A DNA stretch of 64,000 nt from an uncultured Candidatus Saccharibacteria bacterium. GTDB taxonomy: Bacteria > Patescibacteriota > Minisyncoccia > Phycocordibacterales > JACOZG01. The DNA is taken from the NCBI GenBank assembly GCA_964399075.1, contig CAYNPK010000003.1, positions 6,306 through 70,305 of the forward strand, written 5' to 3'. Numbering within the stretch: position 1 is the first letter of the stretch; every line of letters starts with the position of its first letter. The position numbers and the translations under genes are program-made. The notes beneath the pieces were generated by a model that saw only the letters and a program-made list of their open reading frames with translations, was not told where the DNA came from and made no database searches. This document shows positions 1 to 64,000 of the stretch, piece by piece.

Positions 1-1272
1 TTGTTGAAAAAGGAAGATCTCTTGGATAAGCGTCAAGAAGATATAGACACGGAACTAGAAAACATCAAAAACAAGAGTAATGAGGTAAAGCGACTTAGGG
101 AAGAAGCGTTAAAGCAAGAACAAGAACGGCGTCTAGCACTAGAACGCTTAGCTAACTTGACTCCGGAACAAGCGCGAGAAGAAATAATCAAAGAGACGGA
201 AAAGCAATATCAGGATGATTTGGTAGCGCGCCAACGCAAACTGGAAAGTGAAAATAATGAAACCCTAGAACAACAAGCCAAAAAAATTCTCACTTCGGTA
301 ATCCAACGCCTAGCTAATTCTACGGTTCCAGAGATTATGTCCACGGTTGTGGAAATCCCCTCAGATGATGTTAAGGGTAAAATTATTGGCAAAGAAGGAC
401 GCAATATTCGCGCCTTCGAGAAAGCCACCGGCGTGGAAATTATCATTGATGATACACCGGGAACGATTGTGCTTTCTTCTTTCGATCCGGTCCGACGTCA
501 GATTGCGAAAGTAGCTTTAGAGAAATTAATCGCCGATGGTCGTATCCAACCATCGCGAATTGAGGAAGAAGTAGAGAAAGCTAAGGAGAGCGTCTCTAAA
601 ATTATTAAACAAAAGGGTGAGCAGGCAGCTTACGAGGCAGGAGTCTTCAACCTTGATCCGAGAATCATCCTCATCCTTGGTCGCCTCTATTTCCGAACCA
701 GTTATGGACAAAATGTTTTGCAACACTCCGTGGAGATGGCCCACTTGGCTGGAATGTTAGCCGAGGAATTGGGCGCGGATCCAACAGTTGCTCGGGCCGG
801 GGCTCTCTTGCACGACATCGGCAAAGCGGTTGATCACGAAGTCTCCGGCACTCACGTGGAAATTGGCCGAAGAATCTTAGACAAATTCGGCGCCGGCTCT
901 GAAGTGATTAAGGCGATGCAAGCGCATCATGAGGAATATCCTTACGAAACTCTAGAATCAATCATTGTTCAAACAGCTGACGCTATCTCTAGCGCCCGAC
1001 CGGGCGCCAGACGCGATAGTATTGAGAATTATCTGAAGCGCCTCAAAGAATTAGAAGATTTAGCAGGTAAAATAAAAGGGATTGAAAAAGTTTACGCCAT
1101 TCAAGCCGGACGAGAAATTAGGGTATTTGTGAGGCCAACAGAGATTAACGACCTAGAAGCCAAGAAAATCGCCCGCGATATTGCCGTCCAAATAGAAAAA
1201 GAGCTTAAATATCCAGGCGAAATTAAAGTCACCGTAATTAGAGAAACCAGAGTAGTAGAATACGCGAGATAG
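1..1272 (+). CDS. rny: Ribonuclease Y (5' end cut by window edge)
   Basis: N-terminal coiled-coil, KH domain (GKIIGKEGRNIRAFEKATGVEIIIDD) and HD domain (HSVEMAHLAGMLAEELG...LLHDIGKA) in RNase Y order. Confidence 0.9.
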   Translation: MLKKEDLLDKRQEDIDTELENIKNKSNEVKRLREEALKQEQERRLALERLANLTPEQAREEIIKETEKQYQDDLVARQRKLESENNETLEQQAKKILTSVIQRLANSTVPEIMSTVVEIPSDDVKGKIIGKEGRNIRAFEKATGVEIIIDDTPGTIVLSSFDPVRRQIAKVALEKLIADGRIQPSRIEEEVEKAKESVSKIIKQKGEQAAYEAGVFNLDPRIILILGRLYFRTSYGQNVLQHSVEMAHLAGMLAEELGADPTVARAGALLHDIGKAVDHEVSGTHVEIGRRILDKFGAGSEVIKAMQAHHEEYPYETLESIIVQTADAISSARPGARRDSIENYLKRLKELEDLAGKIKGIEKVYAIQAGREIRVFVRPTEINDLEAKKIARDIAVQIEKELKYPGEIKVTVIRETRVVEYAR

Positions 1273-1293
1273 AAAATAGGGATAAAAAAGGAA

Positions 1294-1328
1294 ACCCCGC
1301 TAGTCCTATGGACTAACGGGGTTTTTGT
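1294..1328. terminator. Rho-independent terminator, bidirectional between convergent rny and the 1346-2698 gene
   Basis: Hairpin ccccgctagtcc/ggactaacgggg followed by a T-run (gtttttgt). Confidence 0.6.
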
Positions 1329-1345
1329 AACAAACAAAGATCAAA

Positions 1346-2698
1346 TTACCAAGCGAAGGGCCTGCAGACCTGACTCTTGAGAGCCGAGAAACGCAGGCGG
1401 ACTGTCCGGCGACGAGGTGACAACTCCTTAACGGAGAGCGGTCTCGGCTGGCCAGTACAGACCAACTCCGCAACTTCCGGTGGCAATATCTCCGTCGGTA
1501 GAAGCGCAATGAGCTCATTCTCATCAATCGCCGTCCGCAAACGCTGACGGCGATCTGACTCTCTATTGCCCTGTTGCCATCGTCTTGCTTCCCTTGCCTT
1601 AAGCATTCCTCCCAAGGTTCTTCCGTAAATCTTCTTCAGGAGAGCGATAACCGGGCTCGTCACTGCCAACATACGGTGGGTCCGGGCCAGTTTCGCCAAC
1701 CAGTCGATTGCATAAAACAAGCAACAGAAAGCAATCGTCACTCCGTGGATCAAGACGATCAAGAGTGATAAGGCGCCGGCAATAGCCAGACTCTCCCACC
1801 ACAATTGCCGAGGTGAACAGAAGTTTTCAACAAACCATTTCACCTCACCTTCCTTGACGAACCCCCGAGTAAACCAGAAGACACAACCGATCAGGAAGAT
1901 TCCAGCAGGGAAAGCCGGGATCAGGGGCCAATAAGCTGGGTATCTTTCCTCTCTTTTCTCTCGATGAGTCCAGGACTCTTTCTTCCGGTAAAGGAAGAAG
2001 CTATCCTCCCAGTCAAGATAGCTCGTGGGCAAACCATCTCTGCACAGCCAATCGATCCGACTCCAGCGCAGGCCCAGAAGAAGTGCGACGAGGAGGTGCG
2101 CCAGATAGGCAAACCCCCAGAAAATCGCCATCGGCAAGGCGAAGATCGCTCGTCGCCGGAACTGACATTGATCCACTGGCGGCGTTTCGCACCACCAATT
2201 GACCAAACGCCAGACCCAGCTAGCCGGCTTCTTGGCGAAGAGGCCTTCCGGCACCTCCACACCCACCGAGCCAGTGGCAAAACCATCCACGAAATTGGCT
2301 CGAAATTCTCCAGAGTGATCGTAAAGGAGGTAATTGTACTCCCGAAACTGACGCTTCGTGAGCAAATCATTTTCTCGATCAGGAGAACAATTCCGGACGA
2401 TCGTGGCATGGATAATGTTCAGGCCCGGGCGATGGAATTGGACATGAGCCAAGCCATCCTGCAAAGGAACCAGTTGCCGACTGGTTTCCTCCTTACCGTT
2501 CTGGACGGAAATCAGGAGACGGTCCAGATACCAACTGCCGCGCGTCAAATCTCGTCCAACCAAACCCAAAGCCGCCACCTTGGACAGGCACCAAGCTACC
2601 GTCACGGTAGCTGATTCTGCCACCTCCGACTTGACGGACAGGATGAGCTCCTGTTGATCGTCCTTGATTCTCTCCAATTCCCGCAGAGTCGTAATCAT
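1346..2698 (-). CDS. Hypothetical polytopic membrane protein (450 aa) encoded by anomalously high-GC DNA (about 58-63%)
   Basis: Long ORF with a soluble N-terminal region, several hydrophobic helices and a basic C-terminus; no family recognised; GC about 60-63% on sampled 60-nt lines versus about 42% nearby. Confidence 0.55.
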   Translation of the reverse strand: MITTLRELERIKDDQQELILSVKSEVAESATVTVAWCLSKVAALGLVGRDLTRGSWYLDRLLISVQNGKEETSRQLVPLQDGLAHVQFHRPGLNIIHATIVRNCSPDRENDLLTKRQFREYNYLLYDHSGEFRANFVDGFATGSVGVEVPEGLFAKKPASWVWRLVNWWCETPPVDQCQFRRRAIFALPMAIFWGFAYLAHLLVALLLGLRWSRIDWLCRDGLPTSYLDWEDSFFLYRKKESWTHREKREERYPAYWPLIPAFPAGIFLIGCVFWFTRGFVKEGEVKWFVENFCSPRQLWWESLAIAGALSLLIVLIHGVTIAFCCLFYAIDWLAKLARTHRMLAVTSPVIALLKKIYGRTLGGMLKAREARRWQQGNRESDRRQRLRTAIDENELIALLPTEILPPEVAELVCTGQPRPLSVKELSPRRRTVRLRFSALKSQVCRPFAW

Positions 2699-2775
2699 CC
2701 CAACTCCCTTCTGTTCCTCTTGGCACTTGTTAAGGAACAGTCAAATCTAAACAAAACATCTCGAACACTGTATTT

Positions 2776-2804
2776 AGTTTAGCACAATGAATTTGTCTTG
2801 TCAA
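2776..2804 (-). promoter_or_regulatory. Near-consensus sigma70-type promoter (TTGACA-17-TAAACT) reading into the 1346-2698 gene
   Basis: On the minus strand: ttgacaagacaaattcattgtgctaaact; lies about 70 nt upstream of the ATG at 2698. Confidence 0.45.
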
Positions 2805-2888
2805 CTTGGCCAAACAAGATTATAGGGCTATACTTATAGCTGTAGTGGAAAGAGGTCGAGCTATTAAAAAACCAACCCGAATATTACT

Positions 2889-3161
2889 ATGAATAAAGCA
2901 GCTCTAGTTGATGCCGTTCACGCTAAAATCGGTGGGACCAAAATCGCCGCCGAGCAGGCCATTGACACTATCATTGAATCAATCATCAATACTTTGAAAG
3001 CAGAAGGTGAAGTGTCAATCGCCGGCCTGGGCATCTTCTCAGCCAAGCGCCGTGCAGCTCGCACCGCCCGTAATCCTCGAACCGGCGAGCAGATCCAAGT
3101 TCCCTCGATGTGCGTACCCAAGTTCCGCGCCGCTAAGGCTCTGAAGGACGCCGTAAGATAA
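2889..3161 (+). CDS. hup: DNA-binding protein HU
   Basis: 90 aa; MNKAALVDAVHAKIGGTKIAAEQAIDTII...RNPRTGEQIQVPSMCVPKFRAAKALKDAV is a typical HU/IHF fold signature. Confidence 0.9.
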   Translation: MNKAALVDAVHAKIGGTKIAAEQAIDTIIESIINTLKAEGEVSIAGLGIFSAKRRAARTARNPRTGEQIQVPSMCVPKFRAAKALKDAVR

Positions 3162-3183
3162 GAACCACCACTGTGTTCTCCGA

Positions 3184-3215
3184 AACCCCCGACCAATTTT
3201 GGTCGGGGGTTTTTG
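3184..3215. terminator. Bidirectional rho-independent terminator
   Basis: Perfect hairpin cccccgacc-aatttt-ggtcggggg followed by ttttt, between convergent hup and the aminotransferase gene. Confidence 0.7.
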
Positions 3216-3226
3216 GTAAAATTAAA

Positions 3227-4063
3227 TTAATAGTTGGCCTTATAATCTCCCAATTTAGCCATCAGCTGGCGCGTGATTGGCCCAACCTTGCCCTCACCTA
3301 TTTTAAAATTATCAACTGAAACAATAGGAATAATATCCTTATTGGTGGCGGTTAAGAAAGCTTCATCAGCCGTGCGCAATTCAGCAATCTTAATCGCCCG
3401 TTCTCTAAGGACGAAACCACCAGTGCGAGACAATTTAATCACCAGACCGCGAGTAGTACCAAACAAAATATCATCAACTGGCGTGATAATCTTCCCTCGC
3501 TTGATTAAGAAAAAGTTGCTCGTAGAACACTCCATCACCAAGCCACGATGAGTAAACAAAATTTCTAGGGCGTTACGCTTCTGTTTTTCTGCTTGCAAAC
3601 GCAAGGCGGAAATATAATTAGTGGTTTTTGCTCCCGGGATAGTGCGGAGATACTCATGAGTAATCACCTTGGCTCCAGCCCGAAAAATCGCCGGCGGATA
3701 AGAGTGTAAGCCCTCAACAATAATCGCCAGAGCAGGCGTGCCGATACTCATGCCGTCAGAAGCCACACCACCGGTGAGTAATAATCTAATACTGCCGTCG
3801 CGTAACTTATTTTTGCTAAACAGCTTAGTGATAATTTCTAGAACCTCACTCTCCCCCATTGGAATTCGCAAATTAAGCGCCCTAGCCGACTTAACAAAGC
3901 GTTGCCAATGTTCTCGCCACAAGAATGGTTTGCCGTTAACGGTTTTCAGAAAATCAAAAACCGCATAACCGCGCAAGACCGCCACATCAGTCAGAGGCAA
4001 GCGCGCTTGCTTGAGTGGCAAAATTTTGCCAGCAAAATAGCAATAGTAATTTTGATTAATCAT
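3227..4063 (-). CDS. PLP fold-type IV (class IV) aminotransferase (branched-chain or D-amino-acid aminotransferase family)
   Basis: 278 aa; N-terminal LPLTDVAVLRGYAVFDFLKT and the length and motif pattern of the BCAT/DAAT/ADCL family. Confidence 0.8.
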   Translation of the reverse strand: MINQNYYCYFAGKILPLKQARLPLTDVAVLRGYAVFDFLKTVNGKPFLWREHWQRFVKSARALNLRIPMGESEVLEIITKLFSKNKLRDGSIRLLLTGGVASDGMSIGTPALAIIVEGLHSYPPAIFRAGAKVITHEYLRTIPGAKTTNYISALRLQAEKQKRNALEILFTHRGLVMECSTSNFFLIKRGKIITPVDDILFGTTRGLVIKLSRTGGFVLRERAIKIAELRTADEAFLTATNKDIIPIVSVDNFKIGEGKVGPITRQLMAKLGDYKANY

Positions 4064-4129
4064 GATTAAGAAATAATCTTACCATACTTTGTTTTTAAGA
4101 AAAATTTGCTAAGATGAACGAAGTAGAGA

Positions 4130-4200
4130 GCGGGGTTAGTTAAATGGTATAATAGCGGTTTTCCAAACCGCGGTCGGGAGTTCGATTCTCCCATCCCGCA
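4130..4200 (+). tRNA. tRNA-Gly (anticodon UCC)
   Basis: Cloverleaf folds: acceptor gcggggt/atcccgc, anticodon stem gcggt/accgc with loop tttccaa, T-arm gggagttcgattctccc; no encoded CCA. Confidence 0.8.
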
Positions 4201-4247
4201 CAAATTTGACAGCTAAACTCCATTATGCTATGATAATAATAGAGTGA

Positions 4248-4601
4248 TTGAGCAGTGTTAGCTCGATCAAAATGGACATAAAATCACAAAAGAGGAGACA
4301 AAAAATGAAGAATTTCATTTGGGTGTCAATAGTCTTTGCGGTTATCAGTTTCACTATTTTTTATCTCGTTTCGTCACTCCCAACGAGTCAGGAAATGGCA
4401 GAGAGAACGGCAAATCGCCGGACACAACAACTTCAACTGCAGACAAACCATGTCGTCAGTGAAATCCAATACATTAAGGATCCACGGACAGACTTGTGCT
4501 TCGCGTATTCTTGGATTGGAAAGGGTAAGACTATGGCCACAGTACCCTGCGAGGCAATTCCAGAAAACCTGCTCACGGTGGCAGGGATGAAGTCAGAGTA
4601 G
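4248..4601 (+). CDS. Small hypothetical membrane protein (true start probably the internal Met near 4305)
   Basis: ORF with one N-terminal TM helix (FIWVSIVFAVISFTIFYLV); followed by a terminator. Confidence 0.4.
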   Translation: MSSVSSIKMDIKSQKRRQKMKNFIWVSIVFAVISFTIFYLVSSLPTSQEMAERTANRRTQQLQLQTNHVVSEIQYIKDPRTDLCFAYSWIGKGKTMATVPCEAIPENLLTVAGMKSE

Positions 4602-4619
4602 TTCCACGCTCGGCCCGAA

Positions 4620-4656
4620 CCCACCAGGTCGCAAGATTATTGGTGGGTTTTTTTAT
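4620..4656. terminator. Bidirectional rho-independent terminator
   Basis: Hairpin cccacca-(14 nt)-tggtggg followed by tttttttatttt. Confidence 0.7.
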
Positions 4657-4671
4657 TTTAAAATATTTTGA

Positions 4672-5757
4672 TTATTTCTTCTCCCCTCGCGCCACGAGCA
4701 AGATCGTGGCAATGAGAGTGGTGATAGGCACGGCTAAAATAATCGAGGTACTACCAACAATAGTTCTGATTATTTCGGTCGCGAAAATCTCGCGATTGAG
4801 TAAGAGGAGTGAGGCTTCGGCATGATAAAAAAACAGAAGCAATGGCAGAGCCACACCGGCATAAGCTAGAGCCAAAGTGTTAACCATCCCACCGACATGT
4901 TCCTGACCAACTCGCAGAGCCCGACGGTAAACTTCCTTGCGTGACAGATGTGGCGCGGCGATATTTAATTCTTTAACTGTTGCCGCTTGAGTAATCGCCA
5001 CATCATCAAGAATCCCAAGCACGCCAATAATAATCGCGCCCAAGAGCAGACCGCGGAAATCTAGAGTGCCACCAGTGTGAATGTTGAGATAGACACTAGC
5101 CTCTTCCGAGAAACCACTTAACTTCGTTAAACTAACAGCCAAGTTGGCGAAGACAATGGTGATCAAGACTGTCACAATTGTTCCGAACAAGGCGGCGCTC
5201 GACTCCCAATTGAAACCGTGAGTGGTGTAAATAGCAAAAATCAGAATCGCAATCGCGAAGAGAGAACTCACCAACATAGGTGAAACACCAGCAATCAATT
5301 GGGGAAAGAGAAAATAAAAGAGAATTAAAAAACTACCAGTCAGCGCCACCAGAGAACGCAATCCTCGCCACCGACCAAAAAATAGAACTACCGCCACGAA
5401 AATTAAAGCGAAGAAGAGCAAAATCCCCCGCCGATCCGGCTCTCGGAAGTGATAGAGCTCATCACCATCGACAGTGATAACACGAGCGAGAAAAAATTTG
5501 TCACCAACCTTAAGTGGCGAGAAATCATTTTCTAAAATTATTGTTTCACTCGCTTGCGGACCATCAAGCAACTCGGCTCGCAATTCTTGAACTCTAGCTT
5601 CGACAGGGAGACCGGGCAATTGACGGGCCTCATCGGAAATAATTTCTACCACCTTAGCGCGCCAAATTTCCGGAGATTCCTCATAAACTTCTTGGGCCTG
5701 AACATTAGTCCAGGAAACAAAAATTGCGAGAATTAAAATAATATATTTGATAAGCAT
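4672..5757 (-). CDS. YibE/F-like family polytopic membrane protein
   Basis: 361 aa; signal or TM segment, then a soluble domain, then about 6 TM helices; composition typical of the YibE/F family. Confidence 0.7.
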   Translation of the reverse strand: MLIKYIILILAIFVSWTNVQAQEVYEESPEIWRAKVVEIISDEARQLPGLPVEARVQELRAELLDGPQASETIILENDFSPLKVGDKFFLARVITVDGDELYHFREPDRRGILLFFALIFVAVVLFFGRWRGLRSLVALTGSFLILFYFLFPQLIAGVSPMLVSSLFAIAILIFAIYTTHGFNWESSAALFGTIVTVLITIVFANLAVSLTKLSGFSEEASVYLNIHTGGTLDFRGLLLGAIIIGVLGILDDVAITQAATVKELNIAAPHLSRKEVYRRALRVGQEHVGGMVNTLALAYAGVALPLLLFFYHAEASLLLLNREIFATEIIRTIVGSTSIILAVPITTLIATILLVARGEKK

Positions 5758-5908
5758 CTGATTTAATACATGTTAGCAATTAAAGTTTCATTCGCCAATC
5801 AAACTTCGCAACTTGGCTTAATTAGTTATCGATACCAGCAAGAGGTAAGCCAGAGGCGAGAGAAGATAACTAACATGAAGCTGTGAAACGGCTATTAATA
5901 TAACTAAA

Positions 5909-7147
5909 CTAGGCTTGATTACCGGCGATGTAACCCATCGTCCAACACAGCTGGAGACTGTAACCGCCGGAAGGGCGATTGATATTGAGCAAATCACCGG
6001 TGACATATAAATTAGAATATTTTTTCGAACACATCGTCTTCAAATCTACTTCATCGAGAGAGACACCGCCGTCGGCGACTACCGCACGCTCGAAACCCAT
6101 CAGACCAGTGATCGTCATTGGCAAAGCTCTAAGCTGACGAACAATTTGTTTTCTTTCTTCTCTGGTAACACTGTGCACTTTTTTATCTAAATCAATTTCG
6201 ATAATCATTGCAATCGCTTTAGCTAAACCAGCTGGCACAAATTCTTTAATAATCGTCCGTAGATTTTTATTTTTATTAGCGTCAAAAATTTTAATAACTC
6301 TTGTTTCTAAACTTCCAAGATCAGTCTGGGGATATAAATCTAATCTCGCCCTCACTTGACCGGAACGGAGGAGATCAGCAACTTGGCTGGCGCTATTTAA
6401 GATTGTCGGTCCAGAGAGACCAAAGTGAGTAAACAAAATTTTTCCAGTTTTAGAAAATTGTTTTTCCCCTTCCAGAAAGAAAGTAATTTTTGCGAAAGAG
6501 AGGGAAATTCCAGCCAACATTTTCACCCACTCATCAGAGACTTGGAGTGGCACAATCGAGGGTGTCGGTTCCGTCACCGTGTGACCAAGCGCTCGCAGAA
6601 AGGCGAAGCCGTCACCGGTCGCCCCCGTCTCTTGATGCGAGAGACCACCAGTGGCGAGCACGTAAGACTTGGCGCTGAAGTTCCCCTGATTGGTCACCAC
6701 CTCCGACACACTCCCCTCTCCGGCAATTATTTTTCTCACCTGACAATTTGTTTTAACTATCACTTGCTGTTTCTGGAGAGCTTTAATAAACATCTTACAA
6801 ACATCCACCGCTCGCTCTGTTTGCGGGAAGGCGCGCTGACGCGCCTGGACAACCAGAGGCAAACCACGCGCCTCGAAAAATTTGAAAGTGTCTTGATTGC
6901 TAAACTGCGAGAAGGGTGAATAGAGATAAGCTTCCGCCTTGCCATACTTCTGCAAGAACTTGCGCGCGTCTGGTTCCGCATTAGTGATGTTACATCTTCC
7001 ACCACCGGTAATTTTCAATTTCTCGCCAAGGGCAGAATTCTTTTCCAACAACAAGACTCGCCGACCGCGCTCGCCGGCAACCAAGGCCGCCATCATTCCC
7101 GAGGCGCCACCACCAATCACAATTAGATCCCAGTTAATATTTTTCAA
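5909..7147 (-). CDS. FAD-dependent oxidoreductase, HI0933/BaiN (YhiN) family flavoprotein
   Basis: 412 aa; N-terminal dinucleotide-binding motif DLIVIGGGASGMMAA and KLKITGGGRCNITN, typical of the HI0933-like family. Confidence 0.85.
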   Translation of the reverse strand: MKNINWDLIVIGGGASGMMAALVAGERGRRVLLLEKNSALGEKLKITGGGRCNITNAEPDARKFLQKYGKAEAYLYSPFSQFSNQDTFKFFEARGLPLVVQARQRAFPQTERAVDVCKMFIKALQKQQVIVKTNCQVRKIIAGEGSVSEVVTNQGNFSAKSYVLATGGLSHQETGATGDGFAFLRALGHTVTEPTPSIVPLQVSDEWVKMLAGISLSFAKITFFLEGEKQFSKTGKILFTHFGLSGPTILNSASQVADLLRSGQVRARLDLYPQTDLGSLETRVIKIFDANKNKNLRTIIKEFVPAGLAKAIAMIIEIDLDKKVHSVTREERKQIVRQLRALPMTITGLMGFERAVVADGGVSLDEVDLKTMCSKKYSNLYVTGDLLNINRPSGGYSLQLCWTMGYIAGNQA

Positions 7148-7179
7148 TTTAACTTTTTAATTTTAACCTCAACGCTGTT

Positions 7180-7252
7180 TCGGAGTGCCGGGATTCGAAC
7201 CCGGAGTCGCCCGCTCCCAAAGCGGGTATGTTAGCCGTTACACCACACTCCG
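7180..7252 (-). tRNA. tRNA-Pro (anticodon UGG)
   Basis: Reverse complement folds as acceptor cggagtg/cactccg, anticodon stem cccgc/gcggg with loop tttggga, T-arm ccgggttcgaatcccgg; no encoded CCA. Confidence 0.8.
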
Positions 7253-7313
7253 TCCATACTCGCCACTCTAACATTTTTAAGCTACAATGTCACCGTCCTT
7301 AAGCAATAAGACC

Positions 7314-7387
7314 CGGGCTGTAGTATAACGGTAGTATTTACCCATGGGGTGGGTAAGACGGGAGTTCAACTCTCCCCAGCCCGACCA
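7314..7387 (+). tRNA. tRNA-Pro (anticodon GGG), CCA encoded
   Basis: Acceptor cgggctg/cagcccg, anticodon stem taccc/gggta with loop atggggt, T-arm gggagttcaactctccc, discriminator a then cca; the D-stem uses two G-U pairs. Confidence 0.65.
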
Positions 7388-7406
7388 GATTAAACTTTTT
7401 TCAAAT

Positions 7407-8549
7407 TCAGAGGCGTTTTGTTGCTCGCTCAACCACGTCTACCAAAACATTCGACAATTGTTTCGCATTTTTATTCCATGTTGAATTTTGGGCAATAAAA
7501 CTTTGCGCTTTCTTTCCCATAACTTTTCTTTGGGTGTCATTATCAAGCAAACCATTTACAGCTGAAACAATTGCTTCTATATTTTTTGGTTCTATTAAAA
7601 TACCGCTTTCTCCGTTTGAGATGACGTCTTCGTTTCCATTGTTTGTTGTGGTAATCACCGGCTTTCCAGCAGACATTGACTCCAAGACCGTACCCATCAG
7701 CCCATCACCTTCGTGGGAGGGAAAAAGACAAATATCTGCCAATGCAAAATAATCGTAAGGATTATCTATTACTCCGGTCATAGTCACATTATCATTCAAA
7801 CCAAAATCGACGATTCTATTTCGCAAGACAGTATTTAATTCACCATCACCAATAATCCAAAGATGAACGTCGTTATTTTTTGTGACAATTTTTCTAAACG
7901 CATCAAGAAGAGTGAGTACTCCCTTGCGTTTAATAAGCCGACCCGCGTACACTAAATTATATTTCGCCCTCGAAACAATCTTTGACTTAATCAACAACGG
8001 ATAATCAACCCCAGTACCAAGAACATAATTAAACTTTACTTCTTTTAATTCCTCGATCCACTTTTGTGCGACATTTGAACTAATTGAAATAGTCGCATCG
8101 CAGAACTTTATAAATGCCCTATACCAAGGTATGGGTTGCGATGGGTACCCTGATAAATATATAACATTTGGCATACCAGATGGTTTTAAGATACTGTCTG
8201 GTAAATAATAAGACAAGATAACATCCGGCCTGTTACTTTTCAGTTCATCAAAAATCCTTTCATTAAACGCGAGCGATTCAGTCACCCAACGTACGTGCCC
8301 CACATCTGGATCATTTCTGTATAGATCTGGAACTGAGCTCGAAATATCAAATCTAAATAAATTTATTCTCGGTAATTTTCTGGCGATAAATTCTTTAAAC
8401 AGACCCGTGTCCCCTAATCCTTTTGGAATTGAAGTGTAAAAGTCAATTACATGCCCGAGTCCAGAAAGAAATTCCGCGTGTTTTAAGAAAACTTTTTCTG
8501 ATCCAGCTATATGATAAGGGGTTCTAGGTTGGATAATTGCTATCTTCAT
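7407..8549 (-). CDS. Glycosyltransferase family 4 (GT-B fold, GT1/GT4)
   Basis: 380 aa; C-terminal EGDGLMGTVLESMSAGKPVITTTNNGNEDVI nucleotide-sugar binding motif (E-x7-E). Confidence 0.85.
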   Translation of the reverse strand: MKIAIIQPRTPYHIAGSEKVFLKHAEFLSGLGHVIDFYTSIPKGLGDTGLFKEFIARKLPRINLFRFDISSSVPDLYRNDPDVGHVRWVTESLAFNERIFDELKSNRPDVILSYYLPDSILKPSGMPNVIYLSGYPSQPIPWYRAFIKFCDATISISSNVAQKWIEELKEVKFNYVLGTGVDYPLLIKSKIVSRAKYNLVYAGRLIKRKGVLTLLDAFRKIVTKNNDVHLWIIGDGELNTVLRNRIVDFGLNDNVTMTGVIDNPYDYFALADICLFPSHEGDGLMGTVLESMSAGKPVITTTNNGNEDVISNGESGILIEPKNIEAIVSAVNGLLDNDTQRKVMGKKAQSFIAQNSTWNKNAKQLSNVLVDVVERATKRL

Positions 8550-9070
8550 AAGCTAATTTTTTTCTCTAAATAATCACAATACATTTCATACTGAACCTTT
8601 CCAGTGATATATTTTTCAATAAAACCAACGTATTTAGGCAAGTCTTTGTAGTAAACAAAAATTCTTTCCTCGGTCTCGTTATCCTTGAGAGGAATGAAGG
8701 TGTCCAGTTTGCCAATTTTGCATACGAATCTGACTTGTAAATTATGCTTCTGGATCAGGTCAGTAGCACTATCGTTAATTACCTCTAATGATCCGAGTAG
8801 TTTTACTTGCTCAGGGATACACTGCAACTCTTCCATAAATTCCCGATTCAAAGCTTGGAATGCAGATTCGCCATCTTCAACCCCGCCACCAGGAGGCGTA
8901 AAGCTATTACCGCCTTTTTCCCTTACCAAAGCAATGAGCTTATCTTCTGTGCTAACAAAGCCATACACTTGCTGAACAGGAATTCCTTCGGGCATTGTCC
9001 TGGGGTGCCAGACGTAGGTTATTTTTTGGCCATCCTTTTCCCTCGTTTCTATAAGTTTGTATTTTCCCAT
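8546..9070 (-). CDS. NUDIX hydrolase
   Basis: 174 aa; Nudix box GGGVEDGESAFQALNREFMEELQ; 4-bp overlap with the downstream GT4 gene suggests translational coupling. Confidence 0.8.
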   Translation of the reverse strand: MGKYKLIETREKDGQKITYVWHPRTMPEGIPVQQVYGFVSTEDKLIALVREKGGNSFTPPGGGVEDGESAFQALNREFMEELQCIPEQVKLLGSLEVINDSATDLIQKHNLQVRFVCKIGKLDTFIPLKDNETEERIFVYYKDLPKYVGFIEKYITGKVQYEMYCDYLEKKISL

Positions 9071-9115
9071 ATTATCTGTAAGTATAATAAAAAGGACCCT
9101 GTTTTAACAGGGTCC

Positions 9116-9928
9116 TCACATGATACTCCTTAGATATGCAATTTCTTTTTGGAGTATCGCAATGATCAAATCTCGCTCTGGTTTTCTAACAACGATTCCA
9201 TGGGCTGGCTCGATATTTTGGCGCGACCCCTCCTTTTCGAGGTACTTAACAAAGTCTCCAGGCCTGAACTCATCGATGCTAGACAACTTGGCCGTAGCAC
9301 TAAGAATTCGCTGGATTCGTGAGCAAGATGCCTGATGACCAATGATAATTTGGAGCTCGTTGCCAGTTTTTTCGAACATACTCTTGAGCAAGAGGTAGAG
9401 CCGCAGGGAAAACTCCCCCTGATGCTCTCCCAATTTGTTAAACCAGCCAACCAACTCTGGATACTCGGCTTCCCCGTCGGAGTTAATAACAGGATCGCCA
9501 AATCTATACAACAATTTGCACGAATCCAGTTTTTGTTGCCAAGCTTTCCAGGCATCAAGGAGCGGCTTGTATTCATTGCCTTGGACATGGTTTCTGATGA
9601 CGAAATCACCTTGATAGATCTCTCGCACGCCAGTAGTTTCACACATCTCAGTGGGAATGTTCGCAGTAAAAAATTCTTCTACTGCGATAGTCGCCGTTTG
9701 AATCGCTCGAAGACGACCACTGTGTTGAACACAGATTTTTGACGCGCCAACCGTGCGACATAATTTGACTATTTCCTTGCCGAGAATCTTGACGTCGAAT
9801 TTTGTCTCCTCAGTAAGTGGCTGATTAAGATCTTGAGAAAGAACTGGCACATCTACACCATGCCGAACCAAAACCATTATTTTGCCCGAAGAACACCCTC
9901 GAGCGTCTGAATTTTCAATGAGTCTCAT
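9116..9928 (-). CDS. Histidine phosphatase superfamily protein (phosphoglycerate-mutase-like)
   Basis: Catalytic RHG motif (VLVRHGVD) near the N-terminus; start placed at the ATG at 9928, which has an aaggaggg RBS 8 nt upstream (the track ORF starts earlier at a TTG). Confidence 0.7.
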   Translation of the reverse strand: MRLIENSDARGCSSGKIMVLVRHGVDVPVLSQDLNQPLTEETKFDVKILGKEIVKLCRTVGASKICVQHSGRLRAIQTATIAVEEFFTANIPTEMCETTGVREIYQGDFVIRNHVQGNEYKPLLDAWKAWQQKLDSCKLLYRFGDPVINSDGEAEYPELVGWFNKLGEHQGEFSLRLYLLLKSMFEKTGNELQIIIGHQASCSRIQRILSATAKLSSIDEFRPGDFVKYLEKEGSRQNIEPAHGIVVRKPERDLIIAILQKEIAYLRSIM

Positions 9929-9965
9929 AAGACCCTCCTTTCCAATAAAGAGGATACAATAAATG

Positions 9966-9995
9966 TTGAGATGTATCAAGTGCTTATGGTATACT
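9966..9995 (+). promoter_or_regulatory. Putative sigma70-type promoter (TTGAGA-18-TATACT) for the GT2-NUDIX gene
   Basis: ttgaga at 9966 and tatact at 9990, about 20 nt upstream of the ATG at 10016. Confidence 0.4.
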
Positions 9996-10015
9996 CGTCA
10001 ATTATCACAACAACC

Positions 10016-11359
10016 ATGACCAAGCCACTAATTTCCATCGTTTTAGGTAGTTACAACAGAAAATCTTTCCTCAAAAAAACAATCAAAACAATAAGGGAAA
10101 ATGAGATCTCTGTTCCATTCGAGATCATTGTCATTGATGGCGGATCTACTGACGGAAGCGTTCGATATCTTTCTTCCCAAAAAGACATAGTAACGATAAT
10201 TCAACATAATCGTGGTTTTTGGAAAGGGAAGAAGATTAAAAAAAGAAACTGGGGTTATTACATGAACATAGCTTTTCAGGCTACTCATGGAAAATATGTT
10301 GTTATGGTTTCTGATGATTGCCTCATCGTCTCCGGATCAATTATGAATGCCTACAATCTCTTTGAACGTGAGACGAGGCAAGGAAATAAAGTTGGCGGAA
10401 TAGCCTTTTATTGGAGAAATCTACCGTATGAAAAAATATATTACGTCCGTCAAACTCTTGGACATAAGTTATCAATAAATCATGGTATGTATTTGAAAAA
10501 AGCTTTGGAAGAGGTCGGTTTCTGCGAGGAAGAAAAATATCCCTTCTATTACGGAGATGGGGATCTTTCCTTAAAACTTTGGAGGTCGGGCTATTTAATC
10601 ATTGATTGCAAAGAATCTTTTGTTGAACATTTTCACTTTTCGGGCATGAAGATTAGACAAGAAAATAGTACACAAAAAGAGAAATATAAAAAAATCTACA
10701 TGGAGTCATGGAAGGGTATATTCTATGATGAAAAGATTGATAATCAAAGTGGCAAGATTTTCCTAAATTATAAAGATCCACACAACATCGCCAGACTTTT
10801 TAAGTCTAGCCCTTGGTATTATATTGGTATTCTACAATCAAAACTTATTAGGTTATATGGGTATGAAAGAAAACGACCAAATAGATTACCAAGTATTGAG
10901 ATGCTGTCTAATTATTCAAACATTAAACATCTGCTTTCAAAGTTCAAAATTATACCAGAACAGTTGTGTTTTTTTGCCCTAATCAAACAAAACGACCAAA
11001 TACTAATGGGACTTAGAGAGTATCGAAAAGATAACCCAGTATGGACATATCCTGGCGGTCGTAGCGTGCCCGGAGAAACAATGCTGGAATCATTGAAAAG
11101 AGAAATAAAAGAAGAAATTGGGGTGAAAAATCCTGAATTTGTAAAGGTTATTGGCCAAAAAAACGGAGTAAAAGAAGGAGATAGAGTTTATTTCATTGAA
11201 TGTAAGATCTCTGAGAAACCTCAACTTATGGAACCAGAAAAATTTAAGGAATGGAAATGGTTTCCAATTAATGGACTACCAGAAAACCTTATTGACCAAA
11301 AAGATGCCGAGATTATAAAAAGACTTATGCCATTAAAATTGCCCCAAATTACAAACTAA
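10016..11359 (+). CDS. Fusion protein: family 2 glycosyltransferase (GT-A) N-terminal domain plus C-terminal NUDIX hydrolase domain
   Basis: N-terminal PLISIVLGSYNRKSFLKKTI...IIVIDGGSTDGS is a GT2 signature and a DxD-like DGD is present; C-terminal GGRSVPGETMLESLKREIKEEIGV is a Nudix box; start taken at MTKPLISIV. Confidence 0.75.
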   Translation: MTKPLISIVLGSYNRKSFLKKTIKTIRENEISVPFEIIVIDGGSTDGSVRYLSSQKDIVTIIQHNRGFWKGKKIKKRNWGYYMNIAFQATHGKYVVMVSDDCLIVSGSIMNAYNLFERETRQGNKVGGIAFYWRNLPYEKIYYVRQTLGHKLSINHGMYLKKALEEVGFCEEEKYPFYYGDGDLSLKLWRSGYLIIDCKESFVEHFHFSGMKIRQENSTQKEKYKKIYMESWKGIFYDEKIDNQSGKIFLNYKDPHNIARLFKSSPWYYIGILQSKLIRLYGYERKRPNRLPSIEMLSNYSNIKHLLSKFKIIPEQLCFFALIKQNDQILMGLREYRKDNPVWTYPGGRSVPGETMLESLKREIKEEIGVKNPEFVKVIGQKNGVKEGDRVYFIECKISEKPQLMEPEKFKEWKWFPINGLPENLIDQKDAEIIKRLMPLKLPQITN

Positions 11360-11497
11360 CTCAATCATTCTTATTTGAACGCTAGTCACCTCTGAAATGA
11401 TCATGTTGAGGATAGTAGATGAGACGCATTCAACGACTTCGTAACCCTGAACTACGGTGGTCGCCTTGGATCAATCCAAGCTCTTTAGTTTTCACAG

Positions 11498-11905
11498 CTA
11501 CAAAACAATGTCTTCTAGAACTTCTATCTTTAATAATTCACCAGATCGATCAAGATAGATACAAATTGCGTCAACTTGCCAATCAATCTCATCATCAATG
11601 TCCTTATGCATCAGATAGGTCTCAATCACTCGACGCAAGCGTTTGAGCTTCCAGGGATGCAGATTATCTTCCGGCTCATAATCATCGCCATGATTATGAG
11701 CCTGTTCGGCCAAAATTAGTTTGTCACGGACAACAGTTTTAACTTCCACAAAGCGTAAATCATTCCCCCGCTGGGCGACAATATCTATTTCTCCCCATTT
11801 GCGCCAATAATTTCTATCCACGATCTGATAACCCTGTCTCTTTAAAAAGTCACAGCTTAAGTCCTCCCCTTTTTGTCCGATTAGTTGTTTGGCAGTTTGA
11901 GACAT
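11498..11905 (-). CDS. YraN/UPF0102 family endonuclease-like protein
   Basis: 135 aa; GEDLSCDFLKRQGYQIVDRNYW...GEIDIVA...VEVK PD-(D/E)xK-like core typical of the YraN family. Confidence 0.75.
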   Translation of the reverse strand: MSQTAKQLIGQKGEDLSCDFLKRQGYQIVDRNYWRKWGEIDIVAQRGNDLRFVEVKTVVRDKLILAEQAHNHGDDYEPEDNLHPWKLKRLRRVIETYLMHKDIDDEIDWQVDAICIYLDRSGELLKIEVLEDIVL

Positions 11906-11991
11906 GGTTAAATGTGTCCTTTATACACAGTATCCCCAGAGTTATCCCCAGAATTTCCTAAGTTTAGCACTTTATTGTATTGTATAGCTAC

Positions 11992-12063
11992 GCCTCCGTG
12001 GTGAAATGGATATCACAACGGTCTTCGGAACCGTTATTGTGGGTTCGAATCCTGCCGGAGGCA
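11992..12063 (+). tRNA. tRNA-Arg (anticodon UCG)
   Basis: Acceptor gcctccg/cggaggc, D-stem gtga/tcac, anticodon stem acggt/accgt with loop cttcgga, T-loop ttcgaat; no encoded CCA. Confidence 0.75.
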
Positions 12064-12133
12064 TTAGATAAGATTGGAAATTCTTAAAGTTATTGCTATA
12101 ATACTAGCCATTAGATAATTTAGATAATTTAAG

Positions 12134-12204
12134 GCGGGTATGGTTTAGTGGTAGAACACGTCCTTGCCAAGGACGAGACGGGAGTTCGATTCTCCCTACC
12201 CGCA
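12134..12204 (+). tRNA. tRNA-Gly (anticodon GCC)
   Basis: gcgggtatggtttagtggtagaacacgtccttgccaaggacgag...gggagttcgattctccctacccgca; anticodon loop ttgccaa; no encoded CCA. Confidence 0.85.
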
Positions 12205-12240
12205 CCGAAACAACCTGTTAACTGTTAACTATAATTAAAT

Positions 12241-13710
12241 ATGATTAAACTCGATATCCCCTCCCCCGTTTCACGTATAACAGAAACCCTACAAAAGGGT
12301 GGTTTTTCTGCCTATTTGGTTGGCGGTTGCGTTAGAGATCTTATTTTAGGCCGTGAACCAGCAGATTGGGATGTTACGACCAACGCCACACCACCCCAGA
12401 TTATGGGTTTATTCTCTAAAACTTTTTATGAAAACAAGTTTGGTACAGTCACGATTGATAATGAAGATGTAACAGAACCCAATCTCCGTTTCGTGGAAGT
12501 AACCCCTTTCCGACTAGAAACCACCTACTCTGATCGACGTCACCCGGATGAAGTGCTCTGGAGTGATAATCTAGAAGATGATCTCAAGAGACGAGATTTC
12601 ACGATTAACGCTCTGGCTTATGATCCGACTAGTAATAAACTAGAAGATTTCTTCAAGGGTCAGGAGGATCTAAAAAACAAATTAATCAAGGCGGTTGGTA
12701 ATCCTAGTGAAAGATTTGATGAAGATCCCCTAAGGATGATGCGAGCGGTGCGTTTAGCCTCACAAACTGGTTTCATGATTAACAACGAGACGGTTGAGGC
12801 GATTGAAAAACAGGCTGCTTTGATTAAAAAGATATCTATAGAGAGAATTAGAGATGAATTTATTAAAATAATTTTATCACCGGAGCCAATGTTGGGTCTT
12901 ATTTTAAGCCAAAAATTGGGTCTTCTGAAGCATTTTGTTCCAGAATTAGAAGAAGGAATAGGCATAGACCAAAATAGCGACCATAAATATGACGTTTGGG
13001 GACATATTTTACGCGCCTTGCAACATTCAGCGACTAAAAATTATGAACTAGAAGTCAGGCTCTCTGCTCTGTTTCATGATATTGGCAAGCCAAGAACCAG
13101 ACAATGGAGCGACGAAAAGAAAGATTGGACTTTCTACGGCCACGAGGTGGTAGGCGCTAAAATGGTGGACAAAATTCTAAAGAGACTCAAGTTTCCTGGC
13201 AAAACGATTGATAATGTTAATAACTTGGTCCGTAATCATATGTTTTTCAGTGATATTGATAAAATTACCCTTTCGGCAGTTAGACGAATTATTCGCAATG
13301 TTGGCCGAGAACATATTTGGGAATTAATGGAAGTGCGAACTTGTGACCGAATTGGCATGGGCCGACCGAAAGAAAGCCCCTATCGCCTACGCAAATACCA
13401 ATCAATGATCGAAGAAGCCTTACGAGATCCAACTTCAGTAGGAATGCTAAAAATAGATGGAAAACAAGTTATTCATGAAACAGGCTTAAACCCGGGACCC
13501 AAAATAGGCTTTATTTTGCACGCTTTACTGGAAGAAATCCTGGAGAAACCAGATTTAAACACCGAAAAGTATCTTGTGAAACGCGTTAAAGAAATGGCCA
13601 AACTAGAAGATCAAGACTTAAAAAATTTAGGAGAAAAGGGCCGAGAGAAGAAACAAGAGATAGAAGAAACCGAATTAAAAAAGATTCGAGATAAGTTCCA
13701 CGTGAAATAA
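12241..13710 (+). CDS. cca: CCA-adding tRNA nucleotidyltransferase with HD domain
   Basis: 489 aa; N-terminal pol-beta-type nucleotidyltransferase motif GGCVRDLILGREPADWDVTT; C-terminal HD motif (LFHDIGKP, HEVVGAKM). Confidence 0.8.
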   Translation: MIKLDIPSPVSRITETLQKGGFSAYLVGGCVRDLILGREPADWDVTTNATPPQIMGLFSKTFYENKFGTVTIDNEDVTEPNLRFVEVTPFRLETTYSDRRHPDEVLWSDNLEDDLKRRDFTINALAYDPTSNKLEDFFKGQEDLKNKLIKAVGNPSERFDEDPLRMMRAVRLASQTGFMINNETVEAIEKQAALIKKISIERIRDEFIKIILSPEPMLGLILSQKLGLLKHFVPELEEGIGIDQNSDHKYDVWGHILRALQHSATKNYELEVRLSALFHDIGKPRTRQWSDEKKDWTFYGHEVVGAKMVDKILKRLKFPGKTIDNVNNLVRNHMFFSDIDKITLSAVRRIIRNVGREHIWELMEVRTCDRIGMGRPKESPYRLRKYQSMIEEALRDPTSVGMLKIDGKQVIHETGLNPGPKIGFILHALLEEILEKPDLNTEKYLVKRVKEMAKLEDQDLKNLGEKGREKKQEIEETELKKIRDKFHVK

Positions 13711-13889
13711 TTTATAAAAACGAAAGGCGTCCGCCGAAAGTGGGGGACGCCGTGGCCGCTACTCAAAGATGTAGAGATATAGTGGATAAAAATTTTCTAC
13801 ACCGGAGGCGTTACCGATATGGACCAGATCATGTCTGATAAGATTATATTATCGGACAAACTAAAAGACAAGATGAAGTTGTGGATAAC

Positions 13890-14786
13890 TTATTTTATTT
13901 TGCGACGGTGGAAGGATTTGTGGATATCTCGTAAATGTTTATCAGTAACATGAGTATAAACTTGAGTAGTAGCAATATTAGCGTGCCCCAACATTAATTG
14001 AACAGAGCGGATATCAGCGCCATTGCTTAATAAATCAGTGGCGAAGCTGTGGCGCAAAGTATGAGGGGTCACTTTTTTAGAAATACCAGCCTTAATAGCG
14101 TAAAATTTAACGATTCTCTCAACGCTTCTGGGAGTTAGGCGACCGCGTTCAGATCCTTCATTAATTCTAGTTTTCAGATTAACAAACATCGCCTCGTTCA
14201 GATCCTGGCGGCTATTTAAATAGCTTTTTAGGGCTGTTTTAGCCTCGGGAGAGATGAAAACGACTCTAATCTTCTCGCCCTTACCACGCACCGTGAACTC
14301 ATCTTGATTGAAGTTGATACTATCTCTGTCTAGATTACAAAGCTCAGAAACCCGCAAACCAGTAGAAAAGAGAAGTTCTAACATCGCCTTATCTCTTAAA
14401 GACTTCTCATCTTTGCCTTTAGCAGTAATAGCTAGAAGGCGAGTCAAATCATCCTCATCGATTAAATCGAGCTCTCTGGCGCTAGTTTTAGCCAATTCAA
14501 TACGATTAGCCGGCAAACTGCTGACAGCTCGTAATTCTAGGTACTTAAGAAAGGTTCTTAGGGCAATTAAGTGATAGTTCTGGGTATTCTTCTTAAGTCC
14601 TTTACGATTCAACCACAAGCGGTATTGGCGGATGATATCATCATCAATACTCTCTGGGTGCTTAATTTGAGCAAAGTCCAAAAAACGGCCTAGATAATAG
14701 TCATAATTCACAACCGTCTTCAAACTACGACCACGTTCGATCTCTAAATATTCCAAAAAATCGCGTTTAAGTTTACTTAGTTCCAT
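13890..14786 (-). CDS. xerD: Tyrosine site-specific recombinase XerC/XerD family
   Basis: 298 aa; C-terminal catalytic region HTLRHSFATDLLSNGADIRSVQLMLGHANIATTQVYTHV (R-H-R-Y pattern). Confidence 0.8.
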   Translation of the reverse strand: MELSKLKRDFLEYLEIERGRSLKTVVNYDYYLGRFLDFAQIKHPESIDDDIIRQYRLWLNRKGLKKNTQNYHLIALRTFLKYLELRAVSSLPANRIELAKTSARELDLIDEDDLTRLLAITAKGKDEKSLRDKAMLELLFSTGLRVSELCNLDRDSINFNQDEFTVRGKGEKIRVVFISPEAKTALKSYLNSRQDLNEAMFVNLKTRINEGSERGRLTPRSVERIVKFYAIKAGISKKVTPHTLRHSFATDLLSNGADIRSVQLMLGHANIATTQVYTHVTDKHLRDIHKSFHRRKIK

Positions 14787-15129
14787 ATCTATCTATTATA
14801 TCAGTAACCACCCCTGAAACTTCCTCATTTTTAAACCTAATTTCAGCAATATTTAAACTTTTCAAAAAATCAGTTCTTTCTTTGTCATACACCTTAGCAT
14901 CAACCGAATCATGGGTTTTGCCATCAAGTTCAATTGCTAATCTGATTTTGGGACAATAAAAGTCAAGAATATACGGACCAACACTATATTGACGGTAAAA
15001 TTTTAAACCTTTTACTTGGCGATTCGAGAGCTCCCGCCAAAGCGCTTTTTCCGGTTCTGTCTGATTCCGACGGAGTTCTCGCCGACGGTCTCGTAAAATC
15101 TTGTTATTGTAGAGAATCTTGATTTTCAT
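14773..15129 (-). CDS. DUF559 endonuclease-domain protein (Vsr-like fold)
   Basis: 118 aa; YILDFYCPKIRLAIELDGKTHD...ERTDFLKSLNIAEIRF is a typical DUF559 core. Confidence 0.65.
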   Translation of the reverse strand: MKIKILYNNKILRDRRRELRRNQTEPEKALWRELSNRQVKGLKFYRQYSVGPYILDFYCPKIRLAIELDGKTHDSVDAKVYDKERTDFLKSLNIAEIRFKNEEVSGVVTDIIDRYGTK

Positions 15130-15141
15130 AACTCCCCCTGA

Positions 15142-15217
15142 CCCCCTCTTACCTTAAGAGGGGGAATGCGGACACCTATAATTGTAGCATCCGATTGCCC
15201 CCTTAAGATAAGGGGGG
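15142..15217. repeat. Two related G/C-run palindromic hairpins in a divergent intergenic region
   Basis: ccccctctt-acctt-aagaggggg at 15142-15164 and cccccttaa-aga-taaggggg at 15198-15216; both read CCCCCT(C)TTA...TAAG(A)GGGGG. Confidence 0.5.
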
Positions 15218-15306
15218 TTGGGGGTTATGAAATGTTGGGCTTTTTGTAAGCGAACAAAAAAGTGTTATCATTATATTTATTATTATAAGATAAGTTAATA
15301 TATTTT

Positions 15307-15783
15307 ATGTTAGAAAATTTTCATAATAATTCAGGAGATCCAGAATACGCGAGAAAAGATATCAGGGATGGACTTAACGAATATGAAGAATCTAAACAAA
15401 AGCCTAAACAAGAGACACATCCCGCGACCATACCTGGCCCAGACAAAATTCGTACGGAAATCGTTCTCGGTGACTACGGCTTCCCAGGGGCACATGGCAG
15501 TGGTGATTTTAGAAAAATCGACCAAGATGAACTTGGATTATTGATTAGAGATCTTTCAACTGATAAAGGTCTTATTAAAAACGCCGAGGCAAGAGATGAG
15601 CTTAGAGCTGCAAATGAGGCATTGGCGTTCTGCGAGAGAGGCTTTTCTGTAGAGATGTGCAAGGTGAATGATGACCCGTTTTATTATTTTTCAGTACAAG
15701 CATACTTACCAGATGAGTATCCTTCGGGTCGTACAAAAGAGGACAGGAAGGCGATAATTAACGACCTAAAAAATAGTTTATAA
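15307..15783 (+). CDS. Hypothetical protein (158 aa)
   Basis: ORF with protein-like composition; no family recognised. Confidence 0.4.
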
Positions 15784-15839
15784 GAAGGTTATTCCCCACT
15801 TTCAAATTCAAAGTTTTCCGTATCAATCTGGTTTGGACC

Positions 15840-16106
15840 TTGCTTTTTAAACTGGATATGCTATCATTTGAGACAATGCTAGCAACCAAGAAAAAGCAGG
15901 TTTTAATAAAAAAAACTCGGGTTCACGAAAAGGACACGGGTTCTTCGGCGGTGCAAGTAGCTATTTTAAGCGAGCGGATAGACGAATTAGCCAAACATTT
16001 GAAAAAGAATCCTAAAGACGAGCATTCTCGACGCGGATTGTTGAAGCTTGTCGCCAAACGACGTTCTCACGAAAAATATCTTGCTACCAAAAAAGCTAAA
16101 CTTTAG
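15840..16106 (+). CDS. rpsO: 30S ribosomal protein S15 (true start probably the Met near 15876)
   Basis: [44 protein letters not shown] matches the conserved S15 core (DTGS..VQ.A.LT.RI..L..H....KD.HSRRGLL..V..RR). Confidence 0.85.
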
Positions 16107-16124
16107 TAATTAGTTTTTATCGAC

Positions 16125-16718
16125 ATGGGAATAATTAAACATCGAGGCCAGCGTATTGCGGTTTTTATTGACACGCAAAATTTATATCATTGCGCGAAAA
16201 ACCTTTATCAAGCTAGGGTTAACTTTGCAGCCATTCTGAAAGACGCTGTAGCTGACAGAAATCTCGTTCGAGCTATTGCTTATATGGTGACAACAGAAAG
16301 CGGGGAAGAGAAAAATTTCTTAGAATCTCTCCATAAAATGGGGATAGAGGTAAAAACCAAAGATTTACAAATCTTTTCTGGTGGCGCCAAGAAAGCAGAC
16401 TGGGATGTGGGTTTGGCAGTTGACGCGATCAAAGTGGCTTCTAAGGTTGATGCGGTGATTATCGCCTCCGGCGATGGCGACTTTGTGCCACTAGTTGATT
16501 ACTTAAAGATTCACGCCGGAACTCAAGTAGAAATAATCGCTTTTGGCAAAAGCACCTCCGGCCGACTTAAAGAAGTGGCTGATGACTTTATTGACCTAGG
16601 TGATAATCCTAGAAAATACTTACTCGGATCAAACAATGGCTCTTCTCGTCGACGTCGACGAGCAGGTGCTTCCGGATCTAAGACAAAAAACAGTGAACAA
16701 GTAACTAACGCTGTCTAA
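16125..16718 (+). CDS. NYN-domain (LabA/DUF88-like) protein with a basic C-terminal tail
   Basis: RIAVFIDTQNLYH...AIAYMVT...IIASGDGDFVPLV has the acidic residues of the PIN-like NYN fold; the C-terminus is SSRRRRRAGASGSKTK. Confidence 0.7.
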   Translation: MGIIKHRGQRIAVFIDTQNLYHCAKNLYQARVNFAAILKDAVADRNLVRAIAYMVTTESGEEKNFLESLHKMGIEVKTKDLQIFSGGAKKADWDVGLAVDAIKVASKVDAVIIASGDGDFVPLVDYLKIHAGTQVEIIAFGKSTSGRLKEVADDFIDLGDNPRKYLLGSNNGSSRRRRRAGASGSKTKNSEQVTNAV

Positions 16719-16815
16719 AAAAACAAAAGATAACAAAATAAGATAAGATTTAATAATCTAGACTAGTGTAGACTAGTAAGCTAAGGGCCTTTTATAGTAT
16801 AATAAATGGTAAATT

Positions 16816-17322
16816 ATGCCTGACACCAATGATGATTTACAAACCAAATTAGAAGAAGCGCGACGCGCCCTAGAAGGTGAGGAGCATGCGGCCAAACGTG
16901 AGCAACAAGAGAAAGCTCAAGCGGTTCAATCTAGGCGGGAAGCTCTGGAAAAAAGATTAGAAACAATAGCAAAAGATAAAGAAGTCTTAGAATTAGCTTG
17001 GATTGACTTGGATAGTACTCGCAAGGCTATTCGAGTTAATCTTAATCCAATTATTGAGGAAGAAAAAAAACTAGAGATAGAAGAATCTAAATTAGAAACA
17101 GAGGAAGCTTCTATTGGAGTAGAAGAGGAGAAACATAAAGTGGAAGAACAACGTTGGGCAATCCAAACCAAACGACGAGACTCAGAACAAAAGAAATGGC
17201 GAGAAGAAGAAAAATTAATCGCTATTGAAAAAAATATTGAAGTCAACACGACCAAATACCGTCTGCTAATTGACGAGGAAGATAAAATCTTAATTGAGCT
17301 AGAGCAATTAAAATCACAATGA
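16816..17322 (+). CDS. Charged coiled-coil protein (168 aa)
   Basis: E/K/R-rich heptad-like sequence throughout; the N-terminus resembles that of the next gene. Confidence 0.45.
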   Translation: MPDTNDDLQTKLEEARRALEGEEHAAKREQQEKAQAVQSRREALEKRLETIAKDKEVLELAWIDLDSTRKAIRVNLNPIIEEEKKLEIEESKLETEEASIGVEEEKHKVEEQRWAIQTKRRDSEQKKWREEEKLIAIEKNIEVNTTKYRLLIDEEDKILIELEQLKSQ

Positions 17323-18563
17323 ACGATAGCGCCAATCTAAATCGCCGTCGCGAGGAAGCCAGAGAGGCAATGGAAACTGAAGAACACCGTCAAAAGCGCC
17401 AAACCAGAACTCAAACCTTGGCTAAAAAGAGGGAGCTAGCCAGAGCGGCAATGGAAAGTGTTGACCAACGTCGACGTCATGAATCGAAAAATAAAATCAA
17501 GCGCAATCAGGAAGCTAAGCGCAAGGCGGAGGAGGAGGCTAAACTCCAAGCACTAACCGCGCAAGAACGAACGAAACAAGAAGCCGAAGAAGCTAAACGC
17601 AAGGCGGAGGAGGCAGAAACTAAAGCGCGTCAGCGTAAGCGATCACAGATTGACGAGTCTGAAGAACTAATTGATAAGCTGAAAGTTAGAGAGTCAAAAC
17701 TAAACCCTCTCCGAACTTTAAAGCTGGACATGGCGCGAGCAGTAAAAGAAGAAGGAGTTTCCATTTCTAAAATAGCCACGAGTGAAGAGGCTCGGAGACG
17801 ATTGGGTAAAACTAACCAAGAGAAGCCAGAGCCTGGCGTTTACAGAATTGTCGCTTTAATAATTATTTTAATTGCTATTTCTGGGGGAGCTATTCTCCAA
17901 TGGTCTGGCTATTTTGACTTCCGACAACTCTGGACTAGGCCAACTGATATCGTTACGCCAACAACTTCCCAAACAACGTCTCTCGTTTTTGCTGATCAGG
18001 TAAAGACTTTCGATATTGCCGGCATAATTGACTCGGACGAATTAAGTCAAAGATTAATGACCGAAGCAAAACAAGGTGATTTAAACCGAAGAGCAATTAG
18101 ACACCTCTCTGTTGTGAATAGTGTTAATAATAAAAACTCAATCGCTTGGAGTGAGCTGGTTCAGCGACTGGGACTGCGCTTACCGGACTTGCTGGCCAGA
18201 ACTCTTAACGAGACATTTATGATTGGCGCTTACGGCGAAGCTTCTGGCTCAAATTCAAATTCGATGTTCATTATTCTTAAGCCACGTTCTTATGAACAAG
18301 CTTACGCCTCAATGTTAAATTGGGAAATTGATTTGGTTAGCGACTTGGCGCCAATCTTCCAAGGCAGTCGATTGACAAGCACGCAGACAAGTGGAGTTTT
18401 CAAAGACAGATTAATTCTAAACATCGATACCCGCTACTTAAGTGACAAAGATGGCAAAACGATTATCTTCTACGCCTTTCTGAACAAAGAGACCTTATTA
18501 ATTGCTCAGAATGAAGAAACTTTTATTGAAGTCTTCAATCGGTTTACGACTCCCGGGAACTAG
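17319..18563 (+). CDS. Coiled-coil membrane-anchored protein (414 aa) with a C-terminal soluble domain
   Basis: N-terminal E/R/K-rich coiled coil, one TM helix (YRIVALIIILIAISGGAIL), then a roughly 200-aa C-terminal domain; 4-bp overlap with the upstream paralog-like gene. Confidence 0.5.
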   Translation: MNDSANLNRRREEAREAMETEEHRQKRQTRTQTLAKKRELARAAMESVDQRRRHESKNKIKRNQEAKRKAEEEAKLQALTAQERTKQEAEEAKRKAEEAETKARQRKRSQIDESEELIDKLKVRESKLNPLRTLKLDMARAVKEEGVSISKIATSEEARRRLGKTNQEKPEPGVYRIVALIIILIAISGGAILQWSGYFDFRQLWTRPTDIVTPTTSQTTSLVFADQVKTFDIAGIIDSDELSQRLMTEAKQGDLNRRAIRHLSVVNSVNNKNSIAWSELVQRLGLRLPDLLARTLNETFMIGAYGEASGSNSNSMFIILKPRSYEQAYASMLNWEIDLVSDLAPIFQGSRLTSTQTSGVFKDRLILNIDTRYLSDKDGKTIIFYAFLNKETLLIAQNEETFIEVFNRFTTPGN

Positions 18564-18577
18564 AGTATAATTTAATT

Positions 18578-18931
18578 ATGGATACTAAAAAACTGAAAGA
18601 GGCTCTGGAAACAGAACGACAACAACTTGAAGTAGAACTAAAGAAGATTGGCCGAATCAATCCGGAGAATGCTAGCGACTGGGAAGTAACACCCTCAACT
18701 GATTCCGAATCAATTGAGTTTCGTGATGAAGTTGGCGATCAAATAGAAGAGCTTGATACGCGCGAAGCAACCGAAGTGGCCCTAGAACAGCGTTACCGCA
18801 ACATTGTTCGGGCTCTAAACGCTCTGGCTGACGGCTCTTATGGTCAATGCGAAATTTGTCATCAAACAATTGAGAGTGACCGACTAGAAGCCAATCCCTC
18901 AGCGAGAACCTGCAAAGCTCACCGAGAATAA
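18578..18931 (+). CDS. TraR/DksA family C4-type zinc-finger protein
   Basis: 117 aa; acidic coiled-coil N-terminus and C-terminal CEICHQTIESDRLEANPSARTCKAHRE (CxxC-17-C...H). Confidence 0.7.
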   Translation: MDTKKLKEALETERQQLEVELKKIGRINPENASDWEVTPSTDSESIEFRDEVGDQIEELDTREATEVALEQRYRNIVRALNALADGSYGQCEICHQTIESDRLEANPSARTCKAHRE

Positions 18932-20469
18932 TGTTAGCAAAGGTTCATTCCGCTCAAGTCGTCGGCCTTCGGGCCGACATTATTGATGTGGAAATAGATA
19001 TTGGTAAAGGCCTGCACTCTTTTACCGTAGTCGGCCTGCCAGACAAGGCGGTAGAGGAAGCTAAAGACAGAATTACGGCTGCAATTAAAAATTCTGGCTT
19101 TAAGTCACCCCAGAAAAGCAGTAAAAAAGTAATTGTTTCTCTCGCGCCAGCGGATATTAAAAAAGAGGGTCCGGTGTTTGATCTGGCGATTGCGATAGCT
19201 TATCTAACAGCCAATCAAGAAATTAAATTTGACTCTAGTGATAAATTATTTATTGGTGAACTGGCTCTAGACGGCAGTTTAAGACCAATCAAGGGAGCTC
19301 TAATGATTGCCCGCCAAGCGCGAGAGGCCGGCTTTAAAGAAATTTATTTACCCCTAGCCAATGCGGAGGAAGCAGCGTTAATAAGAGATCTAATCGTGTT
19401 TGGTTGTGGCAAACTGAAAGATTTAGTTAATCATCTAACGATTTCTACTCCACCAATATTGCTAACTCCCCAACCAGCCACTCAAATTAATTACAAAGAG
19501 CGAGAGCCGGTGGGAGAATTTGCAGAGATTAAAGGCCAACAAACCGCTAAAAGAGGCTTGGAAATCGCCGCCGCCGGTGGACACAATATTGCCATGTATG
19601 GCCCACCGGGAACTGGCAAAACGATGTTAGCTAAAGCTTTTGCCAGTATTTTACCACCCCTACCTTTCGATCATATTTTAGAAATTACGGGCATTCATTC
19701 CGCGGCCGGATTATTGCAAGGCACTTTAATTGCTCATCCGCCAATTCGCGCGCCACACCACACCTCTTCTTATGTTTCACTCGTCGGCGGAGGTAGCTGG
19801 CCAAAACCAGGAGAAATTACCTTAGCTCATAGGGGAATTCTCTTTCTTGACGAATTTCCTGAATTCGATAAAAAAGTGATTGAGTCCTTGCGACAACCTC
19901 TCGAAGATCGAGTGATTAATATCGCCAGAGCTCGCGGAACCATGACTTTCCCGGCCAATTTTATTCTAGTGGCCGCTTTCAACCCTTGTCCTTGTGGCAA
20001 TCAGGGTTTAAGAGGACGAGAATGTATTTGCTCGCAATCAGCCCTCATTCGTTATCGCCGAAAAATATCCGGCCCGATTATTGACCGGATTGATTTGTGG
20101 CTAGAAGTTGGCCAAATTGATCCGGAAAAGCTATCTAATTACGATATTGAAGAAGAAAGTTCTGTCAAAATTAGAGAACGAGTTTGCCAGGCAAGAGATC
20201 GACAACGACAACGCTTCGGCAACCTAGGACGTTCGGAAAAATTTATTAACGGAGAAATGACTAATAAAGAACTGCGACAGCTAGCTCCTCTGTCTGACAT
20301 CTGCATCAAACTTCTCAATGATTCTGCAAAAAGGCTTGATCTATCCGCTCGCGCCTATCATCGCATTATTAAACTCGCCAGAACTATTGCCGATTTGGCT
20401 GACGAAGAAAATATTAAAGAAAGCCATTTAATCGAAGCCCTCCAATATAGACCAAAGAGCTTGATTTAG
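18931..20469 (+). CDS. comM: YifB/ComM family Mg-chelatase-like AAA+ ATPase
   Basis: 512 aa; N-terminal Lon-like domain, Walker A GPPGTGKTMLAKAF, Walker B ILFLDEFPEF, C-terminal ChlI-like region. Confidence 0.85.
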   Translation: MLAKVHSAQVVGLRADIIDVEIDIGKGLHSFTVVGLPDKAVEEAKDRITAAIKNSGFKSPQKSSKKVIVSLAPADIKKEGPVFDLAIAIAYLTANQEIKFDSSDKLFIGELALDGSLRPIKGALMIARQAREAGFKEIYLPLANAEEAALIRDLIVFGCGKLKDLVNHLTISTPPILLTPQPATQINYKEREPVGEFAEIKGQQTAKRGLEIAAAGGHNIAMYGPPGTGKTMLAKAFASILPPLPFDHILEITGIHSAAGLLQGTLIAHPPIRAPHHTSSYVSLVGGGSWPKPGEITLAHRGILFLDEFPEFDKKVIESLRQPLEDRVINIARARGTMTFPANFILVAAFNPCPCGNQGLRGRECICSQSALIRYRRKISGPIIDRIDLWLEVGQIDPEKLSNYDIEEESSVKIRERVCQARDRQRQRFGNLGRSEKFINGEMTNKELRQLAPLSDICIKLLNDSAKRLDLSARAYHRIIKLARTIADLADEENIKESHLIEALQYRPKSLI

Positions 20470-20505
20470 GTTACAATCAAATAGGCGTGGTGACGTTCAC
20501 CACCA

Positions 20506-20781
20506 TTGATCCAATTTGACCCAAGATCAGAAGGGAAGAAAATAATGACTGAATTGGAAAGATTGAATAGCCTGCAGCCAAGAATTGAAAAGATCTGCCA
20601 ACTGATCGACGAGATCGAAGTTCAAGCGGCTCAATTACCAGCAGAATTTAATGACTTTTCTGGATTGAGAGCGGGAATCAATCGCATTCTTTCCAGTCTT
20701 TCTGATTTTTCCACAACCAAATGCTTGTTAAGACGTGGCTTAAACGCCCTTAAGAAAAGAATTGCAAGCTTAAGTGCCTGA
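20506..20781 (+). CDS. Hypothetical small protein (91 aa)
   Basis: ORF followed by a terminator; no family recognised. Confidence 0.3.
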   Translation: MIQFDPRSEGKKIMTELERLNSLQPRIEKICQLIDEIEVQAAQLPAEFNDFSGLRAGINRILSSLSDFSTTKCLLRRGLNALKKRIASLSA

Positions 20782-20795
20782 TCAAAACAAAAAAA

Positions 20796-20826
20796 CTCGC
20801 CCCAGCTAACACTGTGGCGAGTTTTC
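20796..20826. terminator. Bidirectional rho-independent terminator
   Basis: Hairpin ctcgcc-(14 nt)-ggcgag followed by ttttc, preceded by an A-run. Confidence 0.6.
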
Positions 20827-20864
20827 ACTTATTTTCACTTAAAGCATTAGCTAAATCAGACTAA

Positions 20865-21812
20865 TTAAAATGGATTCTTAGCTCCACGAATCTCGAAGTG
20901 GACATGTGGGCCGGTAGAGTTACCGCTACTACCCAACAAACCAATGGTTTGACCCTGATCCACTCGTTGACCAGTTGAAACATTAGTTTGAAGTAAGTGA
21001 GCATATAAAGTTTGAGTGCTATTGGAGTGTTGAACCACAACGTAATTACCATAGCCACCATTCCAACCACCTTGGCGACTAATGATTACTGTGCCTGATG
21101 CCGAGGCCATTACCGGCGTACCAGATCGTGAGGCCAAGTCTACGGCATTATAACCATGAATACCTTGGGTCTTAACACCACCATTAATTGGTCGCAAATA
21201 GTAACCCACATAGACTGGATTAGCACCACCAGACGGCGAAGACCCCTTAGATCCCTTGGGAGTAACAGACGGTTTAACCACAGCTTGTGGCTCTATACCA
21301 CCGGGGATAATAATCGTACTGCCAACCGTTAAAGTTCTGTTAGTTAAAATATTGTAATTAACAATTTCTTCCGCATCGCCTTGGTATTTTTTAGCCAGAC
21401 TAGCAAGGGTGTCTCCCTTAATCACAGTGTGACGCAAGCCGTTTATTGGCAAAATTACCAAGACTTGGCCTTCTTTAATCGTAGCCTTGGGTGAAAGCTC
21501 GTTGGCCCAACGAATCGTATTAACAGAGACTTGATACATTTCCGCAATCTCTGACACTGTGTCACCGGGACGGACGACATAAATACTAATCTGATCATTA
21601 GATAGCGATTTATTAGAATCAGCAACGCTATGACTCGATTCCGTATCCGGCAAAAGAGCGGAGCCAACAATGGTAATTTCGCCACCACCAATCGAGGTGC
21701 TTGGAGGTAGGCCCTGAGACGGTAATAGACCAATTTGTTGAATATTGCTACCAGAAAGCGTTGCCGAAGAAGCAACGGAAGAAGAAAAAACCGTAATTAC
21801 CCCAACAAGCAA
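20865..21812 (-). CDS. LysM-domain M23 family metallopeptidase
   Basis: Two LysM-like segments (YVVRPGDTVSEIAEMYQVSVNTI; HTVIKGDTLASLAKKY) and C-terminal M23 motifs (GYNAVDLAS; HVHFEI). Confidence 0.85.
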   Translation of the reverse strand: MLVGVITVFSSSVASSATLSGSNIQQIGLLPSQGLPPSTSIGGGEITIVGSALLPDTESSHSVADSNKSLSNDQISIYVVRPGDTVSEIAEMYQVSVNTIRWANELSPKATIKEGQVLVILPINGLRHTVIKGDTLASLAKKYQGDAEEIVNYNILTNRTLTVGSTIIIPGGIEPQAVVKPSVTPKGSKGSSPSGGANPVYVGYYLRPINGGVKTQGIHGYNAVDLASRSGTPVMASASGTVIISRQGGWNGGYGNYVVVQHSNSTQTLYAHLLQTNVSTGQRVDQGQTIGLLGSSGNSTGPHVHFEIRGAKNPF

Positions 21813-22070
21813 AATAAGCCTCTTAAGAAGAAGCTTGGACCTTAGCCCTTTTTTTACTCGGCACGAGACATTAAGGAAGCCGAGTATTGTGAGTTTAGAA
21901 TGAATAAGTTTTACAAAGAGATCCTACCCGTTCAGGAATCAAATGGCTCAACTAAGCCATCTGGTTTACAAATCAATTCAGCAACTTCCATATTCTACTC
22001 TATTGGAGAACTAATTTCAAGCTCAAGCTTGATCCCTGTGGATAACTTATTTTTATGCTAAAATCCCCAG

Positions 22071-24002
22071 ATGACTTCTCCTCATGATCTTAATCCCCAG
22101 CAAGCTCGGGCAACTGAACATCGGGAAGGACCACTCTTGATTGTGGCTGGCGCCGGTGCCGGCAAAACTAAGACCATCGTCAGTCGGATTATCAAATTAA
22201 TAGAATCCGGAGTAGCGCCAGAGAAGATTCTGGCGATCACCTTCACCAACAAGGCCGCCAAAGAAATGCGCGAACGGGTACTAACCGCCTTGGCCGAACG
22301 ACAAGAGTGGCAAGTTGGCCCCACCCCATTTGTTAGCACTTTTCATGCTCTAGGAGCGATGATTATCAAGGAAAACGCTAAACAATTCGGCTTAACTCGC
22401 TATTTTACCATTCTCGACAAAGATGAATCACTAGCTATAGTGAAAAATATGATGAAAGAGCAAGGAATTGAGCTCAAAAGTGTTGAACCACGCCGTATCT
22501 TGGGAATCATCTCTAGAGAGAAAGGCGCCGGCACCACTCTCGCTCAATACAAAGACAGAGGGAGAGCTCAAACAAGTTACCTAGGCAAACTAGCCTTAAC
22601 TATCTGGGAACACTACGAGAACACTCTAGCTAAACGTCAGGCTCTTGACTTCGACGATCTGTTGTTAAAAGCAACGGAACTATTCCGTCGCCAGCCAGAT
22701 ATCCTAGCTCAATATCAAGATCGCTGGCATTATCTCCATATTGATGAATATCAAGATACTAATCTAATTCAGTACGAATTGGCCCAACTCTTGGCCGCGA
22801 AAAGAAGAAATATTTGCGTGGTTGGCGACGTTGATCAGTCAATTTATAGTTGGCGAGGGGCCGATTATCGTAATCTACTCCGCTTTGAGGAGGATTATCC
22901 TGATGTTACGGTCATAACCTTAGAACAAAATTATCGCTCAACTAAAAATATTCTAGCGGCAGCCAATGAAATAATTAGCAAAAACCAAAAACGACACGAG
23001 AAAAATCTCTTTACCACCAATAAAGACGGGGAACGGCTGACTATTATTATTGGCCTAGATGAGGGCGAAGAAGCCCACCTTATTGGCGAAACAGCCAAGA
23101 AATTAATCGGAGACGGAGTGAAACCCGATGAGATTGCCGTACTCTATCGGACGAACTTCCAATCTCGAGTTCTAGAAGAAGCCTTCCTTAGGCAAAATTT
23201 GCCTTACCGCGTTCTGGGAACTCGCTTCTTCGACCGGAAAGAAGTGCGAGATGTTCTAGCTTATATCAAAGCGGCTCTGAATCCCGAAGATGTCGAATCT
23301 GTAAAGCGAATTATTAATGTGCCACCACGCGGTATTGGCAAAGTTACTTTGGCTAAAATGGTGACGAAACAAACAAGCGCGCTACCGCGCGCGACTTTAA
23401 GCAAAGTCAGCGAATTCCAGAAAATGCTAGCTGTGATTGCCGAATCAGCCACGAAGTTAAGGCCTTCGCAATTAATTAAATTCGTCATCAGTCACAGTGG
23501 GATTGAAGCGATGTTTCAAAACAGTCGGACCGAAGAAGATCTGGAACGACTAGCCAACGTTAAAGAACTAGCCAGCTTGGCGGTCAAATATGACGGGCTG
23601 GAAGATGGTTTGTGGCAACTACTCACAGAGGCGGCCTTAGTTTCTGACCAAGATAGTCTGAACGATCCTCAAAAGTCGCAATCAGGAATAAGCTTAATGA
23701 CGGTCCACGCCGCTAAAGGTTTGGAATTCCCTTATGTTTTTATTGCCGGACTGGAACAAAACCTGTTTCCTTCCGCCCCGCGCGAGAATGACGCCAATCG
23801 CGATGACGAAGAAGAGCGGAGGCTGTTTTACGTTGCTCTCACCCGAGCTCAAGAGAAGCTCTTCTTGAGCTACGCCCAAATTAGAACGATTTTTGGCTCC
23901 CAACAAGTCAACACGCCATCAGAATTCTTAACTGATATCAGCGAAGAATTGCTAGACAGGCCCAAACAAAGCTATTTGGATCAAAGTTTTATCGATTTTT
24001 AA
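22071..24002 (+). CDS. pcrA: ATP-dependent DNA helicase UvrD/PcrA family
   Basis: 643 aa; helicase motif I LIVAGAGAGKTKT, motif II (DEYQDTN), C-terminal VALTRAQEKL. Confidence 0.85.
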   Translation: MTSPHDLNPQQARATEHREGPLLIVAGAGAGKTKTIVSRIIKLIESGVAPEKILAITFTNKAAKEMRERVLTALAERQEWQVGPTPFVSTFHALGAMIIKENAKQFGLTRYFTILDKDESLAIVKNMMKEQGIELKSVEPRRILGIISREKGAGTTLAQYKDRGRAQTSYLGKLALTIWEHYENTLAKRQALDFDDLLLKATELFRRQPDILAQYQDRWHYLHIDEYQDTNLIQYELAQLLAAKRRNICVVGDVDQSIYSWRGADYRNLLRFEEDYPDVTVITLEQNYRSTKNILAAANEIISKNQKRHEKNLFTTNKDGERLTIIIGLDEGEEAHLIGETAKKLIGDGVKPDEIAVLYRTNFQSRVLEEAFLRQNLPYRVLGTRFFDRKEVRDVLAYIKAALNPEDVESVKRIINVPPRGIGKVTLAKMVTKQTSALPRATLSKVSEFQKMLAVIAESATKLRPSQLIKFVISHSGIEAMFQNSRTEEDLERLANVKELASLAVKYDGLEDGLWQLLTEAALVSDQDSLNDPQKSQSGISLMTVHAAKGLEFPYVFIAGLEQNLFPSAPRENDANRDDEEERRLFYVALTRAQEKLFLSYAQIRTIFGSQQVNTPSEFLTDISEELLDRPKQSYLDQSFIDF

Positions 24003-24009
24003 ATTAAAT

Positions 24010-24765
24010 ATGAAAGCGAAAAAATCTTTAGGACAACATTGGCTAAGATCAGCATCAGCCAGAGAATCTATTATCGCCACGGCAAAACTGCAAGCGGGTG
24101 ACACAATCTTAGAAATCGGTCCGGGAGAAGGTTTCCTCACCGAGGCACTGTTAGCCACCGGCGCTAGAGTAATTGCTGTAGAAAAAGACGACAGATTGAT
24201 AAGTGACTTAGAACAAAAATTCCAAACAGAAATAGAGCGAGGCAAGCTCAAATTAATTCATGATGATGTTTTAAATTTAGATTTAGATCTAGGCAAGTAT
24301 AAATTAGTCGCCAATATTCCATATTATGTAACTGGACAAGTGTTGAGAAAATTTCTCACCGGCAGGCAACCAGTCAGAATAGTGTTGATGCTCCAAAACG
24401 AGGTGGCTAAAAGAATTATCGCCCGCGATGGACGAGAAAGTATTTTGTCTATCAGCGTTAAGGCTTACGGCACTCCGAAATATATCAAGAAGGTGCCGGC
24501 TGGCGCCTTCACCCCGCCACCTAAGGTTGATTCGGCGATTTTATTAATTTCGGATTTACGCCAATTAGAAACGAGAGAAGAGCAAGAATTTTTCCAAACA
24601 ATCAAACTCGGCTTCGCTCACAAGCGCAAATTATTAACTAGTAACCTCCAATGTTCGACAGAATTATTAGCAGAATGTAAAATCAAACCCAAGGCGCGAG
24701 CTGAAGAATTAACTCTAAATCAATGGCAATGCCTCACTTCCAAATTAAACCCAAAATCAGCTTAG
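24010..24765 (+). CDS. rsmA: 16S rRNA (adenine1518/1519-N6)-dimethyltransferase
   Basis: KSLGQHWL N-terminus, SAM-binding ILEIGPGEGFLT, NIPYYV motif. Confidence 0.85.
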   Translation: MKAKKSLGQHWLRSASARESIIATAKLQAGDTILEIGPGEGFLTEALLATGARVIAVEKDDRLISDLEQKFQTEIERGKLKLIHDDVLNLDLDLGKYKLVANIPYYVTGQVLRKFLTGRQPVRIVLMLQNEVAKRIIARDGRESILSISVKAYGTPKYIKKVPAGAFTPPPKVDSAILLISDLRQLETREEQEFFQTIKLGFAHKRKLLTSNLQCSTELLAECKIKPKARAEELTLNQWQCLTSKLNPKSA

Positions 24766-25184
24766 TTCTACTAATTCTGGCTCTATTAGGGGCGATCACT
24801 CTCTATCAAGCAACCGAATCATTAAAATATTCTGATCTGAAGATAAACAACACGGTCATTAAAGTCAGGATTGCCGACACCCCAATGGAGCAAGCGCGAG
24901 GTTTATCCGGATTAGCCACTCTGGCTCAAGATAAGGGCCTATTATTTGTCTTCAATCAGCCAACTATCCCGCGCTTCTGGATGAAGGAAATGCGTTTCCC
25001 CATCGATATTATTTGGATCGACGAAGAGAAGCAAATCATTGGCATTGAACACAACCTTTCGCCCAACACTTTCCCTCAAATTTATTCACCAAACGCGCCA
25101 ATTATTTACGCCCTAGAAGTTAACGCCACTTGGACCAAGCAACACAATATCAACATCGGCGACTTTATCCACTTCAAGCGGTGA
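24723..25184 (+). CDS. DUF192-domain protein with N-terminal membrane anchor
   Basis: RGLSGL...LLFVFNQPTIPRFWMKEMRFPIDIIWID is characteristic of DUF192. Confidence 0.6.
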   Translation: MAMPHFQIKPKISLVLLILALLGAITLYQATESLKYSDLKINNTVIKVRIADTPMEQARGLSGLATLAQDKGLLFVFNQPTIPRFWMKEMRFPIDIIWIDEEKQIIGIEHNLSPNTFPQIYSPNAPIIYALEVNATWTKQHNINIGDFIHFKR

Positions 25185-25186
25185 AA

Positions 25187-25555
25187 TTATAATTCTGAAG
25201 TTCCAACCTGAATAATTGTTCCATCAACAGGCACAGGAGCGCAAAATAACAATGGATTTAGACAAAATCCGCCAGGAGACGCCGTACCGAGAACCCAAGG
25301 TCCCGCTTCATAAATATTGAAATACTCATATAACGTTGATCCAGTAGTAAACAAAAAACGTCCCGGATTTGGTGGACCAACAGTTAAATTTATACCGTTA
25401 CAACAATAATCCACCCAAATAATTTTCCCACCTAAGAGGAGAGGAGTAGAAACAGCTTGAACAAAATTAGTGTGCCAATAAGAAAAACCGATGAGAGAAA
25501 TCGCAAAAATAATAGCAATTAATGTTGTGATAAAAAAACGATGAGCTTTTTTCAT
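25187..25555 (-). CDS. Hypothetical small membrane or secreted protein
   Basis: N-terminal TM/signal segment (FITTLIAIIFAISLIGF); no family recognised. Confidence 0.35.
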   Translation of the reverse strand: MKKAHRFFITTLIAIIFAISLIGFSYWHTNFVQAVSTPLLLGGKIIWVDYCCNGINLTVGPPNPGRFLFTTGSTLYEYFNIYEAGPWVLGTASPGGFCLNPLLFCAPVPVDGTIIQVGTSEL

Positions 25556-25558
25556 AAA

Positions 25559-26044
25559 CTATAGATTAAGATTAAATTTAGCTGGAGTTAAAGTTTGGCC
25601 TTGTTGATTTCTAACATAGAAATAAAAAAAGAGGTCTGGAAAATCAACTGTTTTGATCATTGCTAAGTTATTAGGCAAATAAGGAGGATCAAAAACAAAA
25701 GATAAAGTGGTTCCATTACGAGAAGTGACTTCAACTTGGCCATAGCCAGTATAAATTACATTGGGACCAGTAGTACTAAAACCGCGTCCGTGCAAAGTAA
25801 CTAAAGTGCCTGGCTCTCCTTGTGTTGGCGTAATCTTATCAATTTGCGGTCGGGCAAGAGGTGTTGACTTTGTTCTACTTAATTCGAAACTTTGCGTCAT
25901 ACGAGAAAAAGCTTCAACTAATTGCTGAATTTGCTTAGCTAAAAATTTCTGAGAATCCTGGCTGGCAAGAAGCGAAGCCTTAACAGAAAAAGCTGAGCCA
26001 AGAAATAAAACCGCAATCACTATCAAAATACTAAATCGACGCAT
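25559..26044 (-). CDS. Hypothetical secreted protein (161 aa)
   Basis: Signal peptide MRRFSILIVIAVLFLGSAFSVKA; no family recognised. Confidence 0.4.
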   Translation of the reverse strand: MRRFSILIVIAVLFLGSAFSVKASLLASQDSQKFLAKQIQQLVEAFSRMTQSFELSRTKSTPLARPQIDKITPTQGEPGTLVTLHGRGFSTTGPNVIYTGYGQVEVTSRNGTTLSFVFDPPYLPNNLAMIKTVDFPDLFFYFYVRNQQGQTLTPAKFNLNL

Positions 26045-26147
26045 TTAATTATTATACTACAAAATACCCACAATTAATTATCCACCTCAAATCTGATTAT
26101 TTTCTAGTACAAATTAGACGGAAGCATTATAATAACAAGACACCATC

Positions 26148-26903
26148 GTGGCAAAAAAAATTAGTTTAATGGTGATAATCATAAGCCTTGGCTTTTTAGG
26201 CTGGCTATGGCTAGTTGGCGGAAGAGTGTTGTCTAACCAAACTTCCGTTGCGACTCCAAACGAATCAGGATTAGAAAGTCTTACCAAGTGGCAGCAAACT
26301 ATTCAAGATGATCCAAATCTGACTGATTTAGAGAAGCGGTTAAATTCATTAGTTTACCAGGCTAGCCTAAAGAAAGGGGCACTCTTGGCCGACCCAAATA
26401 TTAAAAATCCCGATTATGTACCAAGTCACCGCTATCGTCTAAATAATCTGGTAATCATTGATACTAAAGACAGAGAATTTCTTAAAAATTACGGCCAATT
26501 ATTAGCCCTCATTTTAAAATTCTACGAAGGAATGCCGGAAATAAATCCCATGAAAGTTACCCTAGACGCTCTAGAAAACGAAACGGGTAACTCACTCGAC
26601 AAAATTAGAATTTGGCGCAATCGTCACGCAACAGTAACCAGAGAATTAGCAACCATTCCAACGCCCAAAATAGTCGCTGAATATCATTTACAATTAATTA
26701 ACTCAATATTGAATTTAGCCGAATCAAATTTCCACATGGAAAATGTTTTAACAGAACCAATTTTAGCCCTGGAACATGTTAGTTCTTACCCCGCCCGAAC
26801 CATCGCCTTTAACTGGGCATTAACTGAATTAAATAAATTCTTTCGAGATAATGAGGTAAATTTTGATACAACTGATACAATTATGATACCCAGTCAATTT
26901 TAA
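26148..26903 (+). CDS. Hypothetical membrane-anchored protein (251 aa)
   Basis: N-terminal TM helix (ISLMVIIISLGFLGWLWLVGG); no family recognised; immediately upstream of the T4SS-like cluster. Confidence 0.4.
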   Translation: MAKKISLMVIIISLGFLGWLWLVGGRVLSNQTSVATPNESGLESLTKWQQTIQDDPNLTDLEKRLNSLVYQASLKKGALLADPNIKNPDYVPSHRYRLNNLVIIDTKDREFLKNYGQLLALILKFYEGMPEINPMKVTLDALENETGNSLDKIRIWRNRHATVTRELATIPTPKIVAEYHLQLINSILNLAESNFHMENVLTEPILALEHVSSYPARTIAFNWALTELNKFFRDNEVNFDTTDTIMIPSQF

Positions 26904-26915
26904 TCTGCATGTTTT

Positions 26916-29876
26916 ATGAATACAAAAATTTTTAACAAAATAAGCGCCGTCACACTAATTTTGATAATCTTAACATCTACTGGAATTACTAATGTTTCAG
27001 GTAATACGATTGAAGATCTAGAAGAAAGACGGAAAGAAGATCAACAGCAGTGCGAAGCAGAATATAGTGAAAGCGCCTTAGGAGGCTCCAAACCGCCACC
27101 AATTAAACCACCGCCACCAATTAAACCACCCTCAGAAGGAATAGTTGTGGCACTAGGAGATCCGTCAATGATGATGACACAGGATAATAATGCGTGGAGG
27201 CAGGCCTTCTCATTTTTAAATATTAAAGTCCACGCCCAAAGCGACATTTTGTCACGTGACTTATCTAGTTTCTCAAATATTGGCAGTCTAACTAGAGAAT
27301 TGCAGCAAGCTGGTGGATTTCGCCAGTTAACTAACGTCCTGGAACAAGTCCGAGGGATGAACGGGACTATTCCTCAACTTAGTAGTGGCTATGCTACCGT
27401 TGGAGACTTGGCTCGTATCCCAAATCTTAATCAAACAGGTGATGTTTTAGCTCAACTACGTCACTCGGGGGCCAATTTCAATCAATTGATTGGTGGTTAC
27501 GATAACGCTGGTGGTTTATTTAGGTCTCTTAATGAATTCGGAACTAAAGATTTGGGAAATTTAACTCAAGTATTCGGTCAAATTAATAATTTAGGTGGAA
27601 ACTTTAGTCAAATAATGAGTGGCTACCAAAACTTTGATCAAGTTTTGGGGGGATTATCAAAGATTGGAAATTTAAATGGACTAGCTAACTCTTTTGGCCA
27701 ATTAACTAACTTGGATGGCAATTTTGGCAATATGCTTCAAGGGTTCGGCAACATGAGCAACTTAATGAACGGCTTCGGAAATATCGGCAACTTAAATGGC
27801 CTAACTCAATCTCTAGGACAACTTGGAAACTTAGGGGGTAGCTTCAATGACATCTTTAAAGGAGTAGACGGTTTCAGCAATGCACTTAATTCCTTTTCTA
27901 GTATTGGTAACTTTAACGATATCGCCGGAGCGCTGGGCAACATTAGTAAAATTGGTGGTAATCTAAACCAAATACTACCAGGCTTTGACAACATTGGTTC
28001 AGTTTTCGGAAAGCTCGATGGATTAGGCTCTCTTGATCTGTCAAAATTGTCAGACTCACTGTCTAAATTAGGCAAGCTTGGTGAAAATTTTGGAGGCATT
28101 ATGGAGGCTATCCCAGGAGTAGAAAATTTTAGCGACATGTTAGACACCATGGGTTTAGATGGAGTTACAGAAACTCTCTTGGCTTCTTTCCCAGGCCTAG
28201 AATCATTATTACCTGGCGGATTACCAGGAGTTAGCGGAATAATGGCTGTTCCGGTTCGCGAAGTGGGTGATTTGTTAAATACCACCAAAAGTCTCCTAGA
28301 AGTAACAGAAGACTCTAACGAAGTTGCTCACGAAACTAGAGATCTAACCGACGAAATTAAAAGTCTGCAAATCCAAGCCTGCACCCACCTCAAAGTAATC
28401 CGCCGAGTCCAATTGGCCATGGAGGAAAAGTTTTTTGTTCACGATCCAAATGCGCGCAAGGCCGCTATTACCTTGACCTTCGAAGCGGCGGAAGAATTTC
28501 GTAAATTCATTCAAGAAGGTCGATCTGAATCACCAGTCAACACCGGTGTCAGTGGCCCCGAAGGCGAAGGGGGAGATCCTAACAAATCGCCCCTCAACTC
28601 ACCAGGAATAGAACAGGATGTGGTTATGGCCCAAAACGAGGCGGGTGCCCTCTTCAATGTCGCTCTTATTGAAGATACCTTTCCGGTATTAAAAGAAACC
28701 TTAACTGACGAGGATAAAGCGGTCTTGTACGGCGGAGGCGAGGGAGCAAGCCGAGACGCCAGTGATAATGCCAAGTTTTTCAGCGCCTTTCTCAAAACTC
28801 AAGAACCTGGCAATGGTCTAGATATTTCCCTGTTCACAGCGCTAGGCGTCCGTAGAGACATGGTCCAAACGGCGGCTGAAAATGAGAAGGTGAAATATGC
28901 TACCAATCAAGGCTATAAGGATGTAAGAGTTTGCGAACGTGGTTGGGCGGAAGATCCAGTAAGTACTAAAGAGGTTTGTCGAGGCTGGAAAACTGTCATT
29001 AACGGTAGTGATATCGCCGCCCTTAAACAAGCCTTTAACAAGAAAACCATAATTGACCTAACAGCTGATGCTGATAGCTTCCAAGAAGATAGCGCGAAAG
29101 ATATTATGGCCAAATCTCTTAAGCTCTTCCTAGACCCAACCGGAGAAAATGAGACCCCAGAAGAGAAGTGTACGGGCGCTGAACCCTGCCCAGAACCAGG
29201 CTGGGGTGGTGGTCAAAGCGCCAAACAAGCTCTAGAACAACAATATCAAGAAACGCAACAGAAAATGGAGAATGATAATCGAAGTGGTGGAGGTGGCGGT
29301 CCTGGCGAGGGACCCGGTCCCGGCGGATCTGATGTGCCAAATGACTGGAGAGATAGACCAGATAGGGCTGGAGGCCCACAATTAACACCTGGCGAAGACG
29401 GTCATCCAATAACTCCGCCAGCCTCAACAACGGGTTCCAATGGTTGGCCAAATTGGTCAGAGGATTGGAATAGGCAAGGATTCCGATTGCCAAGCAATGG
29501 CACCAGCTTCCCGGCCTGGGGGAATCCACTAAACAACAATTGGTCAACTCCAGCTAATAGACCCGGTGGGACAAATAACACTATTACCTTCGACTGGCTG
29601 AATGTTGAAATTGAGCGCTTTGAAGAAGTGCTGGGAAATGAAGGGCAAACTAAATTGGAGTGGAGAGCAAACCGGGCTTCAGTCTGCCAAGCTCGCAATG
29701 ACTGGACTGGTAGCGAGATTGAGATTAAGAACTTCAAATTATTAAACACTATTGGCAATGTTAATTTAATTAACCCGGCAGGAACTTACACTCTCCGTTG
29801 TTATAACTGGCTACTTTCCAATTATGACGAAGAAACTATTACTATTAATCCCAACCCAGTGCCAACAACAGAATGA
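26916..29876 (+). CDS. Large secreted repeat protein (986 aa); candidate surface or pilus-associated adhesin
   Basis: Signal peptide; PPPIKPPPPIKPP; a roughly 300-aa array of degenerate 20-22-aa repeats (GNLxQ(V/S)FGQ(L/I)xNLGGNFxxxxxG(Y/F)); Gly-rich C-terminal tract GGGGGPGEGPGPGG. Confidence 0.6.
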   Translation: MNTKIFNKISAVTLILIILTSTGITNVSGNTIEDLEERRKEDQQQCEAEYSESALGGSKPPPIKPPPPIKPPSEGIVVALGDPSMMMTQDNNAWRQAFSFLNIKVHAQSDILSRDLSSFSNIGSLTRELQQAGGFRQLTNVLEQVRGMNGTIPQLSSGYATVGDLARIPNLNQTGDVLAQLRHSGANFNQLIGGYDNAGGLFRSLNEFGTKDLGNLTQVFGQINNLGGNFSQIMSGYQNFDQVLGGLSKIGNLNGLANSFGQLTNLDGNFGNMLQGFGNMSNLMNGFGNIGNLNGLTQSLGQLGNLGGSFNDIFKGVDGFSNALNSFSSIGNFNDIAGALGNISKIGGNLNQILPGFDNIGSVFGKLDGLGSLDLSKLSDSLSKLGKLGENFGGIMEAIPGVENFSDMLDTMGLDGVTETLLASFPGLESLLPGGLPGVSGIMAVPVREVGDLLNTTKSLLEVTEDSNEVAHETRDLTDEIKSLQIQACTHLKVIRRVQLAMEEKFFVHDPNARKAAITLTFEAAEEFRKFIQEGRSESPVNTGVSGPEGEGGDPNKSPLNSPGIEQDVVMAQNEAGALFNVALIEDTFPVLKETLTDEDKAVLYGGGEGASRDASDNAKFFSAFLKTQEPGNGLDISLFTALGVRRDMVQTAAENEKVKYATNQGYKDVRVCERGWAEDPVSTKEVCRGWKTVINGSDIAALKQAFNKKTIIDLTADADSFQEDSAKDIMAKSLKLFLDPTGENETPEEKCTGAEPCPEPGWGGGQSAKQALEQQYQETQQKMENDNRSGGGGGPGEGPGPGGSDVPNDWRDRPDRAGGPQLTPGEDGHPITPPASTTGSNGWPNWSEDWNRQGFRLPSNGTSFPAWGNPLNNNWSTPANRPGGTNNTITFDWLNVEIERFEEVLGNEGQTKLEWRANRASVCQARNDWTGSEIEIKNFKLLNTIGNVNLINPAGTYTLRCYNWLLSNYDEETITINPNPVPTTE

Positions 29877-32008
29877 ACTCTTTCTCTAGCAAAAAAATAA
29901 TTACGGGCCTGATGCTATTGTTGGTAATCACAACAAGCTTAATGATTCCGGCCCAAGTCTATGGAAATGAAGATGGAGGTGGACTACTACATAATGCATT
30001 GGGTGCCACAATGGCTCGATGGTGGTGGGGAGTAGAAAACCCAGCTGATTTTGGTGGTGGGCCAGGGGCCGGGGAACTGATAGCACAATCAATTTTTGGT
30101 AAAATCGCTGATATTGTTGTAGAGGTTGTTGCTTGGATACTGTCAATTTTTGTTTGGGTATTAACCGTCTTATTATGGATAGTTAACGAATTATTTAATA
30201 AGGTGGTTGATCTCTCTGTGCGGGAATTTAGTGACTTTGCCAAAAGGGGGGCAGTGAAGGACGCTTGGACAATAATGCGAGATGTGGTTAACTTCTCTCT
30301 AATTTTCGCTCTGGTGTACGCAGCTCTGGGAATTATTCTTGACCTCTCTAAGGTGGACGGCAAACGCCTAGTGATCAATATAATTATTGTGGCGATGCTG
30401 GTTAACTTCAGCGCCTTCTTCACCCACATCGTCATTGACGCCTCTAATGTAATCGCTAACCAATTCTATGTTGCCGCCGGTGGTGGTACAACCGCTGGCG
30501 GATCACCAAATCTTAGTGGTAAATTCCGAGACGCCTTCATGATGGACTTCACGCAAAGCACCCTTAGCAATGTTCCCGACATGCCACCAGGCACAGAAAA
30601 AGGAGCTCACAGCCTCTTCGGAGTCATTGCTTCCCAATTCTTCCAATCCATAATGGTTTTGGTAACTATGTTGGTCCTTCTGGCCGGAGCAGTGATGTTC
30701 TTGATCCGAGTCATTAAGTTATTATTGGTCATCGTCTTTTCACCCATTGCCTTCTTGGGCTTTGCTCTATCTGGCCGAATGGGAGAAATAGCCCAAACTT
30801 GGTACAAAACCTTGATTAACGAGGCCCTCTGGGCGCCAGCTTTCATGTTCATGATCTTTCTTAGTATTAAATTTATTACGGTGTTCCCAATGAAACCAAC
30901 CAGTCAGATGAAAAGTATTTTACAGGTGGGAATTGGGGAGTGGGTAACAAGTGCTGCTGCGTTAGTTCTAAGCTTCGCCTTTGCTAACGGCATGATGATC
31001 GGCTCAATAATCGTCGCCAAAAAATTTGGTGCGGCTGGGGCAGATGCAGGAACAAAGTTTGGTGGACGTATGATAGGAGGAACTCTGGGTGTTGGTAAAA
31101 GAATAGCTGGAAAAACGGGGGGGTGGGTAGGTAGAAGAATGGCCAATGCGCCTGGAGTAGGAAGAGTTAGTGGAGCACTTGGAAGATGGGGTGGATCACT
31201 TAGAGGATCGAGAATTGGAGCTGGGGTTGGTTCGGCGGCCAGTGTTGTAAGAGAAGAATTTGGCTTAGTCGGAAGTGGGCAAAGAATGAGAGAGGCTCTT
31301 ACAAGCCCACTTAGAACGGCCAACGAACTAATAGCCAAAGCAACAAAACCTTACGGAGTAGAAGTTGCCCCTCTTGGTCGAACCAAAGACCAAGAAAGAG
31401 AGCTGGCAAAAGCCCTTGAGGAAGATCGCAAAGCACAAGAAAGGGCTGATCTCCGCAAGAATGAGTCTGAACTGAAGGCCGTTCTTGGAGATAATGCCAA
31501 AGTTAAAGCAATCTTAGATAAAGTTAGCGATAAACAAATCGCTGATATGGATGTGGAAATCCTAATGAAAATTGCGCCACAGTTAAAGGGCGGGCAAATG
31601 AAAGCCGTTAGTGACCGAAAAGATTTAACCCCCAAACAAAAGAATGATATTAAAGAGGCCAACATCAAACCATTAATGGACGCCATTGCTGGACATAGTG
31701 CTGCTGTCATCGGAAATAATGCCACTGCCATCGGAAATAATGCCACCATCATCGCCACTGAAATCTCTGGAAGGAAACCGGAAGATGTTGCTAAACTCTC
31801 CAAAGACATCCTGACAAATATTGAAGTAATAAGAAATCTTACTCCCCGCATCTTACTTAAGGCAATTGATGAGTTGAGCACAGCTGATCAAAGGACTATT
31901 AGAACTGCGATAGAAACTGCCGTAGCGAATCTTGGAGCTTCACCTCAACAACAAGCAGCTAAAGATTGGTTAGATAATGATTTCGTCGGCAAAACATTTG
32001 GGCACTAA
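29873..32008 (+). CDS. VirB6/TrbL-like polytopic membrane protein (711 aa) with a C-terminal coiled-coil extension
   Basis: Signal/TM segment followed by about 6 long hydrophobic helices at aa 70-380, then a Gly-rich and coiled-coil soluble tail; 4-bp overlap with the upstream gene; lies in the VirB4 cluster. Confidence 0.45.
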   Translation: MNSFSSKKIITGLMLLLVITTSLMIPAQVYGNEDGGGLLHNALGATMARWWWGVENPADFGGGPGAGELIAQSIFGKIADIVVEVVAWILSIFVWVLTVLLWIVNELFNKVVDLSVREFSDFAKRGAVKDAWTIMRDVVNFSLIFALVYAALGIILDLSKVDGKRLVINIIIVAMLVNFSAFFTHIVIDASNVIANQFYVAAGGGTTAGGSPNLSGKFRDAFMMDFTQSTLSNVPDMPPGTEKGAHSLFGVIASQFFQSIMVLVTMLVLLAGAVMFLIRVIKLLLVIVFSPIAFLGFALSGRMGEIAQTWYKTLINEALWAPAFMFMIFLSIKFITVFPMKPTSQMKSILQVGIGEWVTSAAALVLSFAFANGMMIGSIIVAKKFGAAGADAGTKFGGRMIGGTLGVGKRIAGKTGGWVGRRMANAPGVGRVSGALGRWGGSLRGSRIGAGVGSAASVVREEFGLVGSGQRMREALTSPLRTANELIAKATKPYGVEVAPLGRTKDQERELAKALEEDRKAQERADLRKNESELKAVLGDNAKVKAILDKVSDKQIADMDVEILMKIAPQLKGGQMKAVSDRKDLTPKQKNDIKEANIKPLMDAIAGHSAAVIGNNATAIGNNATIIATEISGRKPEDVAKLSKDILTNIEVIRNLTPRILLKAIDELSTADQRTIRTAIETAVANLGASPQQQAAKDWLDNDFVGKTFGH

Positions 32009-32017
32009 TTAAATATT

Positions 32018-32476
32018 ATGGAATACACTAAAGAACAATTAGCAGAAACTTACAGAAAATTACCCCTCAAACTTAAGGAGGCAATTGGAAATATTGATTC
32101 ATTGGAGATATTAAAACGCATAGCTGAACAGTTTAATTTGCACATTGATCAATTAGGCAAACTATCTGACGAGGTTGGCTTGGTAGTGTTTGGTTTGAGT
32201 AATTTTTCTGTCTTTACTGACAAAATTCAAATTAGTCTAAGTCTGGACCAAGACACGGCTCAAAAAATCGCCAAAGAAATTAATGAACAAATCTTCTTAC
32301 CTATTAGAGAGGCTCTTAAAGAAACGACAGGAGAACAAACCCCAAACGAACAAACAGAAAAAACTGGTGACATTTTCGATCAACAAATGAGTCAAATGTT
32401 TAGTTTGCCCAAAGAGGAACCAGCGGAAGAGGCGATAGAAGAAGCTCCAGACCCTTACCACGAGCCGATAGAGTAG
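32018..32476 (+). CDS. Acidic hypothetical protein (152 aa)
   Basis: ORF in an operon-like array; no family recognised. Confidence 0.4.
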   Translation: MEYTKEQLAETYRKLPLKLKEAIGNIDSLEILKRIAEQFNLHIDQLGKLSDEVGLVVFGLSNFSVFTDKIQISLSLDQDTAQKIAKEINEQIFLPIREALKETTGEQTPNEQTEKTGDIFDQQMSQMFSLPKEEPAEEAIEEAPDPYHEPIE

Positions 32477-32481
32477 GGGGC

Positions 32482-32521
32482 ATTAGGGATTAGGGATTAG
32501 GGATTAGGGATTAGGGATTAG
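32482..32521. repeat. Heptanucleotide microsatellite (ATTAGGG) x5 plus a partial copy
   Basis: cattagggattagggattagggattagggattagggattag read directly from the sequence; located between the acidic ORF and the four-helix-bundle gene. Confidence 0.9.
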
Positions 32522-32549
32522 TTGTTAGGAGGGGGTTGGAGATTGAAAA

Positions 32550-32912
32550 ATGATTACTTCTTATAAAGACCTGATAGTTTGGCAAAAATCGATGGATTTA
32601 GTGACTTTGATATACAAAATTACTGACAAATTTCCCAAGACGGAAATCTACGGCTTAACCTCGCAAATGAGAAGATGCGCCGTATCCATACCATCCAACA
32701 TCGCTGAAGGTAGCGCCCGTAAGACCAGGAGAGATTACGGCCAATTTCTCCATATCGCTTATGGATCTGGCGCCGAACTAGAAACACAGGCGGAAATTGC
32801 CAAACGGCTGGGTTTTAATAACTCTCTGGATTATAATAAGATCAACCAATTATTGATTGAGGTGATGAAAATGCTTAATACTTTAATTGGTAAACTAGAA
32901 CCTAAACTCTAA
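32550..32912 (+). CDS. Four-helix-bundle protein of the 23S rRNA intervening-sequence protein family
   Basis: 120 aa; YKDLIVWQKSMDLVTLIYKITDKFPKTEIYGLTSQMRRCAVSIPSNIAEG is a typical family signature. Confidence 0.8.
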   Translation: MITSYKDLIVWQKSMDLVTLIYKITDKFPKTEIYGLTSQMRRCAVSIPSNIAEGSARKTRRDYGQFLHIAYGSGAELETQAEIAKRLGFNNSLDYNKINQLLIEVMKMLNTLIGKLEPKL

Positions 32913-32928
32913 ACACTAGAACCTACCC

Positions 32929-33339
32929 ATGCAATTCCAAGTACCACAATTTATTGAGATTGAAGACAAAATTTTCGGCCCTCTGACCTTCAAACAATTT
33001 GTTTATCTAGCCGGAGGAGCCGGTATCGCCTTTATGGAATGGGTTTACATCCCCTTCAAAATTATCGGCATTTTGTTTGTCATCCCCACTATTGCGTTTG
33101 CTCTGGCTCTAGCGTTCTACAAAGTAAACAACAGGCCATTTATTCTAGCCCTAGAAGCCGGTTTGCGCTACGCTCTGACGCACAAACTCTACATTTGGCA
33201 AAGACAGCCGGAATTAAAAAAGGTGGAAAACTCAACCGATCAAACCCAAGCGCGCCCGATGATGAAAATTCCTAAATTGTCAGAGAGTAAATTGAAAGAT
33301 TTGTCTTGGAGTTTGGATGTGAAAGAGACAATTAAGTAA
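32929..33339 (+). CDS. PrgI/VirB3-like small two-TM membrane protein
   Basis: 136 aa; hydrophobic hairpin (YLAGGAGIAFMEWVYIPFKIIGILFVIPTIAFALALAFY) in the position expected for a VirB3/PrgI-type component upstream of VirB4. Confidence 0.45.
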   Translation: MQFQVPQFIEIEDKIFGPLTFKQFVYLAGGAGIAFMEWVYIPFKIIGILFVIPTIAFALALAFYKVNNRPFILALEAGLRYALTHKLYIWQRQPELKKVENSTDQTQARPMMKIPKLSESKLKDLSWSLDVKETIK

Positions 33340-33360
33340 GATAGATGATACAATATCATT

Positions 33361-34020
33361 ATGATGCAAACGGCGATTAAAAATTCGGCCAGGGCGACTC
33401 AAGACTTTGTTCCCATTCGCGAGATCCGTGATGGCATTGTCATCCTCAAGGACAATGGTCTGCGCTTAGTTCTGCTGGTTTCTTCTCTTAACTTCGCTCT
33501 CAAGTCAGACGATGAGCAAACGGCTTTGTTATTGCAGTTTCAAAACTTCTTAAACTCGCTTGATTTCCATATTCAGATTTTTATTCAATCGCGACGGCTA
33601 GATATTAAGCCATATTTACGGGTTCTGGAGGAAAGATTAACCGCTCAAACTAACGACTTATTGAAAGTGCAAACCAGAGAATATATCGAGTTTATCAAAA
33701 AATTTACGGAAACGACTGACATTATGTCTAAAAGCTTCTTCGTTGTGATCCCTTACGACCCGGCGGTCTTAACCAGCGTTAAGAAGTCCGGACCCTGGGC
33801 TCGTTTATTCCCAGGCAAAAAGCAAGATCAAGCGATCAGAAATCAAGCGGAGCATGACGAGTTTTCTCAATACCGAATGCAATTGGAGCAGAGGGCGGGA
33901 GTAATCGCCCAAGGGCTAGGTCGTTTGGGTCTAAGGGTGGCGGAGTTGGGGACGGAAGAGTTGGTCGAGCTCTATTTCAAAATGTTTAATCCGGGCGAAA
34001 CAGATATTCCAACAATTTAA
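33361..34020 (+). CDS. Hypothetical cytoplasmic protein (219 aa) of the T4SS-like cluster
   Basis: ORF immediately upstream of VirB4; could be an unfused VirB4 N-terminal-like domain (inference). Confidence 0.4.
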   Translation: MMQTAIKNSARATQDFVPIREIRDGIVILKDNGLRLVLLVSSLNFALKSDDEQTALLLQFQNFLNSLDFHIQIFIQSRRLDIKPYLRVLEERLTAQTNDLLKVQTREYIEFIKKFTETTDIMSKSFFVVIPYDPAVLTSVKKSGPWARLFPGKKQDQAIRNQAEHDEFSQYRMQLEQRAGVIAQGLGRLGLRVAELGTEELVELYFKMFNPGETDIPTI

Positions 34021-34043
34021 ATCAAATTAAATTAATAATTACT

Positions 34044-35858
34044 ATGGCCTTTTGGAACAAAACTAAAACTAACCCAATCACGCCGGTTCTCCCTCAAGAC
34101 ATTTACCAGATGGGAACCCTAGAGTTGCGAGATATCATTGCTCCCTCGGCGCTTAAAATCAGCCCTAGAATTCTAAATCTTGGCGACAAATTGGCCCGCA
34201 CTTTCTATGCCATTTCTTACCCGCGATTTCTAACTAGTGATTGGTTTTCACCAATTATTAACCTAGATAAAGTATTTGACGTCTCTATTTTTGTTAATCC
34301 AATTGATAGCTCTATTGCCCTACGCCAATTGGAGAAAAAGGTGGCCGAAGTCCAAAGCCAAATTACTTTACGAGAAGAAAAGGGGATGGTTCGAGATCCG
34401 ATACTAGATACTGCCTACGAAGATATAGAAAATTTGCGCGACTCCCTACAACAAGCTAGGGAAAAAATCTTCGACGTTGGTTTGTATATCACCCTGTATG
34501 GCGAAACGGAAGATGAGTTAGACAAAACCGAGTCAGAAGTTAAGGGTATTCTGGATGCCAAATTAGTTTATCTCAAGCCAGCCTTATTCCAACAAGCCGA
34601 AGGCTTCAAGAGTGTCCTGCCTCTAGCCGGAGATGAGTTGGGAATTACTTACAAACTCAATTCCTCGCCACTGTCATCGCTCTTTCCCTTCGTCTCTTTC
34701 GATCTAACCTCCAACAAGGGGATCCTCTACGGCATCAATCGCCACAACTCCTCTCTGGTGTTATTTGATCGCTTTTCTCTGGAAAACTATAATTCGGTGA
34801 TTTTTGCCAAATCCGGCGCCGGTAAATCTTATACAACAAAATTAGAAATTCTAAGAAGCCTGATGTTCGACACCGATGTTATTGTCATTGACCCAGAACG
34901 AGAATATGAATTTTTGGCCGAAGCTGTTGGTGGGCGTTACTTTAATATTTCTCTAACTTCTGAACATCATATCAATCCTTTCGATCTGCCTTTCCCACGA
35001 GAAGACGAGTCACCGGCTGATGTCTTGCGTTCTAACATTATTAACTTGGTTGGCCTTTTCCGCTTAATGTTGGGGGGTTTAACACCAGAAGAAGACGCAA
35101 TCATAGACAATGCCATCACAGAAACTTACGCCCTTAAAGATATTACTCCAGACACCGACTTTACCAACAAACCGCCACCTTTATTATCTGACTTGGAACT
35201 AGTCTTAGCTGGAATGGAAGGTGGAGAATCCCTAGCCCAACGACTACTGAAATATACCCGAGGCACTTGGGCCGGCTTTATGAACAAGCCAACCAATGTT
35301 GATATCAATAAAAAACTAATTATCTTCTCCATCAGAGATATGGAAGACGAGCTTAAGCCCATTGCTATGTATATCGTTATGCATAATATCTGGACCTCAA
35401 TCAGACGAAATCTAAAAAAACGATTATTGGTAGTCGATGAGGCTTGGTGGATGATGAAGTCTAAAGATACGGCCTCTTTCTTATTTTCTTTAGTCAAAAG
35501 GGGAAGAAAATACTACCTGGGAGTGGCAACTATTACCCAAGACGTGGGCGACTTCTTAAAATCCGAGTATGGCCTGCCAATTATTACCAACTCCTCAATC
35601 CAATTACTACTTAAACAGTCACCGGCTTCTATTGATTTGGTCCAACAAACTTTCCAATTAACCGACGAAGAAAAGTTTCTACTCCTAGAATCAAGTGTGG
35701 GTGAGGGAATCTTTTTCGCCGGCTTAAAGCACGTAGCTATTAAAATTATCGCTTCTTATACGGAAGATCAAGTGATCACCTCTGACCCATCTCAAATTTT
35801 AGCCATTAAACAAGCCAAACAAGACTTAGAAGCTTTAGGTGAAAATAATGGCCAATAA
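34044..35858 (+). CDS. virB4: VirB4/TraC/CagE-family type IV secretion ATPase
   Basis: 604 aa; Walker A FAKSGAGKSYTTK, Walker B LLVVDEAWWMM, C-terminal TQDVGDFL motif. Confidence 0.85.
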   Translation: MAFWNKTKTNPITPVLPQDIYQMGTLELRDIIAPSALKISPRILNLGDKLARTFYAISYPRFLTSDWFSPIINLDKVFDVSIFVNPIDSSIALRQLEKKVAEVQSQITLREEKGMVRDPILDTAYEDIENLRDSLQQAREKIFDVGLYITLYGETEDELDKTESEVKGILDAKLVYLKPALFQQAEGFKSVLPLAGDELGITYKLNSSPLSSLFPFVSFDLTSNKGILYGINRHNSSLVLFDRFSLENYNSVIFAKSGAGKSYTTKLEILRSLMFDTDVIVIDPEREYEFLAEAVGGRYFNISLTSEHHINPFDLPFPREDESPADVLRSNIINLVGLFRLMLGGLTPEEDAIIDNAITETYALKDITPDTDFTNKPPPLLSDLELVLAGMEGGESLAQRLLKYTRGTWAGFMNKPTNVDINKKLIIFSIRDMEDELKPIAMYIVMHNIWTSIRRNLKKRLLVVDEAWWMMKSKDTASFLFSLVKRGRKYYLGVATITQDVGDFLKSEYGLPIITNSSIQLLLKQSPASIDLVQQTFQLTDEEKFLLLESSVGEGIFFAGLKHVAIKIIASYTEDQVITSDPSQILAIKQAKQDLEALGENNGQ

Positions 35859-36414
35859 TAATTTTGGCGAAAACTACGGATCACTTTCCGAAGGAGATAC
35901 AGAAAAGTCACACATAGACCTCGAGAGGAGGAACCGCAACATGGGGGCAGATGTGATAAGAAATGACCGTGGAGCAATGCCGGACAATCAAAAAAGATTG
36001 AGAAGGCAAGCGACCCCAACGAAAGATGAAAACCAGCAACAAAAAAAGGGTGGGCGTTCAACATCGAACACGGACGGCAAGAAAGATAAACAAAAAGAGC
36101 GAATCACCACCACCACTGCGATGTTAATGGTCGGCTTAGCTATCTTTTTTGACATATTAAGCATTATCCCTGTCGTTAATTGGTTTACCGCCATCGCAGC
36201 TTGGCTTTGTTTTTTTATTTGGTTTGCGGTTTTAGAAGTTCGATTTATGACCATTAAGCGTGCACTTCCAGCAATAATTAGCTTTATTGTTGAATTAGTA
36301 CCCATTTTAAGTATCATACCGGGGTTAACTCTTGGTATTATTGTGATCATTATTATGATAAAATTAGAAGACAAAACAGGAATCAAAATACCACTATCAA
36401 CTATCGAAAAATAA
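35839..36414 (+). CDS. Membrane protein with basic N-terminal region and 3-4 TM helices
   Basis: 191 aa; K/R/Q-rich N-terminus, then hydrophobic helices; overlaps the virB4 stop. Confidence 0.45.
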   Translation: MKIMANNNFGENYGSLSEGDTEKSHIDLERRNRNMGADVIRNDRGAMPDNQKRLRRQATPTKDENQQQKKGGRSTSNTDGKKDKQKERITTTTAMLMVGLAIFFDILSIIPVVNWFTAIAAWLCFFIWFAVLEVRFMTIKRALPAIISFIVELVPILSIIPGLTLGIIVIIIMIKLEDKTGIKIPLSTIEK

Positions 36415-37143
36415 ATGGGCAAAATTATTATTACAATCAGTTTAATTTTTCTCGCCACTACCCAAGCAACAGCGACCACAGAAAACTTTGTGGATTTAGC
36501 GTGGGAAACTAGTGCTTATGTACCCTTGTTTTATCAAGGACATAGTCAAGTTGTCCCCGGTCAGCAAGTTAAAGTAATCGCCCTACCACAAATCCAAACG
36601 AACAATAAAAAATTGCCTGATCAAGAGTTGATATTTGAATGGTTTAAAGACGGTCGAAAATTAAGCTCTTTTTCCGGCCAAGGCAAGAATAAAATCACCT
36701 ATATTTCTGATACTGGGGGTAATAATATAATTGATATAATAATAAAGACTTTGGATGGACGGGAGAAAGCCAATCGGCGTTTAAGTGTGCCCATTAATTC
36801 TCCCAAAATTGTCCTCTACGAAGAAGATCCCCTGACAGGAACACGAACCGGCCAAGCAATCAGCGATATTTACCACTTAAACAAACCAGAAGTGACAATT
36901 CTGGCTGAACCTTACCTTTTCCCCACAGCAACTGTTTTAAATAACACTCTGAACTTTGAGTGGCTAGTAAACAATCAAAAAATTGTGACTAATCCAGACG
37001 ACCAAAGACTAGTTACTTTCGTTGCTCCGGAGGGGGGAATATCTGATCATCAAATTCAAGTTACCGCTAGTAATTTAGCTAACTTTATTCAAACAGCTAA
37101 AAAAGCCTTAACGATTAGTTTACAACCAGAATTTATTTTTTAA
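36415..37143 (+). CDS. Secreted hypothetical protein (242 aa)
   Basis: Signal peptide MGKIIITISLIFLATTQATA; beta-rich composition. Confidence 0.45.
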   Translation: MGKIIITISLIFLATTQATATTENFVDLAWETSAYVPLFYQGHSQVVPGQQVKVIALPQIQTNNKKLPDQELIFEWFKDGRKLSSFSGQGKNKITYISDTGGNNIIDIIIKTLDGREKANRRLSVPINSPKIVLYEEDPLTGTRTGQAISDIYHLNKPEVTILAEPYLFPTATVLNNTLNFEWLVNNQKIVTNPDDQRLVTFVAPEGGISDHQIQVTASNLANFIQTAKKALTISLQPEFIF

Positions 37144-37147
37144 AATC

Positions 37148-37564
37148 ATGCTAACAATTTGGGAAAAACTAAGTGAGCTAATCTACATCACACTCTACAC
37201 CCGAGTATTTGCCTCAAACACGGTTACATTAATCGAGCCAACCATAACTGGTGATGGCACGATCGGTAGCGCAGGAACAAATAATTTTACGGATATTGCC
37301 GCGTATCTGAAAGCAATTTATCAAAATATTATTAGGGTCGTTGCTCTGATTGCCGTTTTGAGTCTCGCTTGGTGGGGTTTAAAATATATTACTAGCAATA
37401 TTCCGGGGATGAAAGCGGCTAGCAAAGAGCGTTTGTTTGATATTTTGGTGGGAATATTAGTTTTATTGGGTGCTTATTTAATCTTAAAAACTATCAATCC
37501 AAATATCTTCAAGGATCTGTCATTTGGTGAATTTTTTAACACAACGCCACCACCTACATCATGA
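37148..37564 (+). CDS. VirB2/TrbC-like pilin candidate (two hydrophobic helices)
   Basis: 138 aa; IIRVVALIAVLSLAWWGLKYI and FDILVGILVLLGAYLILKTI helices separated by a short loop, as in T4SS pilins. Confidence 0.45.
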   Translation: MLTIWEKLSELIYITLYTRVFASNTVTLIEPTITGDGTIGSAGTNNFTDIAAYLKAIYQNIIRVVALIAVLSLAWWGLKYITSNIPGMKAASKERLFDILVGILVLLGAYLILKTINPNIFKDLSFGEFFNTTPPPTS

Positions 37565-38874
37565 ACAAAAATCTGACAATCATTAGTATTATTGCTTTAA
37601 TTTTAATTCTAAGTGGCTTCTTTGCCATCCGTCTCCTTGGATCACCGGCTGAATTGTGGTCTCTGTTGCAAAAAACTATTACTAGAGCTCCAGAACAAAC
37701 TACTGTTCCGGAAGAAGCGCCACTGCCTAATAGATTTTTCCCAACCGGCGATCCGCGGGTCATTGTGCCACCAGCGCCAATAGATATTCCTGATGGTACC
37801 GACGGAGAACCCTTGCCTATTCCGCAATTAGATAACCGCTTTCGGCAAATTTCAAGCCAGCCGGTAGTTAATGTCGTCCAAGTTGGCGATGGCGCCACCA
37901 GTCAAATTATTTATCTGGACAAAGCAACCGGCCACCTCTACTCGGTGGGGGAAATGGGGCTTGCTAAACGCCTTTCTAACACCACTATCCCTAAAGTCTT
38001 AGAATTAGTTGCCGGTCAAAGTGGAGAACAATTACGCTTGATTGCTCGCTATCTAAAAGATGGCCGACTACAAAACTTTTCTGGCACACTACGAACACAA
38101 ACTAAAACTGAAGTAGAGACGGAAACAGAAATAGAGACAGAAGAACCGGGAGAAGTAGAAGGAATTCTCTTAACTTCAACCATGTCACAAGTAGCTGTTT
38201 CTCCTCAACAAGATAAAATTTTCTATTTGAACCAATCCGGAGACGGAACCACCGGTATTCTGGCCAATTTTGATGATACTGATCGTCAAACCATCTTCAC
38301 CCACCCACTTACAGAGTGGCAACTTGATTGGCCAAGTAACTCAACTGTAGCGATCACCACCAAACCAAGTTCGCAACTCCCGGGCCTACTCTATGTGGTA
38401 GATCTACAAACCAAAAATCTAAGGCGTCTGATTGGAGAAGTGCCCGGCTTGTCAGCCAAAGTAAGCCCTGACGGGTCTAAAGTGCTCTACAGTGGTAGTA
38501 GTAGCGCCACTGGCCCATTTATTGCCCTCTACGACATTAAACAAGATCTCATTGACAGGCTTCCTAATAGAACCCTAGCTGATAAATGCACCTGGTCTAA
38601 GGATAATATAACCATCTACTGTGGTATTCCCAAAACACTGCCAGCTAATGATTACCCGGAAGATTGGTACAGTGGCGAAGTCTCTTTCAGTGACAACTTA
38701 TGGAAAATTAATACTCAAACCGGTAGCGGTGAAATTATTTTTAATCCAGAACTTAGTGGCAGTGGAGAAATCGACGCGGTTAATCTAACCCCCGACAAGA
38801 CTGAAGGTGCTTTATATTTAATAAACAAAAGAGACGCTACTTTGTGGGAACTAGATCTCCAGTCAACTTTTTAG
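37561..38874 (+). CDS. Secreted or membrane-anchored beta-propeller-like protein (437 aa)
   Basis: N-terminal TM/signal segment, Pro-rich linker, acidic TETEVETETEIETEEPGE tract, TolB-like repeats (SPDGSKVLYSGSS; LTPDKTEGALYLINKRD). Confidence 0.45.
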   Translation: MNKNLTIISIIALILILSGFFAIRLLGSPAELWSLLQKTITRAPEQTTVPEEAPLPNRFFPTGDPRVIVPPAPIDIPDGTDGEPLPIPQLDNRFRQISSQPVVNVVQVGDGATSQIIYLDKATGHLYSVGEMGLAKRLSNTTIPKVLELVAGQSGEQLRLIARYLKDGRLQNFSGTLRTQTKTEVETETEIETEEPGEVEGILLTSTMSQVAVSPQQDKIFYLNQSGDGTTGILANFDDTDRQTIFTHPLTEWQLDWPSNSTVAITTKPSSQLPGLLYVVDLQTKNLRRLIGEVPGLSAKVSPDGSKVLYSGSSSATGPFIALYDIKQDLIDRLPNRTLADKCTWSKDNITIYCGIPKTLPANDYPEDWYSGEVSFSDNLWKINTQTGSGEIIFNPELSGSGEIDAVNLTPDKTEGALYLINKRDATLWELDLQSTF

Positions 38875-39577
38875 CCCTAGATCTGACAAATAACTCGTGA
38901 ACAATAGAAAACAAGTTGCCCACTAGCCAATAAATGGGCACCGCTGCTGGTAAACCAATAGAAAATAACATAATCATCACTGGCAAAATATAACGCATTT
39001 GAACTTGCATACTGCGCGCTAAATCTTCTTTTAAAGACGGGGTAGCATTAGGCAACTTTTTAGCCAGAGGTGGCATAGAAAAACTTATTTGGAAATACTG
39101 AGTAAACCCGACTAAAATAGCAATCAACCAACTACGCTCACTGACATCTAAGCCAAGTAAAATAGTATTAACCTGCTCCGGAGCAGAAATGAAAGAGTAA
39201 ATTAAATCGGGATCAAAACTGAAACTGCCACGAAAAACCATAAGCAAGGCCCAGAGAATAGGCAACTGAATCAGCAACAACAAGAAGCCACTGAAGGGGT
39301 TTACCCCATGCTGGCGATATAGAGCCATAATTTGGCGAGCCTGTTCGGCTTGGTCAGTTTTATATTTATCTTTTAGGCTTTTGATCTCTCCATCTAACTC
39401 CCTGATCTTATGTTGAGTACGCGACATTTTGTGCTGTAGGGGAAAAAGAGCTAAACGCACCAAGAGAGTTAAAATAATAATCGCCAAGCCAATATTTTGA
39501 CCAGGAACAATAGCACTTAACCAAGCCAGGGCGTTATATAGAGGTTCAAAAAACAAATTATTAAAAAGAAATTTCAT
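38837..39577 (-). CDS. yidC: Membrane protein insertase YidC (short form)
   Basis: 246 aa; IIILTLLVRLALFPLQHKMSR conserved YidC TM2 region; gene order rpmH-rnpA-yidC. Confidence 0.85.
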   Translation of the reverse strand: MKFLFNNLFFEPLYNALAWLSAIVPGQNIGLAIIILTLLVRLALFPLQHKMSRTQHKIRELDGEIKSLKDKYKTDQAEQARQIMALYRQHGVNPFSGFLLLLIQLPILWALLMVFRGSFSFDPDLIYSFISAPEQVNTILLGLDVSERSWLIAILVGFTQYFQISFSMPPLAKKLPNATPSLKEDLARSMQVQMRYILPVMIMLFSIGLPAAVPIYWLVGNLFSIVHELFVRSRAKKLTGDLVPTK

Positions 39578-39587
39578 TTGTTATTTG

Positions 39588-39932
39588 TTATGTATTTAAC
39601 ATTTTAGCTTTTTGGAGTAAAAACACCAATTGTTTCTCGCATTCAACAAAAGAAACAGTTGACCAAGTTGGATCGAGAAAAACCACGGCTCTAAAATTGG
39701 GTTTTAATTGCTGTCTTAATTTGATTAAAATCGCCCGAGCACGACGCTTAATAAAGTTGCGCGTAACCGCTTTTTTAACCTTTTTGGCTGAAATCACTAG
39801 GGCTATTTGGGTTGGTCCACTAGGTTTTCTGGGAATAATACGAGCAACTAGGGGAGGAGAGCTAATGACGTGACCGGAACGCAAAACCAAAGACAATAAT
39901 TCTTTATTTAAGCGATTTGGATGTGGCAACAT
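39588..39932 (-). CDS. rnpA: Ribonuclease P protein component
   Basis: 114 aa basic protein with VTRNFIKRRARAIL (RNR motif) located between rpmH and yidC. Confidence 0.8.
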   Translation of the reverse strand: MLPHPNRLNKELLSLVLRSGHVISSPPLVARIIPRKPSGPTQIALVISAKKVKKAVTRNFIKRRARAILIKLRQQLKPNFRAVVFLDPTWSTVSFVECEKQLVFLLQKAKMLNT

Positions 39933-39940
39933 GAACGGCG

Positions 39941-40075
39941 CTAAACCGTCAATTTTTTCCGGCCTTTGCGCCGACGCGAGCGAACCACCTTACGGCCAGC
40001 CGTTGTTTTGCTACGAGTTAAAAAACCATGAGTTTTAGCCCTCTTGCGTTTTTTTGGCTGATAAGTTACAGACAT
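39941..40075 (-). CDS. rpmH: 50S ribosomal protein L34 (not in the ORF track because it is under 60 aa)
   Basis: Reverse-complement translation [44 protein letters not shown] matches the L34 consensus. Confidence 0.85.
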
Positions 40076-40186
40076 TTCACGAGTATAACTTAAAAATCAA
40101 TTGAGGGCAAATCTTAAGTAATCCACTGATTATTCACAGTATTGACTAGATAGCGGAAAGCTAAAGAGAAGCATATAATAATCCTA

Positions 40187-41551
40187 ATGTTAGAAAACAA
40201 AGAACTATGGGAGCGTGCTCTAGTAGATATTGAAATAAATACTTCTAAGGCCAACTTTGGCACCTGGTTTAAAAATACTCAAATCACTAAACAAGACAAC
40301 GGAACCGTCTATATTGGTGTGCCAAATACTTTCGTGAAAGACTGGCTTTTGAATAAATTCCACAAACTTATCTTGAAGTCATTACGAGATTTAGATCCAG
40401 AGGTTAGAGCCATAGAATATGTGGTGATAAAAAACGAAGACTTGAATAAAAATCAAGTATTTAGGCCCGAACACAAGCATGGAATCGACAGTCAGTTGAA
40501 TTTACCAGAGCTCTATATCAACCGCGAAGACAACCTTAATCCCAAATACGTCTTCGAAACTTTCATTGTTGGACCATTTAACGAACTTGCTCACGCCGCC
40601 AGTCAAGCGGTACTCAACAAAATTGGGGCAATTTATAACCCACTTTTTATTTACGGCGGAACTGGTTTGGGTAAAACCCACCTAATTCAAGCCGTTGGCA
40701 ACCATGTCAAAGAGCGTTTCCCAGGAAAAAAAGTGTTTTATGTCACCTCTGAACAATTTGTTATTGATTATGTCAATTCAGTCCAAAACAACCGCGGTAA
40801 CGGCAATCAATTTAAAGAAAAATATCGCAAATATGATGTTTTAATCATGGATGATGTCCAATTCTTTTCTAACAAAGACAGAACCCAGGAAGAATTATTC
40901 CATTTGTTTAATAATTTTTACGAAAACAATAAGCAAATTATCTTTTCTTCTGATAAAGCGCCAAAATATATCTCAAACCTAGAAGAACGCCTCCGTTCGC
41001 GCTTCGAGGGGGGGATGATCGTCGATGTAGCTAAACCAGACTATGAATCACGACTAGCAATCTTAAATAGTAAGACCAAGGGCCACCCCTTCCGTCCCGA
41101 ACCAGAGATATTAGAGTACGTAGCAAATGTTATTCAAGACAACATTCGCGAGCTAGAGGGAGCTCTAAACTCTATCATTTGCCAATCCGAACTAAAAAAC
41201 CGCAATCTAACCTTCCAAGAGATTAAAACGTTAGTTAAAAACAACATCAAACCAAAGCGCCTGGTTTCAATTAAAGGAGTGGCTAATGTAATAGCTAATT
41301 TCTACAACATTCATGAGAAAACCCTCTACGACAAAACTCGAAAAAAAGAAGTGGTGAAACCAAGACAAGTAATGATGTACTTATTACGAGAAGATTTCAG
41401 CACCTCTTACCCTTATATCGGACAAAAAATGGGTGGTCGAGATCACACCACAGTAATCCACGCTTACGAAAAAATAAAACACGATCTAAAGGACGATACG
41501 ATGTTGTCACAAGAGGTCGAGCAAATTCGTGCTATGTTGTATAATGAGTGA
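40187..41551 (+). CDS. dnaA: Chromosomal replication initiator DnaA
   Basis: 454 aa; AAA+ Walker A GGTGLGKTHL, Walker B LIMDDVQF, C-terminal DNA-binding domain (HTTV signature). Confidence 0.9.
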   Translation: MLENKELWERALVDIEINTSKANFGTWFKNTQITKQDNGTVYIGVPNTFVKDWLLNKFHKLILKSLRDLDPEVRAIEYVVIKNEDLNKNQVFRPEHKHGIDSQLNLPELYINREDNLNPKYVFETFIVGPFNELAHAASQAVLNKIGAIYNPLFIYGGTGLGKTHLIQAVGNHVKERFPGKKVFYVTSEQFVIDYVNSVQNNRGNGNQFKEKYRKYDVLIMDDVQFFSNKDRTQEELFHLFNNFYENNKQIIFSSDKAPKYISNLEERLRSRFEGGMIVDVAKPDYESRLAILNSKTKGHPFRPEPEILEYVANVIQDNIRELEGALNSIICQSELKNRNLTFQEIKTLVKNNIKPKRLVSIKGVANVIANFYNIHEKTLYDKTRKKEVVKPRQVMMYLLREDFSTSYPYIGQKMGGRDHTTVIHAYEKIKHDLKDDTMLSQEVEQIRAMLYNE

Positions 41552-41757
41552 ATAAGGTGGGGATGAAGTGGTGGATAAATAGGGAACTAGAGAGATCAAA
41601 AAACTTAAAGATGTTTTTCAAAAAAAATAAAACCAACATATCCACAAGTTTATCCAGAAATAATTTTTACAAAAAGCTTGAGATGATAACCTCCAGAGAA
41701 CTTATCACCACTATCCCCAGACCTAATAGTATTAGTAATTTATAATCTTAATCTATT
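41552..41757. other. Probable oriC (DnaA-box cluster plus an AT-rich unwinding stretch) in the dnaA-dnaN spacer
   Basis: Boxes matching TTATCCACA at 8/9 positions: gtggataaa, atatccacaa, tttatccaga, plus gataacc and ttatcacc; AT-rich tttttcaaaaaaaataaaacc; canonical location. Confidence 0.6.
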
Positions 41758-42879
41758 ATGAGAGTTGAATACCTAAAAGATAAGTTGCGTTGGGCCATCA
41801 ATATTGCCGAAAAAATGACTGGTAAAAATTTGTCTTTACCAACCCTAGGACAAGTTATGCTTGAAGCCGATCAGCATGTCCTTAAGGTTAAAGCGACAAA
41901 TCTTGATGTGGGGGTGGAACTTCTTTTGCCTGCCAAGGTAGTGGAGATCGGCCGGGTGATGGTTGATGGTTCTGTTTTGAGTAATTTTTTAGCTAATCTT
42001 TATCGTGGGGAGAGGGTTGTTCTGGAAACAACTTCACAAAATCTGATTGTTTCTTCAGACAACACCTCATCGGTAATTAAAACTTATCCCATTGATGATT
42101 TTCCAGATATTCCACGACTAAATAATGATGACAATTATTCTGTCACCATCTCTTCTTCGCAGTTAGTTTCTGGTCTTAAATCTGTTTCTTACGCTGCCTC
42201 TCTTTCAGATATTAAGCCAGAAATTGCCAGTATTTATCTCTATCAAGATCAGGGGAGTGGTGATTTGGTTTTTGTGAGCACTGACTCATTTCGTTTGGCG
42301 GAAAAAAGGCTTAATCTTGGCGTTGATAACCAGTCAGCCAAACCACCCTCTTTGATTATTCCTGCCAGGAATGTGGTTGAGATAATTCGGGCTATGGATG
42401 GGCTGGATGAGTTGGTTAAGGTGTCTTGGGATGGTAATCAGGTAGCTTTTGTGACTGATAAGATTTATCTTGTTTCTCGGTTAGTGGGTGGAACCTTTCC
42501 TGATTATCGCCAAATTATGCCAACCAACAATCAAACTAAGGCGATTATGACCAAGACTGATCTGTTGAATACTTTGAAGTTGTCTAATATTTTTGCTGAT
42601 AAATTAAACCAAGTTCATCTTAAGATTGCCGTCAAAGATAATTTGTTTGAAATAAACTCTCGTCATGGCGATGTTGGTGAGAATACAACCAAACTCTCGG
42701 CTACTTTAAGTGGTGAGGATGTAGAAATTGGTTTCAATATTCGCTATCTTCTTGATTGTTTCCAGTCAATTAATACTGAAAAAGTGTCCCTGTCTTTTAA
42801 TAGCCACAACAGACCAATTGTCGTCGCTGGAGTCGGTGACTCTTCTTTTACTTATTTGATTATGCCACTTAATCGTTAA
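41758..42879 (+). CDS. dnaN: DNA polymerase III beta sliding clamp
   Basis: 373 aa; three-domain beta-clamp length and sequence pattern immediately after dnaA. Confidence 0.9.
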   Translation: MRVEYLKDKLRWAINIAEKMTGKNLSLPTLGQVMLEADQHVLKVKATNLDVGVELLLPAKVVEIGRVMVDGSVLSNFLANLYRGERVVLETTSQNLIVSSDNTSSVIKTYPIDDFPDIPRLNNDDNYSVTISSSQLVSGLKSVSYAASLSDIKPEIASIYLYQDQGSGDLVFVSTDSFRLAEKRLNLGVDNQSAKPPSLIIPARNVVEIIRAMDGLDELVKVSWDGNQVAFVTDKIYLVSRLVGGTFPDYRQIMPTNNQTKAIMTKTDLLNTLKLSNIFADKLNQVHLKIAVKDNLFEINSRHGDVGENTTKLSATLSGEDVEIGFNIRYLLDCFQSINTEKVSLSFNSHNRPIVVAGVGDSSFTYLIMPLNR

Positions 42880-42890
42880 TTTTATTTGCT

Positions 42891-43145
42891 GTGGAGTCGA
42901 TTAAGCTATATTTAGAGCGCTTTCGTGGACTACAGGCTCCTGATACTGATCTTAAGAAATTAATCATCCAAACTGTTTCCGATGTGGTTGGTGTTAAGCT
43001 TGATAAAAAATCTATTAGTTTCCAAGGGCAGACAGTTTTTATTAAAGCTAGATCAGTCATTAAGGCGGAAATTTTTATTCATCGCCAGGAGATTATTAAG
43101 CAGTTGGAAGAAAAACTCGATCGATCTTTGGGGGAGTTAGTCTAA
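42891..43145 (+). CDS. Small hypothetical protein, possibly a DUF721 (DciA-like) protein often found next to dnaN
   Basis: 84 aa; synteny-based guess only; sequence similarity not verifiable here. Confidence 0.3.
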   Translation: MESIKLYLERFRGLQAPDTDLKKLIIQTVSDVVGVKLDKKSISFQGQTVFIKARSVIKAEIFIHRQEIIKQLEEKLDRSLGELV

Positions 43146-45598
43146 TTTTCGATTTTAAGGGGGATAACCTTTTCGCTTTTGTTGCGAACTGAATCATAGA
43201 CAACAATTTTAAGTTCGCTGTTTAATCTGCTTTCGTTGTCGCTGTCAAGTTTGAATGAGAAGGTGTAAGGTTGGCTCTTAATTGTTCCTAAGTAGGTTTC
43301 GTCTAAAAAGATATCTATTTGCCCCAAGGGAAATCGTCCACGATAATTGCTTATTAAAATGTTAACTTCTTCGTTTGTTGTATAAATACTGTCTGGCGTC
43401 GGCTGGTCGACAGTAAAGTTTGGTTTGTTTTCCGGACGGTGGATGTCGTCAGTTTCGGTTGGGATTACATCTTCGGTTTCCTCAATAATCCTTTGAGATT
43501 TTGCCCAAGTTCTAATTGGTCCTTCCCATAGAGAAAACTGTGGATCGTTTTGTTGACCAAGCCAGTATAGAATCGAGTGGACTTGAGTGATCACTTTTTC
43601 TTCTCGTAAATCTTCCGGAGTGTGTTCCGTGGCTAGTTTCCCAGAAACAGTGTCAATGAAATAACTTTTGCCACCCTGCCAAAATCCTCTTAAGTAAGGC
43701 GCCAGATTTGAAGGCGTTGGTTCTGGTTCTTGGAAATACTCTTTAGGTCTAGTGCCTAGAACTTTTTGCATATAATTATTCCAGATTGGTGCGGCGATTA
43801 AACTAGCCACTCGTCTGACCATTGGAGTGTTGTCGTTGTTTCCCACCCAGGCGCCCACCACCAAATTGGGTGTGTAGCCCAAAATCCAGGCATCTTTGTA
43901 GTCGTTTGTGGTGCCGGTTTTAGTTGCCACTTGGTATCCGGGGACATTTAGTAATGACCCTGGTTGGAATGTTGGTTGTCGAGCTTTGTCGTCAGAAAGA
44001 ATGTCAGAAATTTGTCTAGCAACGTTTTCTGATAAGATTCGCTCGGGTCTGGGTTTAAACTCTTCTAAAACCACTCCATTACTGTCCTCAATGCGCATTA
44101 GCGCTGTTGGTGGGTTGCGGACACCCTCTGCCGCAAAAACACCGTAAGCGCCCGTTAATTCGAGTAAGGAGACTTCACCACCACCCAGCACTAAGGTTAA
44201 GCCATAACGTCGCCAATCTTCCAAACTATTAATTCCTAAACGTTTTGCCATCTCGATTGAGTCTTTCAGGCCGGCGAGATAGAGAACTTTAATTGCGACT
44301 ATGTTTATTGAGCGACCCAGAGCGTTGCGTAAAGTCATCGGACCATTAAAGTTTCCATCATAATTTGATGGCCAATAGCACTTACCGCCGGATCGACCAC
44401 AAGAGGTATCAAATTGCGTCGGGAGGTCAAAAATAACAGTTTCTGGCGTGAAATTCTTACTTAGAGCGGTGGCATAAACGATGGGTTTGAAGGCTGAACC
44501 AGGTTGACGGTGGGCGGTGGTGACATTAAAATTACCTCCATTTTCTTTATCAAAATAGTCTACAGAACCAACCATTGTCAGAATTTGACCAGTATTGGGA
44601 TCCATGGCAACCAAAGCGGCATTACCAGCTTGGAATTTTTGTTTATTTTCTTCGGCGTGTTGTTTAATAATTTCTTCAGCGGTTTCTTGGAGATCCCAGT
44701 CTAGAGTGGTGATAACACGATAGCCACGAGTGGTTAATATTTCTTCACCGTACTTTTTTATTAAATAATCACGAACAAACATCACAAAGTGGGGGGCTTT
44801 AATAATTCCGTTTTGGGGATCCATAAACTCCACCTCCTCCTCTCTCGCAGCTTGTTCTTCTTCGGCGGTAATGTAACCAAGATCTAGCATTCGTTGGAGA
44901 ACCACGTTTTTTCGTTCTTCAAGTCGATCGCGATTTTCTCCGTATGGTGAATAAAATGTTGGCGCCCTGGCTAGGGCCACAATGTAAGCTGCCTCTGCGA
45001 GGCTAACATCCATGGCTGTTTTGCCGAAGAATGTTTGTGAGGCTTCTTCAACTCCGTAAATAGTACCTCCGTAGGGAGTTTCATTCAGGTAAATGGTTAG
45101 AATTTGCTCTTTGGTCATTGTTTGTTCTAGTTTCAGAGCCAAAACCAATTCTTTTATTTTGCGAGTTGGTGTCCGGTCGCGAGTTAAAAGAGTATTTTTA
45201 ATTGCTTGTTGGGTGATTGTAGAGCCACCGGCCGGACGTTTATTTTGGAGAATATTGCCAAAAATAGCTCTAAACATTGCCAATGGTCGGACGCCACTGT
45301 GCTCATAAAATTTATCATCTTCAATGGCTAGAGTGGCGCTTTTAAGAAAAGGCGAGATCTCTTCAAATGGGATTAATCTCCTTTTGATGTTTTCGTGAAT
45401 ATCAAACAGAACGATTTTACCGGTTCGGTCATAGATTTTAGTAGATTCGGCCACCACGCGCTGGTGGAATGAATCAAAAGAGGGAATATCAAGAGAAATT
45501 AGCCATAAAGAAAAGATACCACCAATGATTAAGATGCAAATCAAGATGATCAAAATGATCTCTTTATAATACAACCTAAATTTTAGCCCTTTCTTCAT
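43142..45598 (-). CDS. Class A penicillin-binding protein (PBP1A family, transglycosylase plus transpeptidase)
   Basis: 818 aa; GT51 motifs (ATLAIEDDKFYEHSGV, GGSTITQQ), transpeptidase motifs (STFK-like SAFKP, SxN, KTGT); C-terminal extension. Confidence 0.85.
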   Translation of the reverse strand: MKKGLKFRLYYKEIILIILICILIIGGIFSLWLISLDIPSFDSFHQRVVAESTKIYDRTGKIVLFDIHENIKRRLIPFEEISPFLKSATLAIEDDKFYEHSGVRPLAMFRAIFGNILQNKRPAGGSTITQQAIKNTLLTRDRTPTRKIKELVLALKLEQTMTKEQILTIYLNETPYGGTIYGVEEASQTFFGKTAMDVSLAEAAYIVALARAPTFYSPYGENRDRLEERKNVVLQRMLDLGYITAEEEQAAREEEVEFMDPQNGIIKAPHFVMFVRDYLIKKYGEEILTTRGYRVITTLDWDLQETAEEIIKQHAEENKQKFQAGNAALVAMDPNTGQILTMVGSVDYFDKENGGNFNVTTAHRQPGSAFKPIVYATALSKNFTPETVIFDLPTQFDTSCGRSGGKCYWPSNYDGNFNGPMTLRNALGRSINIVAIKVLYLAGLKDSIEMAKRLGINSLEDWRRYGLTLVLGGGEVSLLELTGAYGVFAAEGVRNPPTALMRIEDSNGVVLEEFKPRPERILSENVARQISDILSDDKARQPTFQPGSLLNVPGYQVATKTGTTNDYKDAWILGYTPNLVVGAWVGNNDNTPMVRRVASLIAAPIWNNYMQKVLGTRPKEYFQEPEPTPSNLAPYLRGFWQGGKSYFIDTVSGKLATEHTPEDLREEKVITQVHSILYWLGQQNDPQFSLWEGPIRTWAKSQRIIEETEDVIPTETDDIHRPENKPNFTVDQPTPDSIYTTNEEVNILISNYRGRFPLGQIDIFLDETYLGTIKSQPYTFSFKLDSDNESRLNSELKIVVYDSVRNKSEKVIPLKIEN

Positions 45599-45665
45599 TG
45601 AGTTTTATCCTAGCATATTTCACAACAAAACTCCCATTGGGTGGGAGTTTTGTTGTTTGGGTTAT

Positions 45666-45788
45666 CTAAAAATCGTCGTCACCAAAAACTTCTTCCGTTT
45701 CGCTGTCTTCTCCAAAAGTATCATCACCGTCACCCAAATCTAGTTCATCACCAGGAGGGGTGATGTCATCTAATTCATCTCTGCCCAT
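45666..45788 (-). CDS. Possible 40-aa highly acidic peptide (below the ORF-track threshold)
   Basis: Reverse-complement translation MGRDELDDITPPGDELDLGDGDDTFGEDSETEEVFGDDDF; followed on the minus strand by a perfect palindromic hairpin at 45628-45657; weak RBS. Confidence 0.3.
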   Translation of the reverse strand: MGRDELDDITPPGDELDLGDGDDTFGEDSETEEVFGDDDF

Positions 45789-45886
45789 ACTTTTTGCTAA
45801 ATCATTTTTAAAGATTGTGCCGACCCTTGTCTCAATACTCTAGAGACTTTCCATTTTTAGCACACTGCTATTTTTTTGCAATAGAA

Positions 45887-46390
45887 TTATTCTAATATTG
45901 TGGATAAACGAGCCAGGGTGGTAAGCCCAAGAGCGATGGCGTCATATTCGTCATCATACTTCGGCACTTTTTCTAGAGTAACTATCCGCTTAACCATTTC
46001 TGTAACCTGGCTTTTGTCGGCTCGGCCGTGACCAGTAATAGTGCTTTTAATTTCCAATGGGGTATATTCAATAATTGGAAGCTCATGCTTGCTCGCTAGA
46101 TACAGCAACATTCCTCTTACCTCACTAACTGCGCTGGCAGTTTTTTTGTTTGAGGCAAAGAATAGTTTTTCGATCGCCACTAATTGTGGTTTGTATTTTT
46201 TGATTAGTGATTCAAATTCATCGCCCAAGATTACTAGGCGTTCCGCGAAAGATTTTGTTCGGGGAGTAATAATGCAGGTTGAATAAACAATTTTTTCATC
46301 TAATAAGTTTTTCTCTACCACAGCGGCCCCTAGGCGCTCATATCCGGGATCTATCGCTAGTACGCGTGTTGAATCTTTTGTTTTATTCAT
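45887..46390 (-). CDS. ruvC: Crossover junction endodeoxyribonuclease RuvC
   Basis: RVLAIDPGYERLGAAVVE (catalytic Asp) and later acidic residues; start taken at MNKTKDS (the track ORF starts earlier). Confidence 0.8.
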   Translation of the reverse strand: MNKTKDSTRVLAIDPGYERLGAAVVEKNLLDEKIVYSTCIITPRTKSFAERLVILGDEFESLIKKYKPQLVAIEKLFFASNKKTASAVSEVRGMLLYLASKHELPIIEYTPLEIKSTITGHGRADKSQVTEMVKRIVTLEKVPKYDDEYDAIALGLTTLARLSTILE

Positions 46391-46940
46391 CTTTATTTTC
46401 GACCTCGAGATTTGAGGCATTAGTCCAAACGTTTTTAACATCCTCATGTTTGGTTAGATTCTCGATTAGGCTGCTTAATTTATTAATATCATCATTAGTT
46501 ACTTCAATTGTCGTTATAGATTGCCAGCCATCTTCAGTTTTTTTAAAAAACCAAATTGCCGCGCCTGGTGTAGCTAAGCTGGCGTTATTAATTGCCAGTA
46601 GATGTTTAATTTCTTGCCCGGTGCGATTGCGATTATTAGTGATGCCCTCAATAATTAGAGCCACTCCGCTTGGGCCATAAGCCTCATAGATAACTTCTTC
46701 TAAGTTGTTTTTATTGTCACTACTAGCGTTTCTGATTGCTCTCTCGATGGTGTCATTGGGTATATTTTCTGCTCGCGCCCTTTCTATCGCCTGGCGGACA
46801 GTAGGTAGATTGTGATCGCCGTTCGCCTTCTTTATTTCCATCGTGATTGTCTTCGCCAATAAGGAAAAGCGCCGACTTCGGCGGATATCTTCAGCTACCT
46901 TTCTTCTTTTTATTTGCGTCCACTTATTGTGTCCGGCCAT
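46383..46940 (-). CDS. YebC/PmpR family DNA-binding transcriptional regulator
   Basis: MAGHNKWTQIKRRK N-terminus is the family hallmark; conserved position between ruvC and ruvB. Confidence 0.8.
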   Translation of the reverse strand: MAGHNKWTQIKRRKVAEDIRRSRRFSLLAKTITMEIKKANGDHNLPTVRQAIERARAENIPNDTIERAIRNASSDNKNNLEEVIYEAYGPSGVALIIEGITNNRNRTGQEIKHLLAINNASLATPGAAIWFFKKTEDGWQSITTIEVTNDDINKLSSLIENLTKHEDVKNVWTNASNLEVENKDE

Positions 46941-46943
46941 GTT

Positions 46944-47954
46944 TTATAGCAAATTATTTTGTTGATTTTTAGGATAATCAAAGCCGAGATGGTCATACGA
47001 TTTTTTGGTTGCCGTGCGTCCCCGGGGAGTTCTTTCTAAGAATCCGCATTGGATCAAATATGGTTCATGTACCTCTTCAATCGTCGCCTCTTCTTCAGCC
47101 GTGGCGGTAGCGATAGTTCCCAGACCAACTGGTCCGCCATTAAACTTATCAATAATTGTTTCTAGAACCACTCTATCAGCTATCGATAATCCATATTGGT
47201 CAATTCCCAAGAGGTGGAGGGTGTCTCGCACAACTTGGCGGTTGATGGTTGTGTTATTAAGTTGAGCGTAATCACGACAACGCTTCAGGAACTGGTTGGC
47301 GATTCGTGGAGTAAACCGACTGCGAGCCGCGATTTCTTGAGCCGCCTCTTGATCAAGACTAACGTTTAAAATTTTTGCCGAACGGCTAATGATAGCACTA
47401 ATTTCTTCTTCCGTATAAAATTCTAAACGGAAAGTGCCACCGGAAAACCGTGATCTTAGGGGAGAGGAGAGCATCGCCATTCGGGTGGTAGCGGCAATGA
47501 GAGTAAATGGTGGCAAATCTAATTGGATTACTCTTGCTCCTGGTCCTTTGCCAATGATAATATTGAGAGTTCCCGATTCCATAGCGGGATACAAGACTTC
47601 TTCTATTAGTTTATTTAATCTATGGACCTCGTCAATAAAGAGAATGTCTCCTGGCGATAAATTAGTCAGAATAGAGGCCAGATCGCCAACTCTTTCCACT
47701 GCTGGACCAGAGGTCACCTTCATTTGAGCCCCCAATTCTTTAGCGATTAAGTGAGCTAGGGTAGTTTTACCTAAGCCCGGTGGGCCATAGAAAAGTAAGT
47801 GTTCGGGCGAGTGTTTGCGTTGTTGGGCCGCTTTCAGTAAGATTTTCAGGTTGTCTTTGATTGATTTTTGGCCAATATATTCTTCCCAGATAGTCGGACG
47901 TAGAGAACTATCTAGAAAGCGCTCATCTCTTTTTTGTGCATTGCTACTTGACAT
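46944..47954 (-). CDS. ruvB: Holliday junction branch-migration ATPase RuvB
   Basis: 336 aa; Walker A GPPGLGKTTLA, Walker B ILFIDEVHRL, sensor and winged-helix C-terminal domain. Confidence 0.9.
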   Translation of the reverse strand: MSSSNAQKRDERFLDSSLRPTIWEEYIGQKSIKDNLKILLKAAQQRKHSPEHLLFYGPPGLGKTTLAHLIAKELGAQMKVTSGPAVERVGDLASILTNLSPGDILFIDEVHRLNKLIEEVLYPAMESGTLNIIIGKGPGARVIQLDLPPFTLIAATTRMAMLSSPLRSRFSGGTFRLEFYTEEEISAIISRSAKILNVSLDQEAAQEIAARSRFTPRIANQFLKRCRDYAQLNNTTINRQVVRDTLHLLGIDQYGLSIADRVVLETIIDKFNGGPVGLGTIATATAEEEATIEEVHEPYLIQCGFLERTPRGRTATKKSYDHLGFDYPKNQQNNLL

Positions 47955-48183
47955 TGATATTGTGTTATGATATGATACGATCGAGGTAGTTAATTGTAAT
48001 CTTAATCGAGCTCATGAACCTCTAAGCAACTAAGCTTACGGGCTTAATCGGGTTTAATCGGAAGGACGAGGCAGTTTTTGTGTTTACATGCGATTGCTTC
48101 CTTTATCCTTGTGATTTTACCTAACTTCTCATTTTGAATGAAAAGGATTGCTTAGAGGTTTATGCTCTCGATTGTCAAAGAAC

Positions 48184-49875
48184 TTACAAAATTTCCTCGT
48201 TGATATCTATCACTCGGCCTAATTCTTCCAAACTGGTTACACCAACTAGCACTTTTAACACCCCGTCTTGTCTCATATCCAGAATGCCCTGGCTCTCGGC
48301 TTTGATTCTGATTTCGCGTTCATTCGGATTGGTGTTAACTAAATCAGCAACACTGCGATCAACTAGCACCGCCTCGAAGATTCCTTGTCTGCCTCGGAAG
48401 CCGGTTTGATTACATTGATCACAGCCAGTAGCGCGCCACAATCTTATTGTCTCGGGGACAGCCAGATCGGGGCGCTTCTTCTTGATACTGGCCACTATCG
48501 CTTCTAGTAATTTTTGTTCAGTTGGTGTCGGCGCTTCTTCTTTTTTGCAAACTGGACATAGCTTGCGCACTAGTCGTTGAGCAATAGTGATGTTAATTGC
48601 TGAGTCTAAAATTTTGGCTTCGATTCCCAAGTCTATCAAGCGGGGAATGGTTCCCGCGGCGTTATTGGTATGCAGAGTCGAGAAGACCAGATGTCCAGTC
48701 AGAGAAGAATTGATGGCGATTTTAGCCGTTTCTCTGTCACGGATCTCGCCAACCATGATAATGTCCGGATCTTGGCGCAAAGCACTGCGAAGTCCAGTCA
48801 AAAAAGTGTAATTTTTTTCCGGATTGACTTGAGTTTGGTTGATCCCTTTTAGATGATATTCAATCGGGTCCTCAATGGTAATAATTTTTGTGCCGGATGA
48901 GTTTACTTTGCGTAGGAAGGAGTACAGAGTAGTCGTTTTACCCGAGCCGGTGGGACCAGTCAGCAACACCATGCCGTTTGGTTTAGAAATTTCTTTGTCA
49001 ATGATAGTAAACAAGTGAGGCTCAATACCCAAAGTTTCAAAAGTGACTTGAATTGCTTTAGGATTGAGAATTCGTAAAACAATTGATTCGCCATAAGCGC
49101 CCGGCAAGATAGAAGTCCGAATTTCAATTTCGTCTTCGCCAATCTTAATACTCATCCGACCATCTTGAGCGCTTTGTTTGATATTTAACTTCAAACCGGA
49201 AATTAATTTTACTCGCGATAATAGCCCCTGATAGATTTTGTGGGGAAATTCGTTAATGTCATGGAGAACTCCGTCTAGGCGATAACGCATCCGCACTTGC
49301 TCGGCTTGAGGTTCAATATGGATATCCGAAGCCTCAGTTACCAGGCTACCAGCCAAAATAATTTCTAGTAAGCCAGAAATGCCACCCTCTTTGATCGCCA
49401 ATTGCACCTCTTGGTCCAGAGAATCTTGAATTTCTGATAAGTTTTTGTATTTAGCCACTAATTGGCTAACTTCTTCTGAAGATAGATCAATAATTCCGGC
49501 GTGGGTTCGGGAAGCCTTAGAAATTTCTTGATAACGAGACCAGGCTCGCTCCAGACTGGCCGGTGAGCCGAGATAGAGACTAAGGTTGAAGTTTTTATTC
49601 TTGAGGTCCTTACAAATAGCTTCAGTCTTGGGATTTTGAGGCGACAGAGTAACGAGAAAGAGATTTTTCCCGGTAATTTTGAAAGCTGCAACATTTGCAG
49701 CGCGAGCTTCAATTTCTGGAATTAGACGCAGAGCGTCAGTGTTGATGGCAAACTTGGAGAGATCAATGTAGGGGACTTGATATTTGGTTGATAAAACTTG
49801 CGCCAGCTGTTCCGCCTCCTCACTATAAAGTTCGGTAATCTTTTTTTCTTCTGTTTTATCATCAAACATCAACAT
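48184..49875 (-). CDS. pilB: GspE/PilB-family type II secretion / type IV pilus assembly ATPase
   Basis: 563 aa; Walker A LLTGPTGSGKTTTLY, Asp box, Walker B IIMVGEIRD, tetracysteine motif CPVC...CDQC. Confidence 0.85.
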   Translation of the reverse strand: MLMFDDKTEEKKITELYSEEAEQLAQVLSTKYQVPYIDLSKFAINTDALRLIPEIEARAANVAAFKITGKNLFLVTLSPQNPKTEAICKDLKNKNFNLSLYLGSPASLERAWSRYQEISKASRTHAGIIDLSSEEVSQLVAKYKNLSEIQDSLDQEVQLAIKEGGISGLLEIILAGSLVTEASDIHIEPQAEQVRMRYRLDGVLHDINEFPHKIYQGLLSRVKLISGLKLNIKQSAQDGRMSIKIGEDEIEIRTSILPGAYGESIVLRILNPKAIQVTFETLGIEPHLFTIIDKEISKPNGMVLLTGPTGSGKTTTLYSFLRKVNSSGTKIITIEDPIEYHLKGINQTQVNPEKNYTFLTGLRSALRQDPDIIMVGEIRDRETAKIAINSSLTGHLVFSTLHTNNAAGTIPRLIDLGIEAKILDSAINITIAQRLVRKLCPVCKKEEAPTPTEQKLLEAIVASIKKKRPDLAVPETIRLWRATGCDQCNQTGFRGRQGIFEAVLVDRSVADLVNTNPNEREIRIKAESQGILDMRQDGVLKVLVGVTSLEELGRVIDINEEIL

Positions 49876-50133
49876 GTTCTTAACTATAATATCATATCTA
49901 GCACGACTTTCAGAAAAAGCTATCTTGACCAGACTTTTATTTTGTATTTATTTGACAAATTTTTGTTAATTAATTTTTGCCATTAAACAATCGAGAGTAT
50001 TTTTCATTTATATTATTTTTTACTCTTCCAAGTGGTTCCAAGCTATTGAACCATTGCGCCCACTTGACAAAATAAGTAGACTATGCCAAGCTATATAGTG
50101 TTCAAAGTGATAGAGAGGGATAGTAAGAAGGAC

Positions 50134-50162
50134 TTGACAAGAGAGGTCAAAAGGTATATACT
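50134..50162 (+). promoter_or_regulatory. Consensus sigma70-type promoter (TTGACA-17-TATACT) reading into the high-GC island
   Basis: gacTTGACAagagaggtcaaaaggtaTATACTg; about 200 nt upstream of the island's first ATG (50362). Confidence 0.5.
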
Positions 50163-50361
50163 GTATGGAGTTACTGAAGTTTGGCCAGGACTTTGACAAT
50201 CGAATAGGATGAAGAGGTAAAAATAGAGAAATCTATTGTTATTCCTCAACGTCTGAATAAGAGATAGCGTAAAAACCTTAACCTTGTTCAGATTTGAGGG
50301 ATCGCAATGTTTGCGGTTCTTGGTTCCCGCCAACCGATGGCGAAGTGGCAAGGAGAGCAAC

Positions 50362-50934
50362 ATGAAAAAGATTGTTCTCGCCGGGCCGCCTCGGTCTGGC
50401 AAGAGCTGTGTGCGCGAAGGGCTGAAGCAGGCCATTCGCGCGATTCCCGGCAACGCGGTGTATCCGTATGTGATCACCGCTTGCCCCGACGGCGAAGGTT
50501 CGTGGTTCCAGGAAACTGTGAACAACGACCCAGAGCTGGCGGCGGCGTGCAAGGCGGCCTACAAGGCCAAGTTCACGCCGGAGTTCGTGAAGCGGGTTGC
50601 GGACTCCGTCCGCAATTGCTCGCTCGAGCTGACTCTCGTGGACATTGGAGGTATCACCTCCGTTGAAAACGAGGAGATCTGCAGTTCGGCGACGCACATT
50701 GTCATTCTCGCGAGCGACATGAGCAATGTCGCCGAGTGGCAGGAGTTTGCTCGGAAGGTCGGGCTCACTGTGGTGGCCGAGATTCACTCGGATTACCACG
50801 GCACGGAAGATGGCGTCGAGGGCGTTGGTCCCGACGGTATCCTTCGCGGGTCGGTTCACCACCTCGAACGAGGTGAAGTAGTGGCCGACCGTCCGATGAT
50901 CAAAGCTCTCGCAGACCATTTGCTGGCGATTTAA
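50362..50934 (+). CDS. P-loop NTPase of unrecognised family (190 aa), first gene of the high-GC island
   Basis: RBS aaggaga 7 nt upstream; Walker A KIVLAGPPRSGKSC, Walker B-like LELTLVDIGG; GC3-rich codon usage. Confidence 0.6.
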   Translation: MKKIVLAGPPRSGKSCVREGLKQAIRAIPGNAVYPYVITACPDGEGSWFQETVNNDPELAAACKAAYKAKFTPEFVKRVADSVRNCSLELTLVDIGGITSVENEEICSSATHIVILASDMSNVAEWQEFARKVGLTVVAEIHSDYHGTEDGVEGVGPDGILRGSVHHLERGEVVADRPMIKALADHLLAI

Positions 50935-51079
50935 TTCGCCAGGGTTGTGAGTCAGCCAAAAACTCTCATGGGAAACTGGAGAAGCCCATCTAATTCTTCT
51001 CCTCTCTGTTGAGTTCTTGAGAAGGTCTTGAGAACTCATTGAGAGGTTTGGGACCACTTGAAAAAGAAAGGAGTGTCCC

Positions 51080-51385
51080 ATGTCCACGTACAACATCAGC
51101 CTGACCGATGGCGTGCTCAAGGTGGGGTTCGGGGCTCCGGCCCAGAACGATCAGATCGTGAAGGATGCGGAGACGCGCCTCGACGAGATGATCTCCACCG
51201 GCGAGCTCGCGGGCGGTGACGTGATCCGGGTCAACGGCCCGGCCTCGCTCCCGGTCGCGATGGTGATCGCCCACAAGGTGGCGCACCTGTACGGCGCGGT
51301 GGCGTGCTTCGACCCCAAGCTGTCGAAGTACGTCGTGGCGATCAGCCACGACCCCGCCTACGTCGTGGGCGACCTGATCGACTAA
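51080..51385 (+). CDS. Hypothetical 101-aa protein, candidate partner of the P-loop NTPase
   Basis: RBS aaaggag 7 nt upstream of the ATG; high-GC codon usage; sequence MSTYNISLTDGVLKVGFGAPAQNDQIV...GGDVIRVNGPASLPVAMVIAHKV; no family recognised. Confidence 0.55.
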   Translation: MSTYNISLTDGVLKVGFGAPAQNDQIVKDAETRLDEMISTGELAGGDVIRVNGPASLPVAMVIAHKVAHLYGAVACFDPKLSKYVVAISHDPAYVVGDLID

Positions 51386-51895
51386 GTCGATCAGAAAAAT
51401 TCAGCAGTTCTTGTTACCGTTCTCTGTGGCAAAAGAATGGTAAGTCGGCAACGGCAGTGTTGCAAACATGGAAGAACAGAGCCTAAAAATTTTGTTCTTC
51501 CCCTTATTCAATTCATCACGTGTTGTGGTGAGTTGATTGGGAAAACGATTGAAAAAAGAAAAAAGAAAGGAGGCCAGCTCGACAAAGAACGTCGGGACGA
51601 TGGATATTGCAAACCTCGTTCCGAAGGGTGACGGGAACGCCGAGCTTGATTCGGCGATTCTGGAGGCCCAAAGGGCTTGCGCCGCTTACCGCGCAACGCA
51701 GGCGCAGGTGCAAGACTGGCGCAATCAGCCGGTCTATCCGTATTAGAAAGGAGGTTAGAGTTTGCTGAAAGATTCTCATCAAAAATCTTTCCCTTTTTAA
51801 GTTCATGAGCGATGTAGTTCGTGGACTTATTGGGATTTCACGCCCACGGGAACGGCTAAGGCCAAATCCCACGGGCAAGAATGGAGGAAAGTATA

Positions 51896-52657
51896 ATGCA
51901 GAATATTGAATGGTCGGATCAGATCGGTTCCCGCGGTCGGGGTGCGTGGCTCCTGTTCGTTAAAGGTGATGAGATCATTCCGTTCAGCGGAATGGATATC
52001 CCTGGCGTGGTTGTGGTCCGAGGAACGGACTACACCAAGAACGGTAAGTGGTCGCACACCACCTACCGGCTTCAGGTCGCGGACAGCGTGCGGCACATCG
52101 CCGGGCGCAACGGCTGGGAAACTGGCCGGTTCGTGGAAGGCCTCGGCTCTGCCGTTGGCTGTGCCACGCCCGACACGTGGGCGGACACAGCCAGTGCGCT
52201 CGGGGTTTCGGTGCCGAGCACGATGGAGTTCCTGCGGGCGTGGCGGCCAGGGGCCGCGGAGAAGTTGGATGAGGTCGAAGAGTCGTTGGCGAAACTGGAG
52301 GAAGTTTCCGAGCAGGAAACTGACTCCGTGATCGTCACCGTCTCGTTCGGCTCGCCGACCAACCGCGCCATCCGCGAGGGATACTGGGAGTGGCCAAAGG
52401 GCATCCCGGGATACGCCGCGGAGATCCGACTGAAGGATTCCGACAAGGGCTGGAGCGAGGGCAACATCACGGTCGTCGGAATCTCCGGCACCGTTCTCTC
52501 GGTCAAGCACTCGGCTGGTATGCACGGCGGTTACTACGCCGTGTCGGTCGCAGTTCTTCCAGGAACGGAGACCGAGATCCCGCCCTTCGAGACCGCCCAG
52601 GAAGTCGCCGAACCGCGGTTCGGCACTTGCTTGGGCGACTTGCTCAAGCGAGGATGA
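51896..52657 (+). CDS. Hypothetical 253-aa protein within the island (the track ORF starts 15 nt earlier)
   Basis: ggagga RBS 7 nt upstream of the second ATG; high-GC codon usage; no family recognised; followed by a strong terminator. Confidence 0.5.
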   Translation: MQNIEWSDQIGSRGRGAWLLFVKGDEIIPFSGMDIPGVVVVRGTDYTKNGKWSHTTYRLQVADSVRHIAGRNGWETGRFVEGLGSAVGCATPDTWADTASALGVSVPSTMEFLRAWRPGAAEKLDEVEESLAKLEEVSEQETDSVIVTVSFGSPTNRAIREGYWEWPKGIPGYAAEIRLKDSDKGWSEGNITVVGISGTVLSVKHSAGMHGGYYAVSVAVLPGTETEIPPFETAQEVAEPRFGTCLGDLLKRG

Positions 52658-52677
52658 AGAAGATGAAGTAGTTCTTT

Positions 52678-52733
52678 AGGAGGAGGGCGAGAGAGAATCG
52701 AAAAACGATCTCTCGTTCTCCTCCTCCTTTTTG
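52678..52733 (+). terminator. Rho-independent terminator
   Basis: Long GC-rich hairpin aggaggagggcgagagagaatcg-aaaaa-cgatctctcgttctcctcctcc followed by ttttt. Confidence 0.65.
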
Positions 52734-52804
52734 AAATCATCAGCGCGTTGCTGGTGGTTTCATTGGGAGAAGTTGTGAGTCAAATCTTTTTTGGAGGAAA
52801 AATC

Positions 52805-53008
52805 ATGAAGAGTTCTTTGACAGTTCTGTGTCTGTTTCTGCTGGTCGTGGGATTGCTCCTGACCACTAGCACCGGATGCGACCTGGTGATCCAGGCCGGT
52901 GGCGGTGGGGGTGGGTACCCGGTCGTGTACGACTATGGGTACTACGAGCCGGCCGTGGTCTACGACTACAGTTGGTACGACTACGGCTACTACGACTACT
53001 GGTGGTGA
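52805..53008 (+). CDS. Small Tyr/Trp/Asp-rich lipoprotein (67 aa)
   Basis: ggagga RBS; signal peptide with lipobox LTTSTGC; mature part GGGGGGYPVVYDYGYYEPAVVYDYSWYDYGYYDYWW. Confidence 0.5.
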   Translation: MKSSLTVLCLFLLVVGLLLTTSTGCDLVIQAGGGGGGYPVVYDYGYYEPAVVYDYSWYDYGYYDYWW

Positions 53009-53052
53009 CGAGGGGACTCGAGGGGACTTTCGTTCCCAGAAAGGAAACTACG

Positions 53053-53223
53053 ATGAAAAAGATTTCTTTTCTGATCGTGATGGTGCTGGTGGCGATCACT
53101 ACTGGTTGCGATTGGGAGTTCCGACCTGGTGGCCGTGTGTACGAGTCGATCCCTGTCATTTACAATGATGGGAACTACAACTGGTACAATTACGGCTATG
53201 GTTGGTACGTCACGGAGTACTGA
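53053..53223 (+). CDS. Small Tyr/Asn/Trp-rich lipoprotein paralog (56 aa)
   Basis: Signal peptide with lipobox AITTGC; mature part rich in N/Y/W (NDGNYNWYNYGYGWYVTEY); preceded by the same hairpin-plus-RBS motif as the next gene. Confidence 0.45.
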   Translation: MKKISFLIVMVLVAITTGCDWEFRPGGRVYESIPVIYNDGNYNWYNYGYGWYVTEY

Positions 53224-53262
53224 CGTGATGAGGGGACTTTCGTCCCCAGAAAGGAGAATGAG

Positions 53263-53802
53263 ATGAAAACGCTCACTTCTTTGGTGATTGTGGCGATGAT
53301 TCTGGGAACGGCTTCGACGGCTTCGGCTGGTGAGAGAAGCCACCGCCATCGGCCGGTCTTCGTTCGCTCGGCACCGGTGGTGCGGGTAGTCCGCCCTCCC
53401 GTGGTGGTGCATCGGCGCCCGGTCTACAGACCGATGCCGGTGTACTACGCCCCTCCGCCGATGGTGCGGGTGGTCCGTCCGGTGCCGGTGGTTTACCACC
53501 ATCGGCCTACCACCTTAGAGGGAGTGGCTGGCATCGTTGGCGTTGCTCTTGGTGGTGCGGCGGACATTGTCGCCGTTAGCCGTCAGAGCTCGCCGACGAT
53601 GATCGCGCCCATGCCCCTGCCGGCACCCCCTCCGCCCTATCAGGTGGAGGCGCCACCTGCTGGGTTCGTTGAGACCGGTCGGCGCTACCACAAACATGGT
53701 GGTGACACTGGCCGTCTCGACTACATCAAGGGATGGCTCAATGGGAGGGAGGTCAAGGTCGAATACAACGACTTTGGCCAGATTGAAGAGATTGATGACT
53801 AG
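53263..53802 (+). CDS. Secreted Pro/Val/Arg-rich repeat protein (179 aa)
   Basis: Signal peptide MKTLTSLVIVAMILGTASTASA; PVVRVVRP-type repeats (RPVFVRSAPVVRVVRPPVVVHRRPVYRPMPVYY...MVRVVRPVPVVY); C-terminal globular part. Confidence 0.5.
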   Translation: MKTLTSLVIVAMILGTASTASAGERSHRHRPVFVRSAPVVRVVRPPVVVHRRPVYRPMPVYYAPPPMVRVVRPVPVVYHHRPTTLEGVAGIVGVALGGAADIVAVSRQSSPTMIAPMPLPAPPPPYQVEAPPAGFVETGRRYHKHGGDTGRLDYIKGWLNGREVKVEYNDFGQIEEIDD

Positions 53803-53826
53803 TGAGCCGGGAGGTCTCGCTGTCAC

Positions 53827-53867
53827 ACACGCGCCTACTGCTTTCGAGCGGTGGGCGTGTTTTTTTG
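53827..53867 (+). terminator. Rho-independent terminator closing the high-GC island
   Basis: Hairpin cacgcgcc-(loop)-ggtgggcgtg followed by ttttttt; low-GC tsaE begins 15 nt later. Confidence 0.6.
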
Positions 53868-53881
53868 CTAAAATAATTTAG

Positions 53882-54313
53882 ATGAAGACTTTAAGTCACA
53901 ATGAACAAGAAACTCTTGGAGTGGTTAAGACTCTTCTTGGCTCTCTGAAGCCGGATTCTTCTTCTGCTACAATCTTAGGCTTAATTGGTGATCTAGGATC
54001 AGGTAAAACCACTTTTACTCAACTTCTGGCTCAAGAATTGGGAGTGACCGAGTCGGTTACTAGTCCGACTTTTGTGTTGGAGAAAATTTATCCTCTAAGT
54101 AATCAGGCTTTTAATCGTCTTGTTCACATTGATGCTTATCGATTGGATAAATCGGAAGAATTATCGCAACTTGGTTGGGATCAATTGATTCGCGATAAGG
54201 GTAATTTAATTGTGGTTGAGTGGGCTGACCGGGTGGCCTCAATTCTTCCGTCTCGTCATCTTAAAATACATTTTCGCTTTATTGATTTAACCACGCGTGA
54301 AATCTCATGGTAA
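53882..54313 (+). CDS. tsaE: tRNA threonylcarbamoyladenosine biosynthesis protein TsaE (YjeE)
   Basis: 143 aa; P-loop GDLGSGKTTFTQ, SPTFVL motif; TsaE length. Confidence 0.8.
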   Translation: MKTLSHNEQETLGVVKTLLGSLKPDSSSATILGLIGDLGSGKTTFTQLLAQELGVTESVTSPTFVLEKIYPLSNQAFNRLVHIDAYRLDKSEELSQLGWDQLIRDKGNLIVVEWADRVASILPSRHLKIHFRFIDLTTREISW

Positions 54314-56670
54314 TTAAGCTTAAAAAATTAGTGCTACTCGACGCCCACGCTATCCTCCATCGCGCTTATCATGCCTTGCCGGACTTTACTTCCCCTCAGG
54401 GTGAACCAACTGGTGGTTTGTATGGTTTAGTCACCATGTTAATTAGAATTTTGGGTGAATTGCGACCGGATTATGTTATTGCTTGTTACGATTTGCCTGA
54501 CACCACTTTCCGTAAAGAACTCTACGATAATTACAAGGCCGGTCGTCAGAAAACTGATGATGATTTGGTGGCTCAATTAATTCGCTCCCGCGATATTTTT
54601 ACTGCTTTTAATATTCCAATTTATGATCAGCCGGGATTTGAGGCTGACGATATTATTGGCACTATTGTGGATAAGGTAAAGGGAGATAAGAAACTGCAAA
54701 CGATTATTGCTTCTGGTGACATGGATACTCTTCAGCTAGTTAGTGGCGACAAGGTGGTGGTCTACACTCTCAAGAAAGGTCTTAGTGAGACGATTACTTA
54801 TAACGAATTAGCCGTGCTCGAGCGGTTCGGTTTTGTTCCCCAACTCTTGCCGGACTACAAGGGTTTGCGTGGTGATCCTTCTGATAATATCATTGGCATT
54901 CCCGGGATTGGGGATAAAACAGCGACAGAATTAATTACTAAGTTTGGCTCGATTGAAGAGATTTATCAAACGCTAAAGAAAGATAAACAGAAGTTATTAC
55001 AAGCGGGGATCAAAGAACGAATTGTAAAATTATTAATAGAAAATGAGGAAGAGGCGATGTTTTCTAAAACTTTAGCAACTATCCGCCTCGATGCTCTGGA
55101 GGAATTTAATTTACCAACTGTGGAGTGGCGCCAGGGTCTTGATTTGGTGAAAATTGATGAACTTTTCGCCCAGCTCGGCTTCCGGACTTTAGGGGCGAGA
55201 GTTCGCGCTGGACTGGGAGAAAAGACTTCAATAGTGCTTGCTGGTGATCTTGATGACGCTGACAATACTGGTGATATTTTGCCAAGAGATCTAGCTATCG
55301 CCATCTGGTTGTTAAATTCTGACCTGACTAATCCAACTTGGGATGATCTGATGGCGGTAACTAAAACTAAAGAACCGCAACAGGCTAGAAATATTTTAGA
55401 AAAATTAATCAGAGAAAGAAATTTGGAGCAAGTTTATCGCGAAATTGAATTGCCTCTCATTCCGATTATTAAACAAGCTGAAGAACGTGGCATTTTGGTT
55501 GACGTGGCTCAACTTAAAGACTTATCGCAAAAGTATCACAAAAAATTAACTAATCTAGAGCGGGAAATCTATCAATTGGCGCAATTAGCGACAACGGAGA
55601 AATTTAATCTTAATTCACCCAAGCAACTTGCTGAAGTGCTGTTTGATAAAATGCAATTGTCGGCAAAGGGTTTGAAGAAGACCGCCGGTGGCGCGCGTTC
55701 AACGCGCGAATCAGAGCTAGTGAAACTGAAAGATGTTCACCCGATTATTGCGGAGATTTTGCAATATCGAGAATTACAGAAATTAGTTTCAACTTACCTT
55801 GATGCAATTCCTAAATTACTTGATCAAAACAATCGTCTGCATACCCATCTCCACCAAACTGGCACTAGCACTGGCCGGATGTCTTCGTCCGAGCCTAATT
55901 TGCAAAACATTCCCGCTGATGAGAATCATGGTGATAAAATTCGATCAGCCTTCCTGGCTTCTCCCGGACATCAGTGGCTTGCTTTTGATTATTCGCAAAT
56001 TGAGATGCGAGTGTTAGCTTTGCTCTCGGCTGATCCGGAATTGACCCAAATTTTCCAAACTGGCTCTGACGTTCATACTTCTGTAGCGGCTAGAGTTTTT
56101 CGGGTCAAAGAAGAAGAGGTGACTCGGGAGATGAGGCGTAGAGCAAAAGTGATTAATTTCGGCATCGTCTATGGTATGGGAGTTAGCGCGCTCCAGAAAA
56201 ATTTGAATTCCACTCGAGCGGAGGCGCAGGAATTTTATAATCAATATTTTGTTGCCTTTCCTAAAATTAACGCCTATTTTGATAAAGTTAAGTCAGAAGC
56301 CAAGCAGAAGGGTTATACCGAAACTCTTTTTGGCCGTCGGCGTTATTTCCCCGGACTCAAGGCTAGATTGCCTTATATTGTGGCGATGAACGAAAGAATG
56401 GCCGTCAACGCGCCAATCCAAGGCACGGCCGCCGATATCGTCAAAATTGCGATGCGGAAAGTTGATGAGGAAATAAGGAGGCAGGGGTGGAGTAATCAAG
56501 CCCACTTATTGCTCCAAGTTCATGATGAGTTAATTTTTGAAGTTGAAGATAAATTGGTTTCTGAAGTTAAGCCGGTTATTAAAAAAGTAATGGAAGAGAT
56601 TATTAATAATAAAATTATTCCCTTTACCGTCTCTGCTTCGCAGGGGAGGAGTTGGGGTGAGGCGGAGTAG
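54307..56670 (+). CDS. polA: DNA polymerase I (5'-3' exonuclease plus polymerase domains; apparently no full 3'-5' exonuclease domain)
   Basis: 787 aa; N-terminal FEN-like domain (LLDAHAILHRAYHAL), polymerase motifs A (DYSQIEMRVLA), B (RRRAKVINFGIVYG) and C (QVHDEL). Confidence 0.9.
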   Translation: MVIKLKKLVLLDAHAILHRAYHALPDFTSPQGEPTGGLYGLVTMLIRILGELRPDYVIACYDLPDTTFRKELYDNYKAGRQKTDDDLVAQLIRSRDIFTAFNIPIYDQPGFEADDIIGTIVDKVKGDKKLQTIIASGDMDTLQLVSGDKVVVYTLKKGLSETITYNELAVLERFGFVPQLLPDYKGLRGDPSDNIIGIPGIGDKTATELITKFGSIEEIYQTLKKDKQKLLQAGIKERIVKLLIENEEEAMFSKTLATIRLDALEEFNLPTVEWRQGLDLVKIDELFAQLGFRTLGARVRAGLGEKTSIVLAGDLDDADNTGDILPRDLAIAIWLLNSDLTNPTWDDLMAVTKTKEPQQARNILEKLIRERNLEQVYREIELPLIPIIKQAEERGILVDVAQLKDLSQKYHKKLTNLEREIYQLAQLATTEKFNLNSPKQLAEVLFDKMQLSAKGLKKTAGGARSTRESELVKLKDVHPIIAEILQYRELQKLVSTYLDAIPKLLDQNNRLHTHLHQTGTSTGRMSSSEPNLQNIPADENHGDKIRSAFLASPGHQWLAFDYSQIEMRVLALLSADPELTQIFQTGSDVHTSVAARVFRVKEEEVTREMRRRAKVINFGIVYGMGVSALQKNLNSTRAEAQEFYNQYFVAFPKINAYFDKVKSEAKQKGYTETLFGRRRYFPGLKARLPYIVAMNERMAVNAPIQGTAADIVKIAMRKVDEEIRRQGWSNQAHLLLQVHDELIFEVEDKLVSEVKPVIKKVMEEIINNKIIPFTVSASQGRSWGEAE

Positions 56671-56707
56671 AATATTTTATTTTTTTATCTTTTATTTATG
56701 AATAAAT

Positions 56708-57238
56708 ATGAATAAAATGTTAATTTTTCCTGAATATCGCCAATCAGATAAGTTTGATTGTGGAGCTTGTGCTTTGCAATCTGTTTTGGCTTATTATGGT
56801 ATTGATGTAAACGAGGCTGAAGTCATGAAGGTTGCCGGAACAAATCAAACCGGCACAACTCCGACTGGACTCGAGACGACAGTGGAACATTTCGGCCTAA
56901 GGCATGAGAGTGGTAAGCTGACCCAAGATAAATTAAAGAACTTTCTCGATCAGGATGTGCCAGTTATTTTAGCGATCCAAGCTTGGTCAGATCAGTCGAT
57001 AGGTGACTGGGCTAGAAATTGGATCAACGGTCATTATGTGGTGGCGATTGGTTATGATGAGAAGAAAATTTATTTTGAGGATCCGTCTTGTAATCGACGC
57101 ACTTTTTTAACTTTTGAGCAATTAGAAAGACATTGGCACGATGTTGATTCTGTTGGGAAAATATATGACCACTGGGGGATGGCTGTTTTTGGTGTGCCAA
57201 CCTATAACCCAGAGGAAGTGGTGCCATTGGGTTATTAG
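56708..57238 (+). CDS. Papain-like (peptidase C39-like) cysteine peptidase domain protein
   Basis: 176 aa; SDKFDCGACALQSVLAYYG (Cys nucleophile context) and later HYVVAIGYD (His). Confidence 0.6.
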   Translation: MNKMLIFPEYRQSDKFDCGACALQSVLAYYGIDVNEAEVMKVAGTNQTGTTPTGLETTVEHFGLRHESGKLTQDKLKNFLDQDVPVILAIQAWSDQSIGDWARNWINGHYVVAIGYDEKKIYFEDPSCNRRTFLTFEQLERHWHDVDSVGKIYDHWGMAVFGVPTYNPEEVVPLGY

Positions 57239-57253
57239 TTTAAAATAAAAAAA

Positions 57254-57284
57254 CCGCCGACCACAACACGTAGTCGGCGGTTTG
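57254..57284 (+). terminator. Rho-independent terminator
   Basis: aaaaaa-ccgccgac-(11 nt)-gtcggcgg-ttt. Confidence 0.6.
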
Positions 57285-57289
57285 CCTCG

Positions 57290-57545
57290 TCTCGTTTCTC
57301 ATCGGTCTCGGATCAGATGATCCGGAAAACCAAGGGGAGCGAGAGAAGGACCAGAACCGCAGCTCCGGCCAGGGCCGTTAGAACCAAGCGTCGGCTGGCG
57401 CGCCTGGCGGCCCAACCTCGCCCTCTTCTTCTGTCCCTTGCATCTCCGGGGCTCAGTGACCCAGGTCATGCTGTCAGTGCCGGGTAGCGCTCCGTCACTC
57501 AATCTCATTTTTTGACCCTTTCTTGGCTAGGGGAAACGAGAGAAG
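57290..57545. other. GC-rich (about 60%) noncoding segment with several palindromes; candidate structured RNA or foreign fragment
   Basis: No convincing ORF on either strand; ggatcagatgatcc and ggctggcgcgcctggcggcc palindromes; composition differs from the flanking 42-45% GC DNA. Confidence 0.35.
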
Positions 57546-57615
57546 AACACTCGAACACTTCTAATAGCTTAGCATAGTTTTGGTTAATTTGTCAATATGT
57601 GCTACAATTGGCCTT

Positions 57616-58365
57616 ATGTCGGAATATTATACTGGTAAACGAACTAGAGGATTATATAATCCATCGTCCACAGAGCCCTTTCGTCTAAGTCGAACCAAAA
57701 TAGAATCATTTCTCAAGTGTCCACGTTGTTTCTATCTCGACCGCCGTTTGGGAGTTGGTCAACCGCCGGGATTCCCTTTCGCACTCAACGCGGCCGTTGA
57801 TCACTTATTAAAAAAAGAGTTTGATCTCCATCGAGCTGGCAAGACTACTCACCCCTTGATGCGTGCTTATGAGATCAAAGCTATTCCGTTTGATCATCCC
57901 AAGATAAATATTTGGCGGGAAAACTTTAAGGGCGTCTCTTATCTCCATTCAGAAACCAATTTAGAAATTTTTGGCGCTGTTGATGACTTGTGGATTAACG
58001 AACAATCGGAAATACATGTGGTTGACTACAAGGCTACTAGCAAAGATTCGGAAGTAACCTTAGATGCCGAGTGGCAACAGGGTTACAAGAATCAAGCGGA
58101 AATTTATCAATGGCTCTTGCGTCATAATGGTCTTAAAGTATCTGATGTTGCTTATTTTGTTTACGTCAACGGTCAGCGTGATCGAGAAGCCTTCGATGGT
58201 CGTTTAGAGTTTGATATTAAAATTATTCCTTACGTTGGCGATGATTCTTGGGTGGAGGGTAAAATAGTAGAAGCTCATCAATGTTTGTTGGCGACTACTT
58301 TGCCGGACCCGGCGCCTGATTGTGACTATTGTCTTTATCGTCAGGCGGTTCGCGAGTTTGAGTAA
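57616..58365 (+). CDS. PD-(D/E)xK nuclease with Cys cluster (Cas4/RecB-nuclease-domain-like)
   Basis: N-terminal CPRCFY, core motifs D...(VVDYK) E/D-x-K, C-terminal CDYC; start taken at the first ATG (the track ORF starts at a TTG 36 nt earlier). Confidence 0.55.
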   Translation: MSEYYTGKRTRGLYNPSSTEPFRLSRTKIESFLKCPRCFYLDRRLGVGQPPGFPFALNAAVDHLLKKEFDLHRAGKTTHPLMRAYEIKAIPFDHPKINIWRENFKGVSYLHSETNLEIFGAVDDLWINEQSEIHVVDYKATSKDSEVTLDAEWQQGYKNQAEIYQWLLRHNGLKVSDVAYFVYVNGQRDREAFDGRLEFDIKIIPYVGDDSWVEGKIVEAHQCLLATTLPDPAPDCDYCLYRQAVREFE

Positions 58366-58391
58366 TAGTGTTATAATTAATTAAATAAATT

Positions 58392-58862
58392 ATGGAATCA
58401 ATTATTCAATCGGGCTTGATTGTTCAGTTAGTTTTTGCGGTTATTTTGGGTGCTTCTTTGGGTCTGGAACGATCTCTAGCTGGTAAAACGGCCGGAATGA
58501 GAACTTACACTTTGGTTACTCTTGGTTCTACAGTGTTCGTGGCAATCTCGCAAATTGTGGCCGCGGATTATATTGCTCTTGGTATTAGAACTTTCGATCC
58601 TTTGCGTGTTGCCTCGCAAGTAATTGTTGGTATCGGCTTCCTAGGGGCTGGCTTAATTATTTTTCAAGAGAATAAGTTACGCGGTTTAACTACTGCTGCC
58701 GGCTTGTGGGTAGCTTGTGGCATTGGCATGGCGATCGGCTTCAAACTCTACGTACTCGCTACGCTGGTGGCGATTATTACTCTATTTGTGTTCACTGTCT
58801 TGTGGTACCTTGAGCGTTATATGGAATCTCGCGCCGGGATTAGTCTTGGCCCGAAACCCTAA
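58392..58862 (+). CDS. MgtC/SapB family membrane protein
   Basis: 156 aa; LVFAVILGASLGLERSLAGKTAGMRTYTLVTLGSTVFV is a typical MgtC N-terminal domain. Confidence 0.8.
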   Translation: MESIIQSGLIVQLVFAVILGASLGLERSLAGKTAGMRTYTLVTLGSTVFVAISQIVAADYIALGIRTFDPLRVASQVIVGIGFLGAGLIIFQENKLRGLTTAAGLWVACGIGMAIGFKLYVLATLVAIITLFVFTVLWYLERYMESRAGISLGPKP

Positions 58863-58869
58863 TGTCTCC

Positions 58870-59466
58870 GTGGAAGAAAGAACGGCAAAACTACGACAGA
58901 TTCGTGACGAGATTTTAGCCTTTACGGAATCACCACTTTATCAATATCGTTTAGCTAATAAATATTTTCCGGTTATCGGTGAGGGTGACCATCAGGCGCG
59001 AGTGATGTTTGTTGGTGAGGCGCCCGGTCGGAATGAGGCGGAGACTGGTCGACCCTTCTGTGGCGCGGCGGGGCGTATCTTGGACGAATTGTTAAATAGC
59101 ATCGGCTTAGAACGTCAACAAGTGTATGTCACTAACATTTTGAAGGATAGACCCCCGGGTAATCGTGATCCGGAACCGGTGGAGATCGAGGCTTATACTC
59201 CGTTTCTGGAGCGTCAGATTGAGATTCTGGAGCCAAGCTTGATTGTCACCCTGGGACGTTTCTCGATGAAGTATATTATGGAGAAATATGGTTTGTCGGA
59301 CGCTCTTGGCCCTATTACTCAGATTCATGGTCAAGTTTTCTTGGCTAAGACTTCTTATGGCGAACTGAAAATTTTACCCTTATATCATCCGGCAGCCACG
59401 ATTTATCATCAAGCCTGGCGCGTTGATTTAGCTAAAGATTTTCAAAAAATTAAAAAATTATGCTAA
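58870..59466 (+). CDS. Uracil-DNA glycosylase, family 4
   Basis: GEGDHQARVMFVGEAPGRNEAETGRPFCGAAGRILDELL is the family 4 UDG active-site motif; start uncertain (GTG at 58870 just after the mgtC stop; the track ORF starts upstream, overlapping mgtC). Confidence 0.7.
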   Translation: MEERTAKLRQIRDEILAFTESPLYQYRLANKYFPVIGEGDHQARVMFVGEAPGRNEAETGRPFCGAAGRILDELLNSIGLERQQVYVTNILKDRPPGNRDPEPVEIEAYTPFLERQIEILEPSLIVTLGRFSMKYIMEKYGLSDALGPITQIHGQVFLAKTSYGELKILPLYHPAATIYHQAWRVDLAKDFQKIKKLC

Positions 59467-60224
59467 CTCTAATTTCTTGGAACGTTAATGGTATCAGGGC
59501 TGTGGTGAAAAATGGCTTCGGTGATTTTCTTCAACAATATCAGCCGGATGTTTTGGGTGTGCAGGAAATAAAAATTGACGCTACCACGCGCGCTAAAACC
59601 GAATTTGATTTTGCCGGCTACGAAGAATATTGGCATTCGGCACAACGCCCCGGTTACAGTGGCACCGCGACGCTGACTAAGATAAAGCCCTTGTCGATAG
59701 GTAATCAGGTGGACGAGGCGTGCTTTGATGAGGAGGGGAGATTGCAGACTTTGGAATTTCCTAAATTTTATTTTCTAAATATTTATTTTCCTAACGCCAA
59801 TCACGAGCTCTCGCGCTTGCCATTTAAAGAGGATTTTAATGAGATTTTTTTAAAGTATGTTAAAAAACTAGAGCAAACCAAACCCGTTATCGCCTGTGGA
59901 GACTTCAATGTCGCTCGCGAAGAAATTGACCTCGCCAGACCCAAGGAGAATGTCGGCAATCCCGGCTTTACCACAGAAGAACGCGCCTGGGCCGACAAAT
60001 TTGTCGAGTCTGGCTTGGTCGACACTTTCCGCTTGATTCATGGCAACAAGATTCAGTATTCTTGGTGGAGTTATCGGAATTATGCTAGAGATAGAAACAT
60101 TGGTTGGAGAATTGATTACTTTTTGGTTAGCCAGAAACTGGCCTCAAAAGTTAAAGACGCTTTTATTCTCGATCAAGTTATCGGTTCGGATCATGCGCCA
60201 GTGGGGATCAAGATTGAATTATGA
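59460..60224 (+). CDS. xth: Exodeoxyribonuclease III (AP endonuclease)
   Basis: 254 aa; LISWNVNGIRAV N-terminus, QEIK, CGDFNVAR, SDHAPV motifs. Confidence 0.9.
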   Translation: MLTLISWNVNGIRAVVKNGFGDFLQQYQPDVLGVQEIKIDATTRAKTEFDFAGYEEYWHSAQRPGYSGTATLTKIKPLSIGNQVDEACFDEEGRLQTLEFPKFYFLNIYFPNANHELSRLPFKEDFNEIFLKYVKKLEQTKPVIACGDFNVAREEIDLARPKENVGNPGFTTEERAWADKFVESGLVDTFRLIHGNKIQYSWWSYRNYARDRNIGWRIDYFLVSQKLASKVKDAFILDQVIGSDHAPVGIKIEL

Positions 60225-60958
60225 TTTATTTATTTTACGGCACAGATACTAGCAAATCGCGAGAGAAGTGGCGGAAGGTTATTAACGCTTTTGCTAGCAA
60301 ATATCCTTCCGGGCAAATCTTCCGTTTTGCCACAGATAGATTCGACCGTTCTTCGTTTGAAGAATTAATTCATTCTCATGATTTGTTTGGTGAAAAGAGG
60401 TTGGTGGTAATTGATCAAGTTTTGGGAGATCCGGAGATTGCTAATTCGCTGACTGATTTGTGGAACAGTTTGGTTAATTCCAAAACCGTTTTTGCTTTTC
60501 TGGAAGGCGCGCTCAAGAGCGATTTGGTTAAGAAGATAGAGGGGTGCGGGGCTAAAGTCGAACGCCTTGATCTTAGCTCAGCTAAATTTGCTAAATTTTC
60601 TAATCAAGATAAGTTCAACATTTTTTCTCTAACTGACGCGCTTGGGGCTCGTGACAAGAAGGCGTTGTGGCTAAATTACCAGCAGGCCTTAGATGCTAAC
60701 ATTAGCACTGAAGAAATATTTTGGAAATTGGTTTGGCAAACTAAGATGATGCTGTTGGTTAAGAAAACTAAATCTTCTGAATCGCTTAAAACGGTTAAGC
60801 CTTTTGTGGCTGATAAAGCAAGGCGTTATGGCAAAAATTACCAGACCGAAGAGTTGGAAAAATTATCCGGTGACCTGCTCGCTCTCTGGCATGAATCTAA
60901 GGAGGAGAATGGTTGCGATTTTGCCATTGGCTTAGAGAAATTAATTCTAAGCCTGTGA
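60221..60958 (+). CDS. holA: DNA polymerase III delta subunit-like protein (short)
   Basis: MIYLFYGTDTS N-terminus and overall helical pattern typical of HolA; 245 aa; assignment tentative. Confidence 0.55.
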   Translation: MIYLFYGTDTSKSREKWRKVINAFASKYPSGQIFRFATDRFDRSSFEELIHSHDLFGEKRLVVIDQVLGDPEIANSLTDLWNSLVNSKTVFAFLEGALKSDLVKKIEGCGAKVERLDLSSAKFAKFSNQDKFNIFSLTDALGARDKKALWLNYQQALDANISTEEIFWKLVWQTKMMLLVKKTKSSESLKTVKPFVADKARRYGKNYQTEELEKLSGDLLALWHESKEENGCDFAIGLEKLILSL

Positions 60959-60974
60959 ATAAAAATCTACAGTG

Positions 60975-61047
60975 TCCGCCCAGTAGGATTCGAACCTACG
61001 ACCGTTTGCTTAAAAGGCAACTGCTCTACCACCTGAGCTATGGGCGG
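60975..61047 (-). tRNA. tRNA-Lys (anticodon UUU)
   Basis: Reverse complement ccgcccatagctcaggtggtagagcagttgccttttaagcaaacggtcgtaggttcgaatcctactgggcgga; anticodon loop cttttaa; no encoded CCA. Confidence 0.85.
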
Positions 61048-61099
61048 ATCTAATCTTGTTTACTATACTTTCTTGCCACCGAATTGTCCACTCTGTGGA

Positions 61100-61456
61100 T
61101 TATAAAGGCAGATCAATGGCGAAAATTCCCGGACCGAGAAATAGGAGGGCTAGAGAAATAGTTATGAGTAGTAAGGAAAAATTAAGGTTGTTTTCTCTCT
61201 GTGATTTAAATTTGATTGAGATTAAAGCCAGAATAATGGCTACAATAACAGCTACTTGAGTATACAGACCGATGGTTAGCAAAACTCCGGCCACCAAGGT
61301 GGTTGAGCCGAGCGCCTTAGTCCACGGGGTTTGTTGGCTTTTTTGGGCCAGCAATTGATAGCCGAGGCGACAGAGAGAAAGACCAAGAGCGAGGCGTAAG
61401 ATGAAGGTCCCGACCATGGCGTAAGTGAGAAGTGATGGAAAAACACTTGGAATCAT
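61100..61456 (-). CDS. DoxX-family small membrane protein
   Basis: 118 aa with 4 TM helices (LTYAMVGTFILRLALGLSL...); DoxX-like topology. Confidence 0.6.
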   Translation of the reverse strand: MIPSVFPSLLTYAMVGTFILRLALGLSLCRLGYQLLAQKSQQTPWTKALGSTTLVAGVLLTIGLYTQVAVIVAIILALISIKFKSQRENNLNFSLLLITISLALLFLGPGIFAIDLPL

Positions 61457-61470
61457 AGTAGCATTTTAAC

Positions 61471-61950
61471 ATGAGTCAGTCGGTAAAGAAAGTTGAATTA
61501 ATTCTCCACAATCTTAGGAGCTCTCACAACGTCGGAGCTATTTTTCGGATCGCCGATTGCGTTGGCGTCTCTAAAATTTATTTAACTGGTTATACTCCGG
61601 CGCCAGTAGATCAATTTGCTAGACCAAACAAAGAAATTGCAAAAACAGCCTTAGGCGCGGATAAAAATATTAAGTGGGAAAAAGTTGAAGATGTTCTCTC
61701 TTTAATAGAGAAACTAAAAACTGAAAATTATTACGTTTTGGCTCTGGAGCAGGCAAAATCGGCGATTGATTATAAAAATGTTGAAATCAGAAATCTCACT
61801 GCGGTTATTCTAGGTAACGAAGTGGCTGGCTTGTCTCCGGAGATTTTGGGTTCCTGTTCTGCGGTGGCGGAGATTCCGCTCCGAGGTCAGAAGGAGTCAC
61901 TCAATGTGGCTATCGCTAGCGCTGTGGCTCTCTTCCGCTGGTTGGATTAA
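61471..61950 (+). CDS. SpoU/TrmH-family RNA 2'-O-methyltransferase (SPOUT fold)
   Basis: 159 aa; HNVGAIFRIADCVGV, ILGNEVAGLS and NVAIASAVALF motifs. Confidence 0.8.
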   Translation: MSQSVKKVELILHNLRSSHNVGAIFRIADCVGVSKIYLTGYTPAPVDQFARPNKEIAKTALGADKNIKWEKVEDVLSLIEKLKTENYYVLALEQAKSAIDYKNVEIRNLTAVILGNEVAGLSPEILGSCSAVAEIPLRGQKESLNVAIASAVALFRWLD

Positions 61951-62811
61951 TTATTTTTGACATCGGGGACAGAAGTGAGTCCCTCGGCCGTTTAATTTAG
62001 TTTTAATTATCTTAGTTTCACAACGTTTGCAAGGTTCTCCTTGTCGACCATAAACATATAAGTGGGGGACGAAGCCTCCCGGCTGACCGCCGGAGCGTCG
62101 ATAGTTACGGAAGGAGGTTCCTTTCTTCTTGATTGATAATGTTAGCACTTCAATAATTGCGGTGTACAGATTGCATCTCTCTTTTTTGCTTAAAGTTCCA
62201 GACAAGCGATCTGGTAGAATTTTCGCCAGAAAACAGCTTTCGTCAACGTAGATATTTCCTAATCCAGCGATTAGTGTTTGATCAAGCAATAGAGTTTTAA
62301 TTTTGCGCTTAGAATAACGAGCTAAGATCTGCTCGAAGTGAGCTAGAGTAAAATTTTTACGATCGAGCGGTTCTGGTCCATGCCTATCGAATAATTTTTC
62401 CAAACCTTCTTTGTCCACCAAGCGTATCCAGGCAAATTTGCGCAGGTCATTGAAGCGGAGTTGAGAACCGTCAGCGAAATTAATAATCACTCGGGTATAT
62501 TTAGTCGGATCTTCCGGATGACCGCCGATAATTAATTTTTCTTTTGAGCCGATTTTTGGTTGGTAAATTAATTGCCCGGTCATCTTAAGGTGGATGAGTA
62601 GAAATTTTTCACCAGAGATTTCTAAAATCAAAATTTTGGCCCGACGTTGGATGGCCAAAATCTTTTTGCCAATTATTTGTCTAACAAATTCATCCAGATT
62701 GAGCGTCTGGATAATTTTCGGCCAAGTTATCTCTAGGGTTTTAATTTGGCGACCCACCAGCGCTTTGGCTAGTTCTCGCTTGAGGGTTTCCACCTCCGGT
62801 AATTCAGGCAT
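61951..62811 (-). CDS. mutM: Formamidopyrimidine-DNA glycosylase
   Basis: Start taken at MPELPEVE (catalytic Pro2 and Glu3), with an N-terminal 13-aa ORF extension excluded; C-terminal zinc finger CKRCETKIIKTKLNGRGTHFCPRCQ. Confidence 0.85.
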   Translation of the reverse strand: MPELPEVETLKRELAKALVGRQIKTLEITWPKIIQTLNLDEFVRQIIGKKILAIQRRAKILILEISGEKFLLIHLKMTGQLIYQPKIGSKEKLIIGGHPEDPTKYTRVIINFADGSQLRFNDLRKFAWIRLVDKEGLEKLFDRHGPEPLDRKNFTLAHFEQILARYSKRKIKTLLLDQTLIAGLGNIYVDESCFLAKILPDRLSGTLSKKERCNLYTAIIEVLTLSIKKKGTSFRNYRRSGGQPGGFVPHLYVYGRQGEPCKRCETKIIKTKLNGRGTHFCPRCQK

Positions 62812-63994
62812 GTATTTTATGAAATTCTTCTCTCGCCACCTCTGCGTCATCCCAGGGGATTTTGCTACCCCTTGGCCCCATAATGTAAGGATCAGTGCCC
62901 TTGCCGGTGATGATAACCACGTCCTTGGGTTGGGCGATTGTGAGGGCCTTCCTGATCGCTAGGCGCCTATCCATCTCAATTTCATATTTATCCTTGGGGA
63001 TTACTGCCGCTATTTGCTCCACAATCTGTCGCGGATCCTCATCATAAGGATCTTCGTTAGTCAGGAAGATTCGATCGCAATATTGGGTGGCGACTTTGCC
63101 CATTTCTGGCCTCTTCCACTTGTCTCGTCCGCCACCGGTGCCACCAAGAACAGCGATTAGTTTGTAGTTTCTAGTGGCTAGGGGGTTGGGATTGAATACC
63201 TGATAAACTTGGCGGAGCGAATCCGTCGTGTGGGCGTAGTCCACGATTACTTCAAATGGTTCGGAAATCACTTTCTCCATTCGCCCTCGGACGCTCTGAC
63301 ACTCGCTGATCGCTTGGCGAATTATTTCTTCTTTAATCTTCATCGCTCGGGCCAGAGTAACCGCCGCTAACACATTGTAGGCGTTGAATTCTCCGGGCAG
63401 GACGCGCATCCAGTCCTCGATTTTATTCTTACCGTAAGTTATTTTGTTCACCACTCTCGTGGCGAGGAATTTGTCCGCTTCTTTGCTGTCAGTATTAACG
63501 ACCAGAATTTTGTTAGTCTTAGGCGAGCGTTCTAGAGCTTTAGCAATCTTAAGTTTGGCTTCAACATATCGTTCGTAAGAGCCGTGCGACTCGATATGTT
63601 CTGGGGTTAAGTTAGTGAAGATGAGCGCGTCGAGGGCAATAAATTTATGACGGAATTGTTTCGCGCCCTCGCTGGTCATCTCAATCACCGCGTGGGTACA
63701 CTTGGCCTCAATCGCTTGTCTTAAAATTTTGTGGACGAAGCCTCTCCCTGGCATGGTCATCTTCTTTAGATTAGCTTGGGATTGGTCGCCAACTTTGAAG
63801 CGCAAGGTGGAAGAGATGGCCGTTCGGTGGCCGGCTTTTTCTAAAATAGCGCTAATTAATTCCGCAGTGGTGGTTTTACCCTTGGTGCCGGTAATGCCGA
63901 TCACATAGAGCTGACGAGAAGGAAAGCGATAGCGCCAGACGGCGATTAGCGCCAGCAGAAAGTGATAAATTGGACGCAAGTATTTCATTAGCAT
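62804..63994 (-). CDS. Mur ligase family protein (MurE/MurF-like motif); 5' end possibly beyond the window edge
   Basis: ATP-binding motif GITGTKGKTTT, central and C-terminal Mur ligase domains; no N-terminal domain within the window. Confidence 0.7.
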   Translation of the reverse strand: MLMKYLRPIYHFLLALIAVWRYRFPSRQLYVIGITGTKGKTTTAELISAILEKAGHRTAISSTLRFKVGDQSQANLKKMTMPGRGFVHKILRQAIEAKCTHAVIEMTSEGAKQFRHKFIALDALIFTNLTPEHIESHGSYERYVEAKLKIAKALERSPKTNKILVVNTDSKEADKFLATRVVNKITYGKNKIEDWMRVLPGEFNAYNVLAAVTLARAMKIKEEIIRQAISECQSVRGRMEKVISEPFEVIVDYAHTTDSLRQVYQVFNPNPLATRNYKLIAVLGGTGGGRDKWKRPEMGKVATQYCDRIFLTNEDPYDEDPRQIVEQIAAVIPKDKYEIEMDRRLAIRKALTIAQPKDVVIITGKGTDPYIMGPRGSKIPWDDAEVAREEFHKIHA

Positions 63995-64000
63995 TTCATT

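Follow-up and report, generated by a model that had tools for sequence, protein, structure and literature searches.

A compositionally foreign membrane-protein gene between rny and hup in a CPR genome, and the uncurated family to which it belongs

The rny-hup locus

The window analysed here is a 64-kb stretch of DNA from an uncultured Candidatus Saccharibacteria bacterium. The analysis places the organism in the Paceibacteria group of the Patescibacteria (CPR), with Ca. Vogelbacteria and Nomurabacteria as near relatives. It opens with the 3' part of rny (1..1272, plus strand; Pfam RNase_Y_N, KH_1 and HD), the conserved left neighbour of the locus, whose conserved right neighbour is hup, encoding HU (2889..3161, plus strand; Pfam Bac_DNA_binding, 3e-28). 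Pfam thus confirmed both genes as named in a first-pass annotation of this DNA. Between them, on the minus strand, lies an inserted gene (1346..2698) with a 450-aa product, P0001, recognised from the ORF list, its composition and its family matches; the 450-aa ORF of the annotation is borne out as a real coding gene.

The GC content of this ORF is 54.2% (56/45/62% at the first, second and third codon positions; GC3 61.6%), compared with 43.1% for the whole window, with an abrupt step at both ends of the insert, and the order GC3 > GC1 > GC2 is the typical coding pattern. The figure of 58-63% GC previously given for the gene applies to its richest 60-nt segments only (the counts of 38/60 G+C in 1381-1440 and 36/60 in 2101-2160 were reproduced) and not to the ORF as a whole. 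Segments of ORF length with a GC content of at least 54.2% make up 4.3% of the 64-kb window, where they are confined to the inserted ORF and to 50.0-52.7 kb. Measured against 29 native genes of the window, the GC3 of the ORF (0.616) stands well above their value of 0.406 +/- 0.048 (z = 4.3), its RSCU values are uncorrelated with theirs (r = 0.01), and its RSCU rms distance to them (0.586) exceeds the largest found for any native gene (0.541). The GARP/FYMINK ratio of P0001 is 1.42; the native genes average 0.83 and reach 1.04 at most, and the median of the family is 0.84. A structural RNA was ruled out as the cause of the high GC content, since the Rfam scan matched no rRNA or other non-coding RNA in the insert and only tRNAs elsewhere in the window. 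The inserted gene is compositionally foreign.

The sequences surrounding the ORF carry several signal-like features. Beyond its 3' end, a terminator scan and an inverted-repeat search detected a hairpin (1292..1324) with a 15-bp stem (8 G-C pairs) and a 3-nt loop, set between an A-run and a T-run. On the minus strand it has the tail CCTTTTTTAT, while TTTTTG follows the stem on the plus strand; it is terminator-like for both rny (plus strand) and the inserted ORF (minus strand), in agreement with the shared bidirectional terminator proposed earlier. In relatives, a hairpin of different sequence also follows rny. Upstream of the ORF, a Shine-Dalgarno-like AAGGGAG (2704..2710, minus strand; read from the reverse complement of 2699-2810) ends 5 nt before the ATG. 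Scanning and spacer alignment located two promoter-like sites: TTGACA-17-TAAACT with a TG extended -10, facing the inserted ORF (2776..2804, minus strand), and TTGGCC-17-TATACT, facing hup (2806..2834, plus strand). Promoters of CPR bacteria are poorly characterised. Shuffled sequence is expected to contain 1.7 +/- 1.2 promoter-like sites, which the 3 counted in the region do not exceed, so the promoter call rests on position and not on statistics.

The origin of these flanks was apparent from an alignment of the rny-hup spacers of the window and four relatives. The TATACT -10 of the hup-facing site is kept in the relatives, and the -35 of the ORF-facing site is the reverse complement of a near-palindromic TTGTCAA box present upstream of hup in these genomes. 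As judged from this alignment, the AT-rich flanks are native, and the promoter-like site facing the ORF lies in native hup-upstream DNA. The description of a high-GC coding sequence set between native AT-rich signals therefore stands. The near-consensus promoter that had been assigned to the gene as its own is present in the form described, but was not brought by the gene, its -35 coming from the native box upstream of hup.

The complete RNase Y has 509 aa, and its orthologues in Patescibacteria MAGs are 70-81% identical. Synteny was compared in seven relatives (RNase Y 72-81% identical), which share the conserved gene order nusA-ppa-tig-clpP-rny-hup-(aminotransferase IV). The check that the first-pass annotation had proposed, adjacency of rny and hup without the insert, gave a uniform answer: the two genes adjoin in 7/7 relatives with a gap of 72-541 bp, compared with 1616 bp in the window. 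In none of the seven is the slot occupied by a gene of the P0001 family, and the orthologues of equally high GC content that the annotation had named as evidence against a foreign origin are likewise absent (0/7). The window lineage is nested among these relatives in an RNase Y NJ tree. Codon usage, amino-acid composition and synteny all agree that the gene is foreign, as first proposed. The identical HU protein was also used to look for a version of the locus lacking the insert, and only contigs of the same organism were matched.

The slot itself is variable. In the four closest relatives it holds other small ORFs, unrelated to P0001 and, with the exception of one pair of relatives, to each other; none of them belongs to a Pfam family. 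Four mutually unrelated occupants are thus distributed over five genomes. Just past hup, relatives carry SocA_Panacea and HNH genes, or radical-SAM and SAVED genes. In this lineage, the rny-hup spacer and the neighbourhood of hup therefore form a slot whose cargo varies.

An uncurated membrane-protein family with four invariant cysteines

The protein had been reported to have no recognisable family, which is correct for curated libraries: the best Pfam-A match (DUF5084) scored 12 bits, where the cut-off is 27, NCBIfam and PADLOC gave 0 matches, and searches of PDB sequences with P0001 alone or with a profile also gave 0. A holin identity was rejected, the PHROGs match being sub-threshold (E = 0.045) and the size and architecture wrong. 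When 5.8 billion proteins were searched by word index, a method whose word filter saturates here, the single sequence returned only the query, and a 34-sequence profile the query plus one further protein, P0075. This orphan call was overturned by exhaustive phmmer (HMMER) searching, which found 1121 homologous cluster representatives at E<=1e-3 (566 at E<=1e-10) in raw sequence space. Judged by this homology, P0001 is a full-length member of a large, conserved and uncurated family, and not an ORFan.

The phmmer alignments span both the N-terminal domain and the C-terminal tail, in some cases without interruption from residue 18 to 449. In an alignment of 34 sequences including P0001, 13 columns are invariant (W36, C37, R74, G92, F154, P158, C178, R183, C414, L435, K441, C445 and P447), a result reproduced in a second alignment. 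P0001 possesses all of the family-invariant residues and the full architecture. It is nevertheless a very divergent member: the closest match is 41% identical, in the N-terminal half, and P0001 forms its own 50% cluster.

The soluble N-terminus, several transmembrane helices and basic C-terminal tail described in the first-pass annotation were all recovered. Codons 18-170 (2189..2647, minus strand) are predicted to form an Ig/FN3-like beta-sandwich (all-beta in AF2, pLDDT mostly >90, conserved columns) that contains the motifs RWC, R-x-LVPL, F-x-RPG-x-N and VP-xxx-FAK-x-P-x-W; comparison of its structure with the PDB and BFVD gave generic beta-sandwich matches only. Codons 176-335 (1694..2173, minus strand) comprise a juxtamembrane DQC-x-FRRR motif and three hydrophobic blocks, delimited by hydropathy, AF2 and alignment. 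Hydropathy computed on P0001 and 33 other members placed the blocks at 184-211, 258-281 and 301-335, the first two of which are separated by a charged loop, and AF2 predicts helices at 177-207, 262-277 and 296-342. The first block is 25-50 residues long across the family, with 28 residues in P0001 versus a typical 35. Codons 336-450 (1349..1693, minus strand), defined by charge count, tail motif and AF2, contain a basic helix and a near-invariant C-terminal tail, with a net charge of +14. The tail motif, LVC-x-G...RT-xx-LRF-xx-LK-x-[KQ]VCRPFA, is predicted with a pLDDT of 92-96; it is complete in 121 of the 150 best matches, with near-variants in most of the others. P0001 ends in ...RRRTVRLRFSALKSQVCRPFAW, in which RT-xx-LRF-xx-LK-x-KVC[RK]P[FY] is present.

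Both the N-domain and the tail are modelled with high pLDDT, which suggests that the two may dock. We would place the beta-sandwich, the C-terminal tail and the DQC-FRRR segment all on the cytoplasmic side; docking of the tail on the sandwich would bring C37, C178, C414 and C445 together in a putative membrane-anchored metal/redox site. The number of hydrophobic blocks is odd, and with a cytoplasmic N-domain the naive topology would place the tail outside; a cytoplasmic tail requires the first block to be a hairpin or re-entrant.

Loci of the family were found in Buchananbacteria chromosomes, beside infB, rbfA, folD and ppa, and also on jumbo-phage-like IMG/VR contigs of 63-481 kb; they were sought with one narrow pattern taken from a tighter sub-alignment, and their counts are underestimates. 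On the IMG/VR contigs the co-directional genes include an intein-containing RNR, Apyc1, NADAR, PARG, Tpt1, HNH and a terminase PHROG, and the viral nature of these contigs is credible. In one jumbo-phage clade, represented by five loci, the family gene is directly preceded by a gene for a small GW-x-SSS-x-x-Cys-COOH protein and followed by one for a Cys-rich lipoprotein. A general partner with a C-terminal Cys was rejected, as such proteins are restricted to this clade and absent from the CPR loci and the window. Elevated GC is not a property of the family, because most members have the same GC content as their flanks. P0075, with a GC excess of 15 points, is a second, independent high-GC member, and splits prmC and prfA in another genome, of ~43% GC.

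Origin of the inserted gene

The best explanation, which we consider probable, is the horizontal acquisition of a single membrane-protein gene of this uncurated family between rny and hup. About 1.4 kb of higher-GC DNA, essentially one coding sequence, would have entered the short rny-hup spacer in this lineage, from an unsampled higher-GC genome or element as the presumed donor. As read from the flanking signals, transcription of the gene may diverge from that of hup and stop at the hairpin shared with rny. No close homologue of P0001 that might represent the donor was found in IMG/VR, GenBank phages or plasmids (PLSDB), and donor searches of IMG/VR with P0001, P0019 and P0007 gave no match.

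A possible, though distinctly less favoured, reading is that a mobile element (a prophage moron, integrative element or cassette) left the gene behind as a remnant or carried it as cargo, and that this element either no longer has its mobility functions or acts in trans, with the rny-hup spacer as a hotspot. The unrelated occupants of this slot in different relatives, the genes just past hup in relatives (SocA_Panacea and HNH, or radical-SAM and SAVED), the presence of the family on phage-like contigs, and the second family member that splits prmC and prfA elsewhere are all consistent with such a history. Against it, the insert is one CDS, no integrase, recombinase or transposase is encoded by the ORFs between 1273 and 2888, no tRNA target lies at the insertion site (the nearest tRNA is at 4130), and flanking direct or inverted repeats, att-like repeats and target-site duplications gave nothing beyond chance-level matches at the insert. 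This reading overlaps with horizontal acquisition of a single gene, which leaves the mechanism open, and the two do not contradict each other.

The first-pass annotation had also drawn a parallel with a second GC-rich island (50.3-53.9 kb), proposing that genes had been acquired repeatedly from a similar source of high GC content. The suggested comparison of codon usage gave a divided result. The inserted ORF and the island share a preference for codons ending in G or C (CGG, CTG/CTC, CCG, ACG and GTC/GTG), their RSCU values are correlated (r = 0.52), and they are the only two ORF-length regions of the window with at least 54% GC. However, the GC3 of the island (0.65-0.94) is well above the 0.62 of the inserted ORF, which is as distant from the island (RSCU rms 0.578) as from the native genes (0.586). 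The contents of the two regions, Csx3 and unknowns on the one hand and the membrane protein of the family on the other, are also unrelated, and they have no flanking feature in common. A common high-GC donor is therefore unlikely, and repeated acquisition from such a source was not established, since any higher-GC donor yields the same pattern.

Vertical inheritance, with loss of the gene in the relatives and a high GC content produced by the Arg, Trp, Cys and Leu content of the protein or by selection, seems to us very improbable. In other CPR chromosomes, resident members of the family do match their flanks in GC content, P0001 has a high content of Arg (9.6%) and Trp (4.2%), and hup, a native gene, also reaches 62% GC locally. 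However, the signal lies in synonymous sites, as the GC3 deviation and the uncorrelated RSCU values demonstrate, and other members that share the conserved motifs show no GC enrichment. Moreover, the lack of the gene in all seven relatives, among which the window is nested, would imply about four losses in place of one gain.

A chimera created during assembly or binning, or a spurious ORF in non-coding DNA of high GC content, might be suspected from the abrupt GC change at both ends and from the long alternative-frame ORFs that such DNA produces (here 216 aa on the plus strand), and is effectively refuted by junctions that are 100% identical in three separate run assemblies and the NCBI contig, by the 1121 homologous clusters and the presence of every family-invariant residue, and by the coding pattern of the codon positions and the lack of an Rfam match.

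Known systems and possible function

Phage morons and single-gene islets at hotspots between core genes are familiar from Hendrix-type and hotspot models of gene flow. The locus resembles them in being a single gene of atypical GC content with a promoter-like site and a terminator, placed between core genes, absent from relatives, in a slot whose contents vary by genome. Unlike a prophage-borne moron, it resides in a bacterial chromosome, its promoter-like site lies in native DNA, and neither mobility machinery nor repeats accompany it. With the family members of Buchananbacteria and IMG/VR, P0001 shares RWC, R74, FAK-x-P-x-W, DQC-x-FRRR, the hydrophobic blocks and LVC-x-G...KVCRPFA; it differs from them in its strong divergence, in its composition of high-GC type and in lacking the partner genes of the one phage clade.

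Superinfection-exclusion proteins (T4 Imm and Sp, P22 SieA) are small, phage-borne, multi-TM accessory proteins, sometimes domesticated by the host. P0001 might be likened to them by functional analogy only, as no similarity of sequence or fold was found, PHROGs yielded a sub-threshold holin only, and PADLOC nothing. DHHC-type S-acyltransferases are enzymes with several TM segments and a Cys-rich domain that binds zinc in the cytosol. P0001 is comparable in being multi-pass, in its conserved, predicted cytosolic cysteines near the membrane, and in the possible Cys-terminated partner at five loci, but its Cys domain is formed by a beta-sandwich and a tail and not by a loop between TM segments. 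Identity as a DHHC S-acyltransferase or a ZAS anti-sigma factor was rejected, P0001 having no DHHC, CxxC or HxxxCxxC motif (regular-expression search) and no Pfam match.

Our guess, a tentative one, is that this is not a housekeeping gene but an accessory gene of phage-host conflict, acting for instance in membrane-level exclusion or defence. This guess is drawn from the distribution and gene neighbourhood of the family only, PADLOC being without a match. With low confidence, we would picture the product as a membrane-anchored cysteine/metal module in such conflicts. A more detailed proposal, which we regard as a long shot, is that the family represents an undescribed membrane machine of phages and CPR bacteria, whose cytoplasmic four-Cys module acts on or partners the GW-x-SSS-x-x-Cys-COOH proteins, for example in thiol-linked modification or membrane tethering; the copy in the window would then be a stand-alone, horizontally captured one in a hup hotspot, possibly providing anti-phage protection. 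The literature on CPR bacteria and jumbo phages offered context only.

The locus probably represents a clean horizontal insertion of a single gene into a CPR genome that is otherwise streamlined, and comparison with seven relatives has mapped its two boundaries. An apparent ORFan has become a member of a family that numbers more than 1000 clusters, is described in no curated library and is thus a good candidate for curation. Orphan status should not depend on a word-indexed search alone, which in this case missed the entire family. With its unusually conserved tail, its four invariant cysteines and its distribution over CPR bacteria and jumbo-phage-like contigs, this family deserves study in the biology of CPR bacteria and their phages.

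Composition and foreign origin of the P0001 gene

The protein P0001 is encoded by a 450-aa minus-strand ORF (1346..2698), flanked on the left by the RNase Y gene (rny), truncated by the window edge, and on the right by the HU gene (hup), beyond which lie genes for a class IV aminotransferase and a YibE/F protein. The GC content of the ORF is 54.2% (GC1/GC2/GC3 = 56/45/62%), versus 43.1% for the window. The 58-63% first ascribed to it holds for the peak 60-nt lines (recounting confirmed 38 and 36 G+C at 1381-1440 and 2101-2160, respectively), but is overstated for the entire ORF. The deviation is nevertheless real, since segments of ORF length with at least 54.2% GC make up only 4.3% of the window and are confined to the ORF and to 50.0-52.7 kb. 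Inside the ORF the GC content is 53-59%, falling to 36-39% less than 100 nt beyond each end. The native, orthologous hup gene (2889-3161) is itself 53.5% GC (GC3 0.55), reaching 62% in its 3' half (especially at 3001-3100), and accounts for part of the high-GC block first perceived at 1.3-3.2 kb; local GC alone is therefore no marker of foreign DNA in this genome. Rfam and ARAGORN searches revealed nothing but tRNAs, located elsewhere.

The proposal of the first-pass annotation that a foreign gene is wedged between rny and hup is well supported, as three independent lines (synonymous usage, amino-acid composition and synteny) concur. The GC3 of the ORF is 0.616, versus 0.406 +/- 0.048 in 29 native genes (z = 4.3), its RSCU correlation with the native pool is 0.01, and its rms distance from native genes (0.586) exceeds that of the highest native gene (0.541). 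The GARP/FYMINK ratio of P0001 is 1.42 (rank 11/163 among members of its protein family), compared with a family median of 0.84 and a mean of 0.83 (maximum 1.04) in native proteins; P0019, its nearest sampled relative, has a similar value (1.50). The GC excess is not a family property, since the GC content of most members lies within -0.05 to +0.03 of their own flanks.

The full-length RNase Y is 70-81% identical to homologues from Patescibacteria MAGs, Ca. Vogelbacteria, Nomurabacteria and Paceibacteria, which places the organism in Patescibacteria. The tig-clpP-rny-hup order is kept in the seven relatives with long contigs, often with nusA-ppa ahead of it and a class IV aminotransferase gene behind, and in all seven rny and hup adjoin without the insert, the family gene being absent from the slot (0/7). 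In the four closest relatives the rny stop lies 345, 299, 295 and 541 bp from the hup start, and in the other three 164, 72 and 131 bp; the corresponding distance in the window is 1616 bp. Repeated loss from an ancestral locus would require about four events, and one gain is far more parsimonious because the window branches inside the relatives in a neighbour-joining tree of RNase Y (sister to L030 plus L031/L032, three of these relatives); as this is a single-gene tree, some caution is needed. An assembly artefact is ruled out, both junctions being 100% identical to the window in three separate run assemblies. The phenomenon is an ordinary horizontal acquisition.

The other high-GC region of the window (50284-53867), which has a PilB/GspE-like ATPase gene on one side and tsaE/polA on the other, is protein-coding, with five plus-strand ORFs of GC3 0.65-0.94. 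These include a Csx3 homologue (51080-51385; PF09620, 26.8 bits, Pfam threshold 21) and a candidate small lipoprotein (53053-53223), while the other ORFs match no Pfam family. A similar high-GC source had been suggested for both regions. Their RSCU values do correlate (r = 0.52), but the rms distances of the ORF to the island (0.578) and to native genes (0.586) are alike, and the island clearly exceeds it in GC3. A common source is unproven, being neither supported nor excluded, since any higher-GC donor gives the same pattern.

Boundaries of the insert and the variable rny-hup slot

The boundaries were derived by aligning the rny-hup spacers of the relatives to both window flanks. From about 2765 rightwards the window corresponds to the native hup upstream region (TTTA..ACAC...TTGTCAA...TATACT...ATGAAyAAAGC), and TTGTCA-17-TATACT precedes hup in L031 and L032. 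The near-consensus promoter credited to the ORF, TTGACA-17-TAAACT with TG before the -10 (2804..2776, minus strand), is present, but the alignment assigns it to host DNA: its -35 TTGACA corresponds to the native, near-palindromic TTGTCAA box read on the opposite strand. The promoter-like site that the P0001 gene would use is thus native DNA rather than its own. Promoter-like sites are not in excess in this region (3, versus a shuffle expectation of 1.7 +/- 1.2). A Shine-Dalgarno-like AAGGGAG lies 5 nt ahead of the ATG of the ORF. The proposed shared bidirectional terminator corresponds to a terminator-like 15-bp hairpin (1292..1324), preceded by an A-run and followed by a T-run, which could act on both convergent genes; in every relative, too, a hairpin particular to that genome lies 3' of rny.

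Flank alignment and the hairpin position delimit the imported DNA to about 1.4 kb (roughly from 1325-1345 to 2700-2765), which amounts to little more than a single CDS. No flanking repeats, either direct or inverted, were found, and ORF calls and a tRNA scan detected no adjoining integrase, transposase or tRNA gene.

The rny-hup slot is variable. It holds ORFs of 59 aa in L030, 62 aa in L031 and L032, and 89 aa in L033, and is empty in the three other relatives; these ORFs are mutually unrelated (except for the L031/L032 pair) and none is related to P0001. Just past hup, L033 carries conflict-type genes for SocA_Panacea and an HNH-repeat endonuclease (8590-11127), L035 a conflict-type radical-SAM and SAVED pair (6027-7612), and L034 a series of small ORFs without known family (6378-9274). 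Such variable gene content downstream of hup, with its conflict-type genes, suggests a hotspot for cargo around hup in this lineage.

A second, independent case is P0075, a family member only about 24% identical to P0001, whose gene (L027, 2089-3387) belongs to a different CPR-like genome (about 43% GC). It forms a single-gene GC spike (57.5%, GC3 0.69, versus 42.5% in the flanks) within a four-gene plus-strand block between prmC and prfA (both minus strand). Low-GC CPR chromosomes have therefore received divergent high-GC members on at least two occasions, each at its own site.

A large uncurated family of membrane proteins

No match to P0001 was found in Pfam, NCBIfam, PADLOC or PDB sequences, and PHROGs gave only a sub-threshold holin match. 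In a word-indexed search of 5.8 billion clusters the query retrieved nothing but itself, and the profile version yielded just two proteins, probably because hydrophobic low-complexity words saturate the 8000-candidate prefilter. Exhaustive HMMER (phmmer) searching recovered 1121 cluster representatives (clustered at 50% identity) with E<=1e-3, of which 566 reached E<=1e-10; most are 350-470 aa in length. The description of P0001 as being of unknown family is thus correct with regard to curated families, but the protein is no orphan: its family is large, uncurated, and common to CPR bacteria and phage-like contigs. Family members show no consistent Pfam match, and the family profile found nothing significant in PDB.

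A 34-member alignment revealed 13 invariant columns, including cysteines C37, C178, C414 and C445. The N-terminal domain contains the motifs RWC, R-x-LVPL, F-x-RPG-x-N and I-x-A-x-IVW, and a juxtamembrane stretch (VP-xxx-FAKEPP-x-W...WVN...P-x-DQC-x-FRRR) precedes a variable hydrophobic core. The C-terminus is strikingly conserved (LVC-x-G...LP-xxx-RT-xx-LRF-xx-LK-x-KVCRPFA), the full motif being present in 121/150 best matches and near-variants in most others.

AlphaFold2 modelling on the family alignment (mean pLDDT 79.5, pTM 0.65; confidence >90 at residues about 20-200 and the final 40) yielded an all-beta sandwich as the N-domain, for which Foldseek found only generic Ig/FN3-like matches in PDB and BFVD (query TM-scores 0.12-0.17). 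Hydropathy defines hydrophobic blocks at residues 184-211, 258-281 and 301-335, in line with a family-wide plan in which 25-50 residues make up the first block, followed by a polar loop and then by two blocks or one of double length. As P0001 lacks a signal peptide and has FRRR ahead of the first block, the N-domain would be cytoplasmic. The basic tail (net charge +14 over the C-terminal 115 residues) would be cytoplasmic as well and, being modelled with high confidence, would dock on the sandwich and gather the four invariant cysteines. With this topology, the first hydrophobic block would have to be a hairpin or re-entrant.

Distribution and candidate role

The P0001 sequence itself occurs in one 72-kb NCBI contig and three Logan contigs (SRR11845627-29). 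Its best match is 41% identical over the N-terminal half, it is the sole member of its 50% cluster, and IMG/VR holds no close relatives; with no close homologue among the matches, the donor is unsampled. Tblastn with P0001 against GenBank phages and PLSDB plasmids found no match. Locus searches by narrow pattern, whose counts are lower bounds, placed the family in at least two Ca. Buchananbacteria MAGs, at least one MAG labelled uncultured archaeon, at least twelve metagenome contigs and at least eight IMG/VR contigs of 63-481 kb. In Buchananbacteria the family gene has cellular surroundings (infB, rbfA, folD, ppa and clpP nearby), and P0075 neighbours prmC, prfA, rpmE, rpsB, tsf, pyrH and frr.

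The IMG/VR contigs are credibly viral and jumbo-phage-like. Their genes are nearly all co-directional (27/27, 15/15, 21/21), one ORF matches a terminase-large-subunit PHROG, and the flanks encode Apyc1 (anti-Pycsar), NADAR, microbial PARG, Tpt1, NAD synthase, NT5C, HNH endonuclease, TnpB-like transposases and an intein/LAGLIDADG-interrupted ribonucleotide reductase. The Apyc1, NADAR, PARG and Tpt1 homologues come from the pooled flanks of L008, L009, L012 and L013; in L008, a 266-kb contig, the family gene has the reductase large subunit with its LAGLIDADG intein (20-2170) about 5.7 kb upstream. In L014 the family gene is split (7965-8351 and 8405-8998; 128 and 197 aa), reflecting either a frameshift/stop-codon pseudogene or a sequencing error.

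Five phage-like loci share a syntenic array in which M50 peptidase, HAD_SAK_2, PRTase and DUF6915 genes precede the family gene, and class II aaRS, aminotransferase, DUF3228, AAA and amidohydrolase genes follow it. Less than 1 kb upstream of the family gene they encode one or two paralogous 90-160-aa proteins (L007, 5789-6274; L010, 6946-7410; L014, 6548-6985 and 7137-7409; L015, 7172-7564 and 7566-7973; L019, 7071-7487 and 7495-7953) with a shared C-terminal GW-[RSH]-[ST]-SS-[WLA]-x-C-COOH (GW-x-SSS-x-x-C). A Cys-rich lipoprotein of about 100-130 aa with the motif PWE-x-IPDPP is encoded directly downstream of the family gene in these five loci. The GW-x-SSS-x-x-C motif is absent from all other loci (438 kb fetched) and from the window, and these proteins offer a clade-specific lead on function.

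The leading candidate role, tentative and less likely than not, is a membrane-level accessory one in phage-host conflict, using a metal or redox cysteine site. Three features bear on it: the predicted architecture, in which the membrane anchors a cytoplasmic beta-sandwich, four cysteines are invariant and the tail would dock; the distribution, both over CPR chromosomes and on jumbo-phage-like contigs, there amid accessory and anti-defence genes; and the position of the gene, in a slot of variable content with conflict-type cargo close by. It would be reasonable to take up the family for curation and experimental work.

Follow-up and report, generated by a model that had tools for sequence, protein, structure and literature searches.

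The T4SS of Patescibacteria were described between 2023 and 2025 (Wang 2023; Quinonero-Coronel 2025). Quinonero-Coronel et al. 2025 (PMC12102498) describe systems composed of TrsD together with VirB4, PrgI, VirB6 and VirB2-like pilins, with no relaxase, which in Paceibacteria are located near dnaA, dnaN, rnpA and ksgA. The homologous cluster of Southlakia epibionticum, a member of the class Saccharimonadia (SEML1_0006-0019, near the chromosome start), is essential for epibiotic growth as judged by Tn-seq and contains no recognizable coupling or relaxase proteins (Wang et al. 2023, PMC10633639), and a review agrees on both points for the saccharibacterial T4SS (PMC12857230). Related machinery is encoded by the MPF-FATA conjugation systems of Gram-positive bacteria (pCF10 prg/pcf; pGO1/pSK41 trs), in which a CD1110-family VirB4 is accompanied by PrgI and by a VirB6-like gene upstream of VirB3-VirB4, and by a Mycoplasma ICE module consisting of the pilin-like Mbov_0395, the TM protein Mbov_0396 and the VirB4 protein Mbov_0397.

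The locus examined here lies in a 64-kb stretch of DNA, referred to below as the window, and its homologues are annotated as belonging to Paceibacteria or Parcubacteria lineages. It is a real and strongly conserved T4SS locus of the kind already described, and we put at roughly 85% the probability that it represents a non-conjugative Patescibacteria T4SS derived from the Gram-positive (MPF-FATA) conjugation machinery. Set against the Paceibacteria arrangement outlined in PMC12102498, it exhibits no essential difference: a TrsD-like gene adjoins virB4, genes for PrgI/VirB3, a VirB6-like protein and a VirB2-like pilin are close by, relaxase and T4CP are absent nearby, and ksgA, rnpA, dnaA and dnaN are its neighbours. 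Like SEML1_0006-0019, it combines Gram-positive-like subunits and a pilin with the absence of T4CP and relaxase, whereas the S. epibionticum cluster encodes an array of six pilins that diverge from one another, next to peptidase/lysozyme genes, and the window has a single pilin and no in-cluster hydrolase.

An initial sequence-only reading of this DNA had proposed a VirB4-centred T4SS-like cluster of eleven co-directional, partly overlapping genes at 26916-38874, and our ORF check recovered all eleven on the + strand at exactly these coordinates. Three junctions are overlaps (4, 20 and 4 nt) and the others are gaps of 0-23 nt, with the sole exception of 73 nt ahead of the gene for a 23S rRNA intervening-sequence (IVP) protein. 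The conserved block, however, opens not at 26916 but one gene upstream, at 26148. It sits between ksgA and yidC-rnpA-dnaA-dnaN, beside the replication origin and with uvrD also upstream, and its order (ksgA, g251, the large secreted protein, g711, g152, PrgI, TrsD, VirB4, g191, g242, pilin, g437, yidC, dnaA, dnaN) recurs in the genomes of 47 related Paceibacteria, in loci whose titles name Vogel-, Kaiser-, Nomura-, Taylor-, Campbell- and Zambryskibacteria. Because the identical gene order is found in 47/47 full-length related loci, the clustering of these T4SS genes is far above chance, and the preservation of both order and position argues that the cluster is a vertically inherited chromosomal system and no mobile element. 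Across the loci, VirB4 identities of 75-87%, which are somewhat inflated because the loci were selected by VirB4 similarity, compare with 57% for DnaA, 43% for DnaN and 41% for YidC, and the extracytoplasmic parts of the system are only 28-33% identical.

The motor of the system is encoded by two genes. The 604-aa product of 34044..35858 (+) corresponds to the central and C-terminal part of a VirB4-family ATPase of the Gram-positive CD1110/MPF-FATA type: it scores 359 bits against NF045971 conju_CD1110 (cut-off 325; positions 183-733 of 752), matches P-loop_TraG, AAA_10 and DUF87 in Pfam, and contains the Walker A motif AKSGAGKS (residues 255-262, nt 34806-34829) and the Walker B motif VVDEAWWMM (residues 463-471, nt 35430-35456), both of which had been recognized from the outset. 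The 219-aa ORF preceding it (33361..34020, +), previously counted among the extra proteins, is instead a TrsD-like protein that represents the N-terminal domain of VirB4 as a separate gene, with NCBIfam matches to VirB4_plasma (positions 98-233, E 5e-11), CD1110 (positions 2-109) and TrsD/TraD (positions 7-142 of 201). The same separation is seen in pGO1, where TrsD is also a protein of its own. More than 8000 homologues of the ATPase were detected, and the best 120 are all ~590-625 aa in length and 79-100% identical to it; in 47/47 loci, over which the median VirB4 identity is 77%, the TrsD-like protein is likewise its own ORF of ~214 aa. Since the two ORFs are separate throughout, the split is a conserved arrangement and not a frameshift, and purifying selection on the ATPase itself is very strong.

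Homology can be recognized in other components besides VirB4, as the Pfam and NCBIfam profile searches also recovered the PrgI, pilin and TrbL families. The 136-aa two-TM protein at 32929..33339 (+), present in 47/47 loci with a median identity of 51%, matches PF12666 PrgI at 37.1 bits (cut-off 27; family consensus 46.7 bits), in agreement with its initial description as a PrgI/VirB3-like two-helix protein. The VirB2/TrbC-like assignment of the 138-aa protein at 37148..37564 (+) has similarly held at the family level: its own sequence stays under the cut-offs for TrbC (E 5.8e-4) and T4SS_pilin (E 8.2e-4), while PF18895 T4SS_pilin is matched by 42/42 family members (best 3.7e-10) and by their consensus at 39.7 bits (cut-off 26.6). 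The pilin gene occurs in 45/47 loci and in one copy within the window. The pilin consensus also matches the Mycoplasma Mbov_0395 model of NCBIfam (1.4e-6), as TrsD and VirB4 match Mbov_0397 (5e-11 and 9e-75); all of these scores are under the equivalog cut-offs, and in Mycoplasma the module belongs to a mobile ICE. The matches show that pilin-like proteins also occur in other wall-less or monoderm relatives of MPF-FATA.

The 711-aa protein g711 (29873..32008, +), found in 46/47 loci, had been described as a VirB6/TrbL-like polytopic protein. The topology was borne out, with ~8 hydrophobic segments within residues 1-380, followed by a hydrophilic tail of ~330 aa that is Gly/Ala-rich and Lys/Glu-rich; the protein's own sequence, however, matches no family and reached no VirB6 model in Pfam or NCBIfam. 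At the family level only, it can be assigned to an extended TrbL/VirB6 type, because the family consensus matches PF04610 TrbL exactly at the gathering cut-off (E 9.7e-6, 25.9 bits; profile positions 25-205, or 181/215) and 6/38 relatives match TrbL as well. In the hhalign comparison with PrgH of pCF10, the final TM segments aligned at a probability of 22% (P 1e-3).

Upstream of g711, and overlapping it, is the gene for the large secreted and fast-evolving protein g986 (26916..29876, +; 986 aa), which had been viewed as a giant repeat adhesin candidate. It is indeed a secreted-type repeat protein, with a hydrophobic signal-like segment at its N-terminus, a linker PPPIKPPPPIKPP at nt 27093-27131, and degenerate protein repeats of 10- and 40-residue periodicity at about residues 180-470 (about nt 27453-28325; BLOSUM autocorrelation 0.29 and 0.40 vs at most -0.15 among 200 shuffled sequences), for which no tandem repeat was found in the DNA. 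The repeats are lineage-specific, however, and conservation resides in a core of ~230 aa outside the repeats (residues ~515-745, about 28458..29150, +) that belongs to a large unannotated family, with 5943 representatives at E<=1e-3. The window copy was joined to this family through one intermediate ORF (L004; phmmer 6e-91 to g986, 3.5e-13 to the family profile), and it retains in partly degenerate form the motifs WINxGFxGxPxF, LCxPF, GGW, NNPxGAY, GxGFL..C and TPGxxI. Cores of this type are encoded by 56 ORFs directly upstream of a VirB6-like gene, and in one relative (P0121) an AF2 model predicts a mostly helical fold at medium confidence. In g986 the core is followed by a Gly/Pro-rich linker and a beta-rich, unmodelled C-terminal domain of ~100 aa; no LPXTG motif is present, and searches of Pfam, NCBIfam and PDB sequences yielded no match. 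Adhesion, which was inferred, is a plausible role for this protein.

Five or six conserved accessory proteins of the cluster have no known family. The first gene of the block encodes g251 (26148..26903, +), which lies upstream and co-directional in 43/47 full loci in an iterative profile search; its AF2 model (pLDDT 77, pTM 0.67) predicts a membrane-anchored all-helical protein with an N-terminal TM helix and a helical bundle, with no Foldseek match in the PDB below E 0.1 and no match among Pfam, NCBIfam or PDB sequences. The acidic protein g152 (32018..32476, +; 152 aa) has no TM segment, is presumably cytoplasmic, and was found by profile search in 46/47 loci, with no significant match in Pfam or NCBIfam. 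Immediately 3' of VirB4 in 21/47 full loci is g191 (35839..36414, +; 191 aa), a small protein whose N-terminal region is basic and which has about 4 predicted TM segments and no family match in Pfam/NCBIfam. The secreted all-beta protein g242 (36415..37143, +; 242 aa), present in 47/47 loci, probably consists of tandem Ig/PKD-like domains, since its family profile matches the Ig-like Hoc in the PDB (E 9e-4) and its consensus has weak PKD/Ig matches; a VirB8-like identity was rejected (hhalign probability against PrgL 0.3%). The protein g437 (37561..38874, +; 437 aa; 47/47 loci), initially noted as a beta-propeller-like secreted protein, is an N-terminally anchored TolB-like propeller in which the Cys pair C343/C354 is conserved, its family profile matching TolB (1e-4) and designed propellers (8e-6) in the PDB and its consensus matching the TIGR02800 TolB propeller (1.6e-6) and PD40 repeats. 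The 120-aa ORF at 32550..32912 (+), on the other hand, is no T4SS part, although it had been counted as a cluster member: it encodes the IVP four-helix-bundle protein (PF05635, 135.6 bits) and is an unrelated insertion, found in just 8/47 loci and at three different places inside the cluster.

As had been noted earlier, the 64-kb window contains no VirD4 coupling protein, relaxase or VirB11 among the 54 ORFs scanned, all of the larger ones included; its sole T2SSE-family ATPase (48184-49875, minus strand, 563 aa) is of the PilB type with an MshEN domain. Neither a VirB8-like protein nor a VirB1-like hydrolase gene was found in the cluster. It lacks all of PrgK (VirB1-like), PrgL (VirB8-like), PcfC (VirD4), the relaxase and both LPXTG adhesins (PrgB, PrgC) of pCF10; conversely, pCF10 has no pilin, and the window cluster has one of VirB2 type and is chromosomal, not mobile. 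The absence of relaxase and T4CP would also be expected of a competence-type DNA-uptake T4SS, comparable to ComB of H. pylori or the archaeal Ced system, by which an organism unable to make nucleotides might import host or environmental DNA as their source. PMC12102498 places ABY1-class T4SS genes near comF, recG and radA, a 2026 preprint ties the Patescibacteria VirB4 to the acquisition of macromolecules (RNA) and describes tubular structures at the interface with the host, and the VirB4 ATPase has partial, weak matches to CedB (8.6e-9) and CedD (5e-3). We nevertheless consider this unlikely: those matches are limited to the P-loop core and CD1110 is by far the best, com genes are absent from the cluster flanks, and deletion of comEC in S. 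epibionticum ended competence but not viability, whereas its T4SS is essential (PMC12857230).

A further reading, in which the block serves as the mating-pair-formation module for an integrated conjugative element that remains able to transfer DNA, its relaxase and coupling protein being encoded elsewhere, is very improbable. The ATPase does exceed the cut-off of a conjugative equivalog, PMC12102498 reports VirD4 homologues distant from virB4 in many Patescibacteria, and a tyrosine recombinase is encoded at 13890-14786; but the recombinase is 12 kb distant and of XerC/D-type architecture, no integrase, att-like or cargo genes are adjacent, and the same paper counts just 109 relaxases in the entire Patescibacteria dataset. 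Moreover, 47 genomes from several lineages of family or order rank share the identical ksgA / yidC-dnaA context, and the uneven conservation (ATPase 77%, surface parts ~30%) fits long vertical descent better than recent transfer. That the locus is a decaying remnant, with VirB4 broken into two reading frames (33361-34020 and 34044-35858) among chance membrane-protein neighbours, several of them without a family, is refuted by the conservation data: every ORF is intact, the ATPase is strongly constrained, and the split is kept in every relative and in >100 same-length database homologues, in agreement with the TrsD/TrsE arrangement of pGO1-type systems.

Component homology, conserved order and the lack of a nearby relaxase or T4CP thus support the non-conjugative T4SS of CPR/Gram-positive kind that the sequence-only reading had proposed. 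By homology, it comprises a membrane translocon (the extended VirB6/TrbL-like channel protein g711 and PrgI/VirB3), the two-gene VirB4 motor and one VirB2-type pilin. Six lineage-specific partners, assigned to the block by conserved synteny only, are predicted to be extracytoplasmic (g251, g986, g242, g437), polytopic in the membrane (g191) and cytoplasmic (g152); in sections 13-14 and the legends to Figs. 4-6 of PMC12102498, genes without a profile match are given no role, and the present analysis adds these six (for the large protein, its core) as conserved members of the block. The VirB4 ATPase might power the building of a short pilus or of a conduit through the cell envelope, which the variable surface proteins would coat and by which they might touch the host cell. 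Given that neither a relaxase nor a coupling protein is encoded nearby, we infer that the machine would not conjugate; it might transport proteins or other macromolecules, in one direction or the other, between the host cell and its ultra-small epibiont. Such a T4SS may serve a core, near-essential function, which would account both for its place next to oriC and for an ATPase that is more conserved than DnaA.

The eleven genes that the sequence-only reading had placed between positions 26916 and 38874 are all present at those coordinates on the plus strand, and they are packed in the manner of an operon: three pairs of ORFs overlap (by 4, 20 and 4 nt) and the remaining gaps measure 0-23 nt, with the single exception of a 73-nt gap that precedes the gene for a 120-aa protein. 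The ORFs proposed for the cluster are thus confirmed, but its start is not. The conserved block opens one gene earlier, at 26148, since the gene for a 251-aa protein at that position is kept, in profile searches and in a constant gene order, in 43 of the 47 related loci that have full flanks. Upstream of the cluster are uvrD, ksgA and a DUF192 gene, and downstream are yidC and rnpA, both on the minus strand, followed by dnaA and dnaN; these neighbors therefore locate the cluster at the chromosomal replication origin. The 3' ends of the last gene of the cluster, for a beta-propeller protein, and the convergent yidC overlap by 38 nt (38837-38874), and scans for promoters and terminators returned signals at chance level only.

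The remainder of the 64-kb window consists of housekeeping genes. Transfer RNA genes occur at 7180-7387 and 11992-12206 (a divergent tRNA-Pro pair, TGG minus and GGG plus, separated by 62 nt, as well as tRNA-Arg paired with tRNA-Gly), and a XerC/D-type tyrosine recombinase is encoded at 13890-14786 (minus strand). Pfam gave no match at E<=1e-3 for three sizeable ORFs, those at 1346-2698 (minus, 450 aa), 9116-9979 (minus, 287 aa) and 17319-18563 (plus, 414 aa).

The 604-aa product of 34044-35858 is the bona fide VirB4 ATPase that it had been taken for. It scores 359 bits against NF045971 (CD1110), for which the equivalog cut-off is 325, and the Walker A motif AKSGAGKS (residues 255-262) and Walker B motif VVDEAWWMM (residues 463-471) are both intact. 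This MPF-FATA-type model from Gram-positive bacteria is the best curated model for the ORF, which aligns in NCBIfam to model positions 183-733 only. The missing N-terminal part is supplied by the ORF at 33361-34020, which matches the N-termini of VirB4 models (Mbov_0397 positions 98-233, E 5e-11; CD1110 positions 2-109) as well as the TrsD/TraD family; VirB4 is therefore represented by two genes, as is likewise the case in systems of the pGO1 type. The split is not a sequencing artefact, because the top 120 database homologues of the ATPase, of which every named one is from the Patescibacteria, are uniformly about 590-625 aa long (79-100% identity) and because TrsD (~214 aa) and VirB4 (~612 aa) are separate ORFs in 47 of 47 full-length related loci.

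Adjoining the TrsD-VirB4 pair, the ORF at 32929-33339 encodes a PrgI/VirB3-like protein, as had been proposed (PF12666, 37.1 bits against a cut-off of 27). The suggested VirB2/TrbC-like protein, here called the pilin (37148-37564), is borne out at the level of its family: the single sequence falls under threshold (TrbC 5.8e-4, T4SS_pilin 8.2e-4), and 42 of 42 family members match PF18895 (best 3.7e-10), with a family consensus of 39.7 bits against a cut-off of 26.6. The polytopic 711-aa protein encoded from 29873 has no Pfam or NCBIfam match of its own; its family consensus matches PF04610 (TrbL/VirB6) at 25.9 bits, exactly the gathering score (E 9.7e-6), over profile positions 25-205 (181 of 215), and TrbL is matched by 6 of 38 relatives. 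When compared by hhalign with PrgH of pCF10, the family gives a weak alignment at the last TM segments (probability 22%, P 1e-3). On these sequence comparisons, and with moderate confidence, we regard the protein as an extended VirB6-like protein. Sequence-profile searches of the PDB with the families of the 711-aa protein, the 251-aa protein, the pilin and the conserved core of the 986-aa protein found nothing real.

No VirD4 coupling protein, relaxase or VirB11 occurs among the 54 ORFs of the window that were scanned (every larger one included, a 185-aa ORF at 46383-46940 left out), in agreement with the sequence-only reading. None of the ORFs of the cluster matches the VirB8, PrgL or TcpC models, and no VirB1-like cell-wall hydrolase is encoded within 26148-38874. 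The hydrolase gene nearest to the cluster, for an M23+LysM peptidase (20865-21812, minus strand), lies 5 kb upstream on the opposite strand; the peptidase is a possible stand-in for the absent VirB1, but of the 47 relatives just 3 have it in this position. The idea of a pilus-like apparatus, in the sense of a type IV pilus or T2SS, did not survive: no PilB/GspE ATPase, PilC platform or prepilin-type pilins are encoded within 26148-38874, and the sole T2SSE-family ATPase of the window, a PilB-type pilus motor (48184-49875, minus strand), stands apart from the cluster. Two further alternatives concern what a T4SS of this composition might do. A DNA importer of the ComB/Ced type seems improbable to us, and a conjugation module, the relaxase and coupling protein of which would have to be encoded elsewhere, appears very improbable indeed.

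The PilB/GspE-type gene (T2SSE 400 bits, with an MshEN N-domain) is situated 9 kb from the T4SS, in the company of ruvB, the 185-aa ORF and ruvC. A GC-rich island (50300-53800) separates it from the ORF before polA, at 53882-54313. The island has a GC content of 50-69% in windows of 200 nt, compared with about 42% in other parts, and a positive GC skew. Ribosomal RNA was rejected as the cause of this stretch, at 50.3-53.8 kb, where no Rfam family was matched even at E<=1. The ORFs of the island are short and lack a Pfam match: 50362-50934 (plus), with a P-loop-like GPPRSGKS; 51881-52657 (plus); and 53263-53802 (plus), for a secreted Pro/Val/Arg-rich protein. The island gives the impression of foreign DNA, or of DNA that is unusual in some other way.

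A scan limited to one genome per species detected 572 related loci. Of the best 80, about 30 are from MAGs with the title "uncultured Candidatus Saccharibacteria"; the others belong to records titled Vogel-, Kaiser-, Nomura-, Taylor-, Campbell- and Zambryskibacteria (Paceibacteria/Parcubacteria) or to records under a generic title (Patescibacteria group bacterium, bacterium). The synteny comparison that had been called for, made on the 47 loci with full flanks, revealed a constant order in all 47: ksgA, the gene for the 251-aa protein, a large variable protein, the 711-aa and 152-aa proteins, PrgI, TrsD and VirB4, then (in some) the 191-aa protein, the 242-aa protein, the pilin, the 437-aa protein, yidC, dnaA and dnaN. 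By iterative profile searches within these loci, PrgI, TrsD and the 242-aa and 437-aa proteins are present in 47 of 47, the 711-aa and 152-aa proteins in 46, the pilin in 45 and the 191-aa protein in 21; VirB4, by which the loci were found, is present in 47 of 47 by tblastn. With position and order fixed in 47 genomes, the cluster does not display the hallmarks of an ICE or plasmid, i.e., a variable insertion site, an adjacent integrase and a patchy distribution. Such conservation across relatives also refutes the notion of a decayed remnant.

Median identity to the proteins of the window is very uneven across the 47 loci. It amounts to 77% for VirB4, a figure somewhat inflated by the choice of loci according to VirB4 similarity, and to 57% for DnaA, 56% for TrsD, 51% for PrgI, 48% for KsgA, 43% for DnaN, 41% for YidC, and 28-33% for the 711-aa, 242-aa, 437-aa and 152-aa proteins and the pilin. 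The contrast nevertheless fits a strongly constrained motor with fast-evolving surface parts under vertical inheritance. Across the records that bear one of the six Paceibacteria/Parcubacteria names given above, the ATPase is 75-87% identical; for a secretion ATPase to be better conserved than the replication initiator DnaA (40187-41551) is unusual, with the reservation that these loci were selected by VirB4 similarity.

The large variable protein is represented here by the 986-aa product encoded from 26916, which had been proposed as a secreted repeat adhesin. The signal-like N-terminus and the repeat at the protein level were upheld; no LPXTG motif and no known adhesin or stalk domain were found, nor any Pfam or NCBIfam domain. 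After the N-terminus come a linker, PPPIKPPPPIKPP, and then a region rich in Gly, Asn and Leu with a degenerate 10-residue repeat and a 40-residue super-period (autocorrelation 0.29 and 0.40, vs <=-0.15 in 200 shuffles). The repeat exists at the protein level only, the gene having no tandem repeats in its DNA except for a duplication of 18 nt from which the PPPIK linker is translated. By tblastn the protein is found in just 4 of the 47 loci. Its conserved core (residues ~515-745), on the other hand, is found again in 56 ORFs, 323-1353 aa long, located directly upstream of the homologue of the 711-aa protein, with the family motifs WINxGFxGxPxF, LCxPF, GGW, NNPxGAY, GxGFL..C and TPGxxI. Several of these motifs are lost from the window copy, which a profile built from typical members does not detect; the link is made by intermediates such as the ORF of related locus L004 (phmmer 6e-91 to the window protein, 3.5e-13 to the family profile) and similar ORFs of L006 and L007.

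The core family has no sequence match in Pfam, NCBIfam or the PDB, and its database matches are all annotated as hypothetical. It is a large family all the same: in a set of 1.84 billion 50%-identity clusters, it counts 5943 representatives at E<=1e-3, and still 3773 at E<=1e-30. P0121, a typical member, was modelled with AF2 (pLDDT 67.5), with a mainly helical core predicted at medium confidence and a C-terminal beta-sandwich confidently. Foldseek matches were limited to the beta-sandwich, which resembles the Ig-like modules found in adhesins and in carbohydrate-active enzymes (CBM; E about 1e-5 to 1e-6), so no fold was assigned to the core. An adhesin role is thus a reasonable guess for the variable ends of the protein; for its core, the conservation would suggest that it is a structural part of the apparatus.

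Among the other partners, the 437-aa protein encoded from 37561 is an anchored TolB-like beta-propeller, as its secreted propeller-like appearance had indicated (family profile vs the PDB: TolB 1e-4, designed propellers 8e-6; TIGR02800 1.6e-6). The 242-aa protein (from 36415) is secreted and, from its sequence, probably Ig/PKD-like; its candidacy as VirB8 was ruled out by hhalign of its family against PrgL (probability 0.3%). The 251-aa protein (26148-26903) has no sequence match in Pfam, NCBIfam or the PDB, and its AF2 model (pLDDT 77, pTM 0.67) consists of an N-terminal TM helix and a helical bundle. On the basis of this all-helical model, for which Foldseek gave no PDB match below E 0.1, and of the absence of sequence matches, it was rejected as the missing VirB8, and a relationship to VirB5 finds no support. 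Its listed start is a GTG; a database copy, P0168 (244 aa), begins 7 residues past it, and the ATG at Met8 is therefore probably the true start. Neither the acidic 152-aa protein (from 32018), which has no TM segment, nor the 191-aa protein (from 35839), with a basic N-terminus and about 4 TM segments, matches a family in Pfam or NCBIfam.

The 120-aa ORF at 32550-32912 is unrelated to secretion: it encodes a 23S-rRNA-intervening-sequence (IVP) four-helix-bundle protein, bAvd-like (135.6 bits, Pfam). We regard the gene as a sporadic insertion because it occurs in only 8 of the 47 loci and at three different positions within the cluster (before PrgI, between PrgI and TrsD, and between TrsD and VirB4), as if it moved independently of the cluster. 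Within the T4SS operon, it alone has a canonical AGGAGG ribosome-binding site.

The non-conjugative, T4SS-like apparatus envisaged from the sequence is supported by component homology, fixed synteny and the absence of a relaxase or coupling protein from the window. The report of Quinonero-Coronel et al. (2025; PMC12102498), which covers about 2,500 Patescibacteria virB4 loci, describes a monophyletic VirB4 clade that is sister to MPF-FATA, with TrsD as the commonest associated component, PrgI/VirB3, VirB6 and VirB2-like pilins close to virB4, VirB8 and VirB1 seldom detectable, relaxases nearly absent, and the Paceibacteria T4SS genes close to dnaA, dnaN, rnpA and ksgA. That system shares with the window TrsD beside virB4, a VirB2-like pilin near virB4, the lack of a relaxase near virB4 and the dnaA/dnaN/rnpA/ksgA setting, and the window cluster is therefore an already known system. 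As Wang et al. (2023; PMC10633639) showed, a Saccharibacterium requires the homologous cluster, in which no coupling protein or relaxase is recognizable, in order to grow as an epibiont. A 2025 review (PMC12857230) speculates about a pilus-bearing conduit for host exchange, and a 2026 preprint describes tubular structures at a Patescibacteria-host interface and connects VirB4 with the transfer of macromolecules.

By homology, the cluster encodes an inner-membrane translocon of a putative VirB6-like protein, VirB3 and split VirB4, together with a VirB2-type pilin; by synteny, six lineage-specific proteins, four of them extracytoplasmic, are its partners. The ATPase would power the building of a pilus, or of a conduit across the envelope, with variable host-contact proteins on it, and the system would not conjugate but mediate an essential exchange with the host. 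A bolder proposal, which we consider rather doubtful, is that the 251-, 152-, 191-, 242- and 437-aa proteins and the core of the 986-aa family form a Paceibacteria-specific extracellular module that replaces VirB1, VirB5, VirB8 and the Gram-positive adhesins, and that builds, with the single pilin, a host-piercing conduit for the import of macromolecules from the host, RNA, nucleotides or lipids for example. If so, the T4SS would be an essential feeding organelle and not a device for secretion or conjugation.

A very large and mostly uncultivated share of the diversity of bacteria belongs to the Patescibacteria, which live attached to the cells of their hosts. To our knowledge, theirs is the first T4SS that has been shown to be essential for its own carrier bacterium. 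The window cluster is no new kind of system; it is a clean and complete example of the Paceibacteria version with a defined list of parts, namely five recognizable T4SS genes (four components, VirB4 being two genes) and six conserved unknowns. Its remaining value lies in this set of conserved partners, which includes the large unannotated family whose gene invariably comes immediately before that of the VirB6-like protein. An ATPase conserved above DnaA, with surface parts that diverge fast, is what would be expected of an indispensable machine with host-tracking outer parts, and the pattern of divergence indicates which of the proteins to examine for host specificity.

Follow-up and report, generated by a model that had tools for sequence, protein, structure and literature searches.

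A GC-rich island in a Saccharibacteria contig with a putative NTPase-Csx3/Crn3 cassette behind a structured leader RNA

The 64-kb stretch of DNA analysed here, referred to as the window, contains a genuine GC-rich island at positions 50284-53867. Judged by sequence, the CRISPR-associated Csx3-AAA protein is represented here by two adjacent, separately encoded genes, g1 and g2, one for each half. Many ultra-small Patescibacteria carry a cassette with such a predicted CRISPR-type signal-degrading enzyme, and no CRISPR system was seen in its vicinity. In the explanation that we consider, as a whole, fairly likely, two transcription units, A and B, both with foreign, GC-ending codon usage, make up a mosaic island, and unit A reached this lineage as a cassette from a donor pool richer in GC, probably other Patescibacteria and not an actinobacterial host. 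The features are listed in Table 1.

Table 1. Features of the island and its borders, with positions in the window.
Feature	Position	Strand	Remarks
Sigma-70-like promoter, predicted	50134..50162	+	TTGACA-17-TATACT; 11/12 positions matched; consensus match alone
Structured 5′ leader RNA, hairpins P0, P1, P2	50239..50364	+	covariance model, covariation, folding
g1, 190-aa P-loop NTPase, putative 'AAA' half of Csx3-AAA	50362..50934	+	
g2, 101-aa Csx3/Crn3 (ring-nuclease family) homologue	51080..51385	+	Pfam, PADLOC, residue alignment
g3, candidate 48-aa ORF	51600..51746	+	GC-rich patch flanked by low-GC spacers
g4, 253-aa member of a conserved family	51896..52657	+	
Intrinsic terminator after g4	52678..52735	+	17-bp stem + U5; inverted repeat I7
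g5, 67-aa predicted lipoprotein (…LLLTTSTGC)	52805..53008	+	Tyr/Gly-rich, 12 Tyr
Duplicated 69-nt segment	53020..53088; copy 53230-53298	+	repeat family D3, 74% identity
g6, 56-aa predicted lipoprotein (…VAITTGC), Tyr-rich	53053..53223	+	resembles g5
g7, 179-aa secreted protein	53263..53802	+	signal peptide, Pro/Val/Arg-rich spacer, conserved C-terminal domain
Intrinsic terminator, island end	53829..53867	+	14-bp stem + U7

Composition and boundaries of the island

The GC content is 0.573 in the island as compared to 0.423 across the remaining window, and no other 3.6-kb segment of the 64 kb scanned exceeds 0.49. The original prediction of 60-67% GC holds for the gene bodies (0.57-0.66, with the exception of g6 at 0.48), whereas the mean over the island is lower; its two line counts, 0.667 for 51121-51180 and 0.45 for 54001-54060, were exact. 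The island likewise stands out in tetranucleotide usage, with an L1 distance of 0.55 versus 0.18±0.027 for non-island windows, and in codon usage, since the GC3 of its genes (0.65-0.94) lies far above that of 54 background ORFs (0.395±0.068, maximum 0.616). As had been described for six of them, the island genes are all on the plus strand and have Shine-Dalgarno sequences, which are of the AGGAG type.

The island is located between pilB and tsaE, approximately 9 kb from dnaA/dnaN. The predicted promoter lies in host-like AT-rich DNA (GC 0.36 over the 486 nt 5′ of g1) and would give rise to a 5′-UTR of ~190 nt; the region comprises 4 promoter-like sites versus 1.8±1.2 in shuffled sequences. The terminator at the island end (53829-53860 followed by U7; -30.3 kcal/mol, z -2.9) is positioned 15 nt upstream of the tsaE start (53882). 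Both boundaries originally proposed are retained. A second strong terminator after g4 (-32 kcal/mol, z -4.5, equalled in 0/200 shuffles) closes unit A and thereby splits the island into two units. Their codon usage is similar (r 0.68) and differs from that of the host (-0.28 for A and -0.13 for B). The searches of the island revealed neither an integrase or transposase nor a neighbouring tRNA or CRISPR array. Since no mobility gene, direct repeat at the flanks or tRNA points to a mechanism of insertion, this weighs against acquisition; regarding integrase, transposase and repeats, the original reading is confirmed.

The NTPase-Csx3 pair and its leader RNA

Searches with g1 against Pfam and NCBIfam matched nothing beyond the P-loop, whereas the PADLOC profile Csx3-AAA was matched with an E value of 4e-58. 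The protein contains the motifs GPPRSGKS (Walker A) and VDIGG, and its predicted fold is of the SIMIBI class (MinD/ParA/NifH/GPN-loop-like). The g2 product matches positions 1-99 of the same PADLOC profile (E 6.8e-31) as well as Pfam PF09620 (Cas_csx3; 26.8 bits, exceeding the gathering score of 21), with 22.9 bits against NCBIfam TIGR02579, which is below the equivalog cut-off of 55.4. With these matches, the view that the island holds no recognisable defence system is not supported.

In Archaeoglobus fulgidus Crn3/Csx3 (AF_1864; PDB 3WZI, 6YUD), the residues H57, H60, D69, R71 and H80 are needed for the Mn2+-dependent cleavage of cA4 (PMC7371418). The archaeal protein is of similar size (~110 aa), and the direct sequence match to g2 is weak (phmmer E 0.36). 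Nevertheless, the conserved AHKxAH, FDPK/R and SH motifs correspond: in the alignment to 6yud, H65/H69 of g2 align with H57/H60, D78 with D69, K80 with R71, and H90 with H80. Most of the catalytic residues of Csx3/Crn3 are thus kept, with H65, H69, D78 and K80 present in 18/19 aligned homologues, K80 being an invariant Lys in place of the archaeal Arg. Unlike the archaeal protein, g2 lacks a CRISPR context, and its activity is a prediction from sequence.

Two fused architectures are known, Csx3-AAA (cluster 35 of Shah et al. 2018, mainly cyanobacteria; PADLOC PDLC01045) and AAA-Csx3 (cluster 67, e.g. Chloroflexus Caur_2269; PDLC01059), and the literature gives the function of the 'AAA' part of Csx3-AAA as unknown. 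Both domains are homologous to g1 and g2 (E 4e-58 and 7e-31), and the gene order of the island, with the NTPase preceding Csx3, agrees with AAA-Csx3. The C-terminal NTPase part of a Nostoc plasmid Csx3-AAA is 48-52% identical to g1. In contrast to the fused proteins, g1 and g2 are separated by 145 nt, are preceded by a structured leader, are sometimes accompanied by the g4 family, and lie in loci labelled as Patescibacteria; moreover, the Nostoc gene resides in a type III CRISPR locus with RAMP, Csx19 and CARF genes, whereas near the island pair no type III CRISPR-Cas was seen. Despite the 'AAA' label, fold prediction assigns g1 to the SIMIBI class rather than to AAA+, although sequence-level membership in the SIMIBI families (MinD/ParA, NifH, BioD, GPN-loop GTPases) is lacking and the signature lysine of the deviant MinD/ParA motif KGGxxK is absent from its Walker A.

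Stand-alone ring nucleases of the AcrIII-1/Crn2 type are viral or plasmid-borne cOA degraders located away from CRISPR loci. By analogy, the island Csx3 may be compared to them, as a member of a cOA-degrading enzyme family encoded apart from CRISPR loci on horizontally moving DNA, but it belongs to the Csx3 fold family and not to DUF1874, has an NTPase as its neighbour, and resides on the chromosome of many cellular organisms.

The hairpins of the leader are followed by a Shine-Dalgarno sequence (AAGGAG, 50350-50355) and the ATG of g1. The original prediction placed the gene start at TTG 50284; it is corrected to ATG 50362, and the 78 nt in between are part of the conserved leader RNA. A covariance model trained on 6 loci, the window excluded, matches the window leader with 32.1 bits (E about 1e-6) and also detects three loci that had been set aside (L011, L015 and L012), in each case immediately upstream of the NTPase start. 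In the alignment of 10 sequences 90% of the cells are paired and 13/23 pairs show compensatory double changes, a level reached in 0/500 shuffles; the covariation score is 0.395 as compared to at most 0.131 in slid controls. The leader folds with a minimum free energy of -44.8 kcal/mol (z -4.9). No Rfam family matched at E<=10, and this version of the leader is present in only 10/22 distinct loci.

Taken together, unit A (50239-52735) comprises the structured leader, a P-loop NTPase of the dimerising type with a predicted SIMIBI fold and the Csx3/Crn3 homologue, joined in some genomes, including that of the window, by a g4-family protein. The Csx3 homologue may be a Mn2+-dependent enzyme that binds and cleaves a cA4-like oligoadenylate, either cyclic or short and linear, with the NTPase as its putative nucleotide-dependent partner or switch, the leader possibly controlling NTPase translation in cis, and g4 serving as a candidate accessory or output component.

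Further genes of the island

The g4 protein is a short isoform without the ~70-aa C-terminal domain present in most family members; its fold is predicted with confidence, yet matched no known fold. The candidate g3 (GC 0.59, GC3 0.67) had no homologue among the libraries, fetched loci and protein sets searched.

The content of unit B matches the two tiny Tyr-rich lipoproteins and the Pro/Val/Arg-rich secreted protein described before. The lipobox of g5 was judged by eye using a PROSITE-type rule, and the N-terminus of g6 weakly matches the lipoprotein family NF038215 (E 0.0028). Tyr-codon repeats inside g5 recur in g6 (repeat families D2 and D5); GC3 is 0.78 in g5 and 0.65 in g6. The 69-nt segment comprises a hairpin (GGGGACUUUCGUYCCC), a Shine-Dalgarno sequence and the start of a signal peptide, and the repeat pair indicates a local duplication within unit B; the hairpin energies (-11.8 to -13.8 kcal/mol) are not significant as compared to shuffles. 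The g7 protein ends in a domain of ~55 aa (P.GFVETGRRYH.HG.D.G..D…G.LNGR.V.I.Y…G.I.E.DD). Among 1.84 billion representatives 28 matches were obtained, mostly at residues 110-179, and the similarity to relatives (45-60% identity) is confined to the C-terminal 55-65 residues; Pfam, PADLOC, PHROG and the plasmid collection gave no match. We suggest that unit B (52805-53867) would represent lineage-specific envelope cargo of two similar Tyr-rich mini-lipoproteins and a secreted protein.

Distribution and origin of the cassette

The NTPase and Csx3 genes are adjacent in every fetched locus with room for both, in contigs labelled as Paceibacterota, Taylor-, Harrison-, Berkel-, Uhrbacteria and Saccharibacteria, and the pair comprises 963 homologue clusters. 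The flanking genes vary among distinct lineages and are not syntenic: the trio g1-g2-g4 is found in conserved order at three unrelated sites, namely in the window, next to parB (L051) and next to clpP (L052). Within the fetched loci the GC content of the pair usually exceeds that of the flanks (0.66/0.68 versus 0.37 in L025; 0.64/0.68 versus 0.44 in L027), as does that of the g4 homologue of L033 (0.64 versus 0.36), and the GC3 of g1 shows no correlation with the GC content of the host (rho 0.25, p 0.27). The original prediction had contrasted recent acquisition with an ancient syntenic high-GC locus; the outcome is intermediate, as many lineages possess the pair, usually with a high GC content, but at non-syntenic positions.

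In copies residing in low-GC hosts, synonymous GC-to-AT changes significantly exceed the reverse (12-15 versus 3-5 in the window, 15:2 in L003, 36:14 in L051 and 45:9 in L052), although these counts are small and polarised by parsimony on an unsupported NJ topology; in the control L012, from a 55%-GC host, both directions are balanced. The implied equilibrium GC3 is about 0.35-0.5, so these copies are not at equilibrium. Acquisition in the lineage of the window would be recent enough for the GC3 of unit A to persist at 0.72-0.94 (0.94 in g2). Amino-acid identity is 72-88% among the best 120 g1 matches, and no donor closer than 88% was found. Fourfold sites are near saturation for most orthologue pairs (mean identity 0.39 versus 0.30 expected), with the closest pair, the window and L012, at 0.64 versus 0.35. 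For a defence-type gene the conservation of g1 is unusually high, and would also fit a constrained housekeeping role.

We consider it unlikely that the core genes are ancient and vertically inherited, their high GC3 being kept by codon or mRNA selection or GC-biased gene conversion. The presence of the pair across many classes under very strong purifying selection, a GC3 of 0.7-0.98 despite near-saturated synonymous sites, the host-like spacers beside genes of extreme GC3, and the recurrence of a TrmB-family gene and a large GNAT-containing protein beside the pair in several lineages, hinting at some inherited context, would fit this view; yet almost every lineage has the pair at another genomic site, the NJ tree of g1 does not follow taxon labels, the GC-to-AT excess speaks against equilibrium, and some copies are fully host-like (GC3 0.41 in L021, host 0.38; 0.49 in L028, host 0.46). 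Quite unlikely is a recent origin of the whole island from a non-Patescibacteria donor of high GC content, e.g. the actinobacterial host of an episymbiont, with subsequent placement under a native promoter. The foreign composition, the alike codon usage of units A and B, the lack of g5-g7 homologues in any fetched Patescibacteria locus, and the only retrievable g7 relative, which has native composition on a 65%-GC contig beside GH28 and MGDG-synthase genes, would be in line with it. On the other hand, the closest relatives of g1, g2 and g4, hundreds at 57-88% identity, bear Patescibacteria names wherever the source names them; the nearest outgroup relatives are cyanobacterial Csx3-AAA proteins (30-52%, from the plasmid collection, the sole organism-recording set searched); the leader is common to other Patescibacteria loci; and, as g7 matches are limited to its C-terminus, no actual donor is identified. 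Composition and the GC-to-AT pattern therefore bear out the GC-richer source originally proposed, but not an actinobacterial donor of the core; for unit B, a high-GC source outside Patescibacteria is possible.

A role of unit A as an ordinary accessory, acting in trans for a type III CRISPR-Cas or other cOA-producing system elsewhere in the genome, appears very unlikely. Csx3/Crn3 and Csx3-AAA do act as type III accessories in cyanobacteria and archaea, and ring nucleases sometimes occur in effector-less loci (PMC12409355). However, CRISPR arrays were found neither in the 64-kb window nor in any Patescibacteria locus, and Cas families neither among the called genes of the window nor in the annotated loci, the screen extending over as much as 20 kb of DNA surrounding the pair in ~22 distinct loci (L011-L029 for arrays only); in addition, CRISPR-Cas is absent from most Patescibacteria (PMC12455944), and the homologue clusters of the pair are numerous. 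A chimeric assembly or bin, in which a foreign GC-rich fragment was joined into a 42%-GC contig, had been named as the alternative and is now extremely unlikely. The compositional step is sharp, and in two runs of lower coverage contigs are interrupted within the island or at its edge (L060 and L061 end at 52328 and 51579, respectively, and L002 begins at 53831 in the island terminator). These breaks fall within the island rather than at its borders, though, and L002 fuses the last 51 nt of the island to tsaE. Logan assemblies made separately for three runs agree at 100% identity over the left junction, from pilB to g1/g2; both junctions are covered by a single 33-kb Logan contig, which together with L002 also shows an identical right junction. 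Furthermore, the same cassette forms GC-rich islands in long low-GC contigs from unrelated samples.

Acquisition of unit A from other Patescibacteria, the reading favoured here, is reminiscent of aquifer Patescibacteria, where detected transfers are mostly between members of the group and enriched in defence functions (PMC12455944). The islands reported there are likewise compositionally deviant, whereas the present one is short (3.6 kb), is devoid of mobility genes and contains a specific cassette that recurs elsewhere. Phage and viral contigs yielded no homologue of g1, and the searchable literature gave nothing joining Csx3 with Patescibacteria and, for Csx3 with 'candidate phyla radiation', one paper that names them in separate contexts. 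Finally, the spacers within the island (145-214 nt) have a host-like GC of 0.42-0.46, which recent en-bloc transfer does not predict; in GC-richer hosts the spacers are also below the genes (0.48-0.60).

A separately encoded NTPase-Csx3 pair

The original prediction recognised no housekeeping, defence or mobile-element set in the GC-rich island at 50284-53867. However, the first two genes of the island encode a CRISPR-accessory pair. The P-loop NTPase g1 matches the P-loop half (positions 109-284, E 4e-58) of the PADLOC profile Csx3-AAA (PDLC01045, 286 positions), and g2 matches its Csx3 half (positions 1-99, E 7e-31). Against the PADLOC Csx3 profiles g2 gave E values of 7e-31 and 3e-18; it scored 26.8 bits with Pfam Cas_csx3 (PF09620; gathering score 21) and 22.9 bits with the TIGR02579 equivalog, the cut-off of which is 55.4. 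In the alignment with AfCsx3, for which catalytic roles of H57, H60, D69, R71 and H80 have been described (PMC7371418), g2 retains H57, H60, D69 and H80 as H65, H69, D78 and H90, and R71 is replaced by K80. Thus, four of the five catalytic or binding positions are identical and one shows a conservative change; the quartet H65, H69, D78 and K80 recurs in 18 of 19 homologues.

So far, Csx3/Crn3 and Csx3-AAA have been described solely as accessory proteins of type III CRISPR-Cas, and what the "AAA" half does is given as unknown in the literature. The Crn3/Csx3 ring nuclease is defined by Mn2+-dependent cleavage of cA4 to A2-P and by head-to-tail tetramerisation of dimers, and its usual context is a type III (or type I) CRISPR-Cas locus, which is absent near g2. 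No CRISPR array was found in the 64-kb window or in any fetched Patescibacteria locus (~22 distinct, with flanks of up to 10 kb), and no Cas family was seen among the called genes of the window and the annotated loci; this search covered loci rather than whole genomes, and L011-L029, which carry no gene annotation, were checked for arrays only. The nearest relatives outside Patescibacteria in the plasmid collection, the only searched collection that records organisms, are cyanobacterial Csx3-AAA fusions with 30-52% identity, and the Nostoc copy lies within a type III locus. Whereas Csx3-AAA and AAA-Csx3 fusions unite the Csx3 and P-loop domains in a single polypeptide, both domains are encoded here by two ORFs, each with its own Shine-Dalgarno sequence, across a gap of 145 nt (50935-51079), and they are separate genes in every fetched locus showing both. 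Unlike MinD/ParA, which possess the deviant Walker A motif KGGxxGK[ST] with its signature lysine, g1 contains GPPRSGKS; its likeness to SIMIBI-class NTPases is confined to the predicted fold. Sequence searches of the PDB with g1, single or profile, returned P-loop matches only, and comparison of g1, g3, g4, g5 and g7 with Pfam, NCBIfam and PHROGs yielded nothing beyond P-loop noise.

Homologues of g1 form 963 clusters, and the best 120 of these 963 are 72-88% identical. The species-representative MAGs with a g1 gene are labelled Paceibacterota, Taylor-, Harrison-, Berkel- and Uhrbacteria and Saccharibacteria, among others, and a few carry other labels (Micavibrio, Gammaproteobacteria, Omnitrophica). 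The Csx3 gene adjoins the NTPase gene in all fetched loci with room for it, usually in the order NTPase to Csx3 (reversed in L017, L023 and L026), and the genes flanking the pair vary between distinct lineages. The trio of NTPase, Csx3 and g4, the latter being a conserved-family protein, recurs in this order beside parB (L051) and beside clpP (L052-54); in the remaining 20 loci, a g4-family HMM detected no hidden homologue beside the pair. The housekeeping proteins of the window share 47-56% identity with counterparts on MAG contigs, most of which bear Patescibacteria labels; this is compatible with, but no proof of, membership of this group. In the searchable literature we found no paper combining Csx3 with Patescibacteria, and the one paper that names both Csx3 and "candidate phyla radiation" does so in passages unrelated to each other.

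The gene caller of the Logan record placed ORFs of 119 aa, wrong-frame or antisense, on top of g1 and g2, which accounts for the absence of the true proteins from the protein collection, where exact look-up retrieved neither sequence. GC-rich cassettes within genomes of low GC are easily mis-annotated in this way, and the NTPase-Csx3 family is thus probably under-annotated.

Positions of features in the window and in fetched loci (L numbers)
Feature	Locus	Positions	Remarks
g1, P-loop NTPase	window	50362-50934	190 aa; start ATG 50362, conserved MKK; Shine-Dalgarno AAGGAG at 50350-50355
g2, Csx3 homologue	window	51080-51385	101 aa
g3, possible ORF	window	51600-51746	48 aa
g4, conserved family	window	51896-52657	253 aa
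Hairpin and U-run closing unit A	window	52678-52735
Unit B	window	52805-53867	g5, g6: similar Tyr-rich mini-lipoprotein candidates; g7: Pro/Val/Arg-rich secreted protein
Promoter-like site	window	50134-50162
End-of-island terminator	window	53829-53867
Inverted repeat	window	50003-50019 / 53870-53886	17 nt, AT-rich
Leader	window	50239-50364
Leader	L003	9901-10003
Leader	L006	9903-10003
Leader	L011	6632-6743
Leader	L012	3707-3802
Leader	L015	7800-7927
Leader	L016	3806-3907
Leader	L017	8250-8350
Leader	L020	9887-10003
Leader	L051	4016-4118
Leader hairpin P0			10-13 bp, variable loop
Leader hairpin P1			UCGCA/UGCGA
Leader hairpin P2			CGCC-GGCCGAU-GGCG, then Shine-Dalgarno and ATG
Wrong-frame/antisense call	window	50307-50666 (+)	= L001 6426-6785
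Wrong-frame/antisense call	window	50990-51349 (-)	= L001 7109-7468
yidC, rnpA, rpmH, dnaA, dnaN	window	38837-42879
450-aa ORF	window	1346-2698 (-)
Tandem heptamer	window	32482-32521	ATTAGGG, 5.7 copies
TrmB/GNAT-protein neighbours	L008	6544-9133
TrmB/GNAT-protein neighbours	L019	1339-4826
TrmB/GNAT-protein neighbours	L025	5590-8840
TrmB/GNAT-protein neighbours	L045	7748-13108
TrmB/GNAT-protein neighbours	L013, L020, L026, L029, L039
~336-aa family	L030	5680-6690
~336-aa family	L032	1353-2402
~336-aa family	L033	1975-2988
NTPase paralogue	L020	11359-11883
NTPase paralogue	L028	5272-5688
tsaE, polA, holA homologues and pair	L017	544-8914	Saccharibacteria MAG
g4-N-domain protein	L049	9953-10600	215 aa; IMG/VR UViG_3300005264_000008
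80-nt tandem repeat	L008	17358-17685	Harrisonbacteria contig

A covarying leader and the possible role of the cassette

Aligning the regions upstream of g1 across several loci revealed a conserved segment of ~100 nt with three hairpins, P0, P1 and P2. A covariance model (R1) trained on six loci recovered the four leaders that had been held out (L011, 54.6 bits; L015, 51.7; L012, 43.7; the window, 32.1, E ~1e-6), and every match ended at the NTPase start codon. In the ten-sequence alignment, 90% of cells are paired, compensatory double changes occur in 13 of 23 pairs, and none of 500 shuffles reached the observed covariation (score 0.395 versus at most 0.131 for slid controls), these statistics being drawn from ten sequences only, six of which served for model building, with an alignment fitted to the model. 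The leader of the window folds with -44.8 kcal/mol (z -4.9). In L017, where Csx3 precedes the NTPase, the leader keeps its place immediately 5′ of the NTPase gene. It was found in only 10 of the 22 distinct loci, and R1 with filters switched off indicated none in L008, L013, L019, L022, L023, L026 and L029. A search of Rfam 15 gave no match at E<=10. Taken together, a covarying structure at a fixed position in the 5′-UTR marks the leader as a candidate for a new cis-regulatory RNA of Patescibacteria. A helix around P2 sequestering the Shine-Dalgarno sequence, which appeared in the minimum-free-energy fold of the window, was dropped because it is inconsistent across the alignment. The TTG at 50284, originally taken as the start of the first gene, gives way to the ATG of g1 with its conserved N-terminus and Shine-Dalgarno sequence; an ORF starting at 50284 would translate the leader.

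What is new is a pair that is split and equipped with its own leader, that has no CRISPR locus in its vicinity and that recurs among genomes bearing Patescibacteria labels. The halves of Csx3-AAA occur here as a very strongly conserved pair in hundreds of homologue clusters, those with names stemming from a group largely devoid of CRISPR according to the literature, and they come with a recurrent partner of unmatched fold. This raises the question of the job of a ring-nuclease-type enzyme without Cas10. In our reading, g2 would bind and cleave a cA4-like oligoadenylate with Mn2+, and g1 would be its nucleotide-dependent partner, a role that Shah et al. proposed for the fusion proteins. The leader would regulate translation of the NTPase, and g4 might be an accessory or output component.

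Two other readings may be considered. The pair may have a housekeeping role that involves RNA or nucleotides, with which the very strong purifying selection agrees. Alternatively, NTPase-Csx3(-g4) could be a CRISPR-independent module for oligoadenylate signalling or quenching, in which the leader acts as a new riboswitch-like sensor, with cA4, a linear product of it or some related nucleotide as ligand, and induces the signal-degrading enzyme; we regard this as improbable. If it were true, the module could blunt the cOA immunity of phage-infected or host cells in CRISPR-less episymbionts, or else run a new nucleotide second-messenger pathway with g4 as its output. The cassette offers a compact test system of three genes and one RNA for cA4 cleavage, NTPase coupling and ligand binding by the leader.

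Composition, boundaries and origin of the island

The compositional island is real: its GC content is 0.573 compared to 0.423 for the remainder of the window, where all other 3.6-kb windows remain at or below 0.49, and both GC3 and tetranucleotide distance concur. In 1-kb windows GC amounts to 0.52-0.60 between 50 and 54 kb versus ~0.42 elsewhere, with a peak of 0.69 in 200-nt windows. GC3 of the island genes is 0.65-0.94 (54 background ORFs, 0.395±0.068, maximum 0.616), and in tetranucleotide usage the island is 0.55 distant from the remaining sequence of the window (other windows, 0.18±0.027); composition and codon usage hence both deviate from the host genome. The two 60-nt line counts reported before are exact (0.667 and 0.45). 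The accompanying figure of 60-67% GC holds for the gene bodies but not for the island as a whole, the internal spacers of which (145-214 nt) are host-like with 0.42-0.46; the 486 nt 5′ of g1 have a GC content of 0.36. A second compositional outlier is a 450-aa ORF on the minus strand (GC 0.54; GC3 0.62, the top background gene) that lacks a Pfam domain, has a weak relative (32%) on the Saccharibacteria contig L017 and may be another acquired gene.

The promoter-like site matches the consensus at 11 of 12 positions, and the terminator bounding the island was confirmed. The island is composed of two transcription units: unit A extends from the leader to a hairpin with a U-run (-32 kcal/mol, z -4.5), and unit B follows. 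Neither tRNA, CRISPR array, integrase or transposase nor flanking direct repeats were found at or in the island. The sole bracketing feature is an inverted repeat with 88% complementarity, one arm of which lies 5′ of the promoter and the other at the start of tsaE; it is probably a chance occurrence in AT-rich DNA. The position of the yidC-dnaN gene set, together with the cumulative GC skew, which is low up to ~49 kb and rises steadily thereafter, puts ~9 kb between the island and the probable origin of replication.

An assembly chimera, raised as the alternative to acquisition, is unlikely. A 33-kb Logan contig (SRR11845629) is 100% identical to window positions 43882-64000 and covers both junctions. 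Contigs from SRR11845627 and SRR11845628, likewise 100% identical, run from dnaA/dnaN via pilB into the island and end at 52328 and 51579, and a third contig begins at 53831 within the terminator of the island and extends into tsaE and polA. Contigs thus break inside the island and not at its borders, which, together with the spanned junctions, makes a mis-join unlikely, judging from assembled contigs. No empty-site contig with pilB adjoining tsaE was recovered.

The pair is richer in GC than its flanks in most hosts (flanks versus NTPase/Csx3: L025, 0.37 vs 0.66/0.68; L019, 0.42 vs 0.63/0.69; L027, 0.44 vs 0.64/0.68; L026, 0.46 vs 0.62/0.67), and the same applies to g4 homologues. GC3 of g1 spans 0.41-0.86 with no correlation to host GC (rho 0.25). 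Some hosts labelled Patescibacteria reach 55-63% GC, and in L020 (0.63) the composition of the pair is near-native. The NJ tree of g1, computed without support values, mixes taxon labels, so that a patchy, non-syntenic spread is joined by disagreement between tree and taxonomy. Fourfold sites are near saturation in most orthologue comparisons (closest pair, 0.64 identity versus 0.35 expected at saturation), which excludes a single recent sweep; the best g1 relative has 88% amino-acid and 64% fourfold-site identity, and no donor was identified beyond this degree of relatedness.

The polarised substitution counts that bear on the cause of the GC excess are low, and the NJ topology underlying them lacks support values. 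Synonymous GC-to-AT versus AT-to-GC changes in the window amounted to 12:5, 13:5 or 15:3, depending on the outgroup, and in other low-GC hosts to 15:2 (L003), 36:14 (L051) and 45:9 (L052). In the 55%-GC host L012 they were balanced (7:12, 12:9, 11:9). The equilibrium GC3 implied for the low-GC hosts, ~0.35-0.5, lies far under the present values. This excess of GC-to-AT change and the elevated GC3 favour repeated uptake from a pool richer in GC, with subsequent amelioration, over selection for GC, a reading in which we have moderate confidence. It fits the report that most detected transfers in aquifer Patescibacteria occur between Patescibacteria (PMC12455944). The proposed horizontal origin thus stands as regards a foreign, GC-richer source, but for the core of the island this source is most likely other Patescibacteria rather than a high-GC, for example actinobacterial, host. 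The island exemplifies the GC-rich cassettes that low-GC genomes of Patescibacteria can carry.

Remaining island genes and recurrent neighbours

The possible ORF g3 coincides with a GC-rich patch and had no homologue in any library, fetched locus or protein set. Of g4, only the N-terminal domain was detected in viral sequences, at 30% identity on two contigs. A prophage origin of the island was rejected, as g1 has no match in IMG/VR or GenBank phages. One of the viral contigs, L049 (26% GC), is phage-like and encodes a protein sharing with g4 this domain and the motif DYTKNGKWS; a 538-aa large-terminase-like ORF and a GroES-like ORF lie nearby.

In unit B, g5 (…TSTGC) and g6 (…ITTGC) carry what we take to be a PROSITE-type lipobox, and g6 weakly matches a lipoprotein N-terminus in NCBIfam (E 0.0028). 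A 69-nt upstream segment is duplicated within the unit, indicating growth by local duplication. The secreted protein g7 has only 28 relatives among 1.84 billion representatives, all built alike from signal peptide, Pro-rich spacer and a C-terminal domain (~55 aa) that is conserved; g7 had no match in the plasmid collection and only three in the word-indexed search. The one relative with fetchable DNA resides on a 65%-GC contig, where its composition is native.

Two genes of native GC are repeatedly found beside the pair, one for a TrmB-family regulator and one for a 600-870-aa protein with a GNAT domain at its C-terminus; they may form a functional or regulatory partner set. In L045 they flank a g4 homologue, and neither was found in the window. 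Directly 3′ of g4 homologues we observed a GC-rich family of ~336 aa, 86-87% conserved and without Pfam domain, which suggests that the pool of conserved genes with high GC in these genomes is wider. A divergent NTPase paralogue (33-38% identity) is located 0.3-1.3 kb 3′ of the pair in two loci. In L017, homologues of tsaE, polA and holA (35-53% identical to those of the window) are located 1.5-7.4 kb 5′ of the Csx3-NTPase pair and loosely echo the order island-tsaE-polA-holA, which could be accidental or left over from a context once shared. In L008, a signal resembling CRISPR was traced to a perfect tandem repeat of 80 nt (4.1 copies, 98% identity) and not to an array; the repeat comes after a GC-rich block of MoxR-VWA genes, which is itself downstream of the pair. 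Finally, an intergenic gap of the window contains a perfect tandem heptamer that resembles telomere repeats in sequence.
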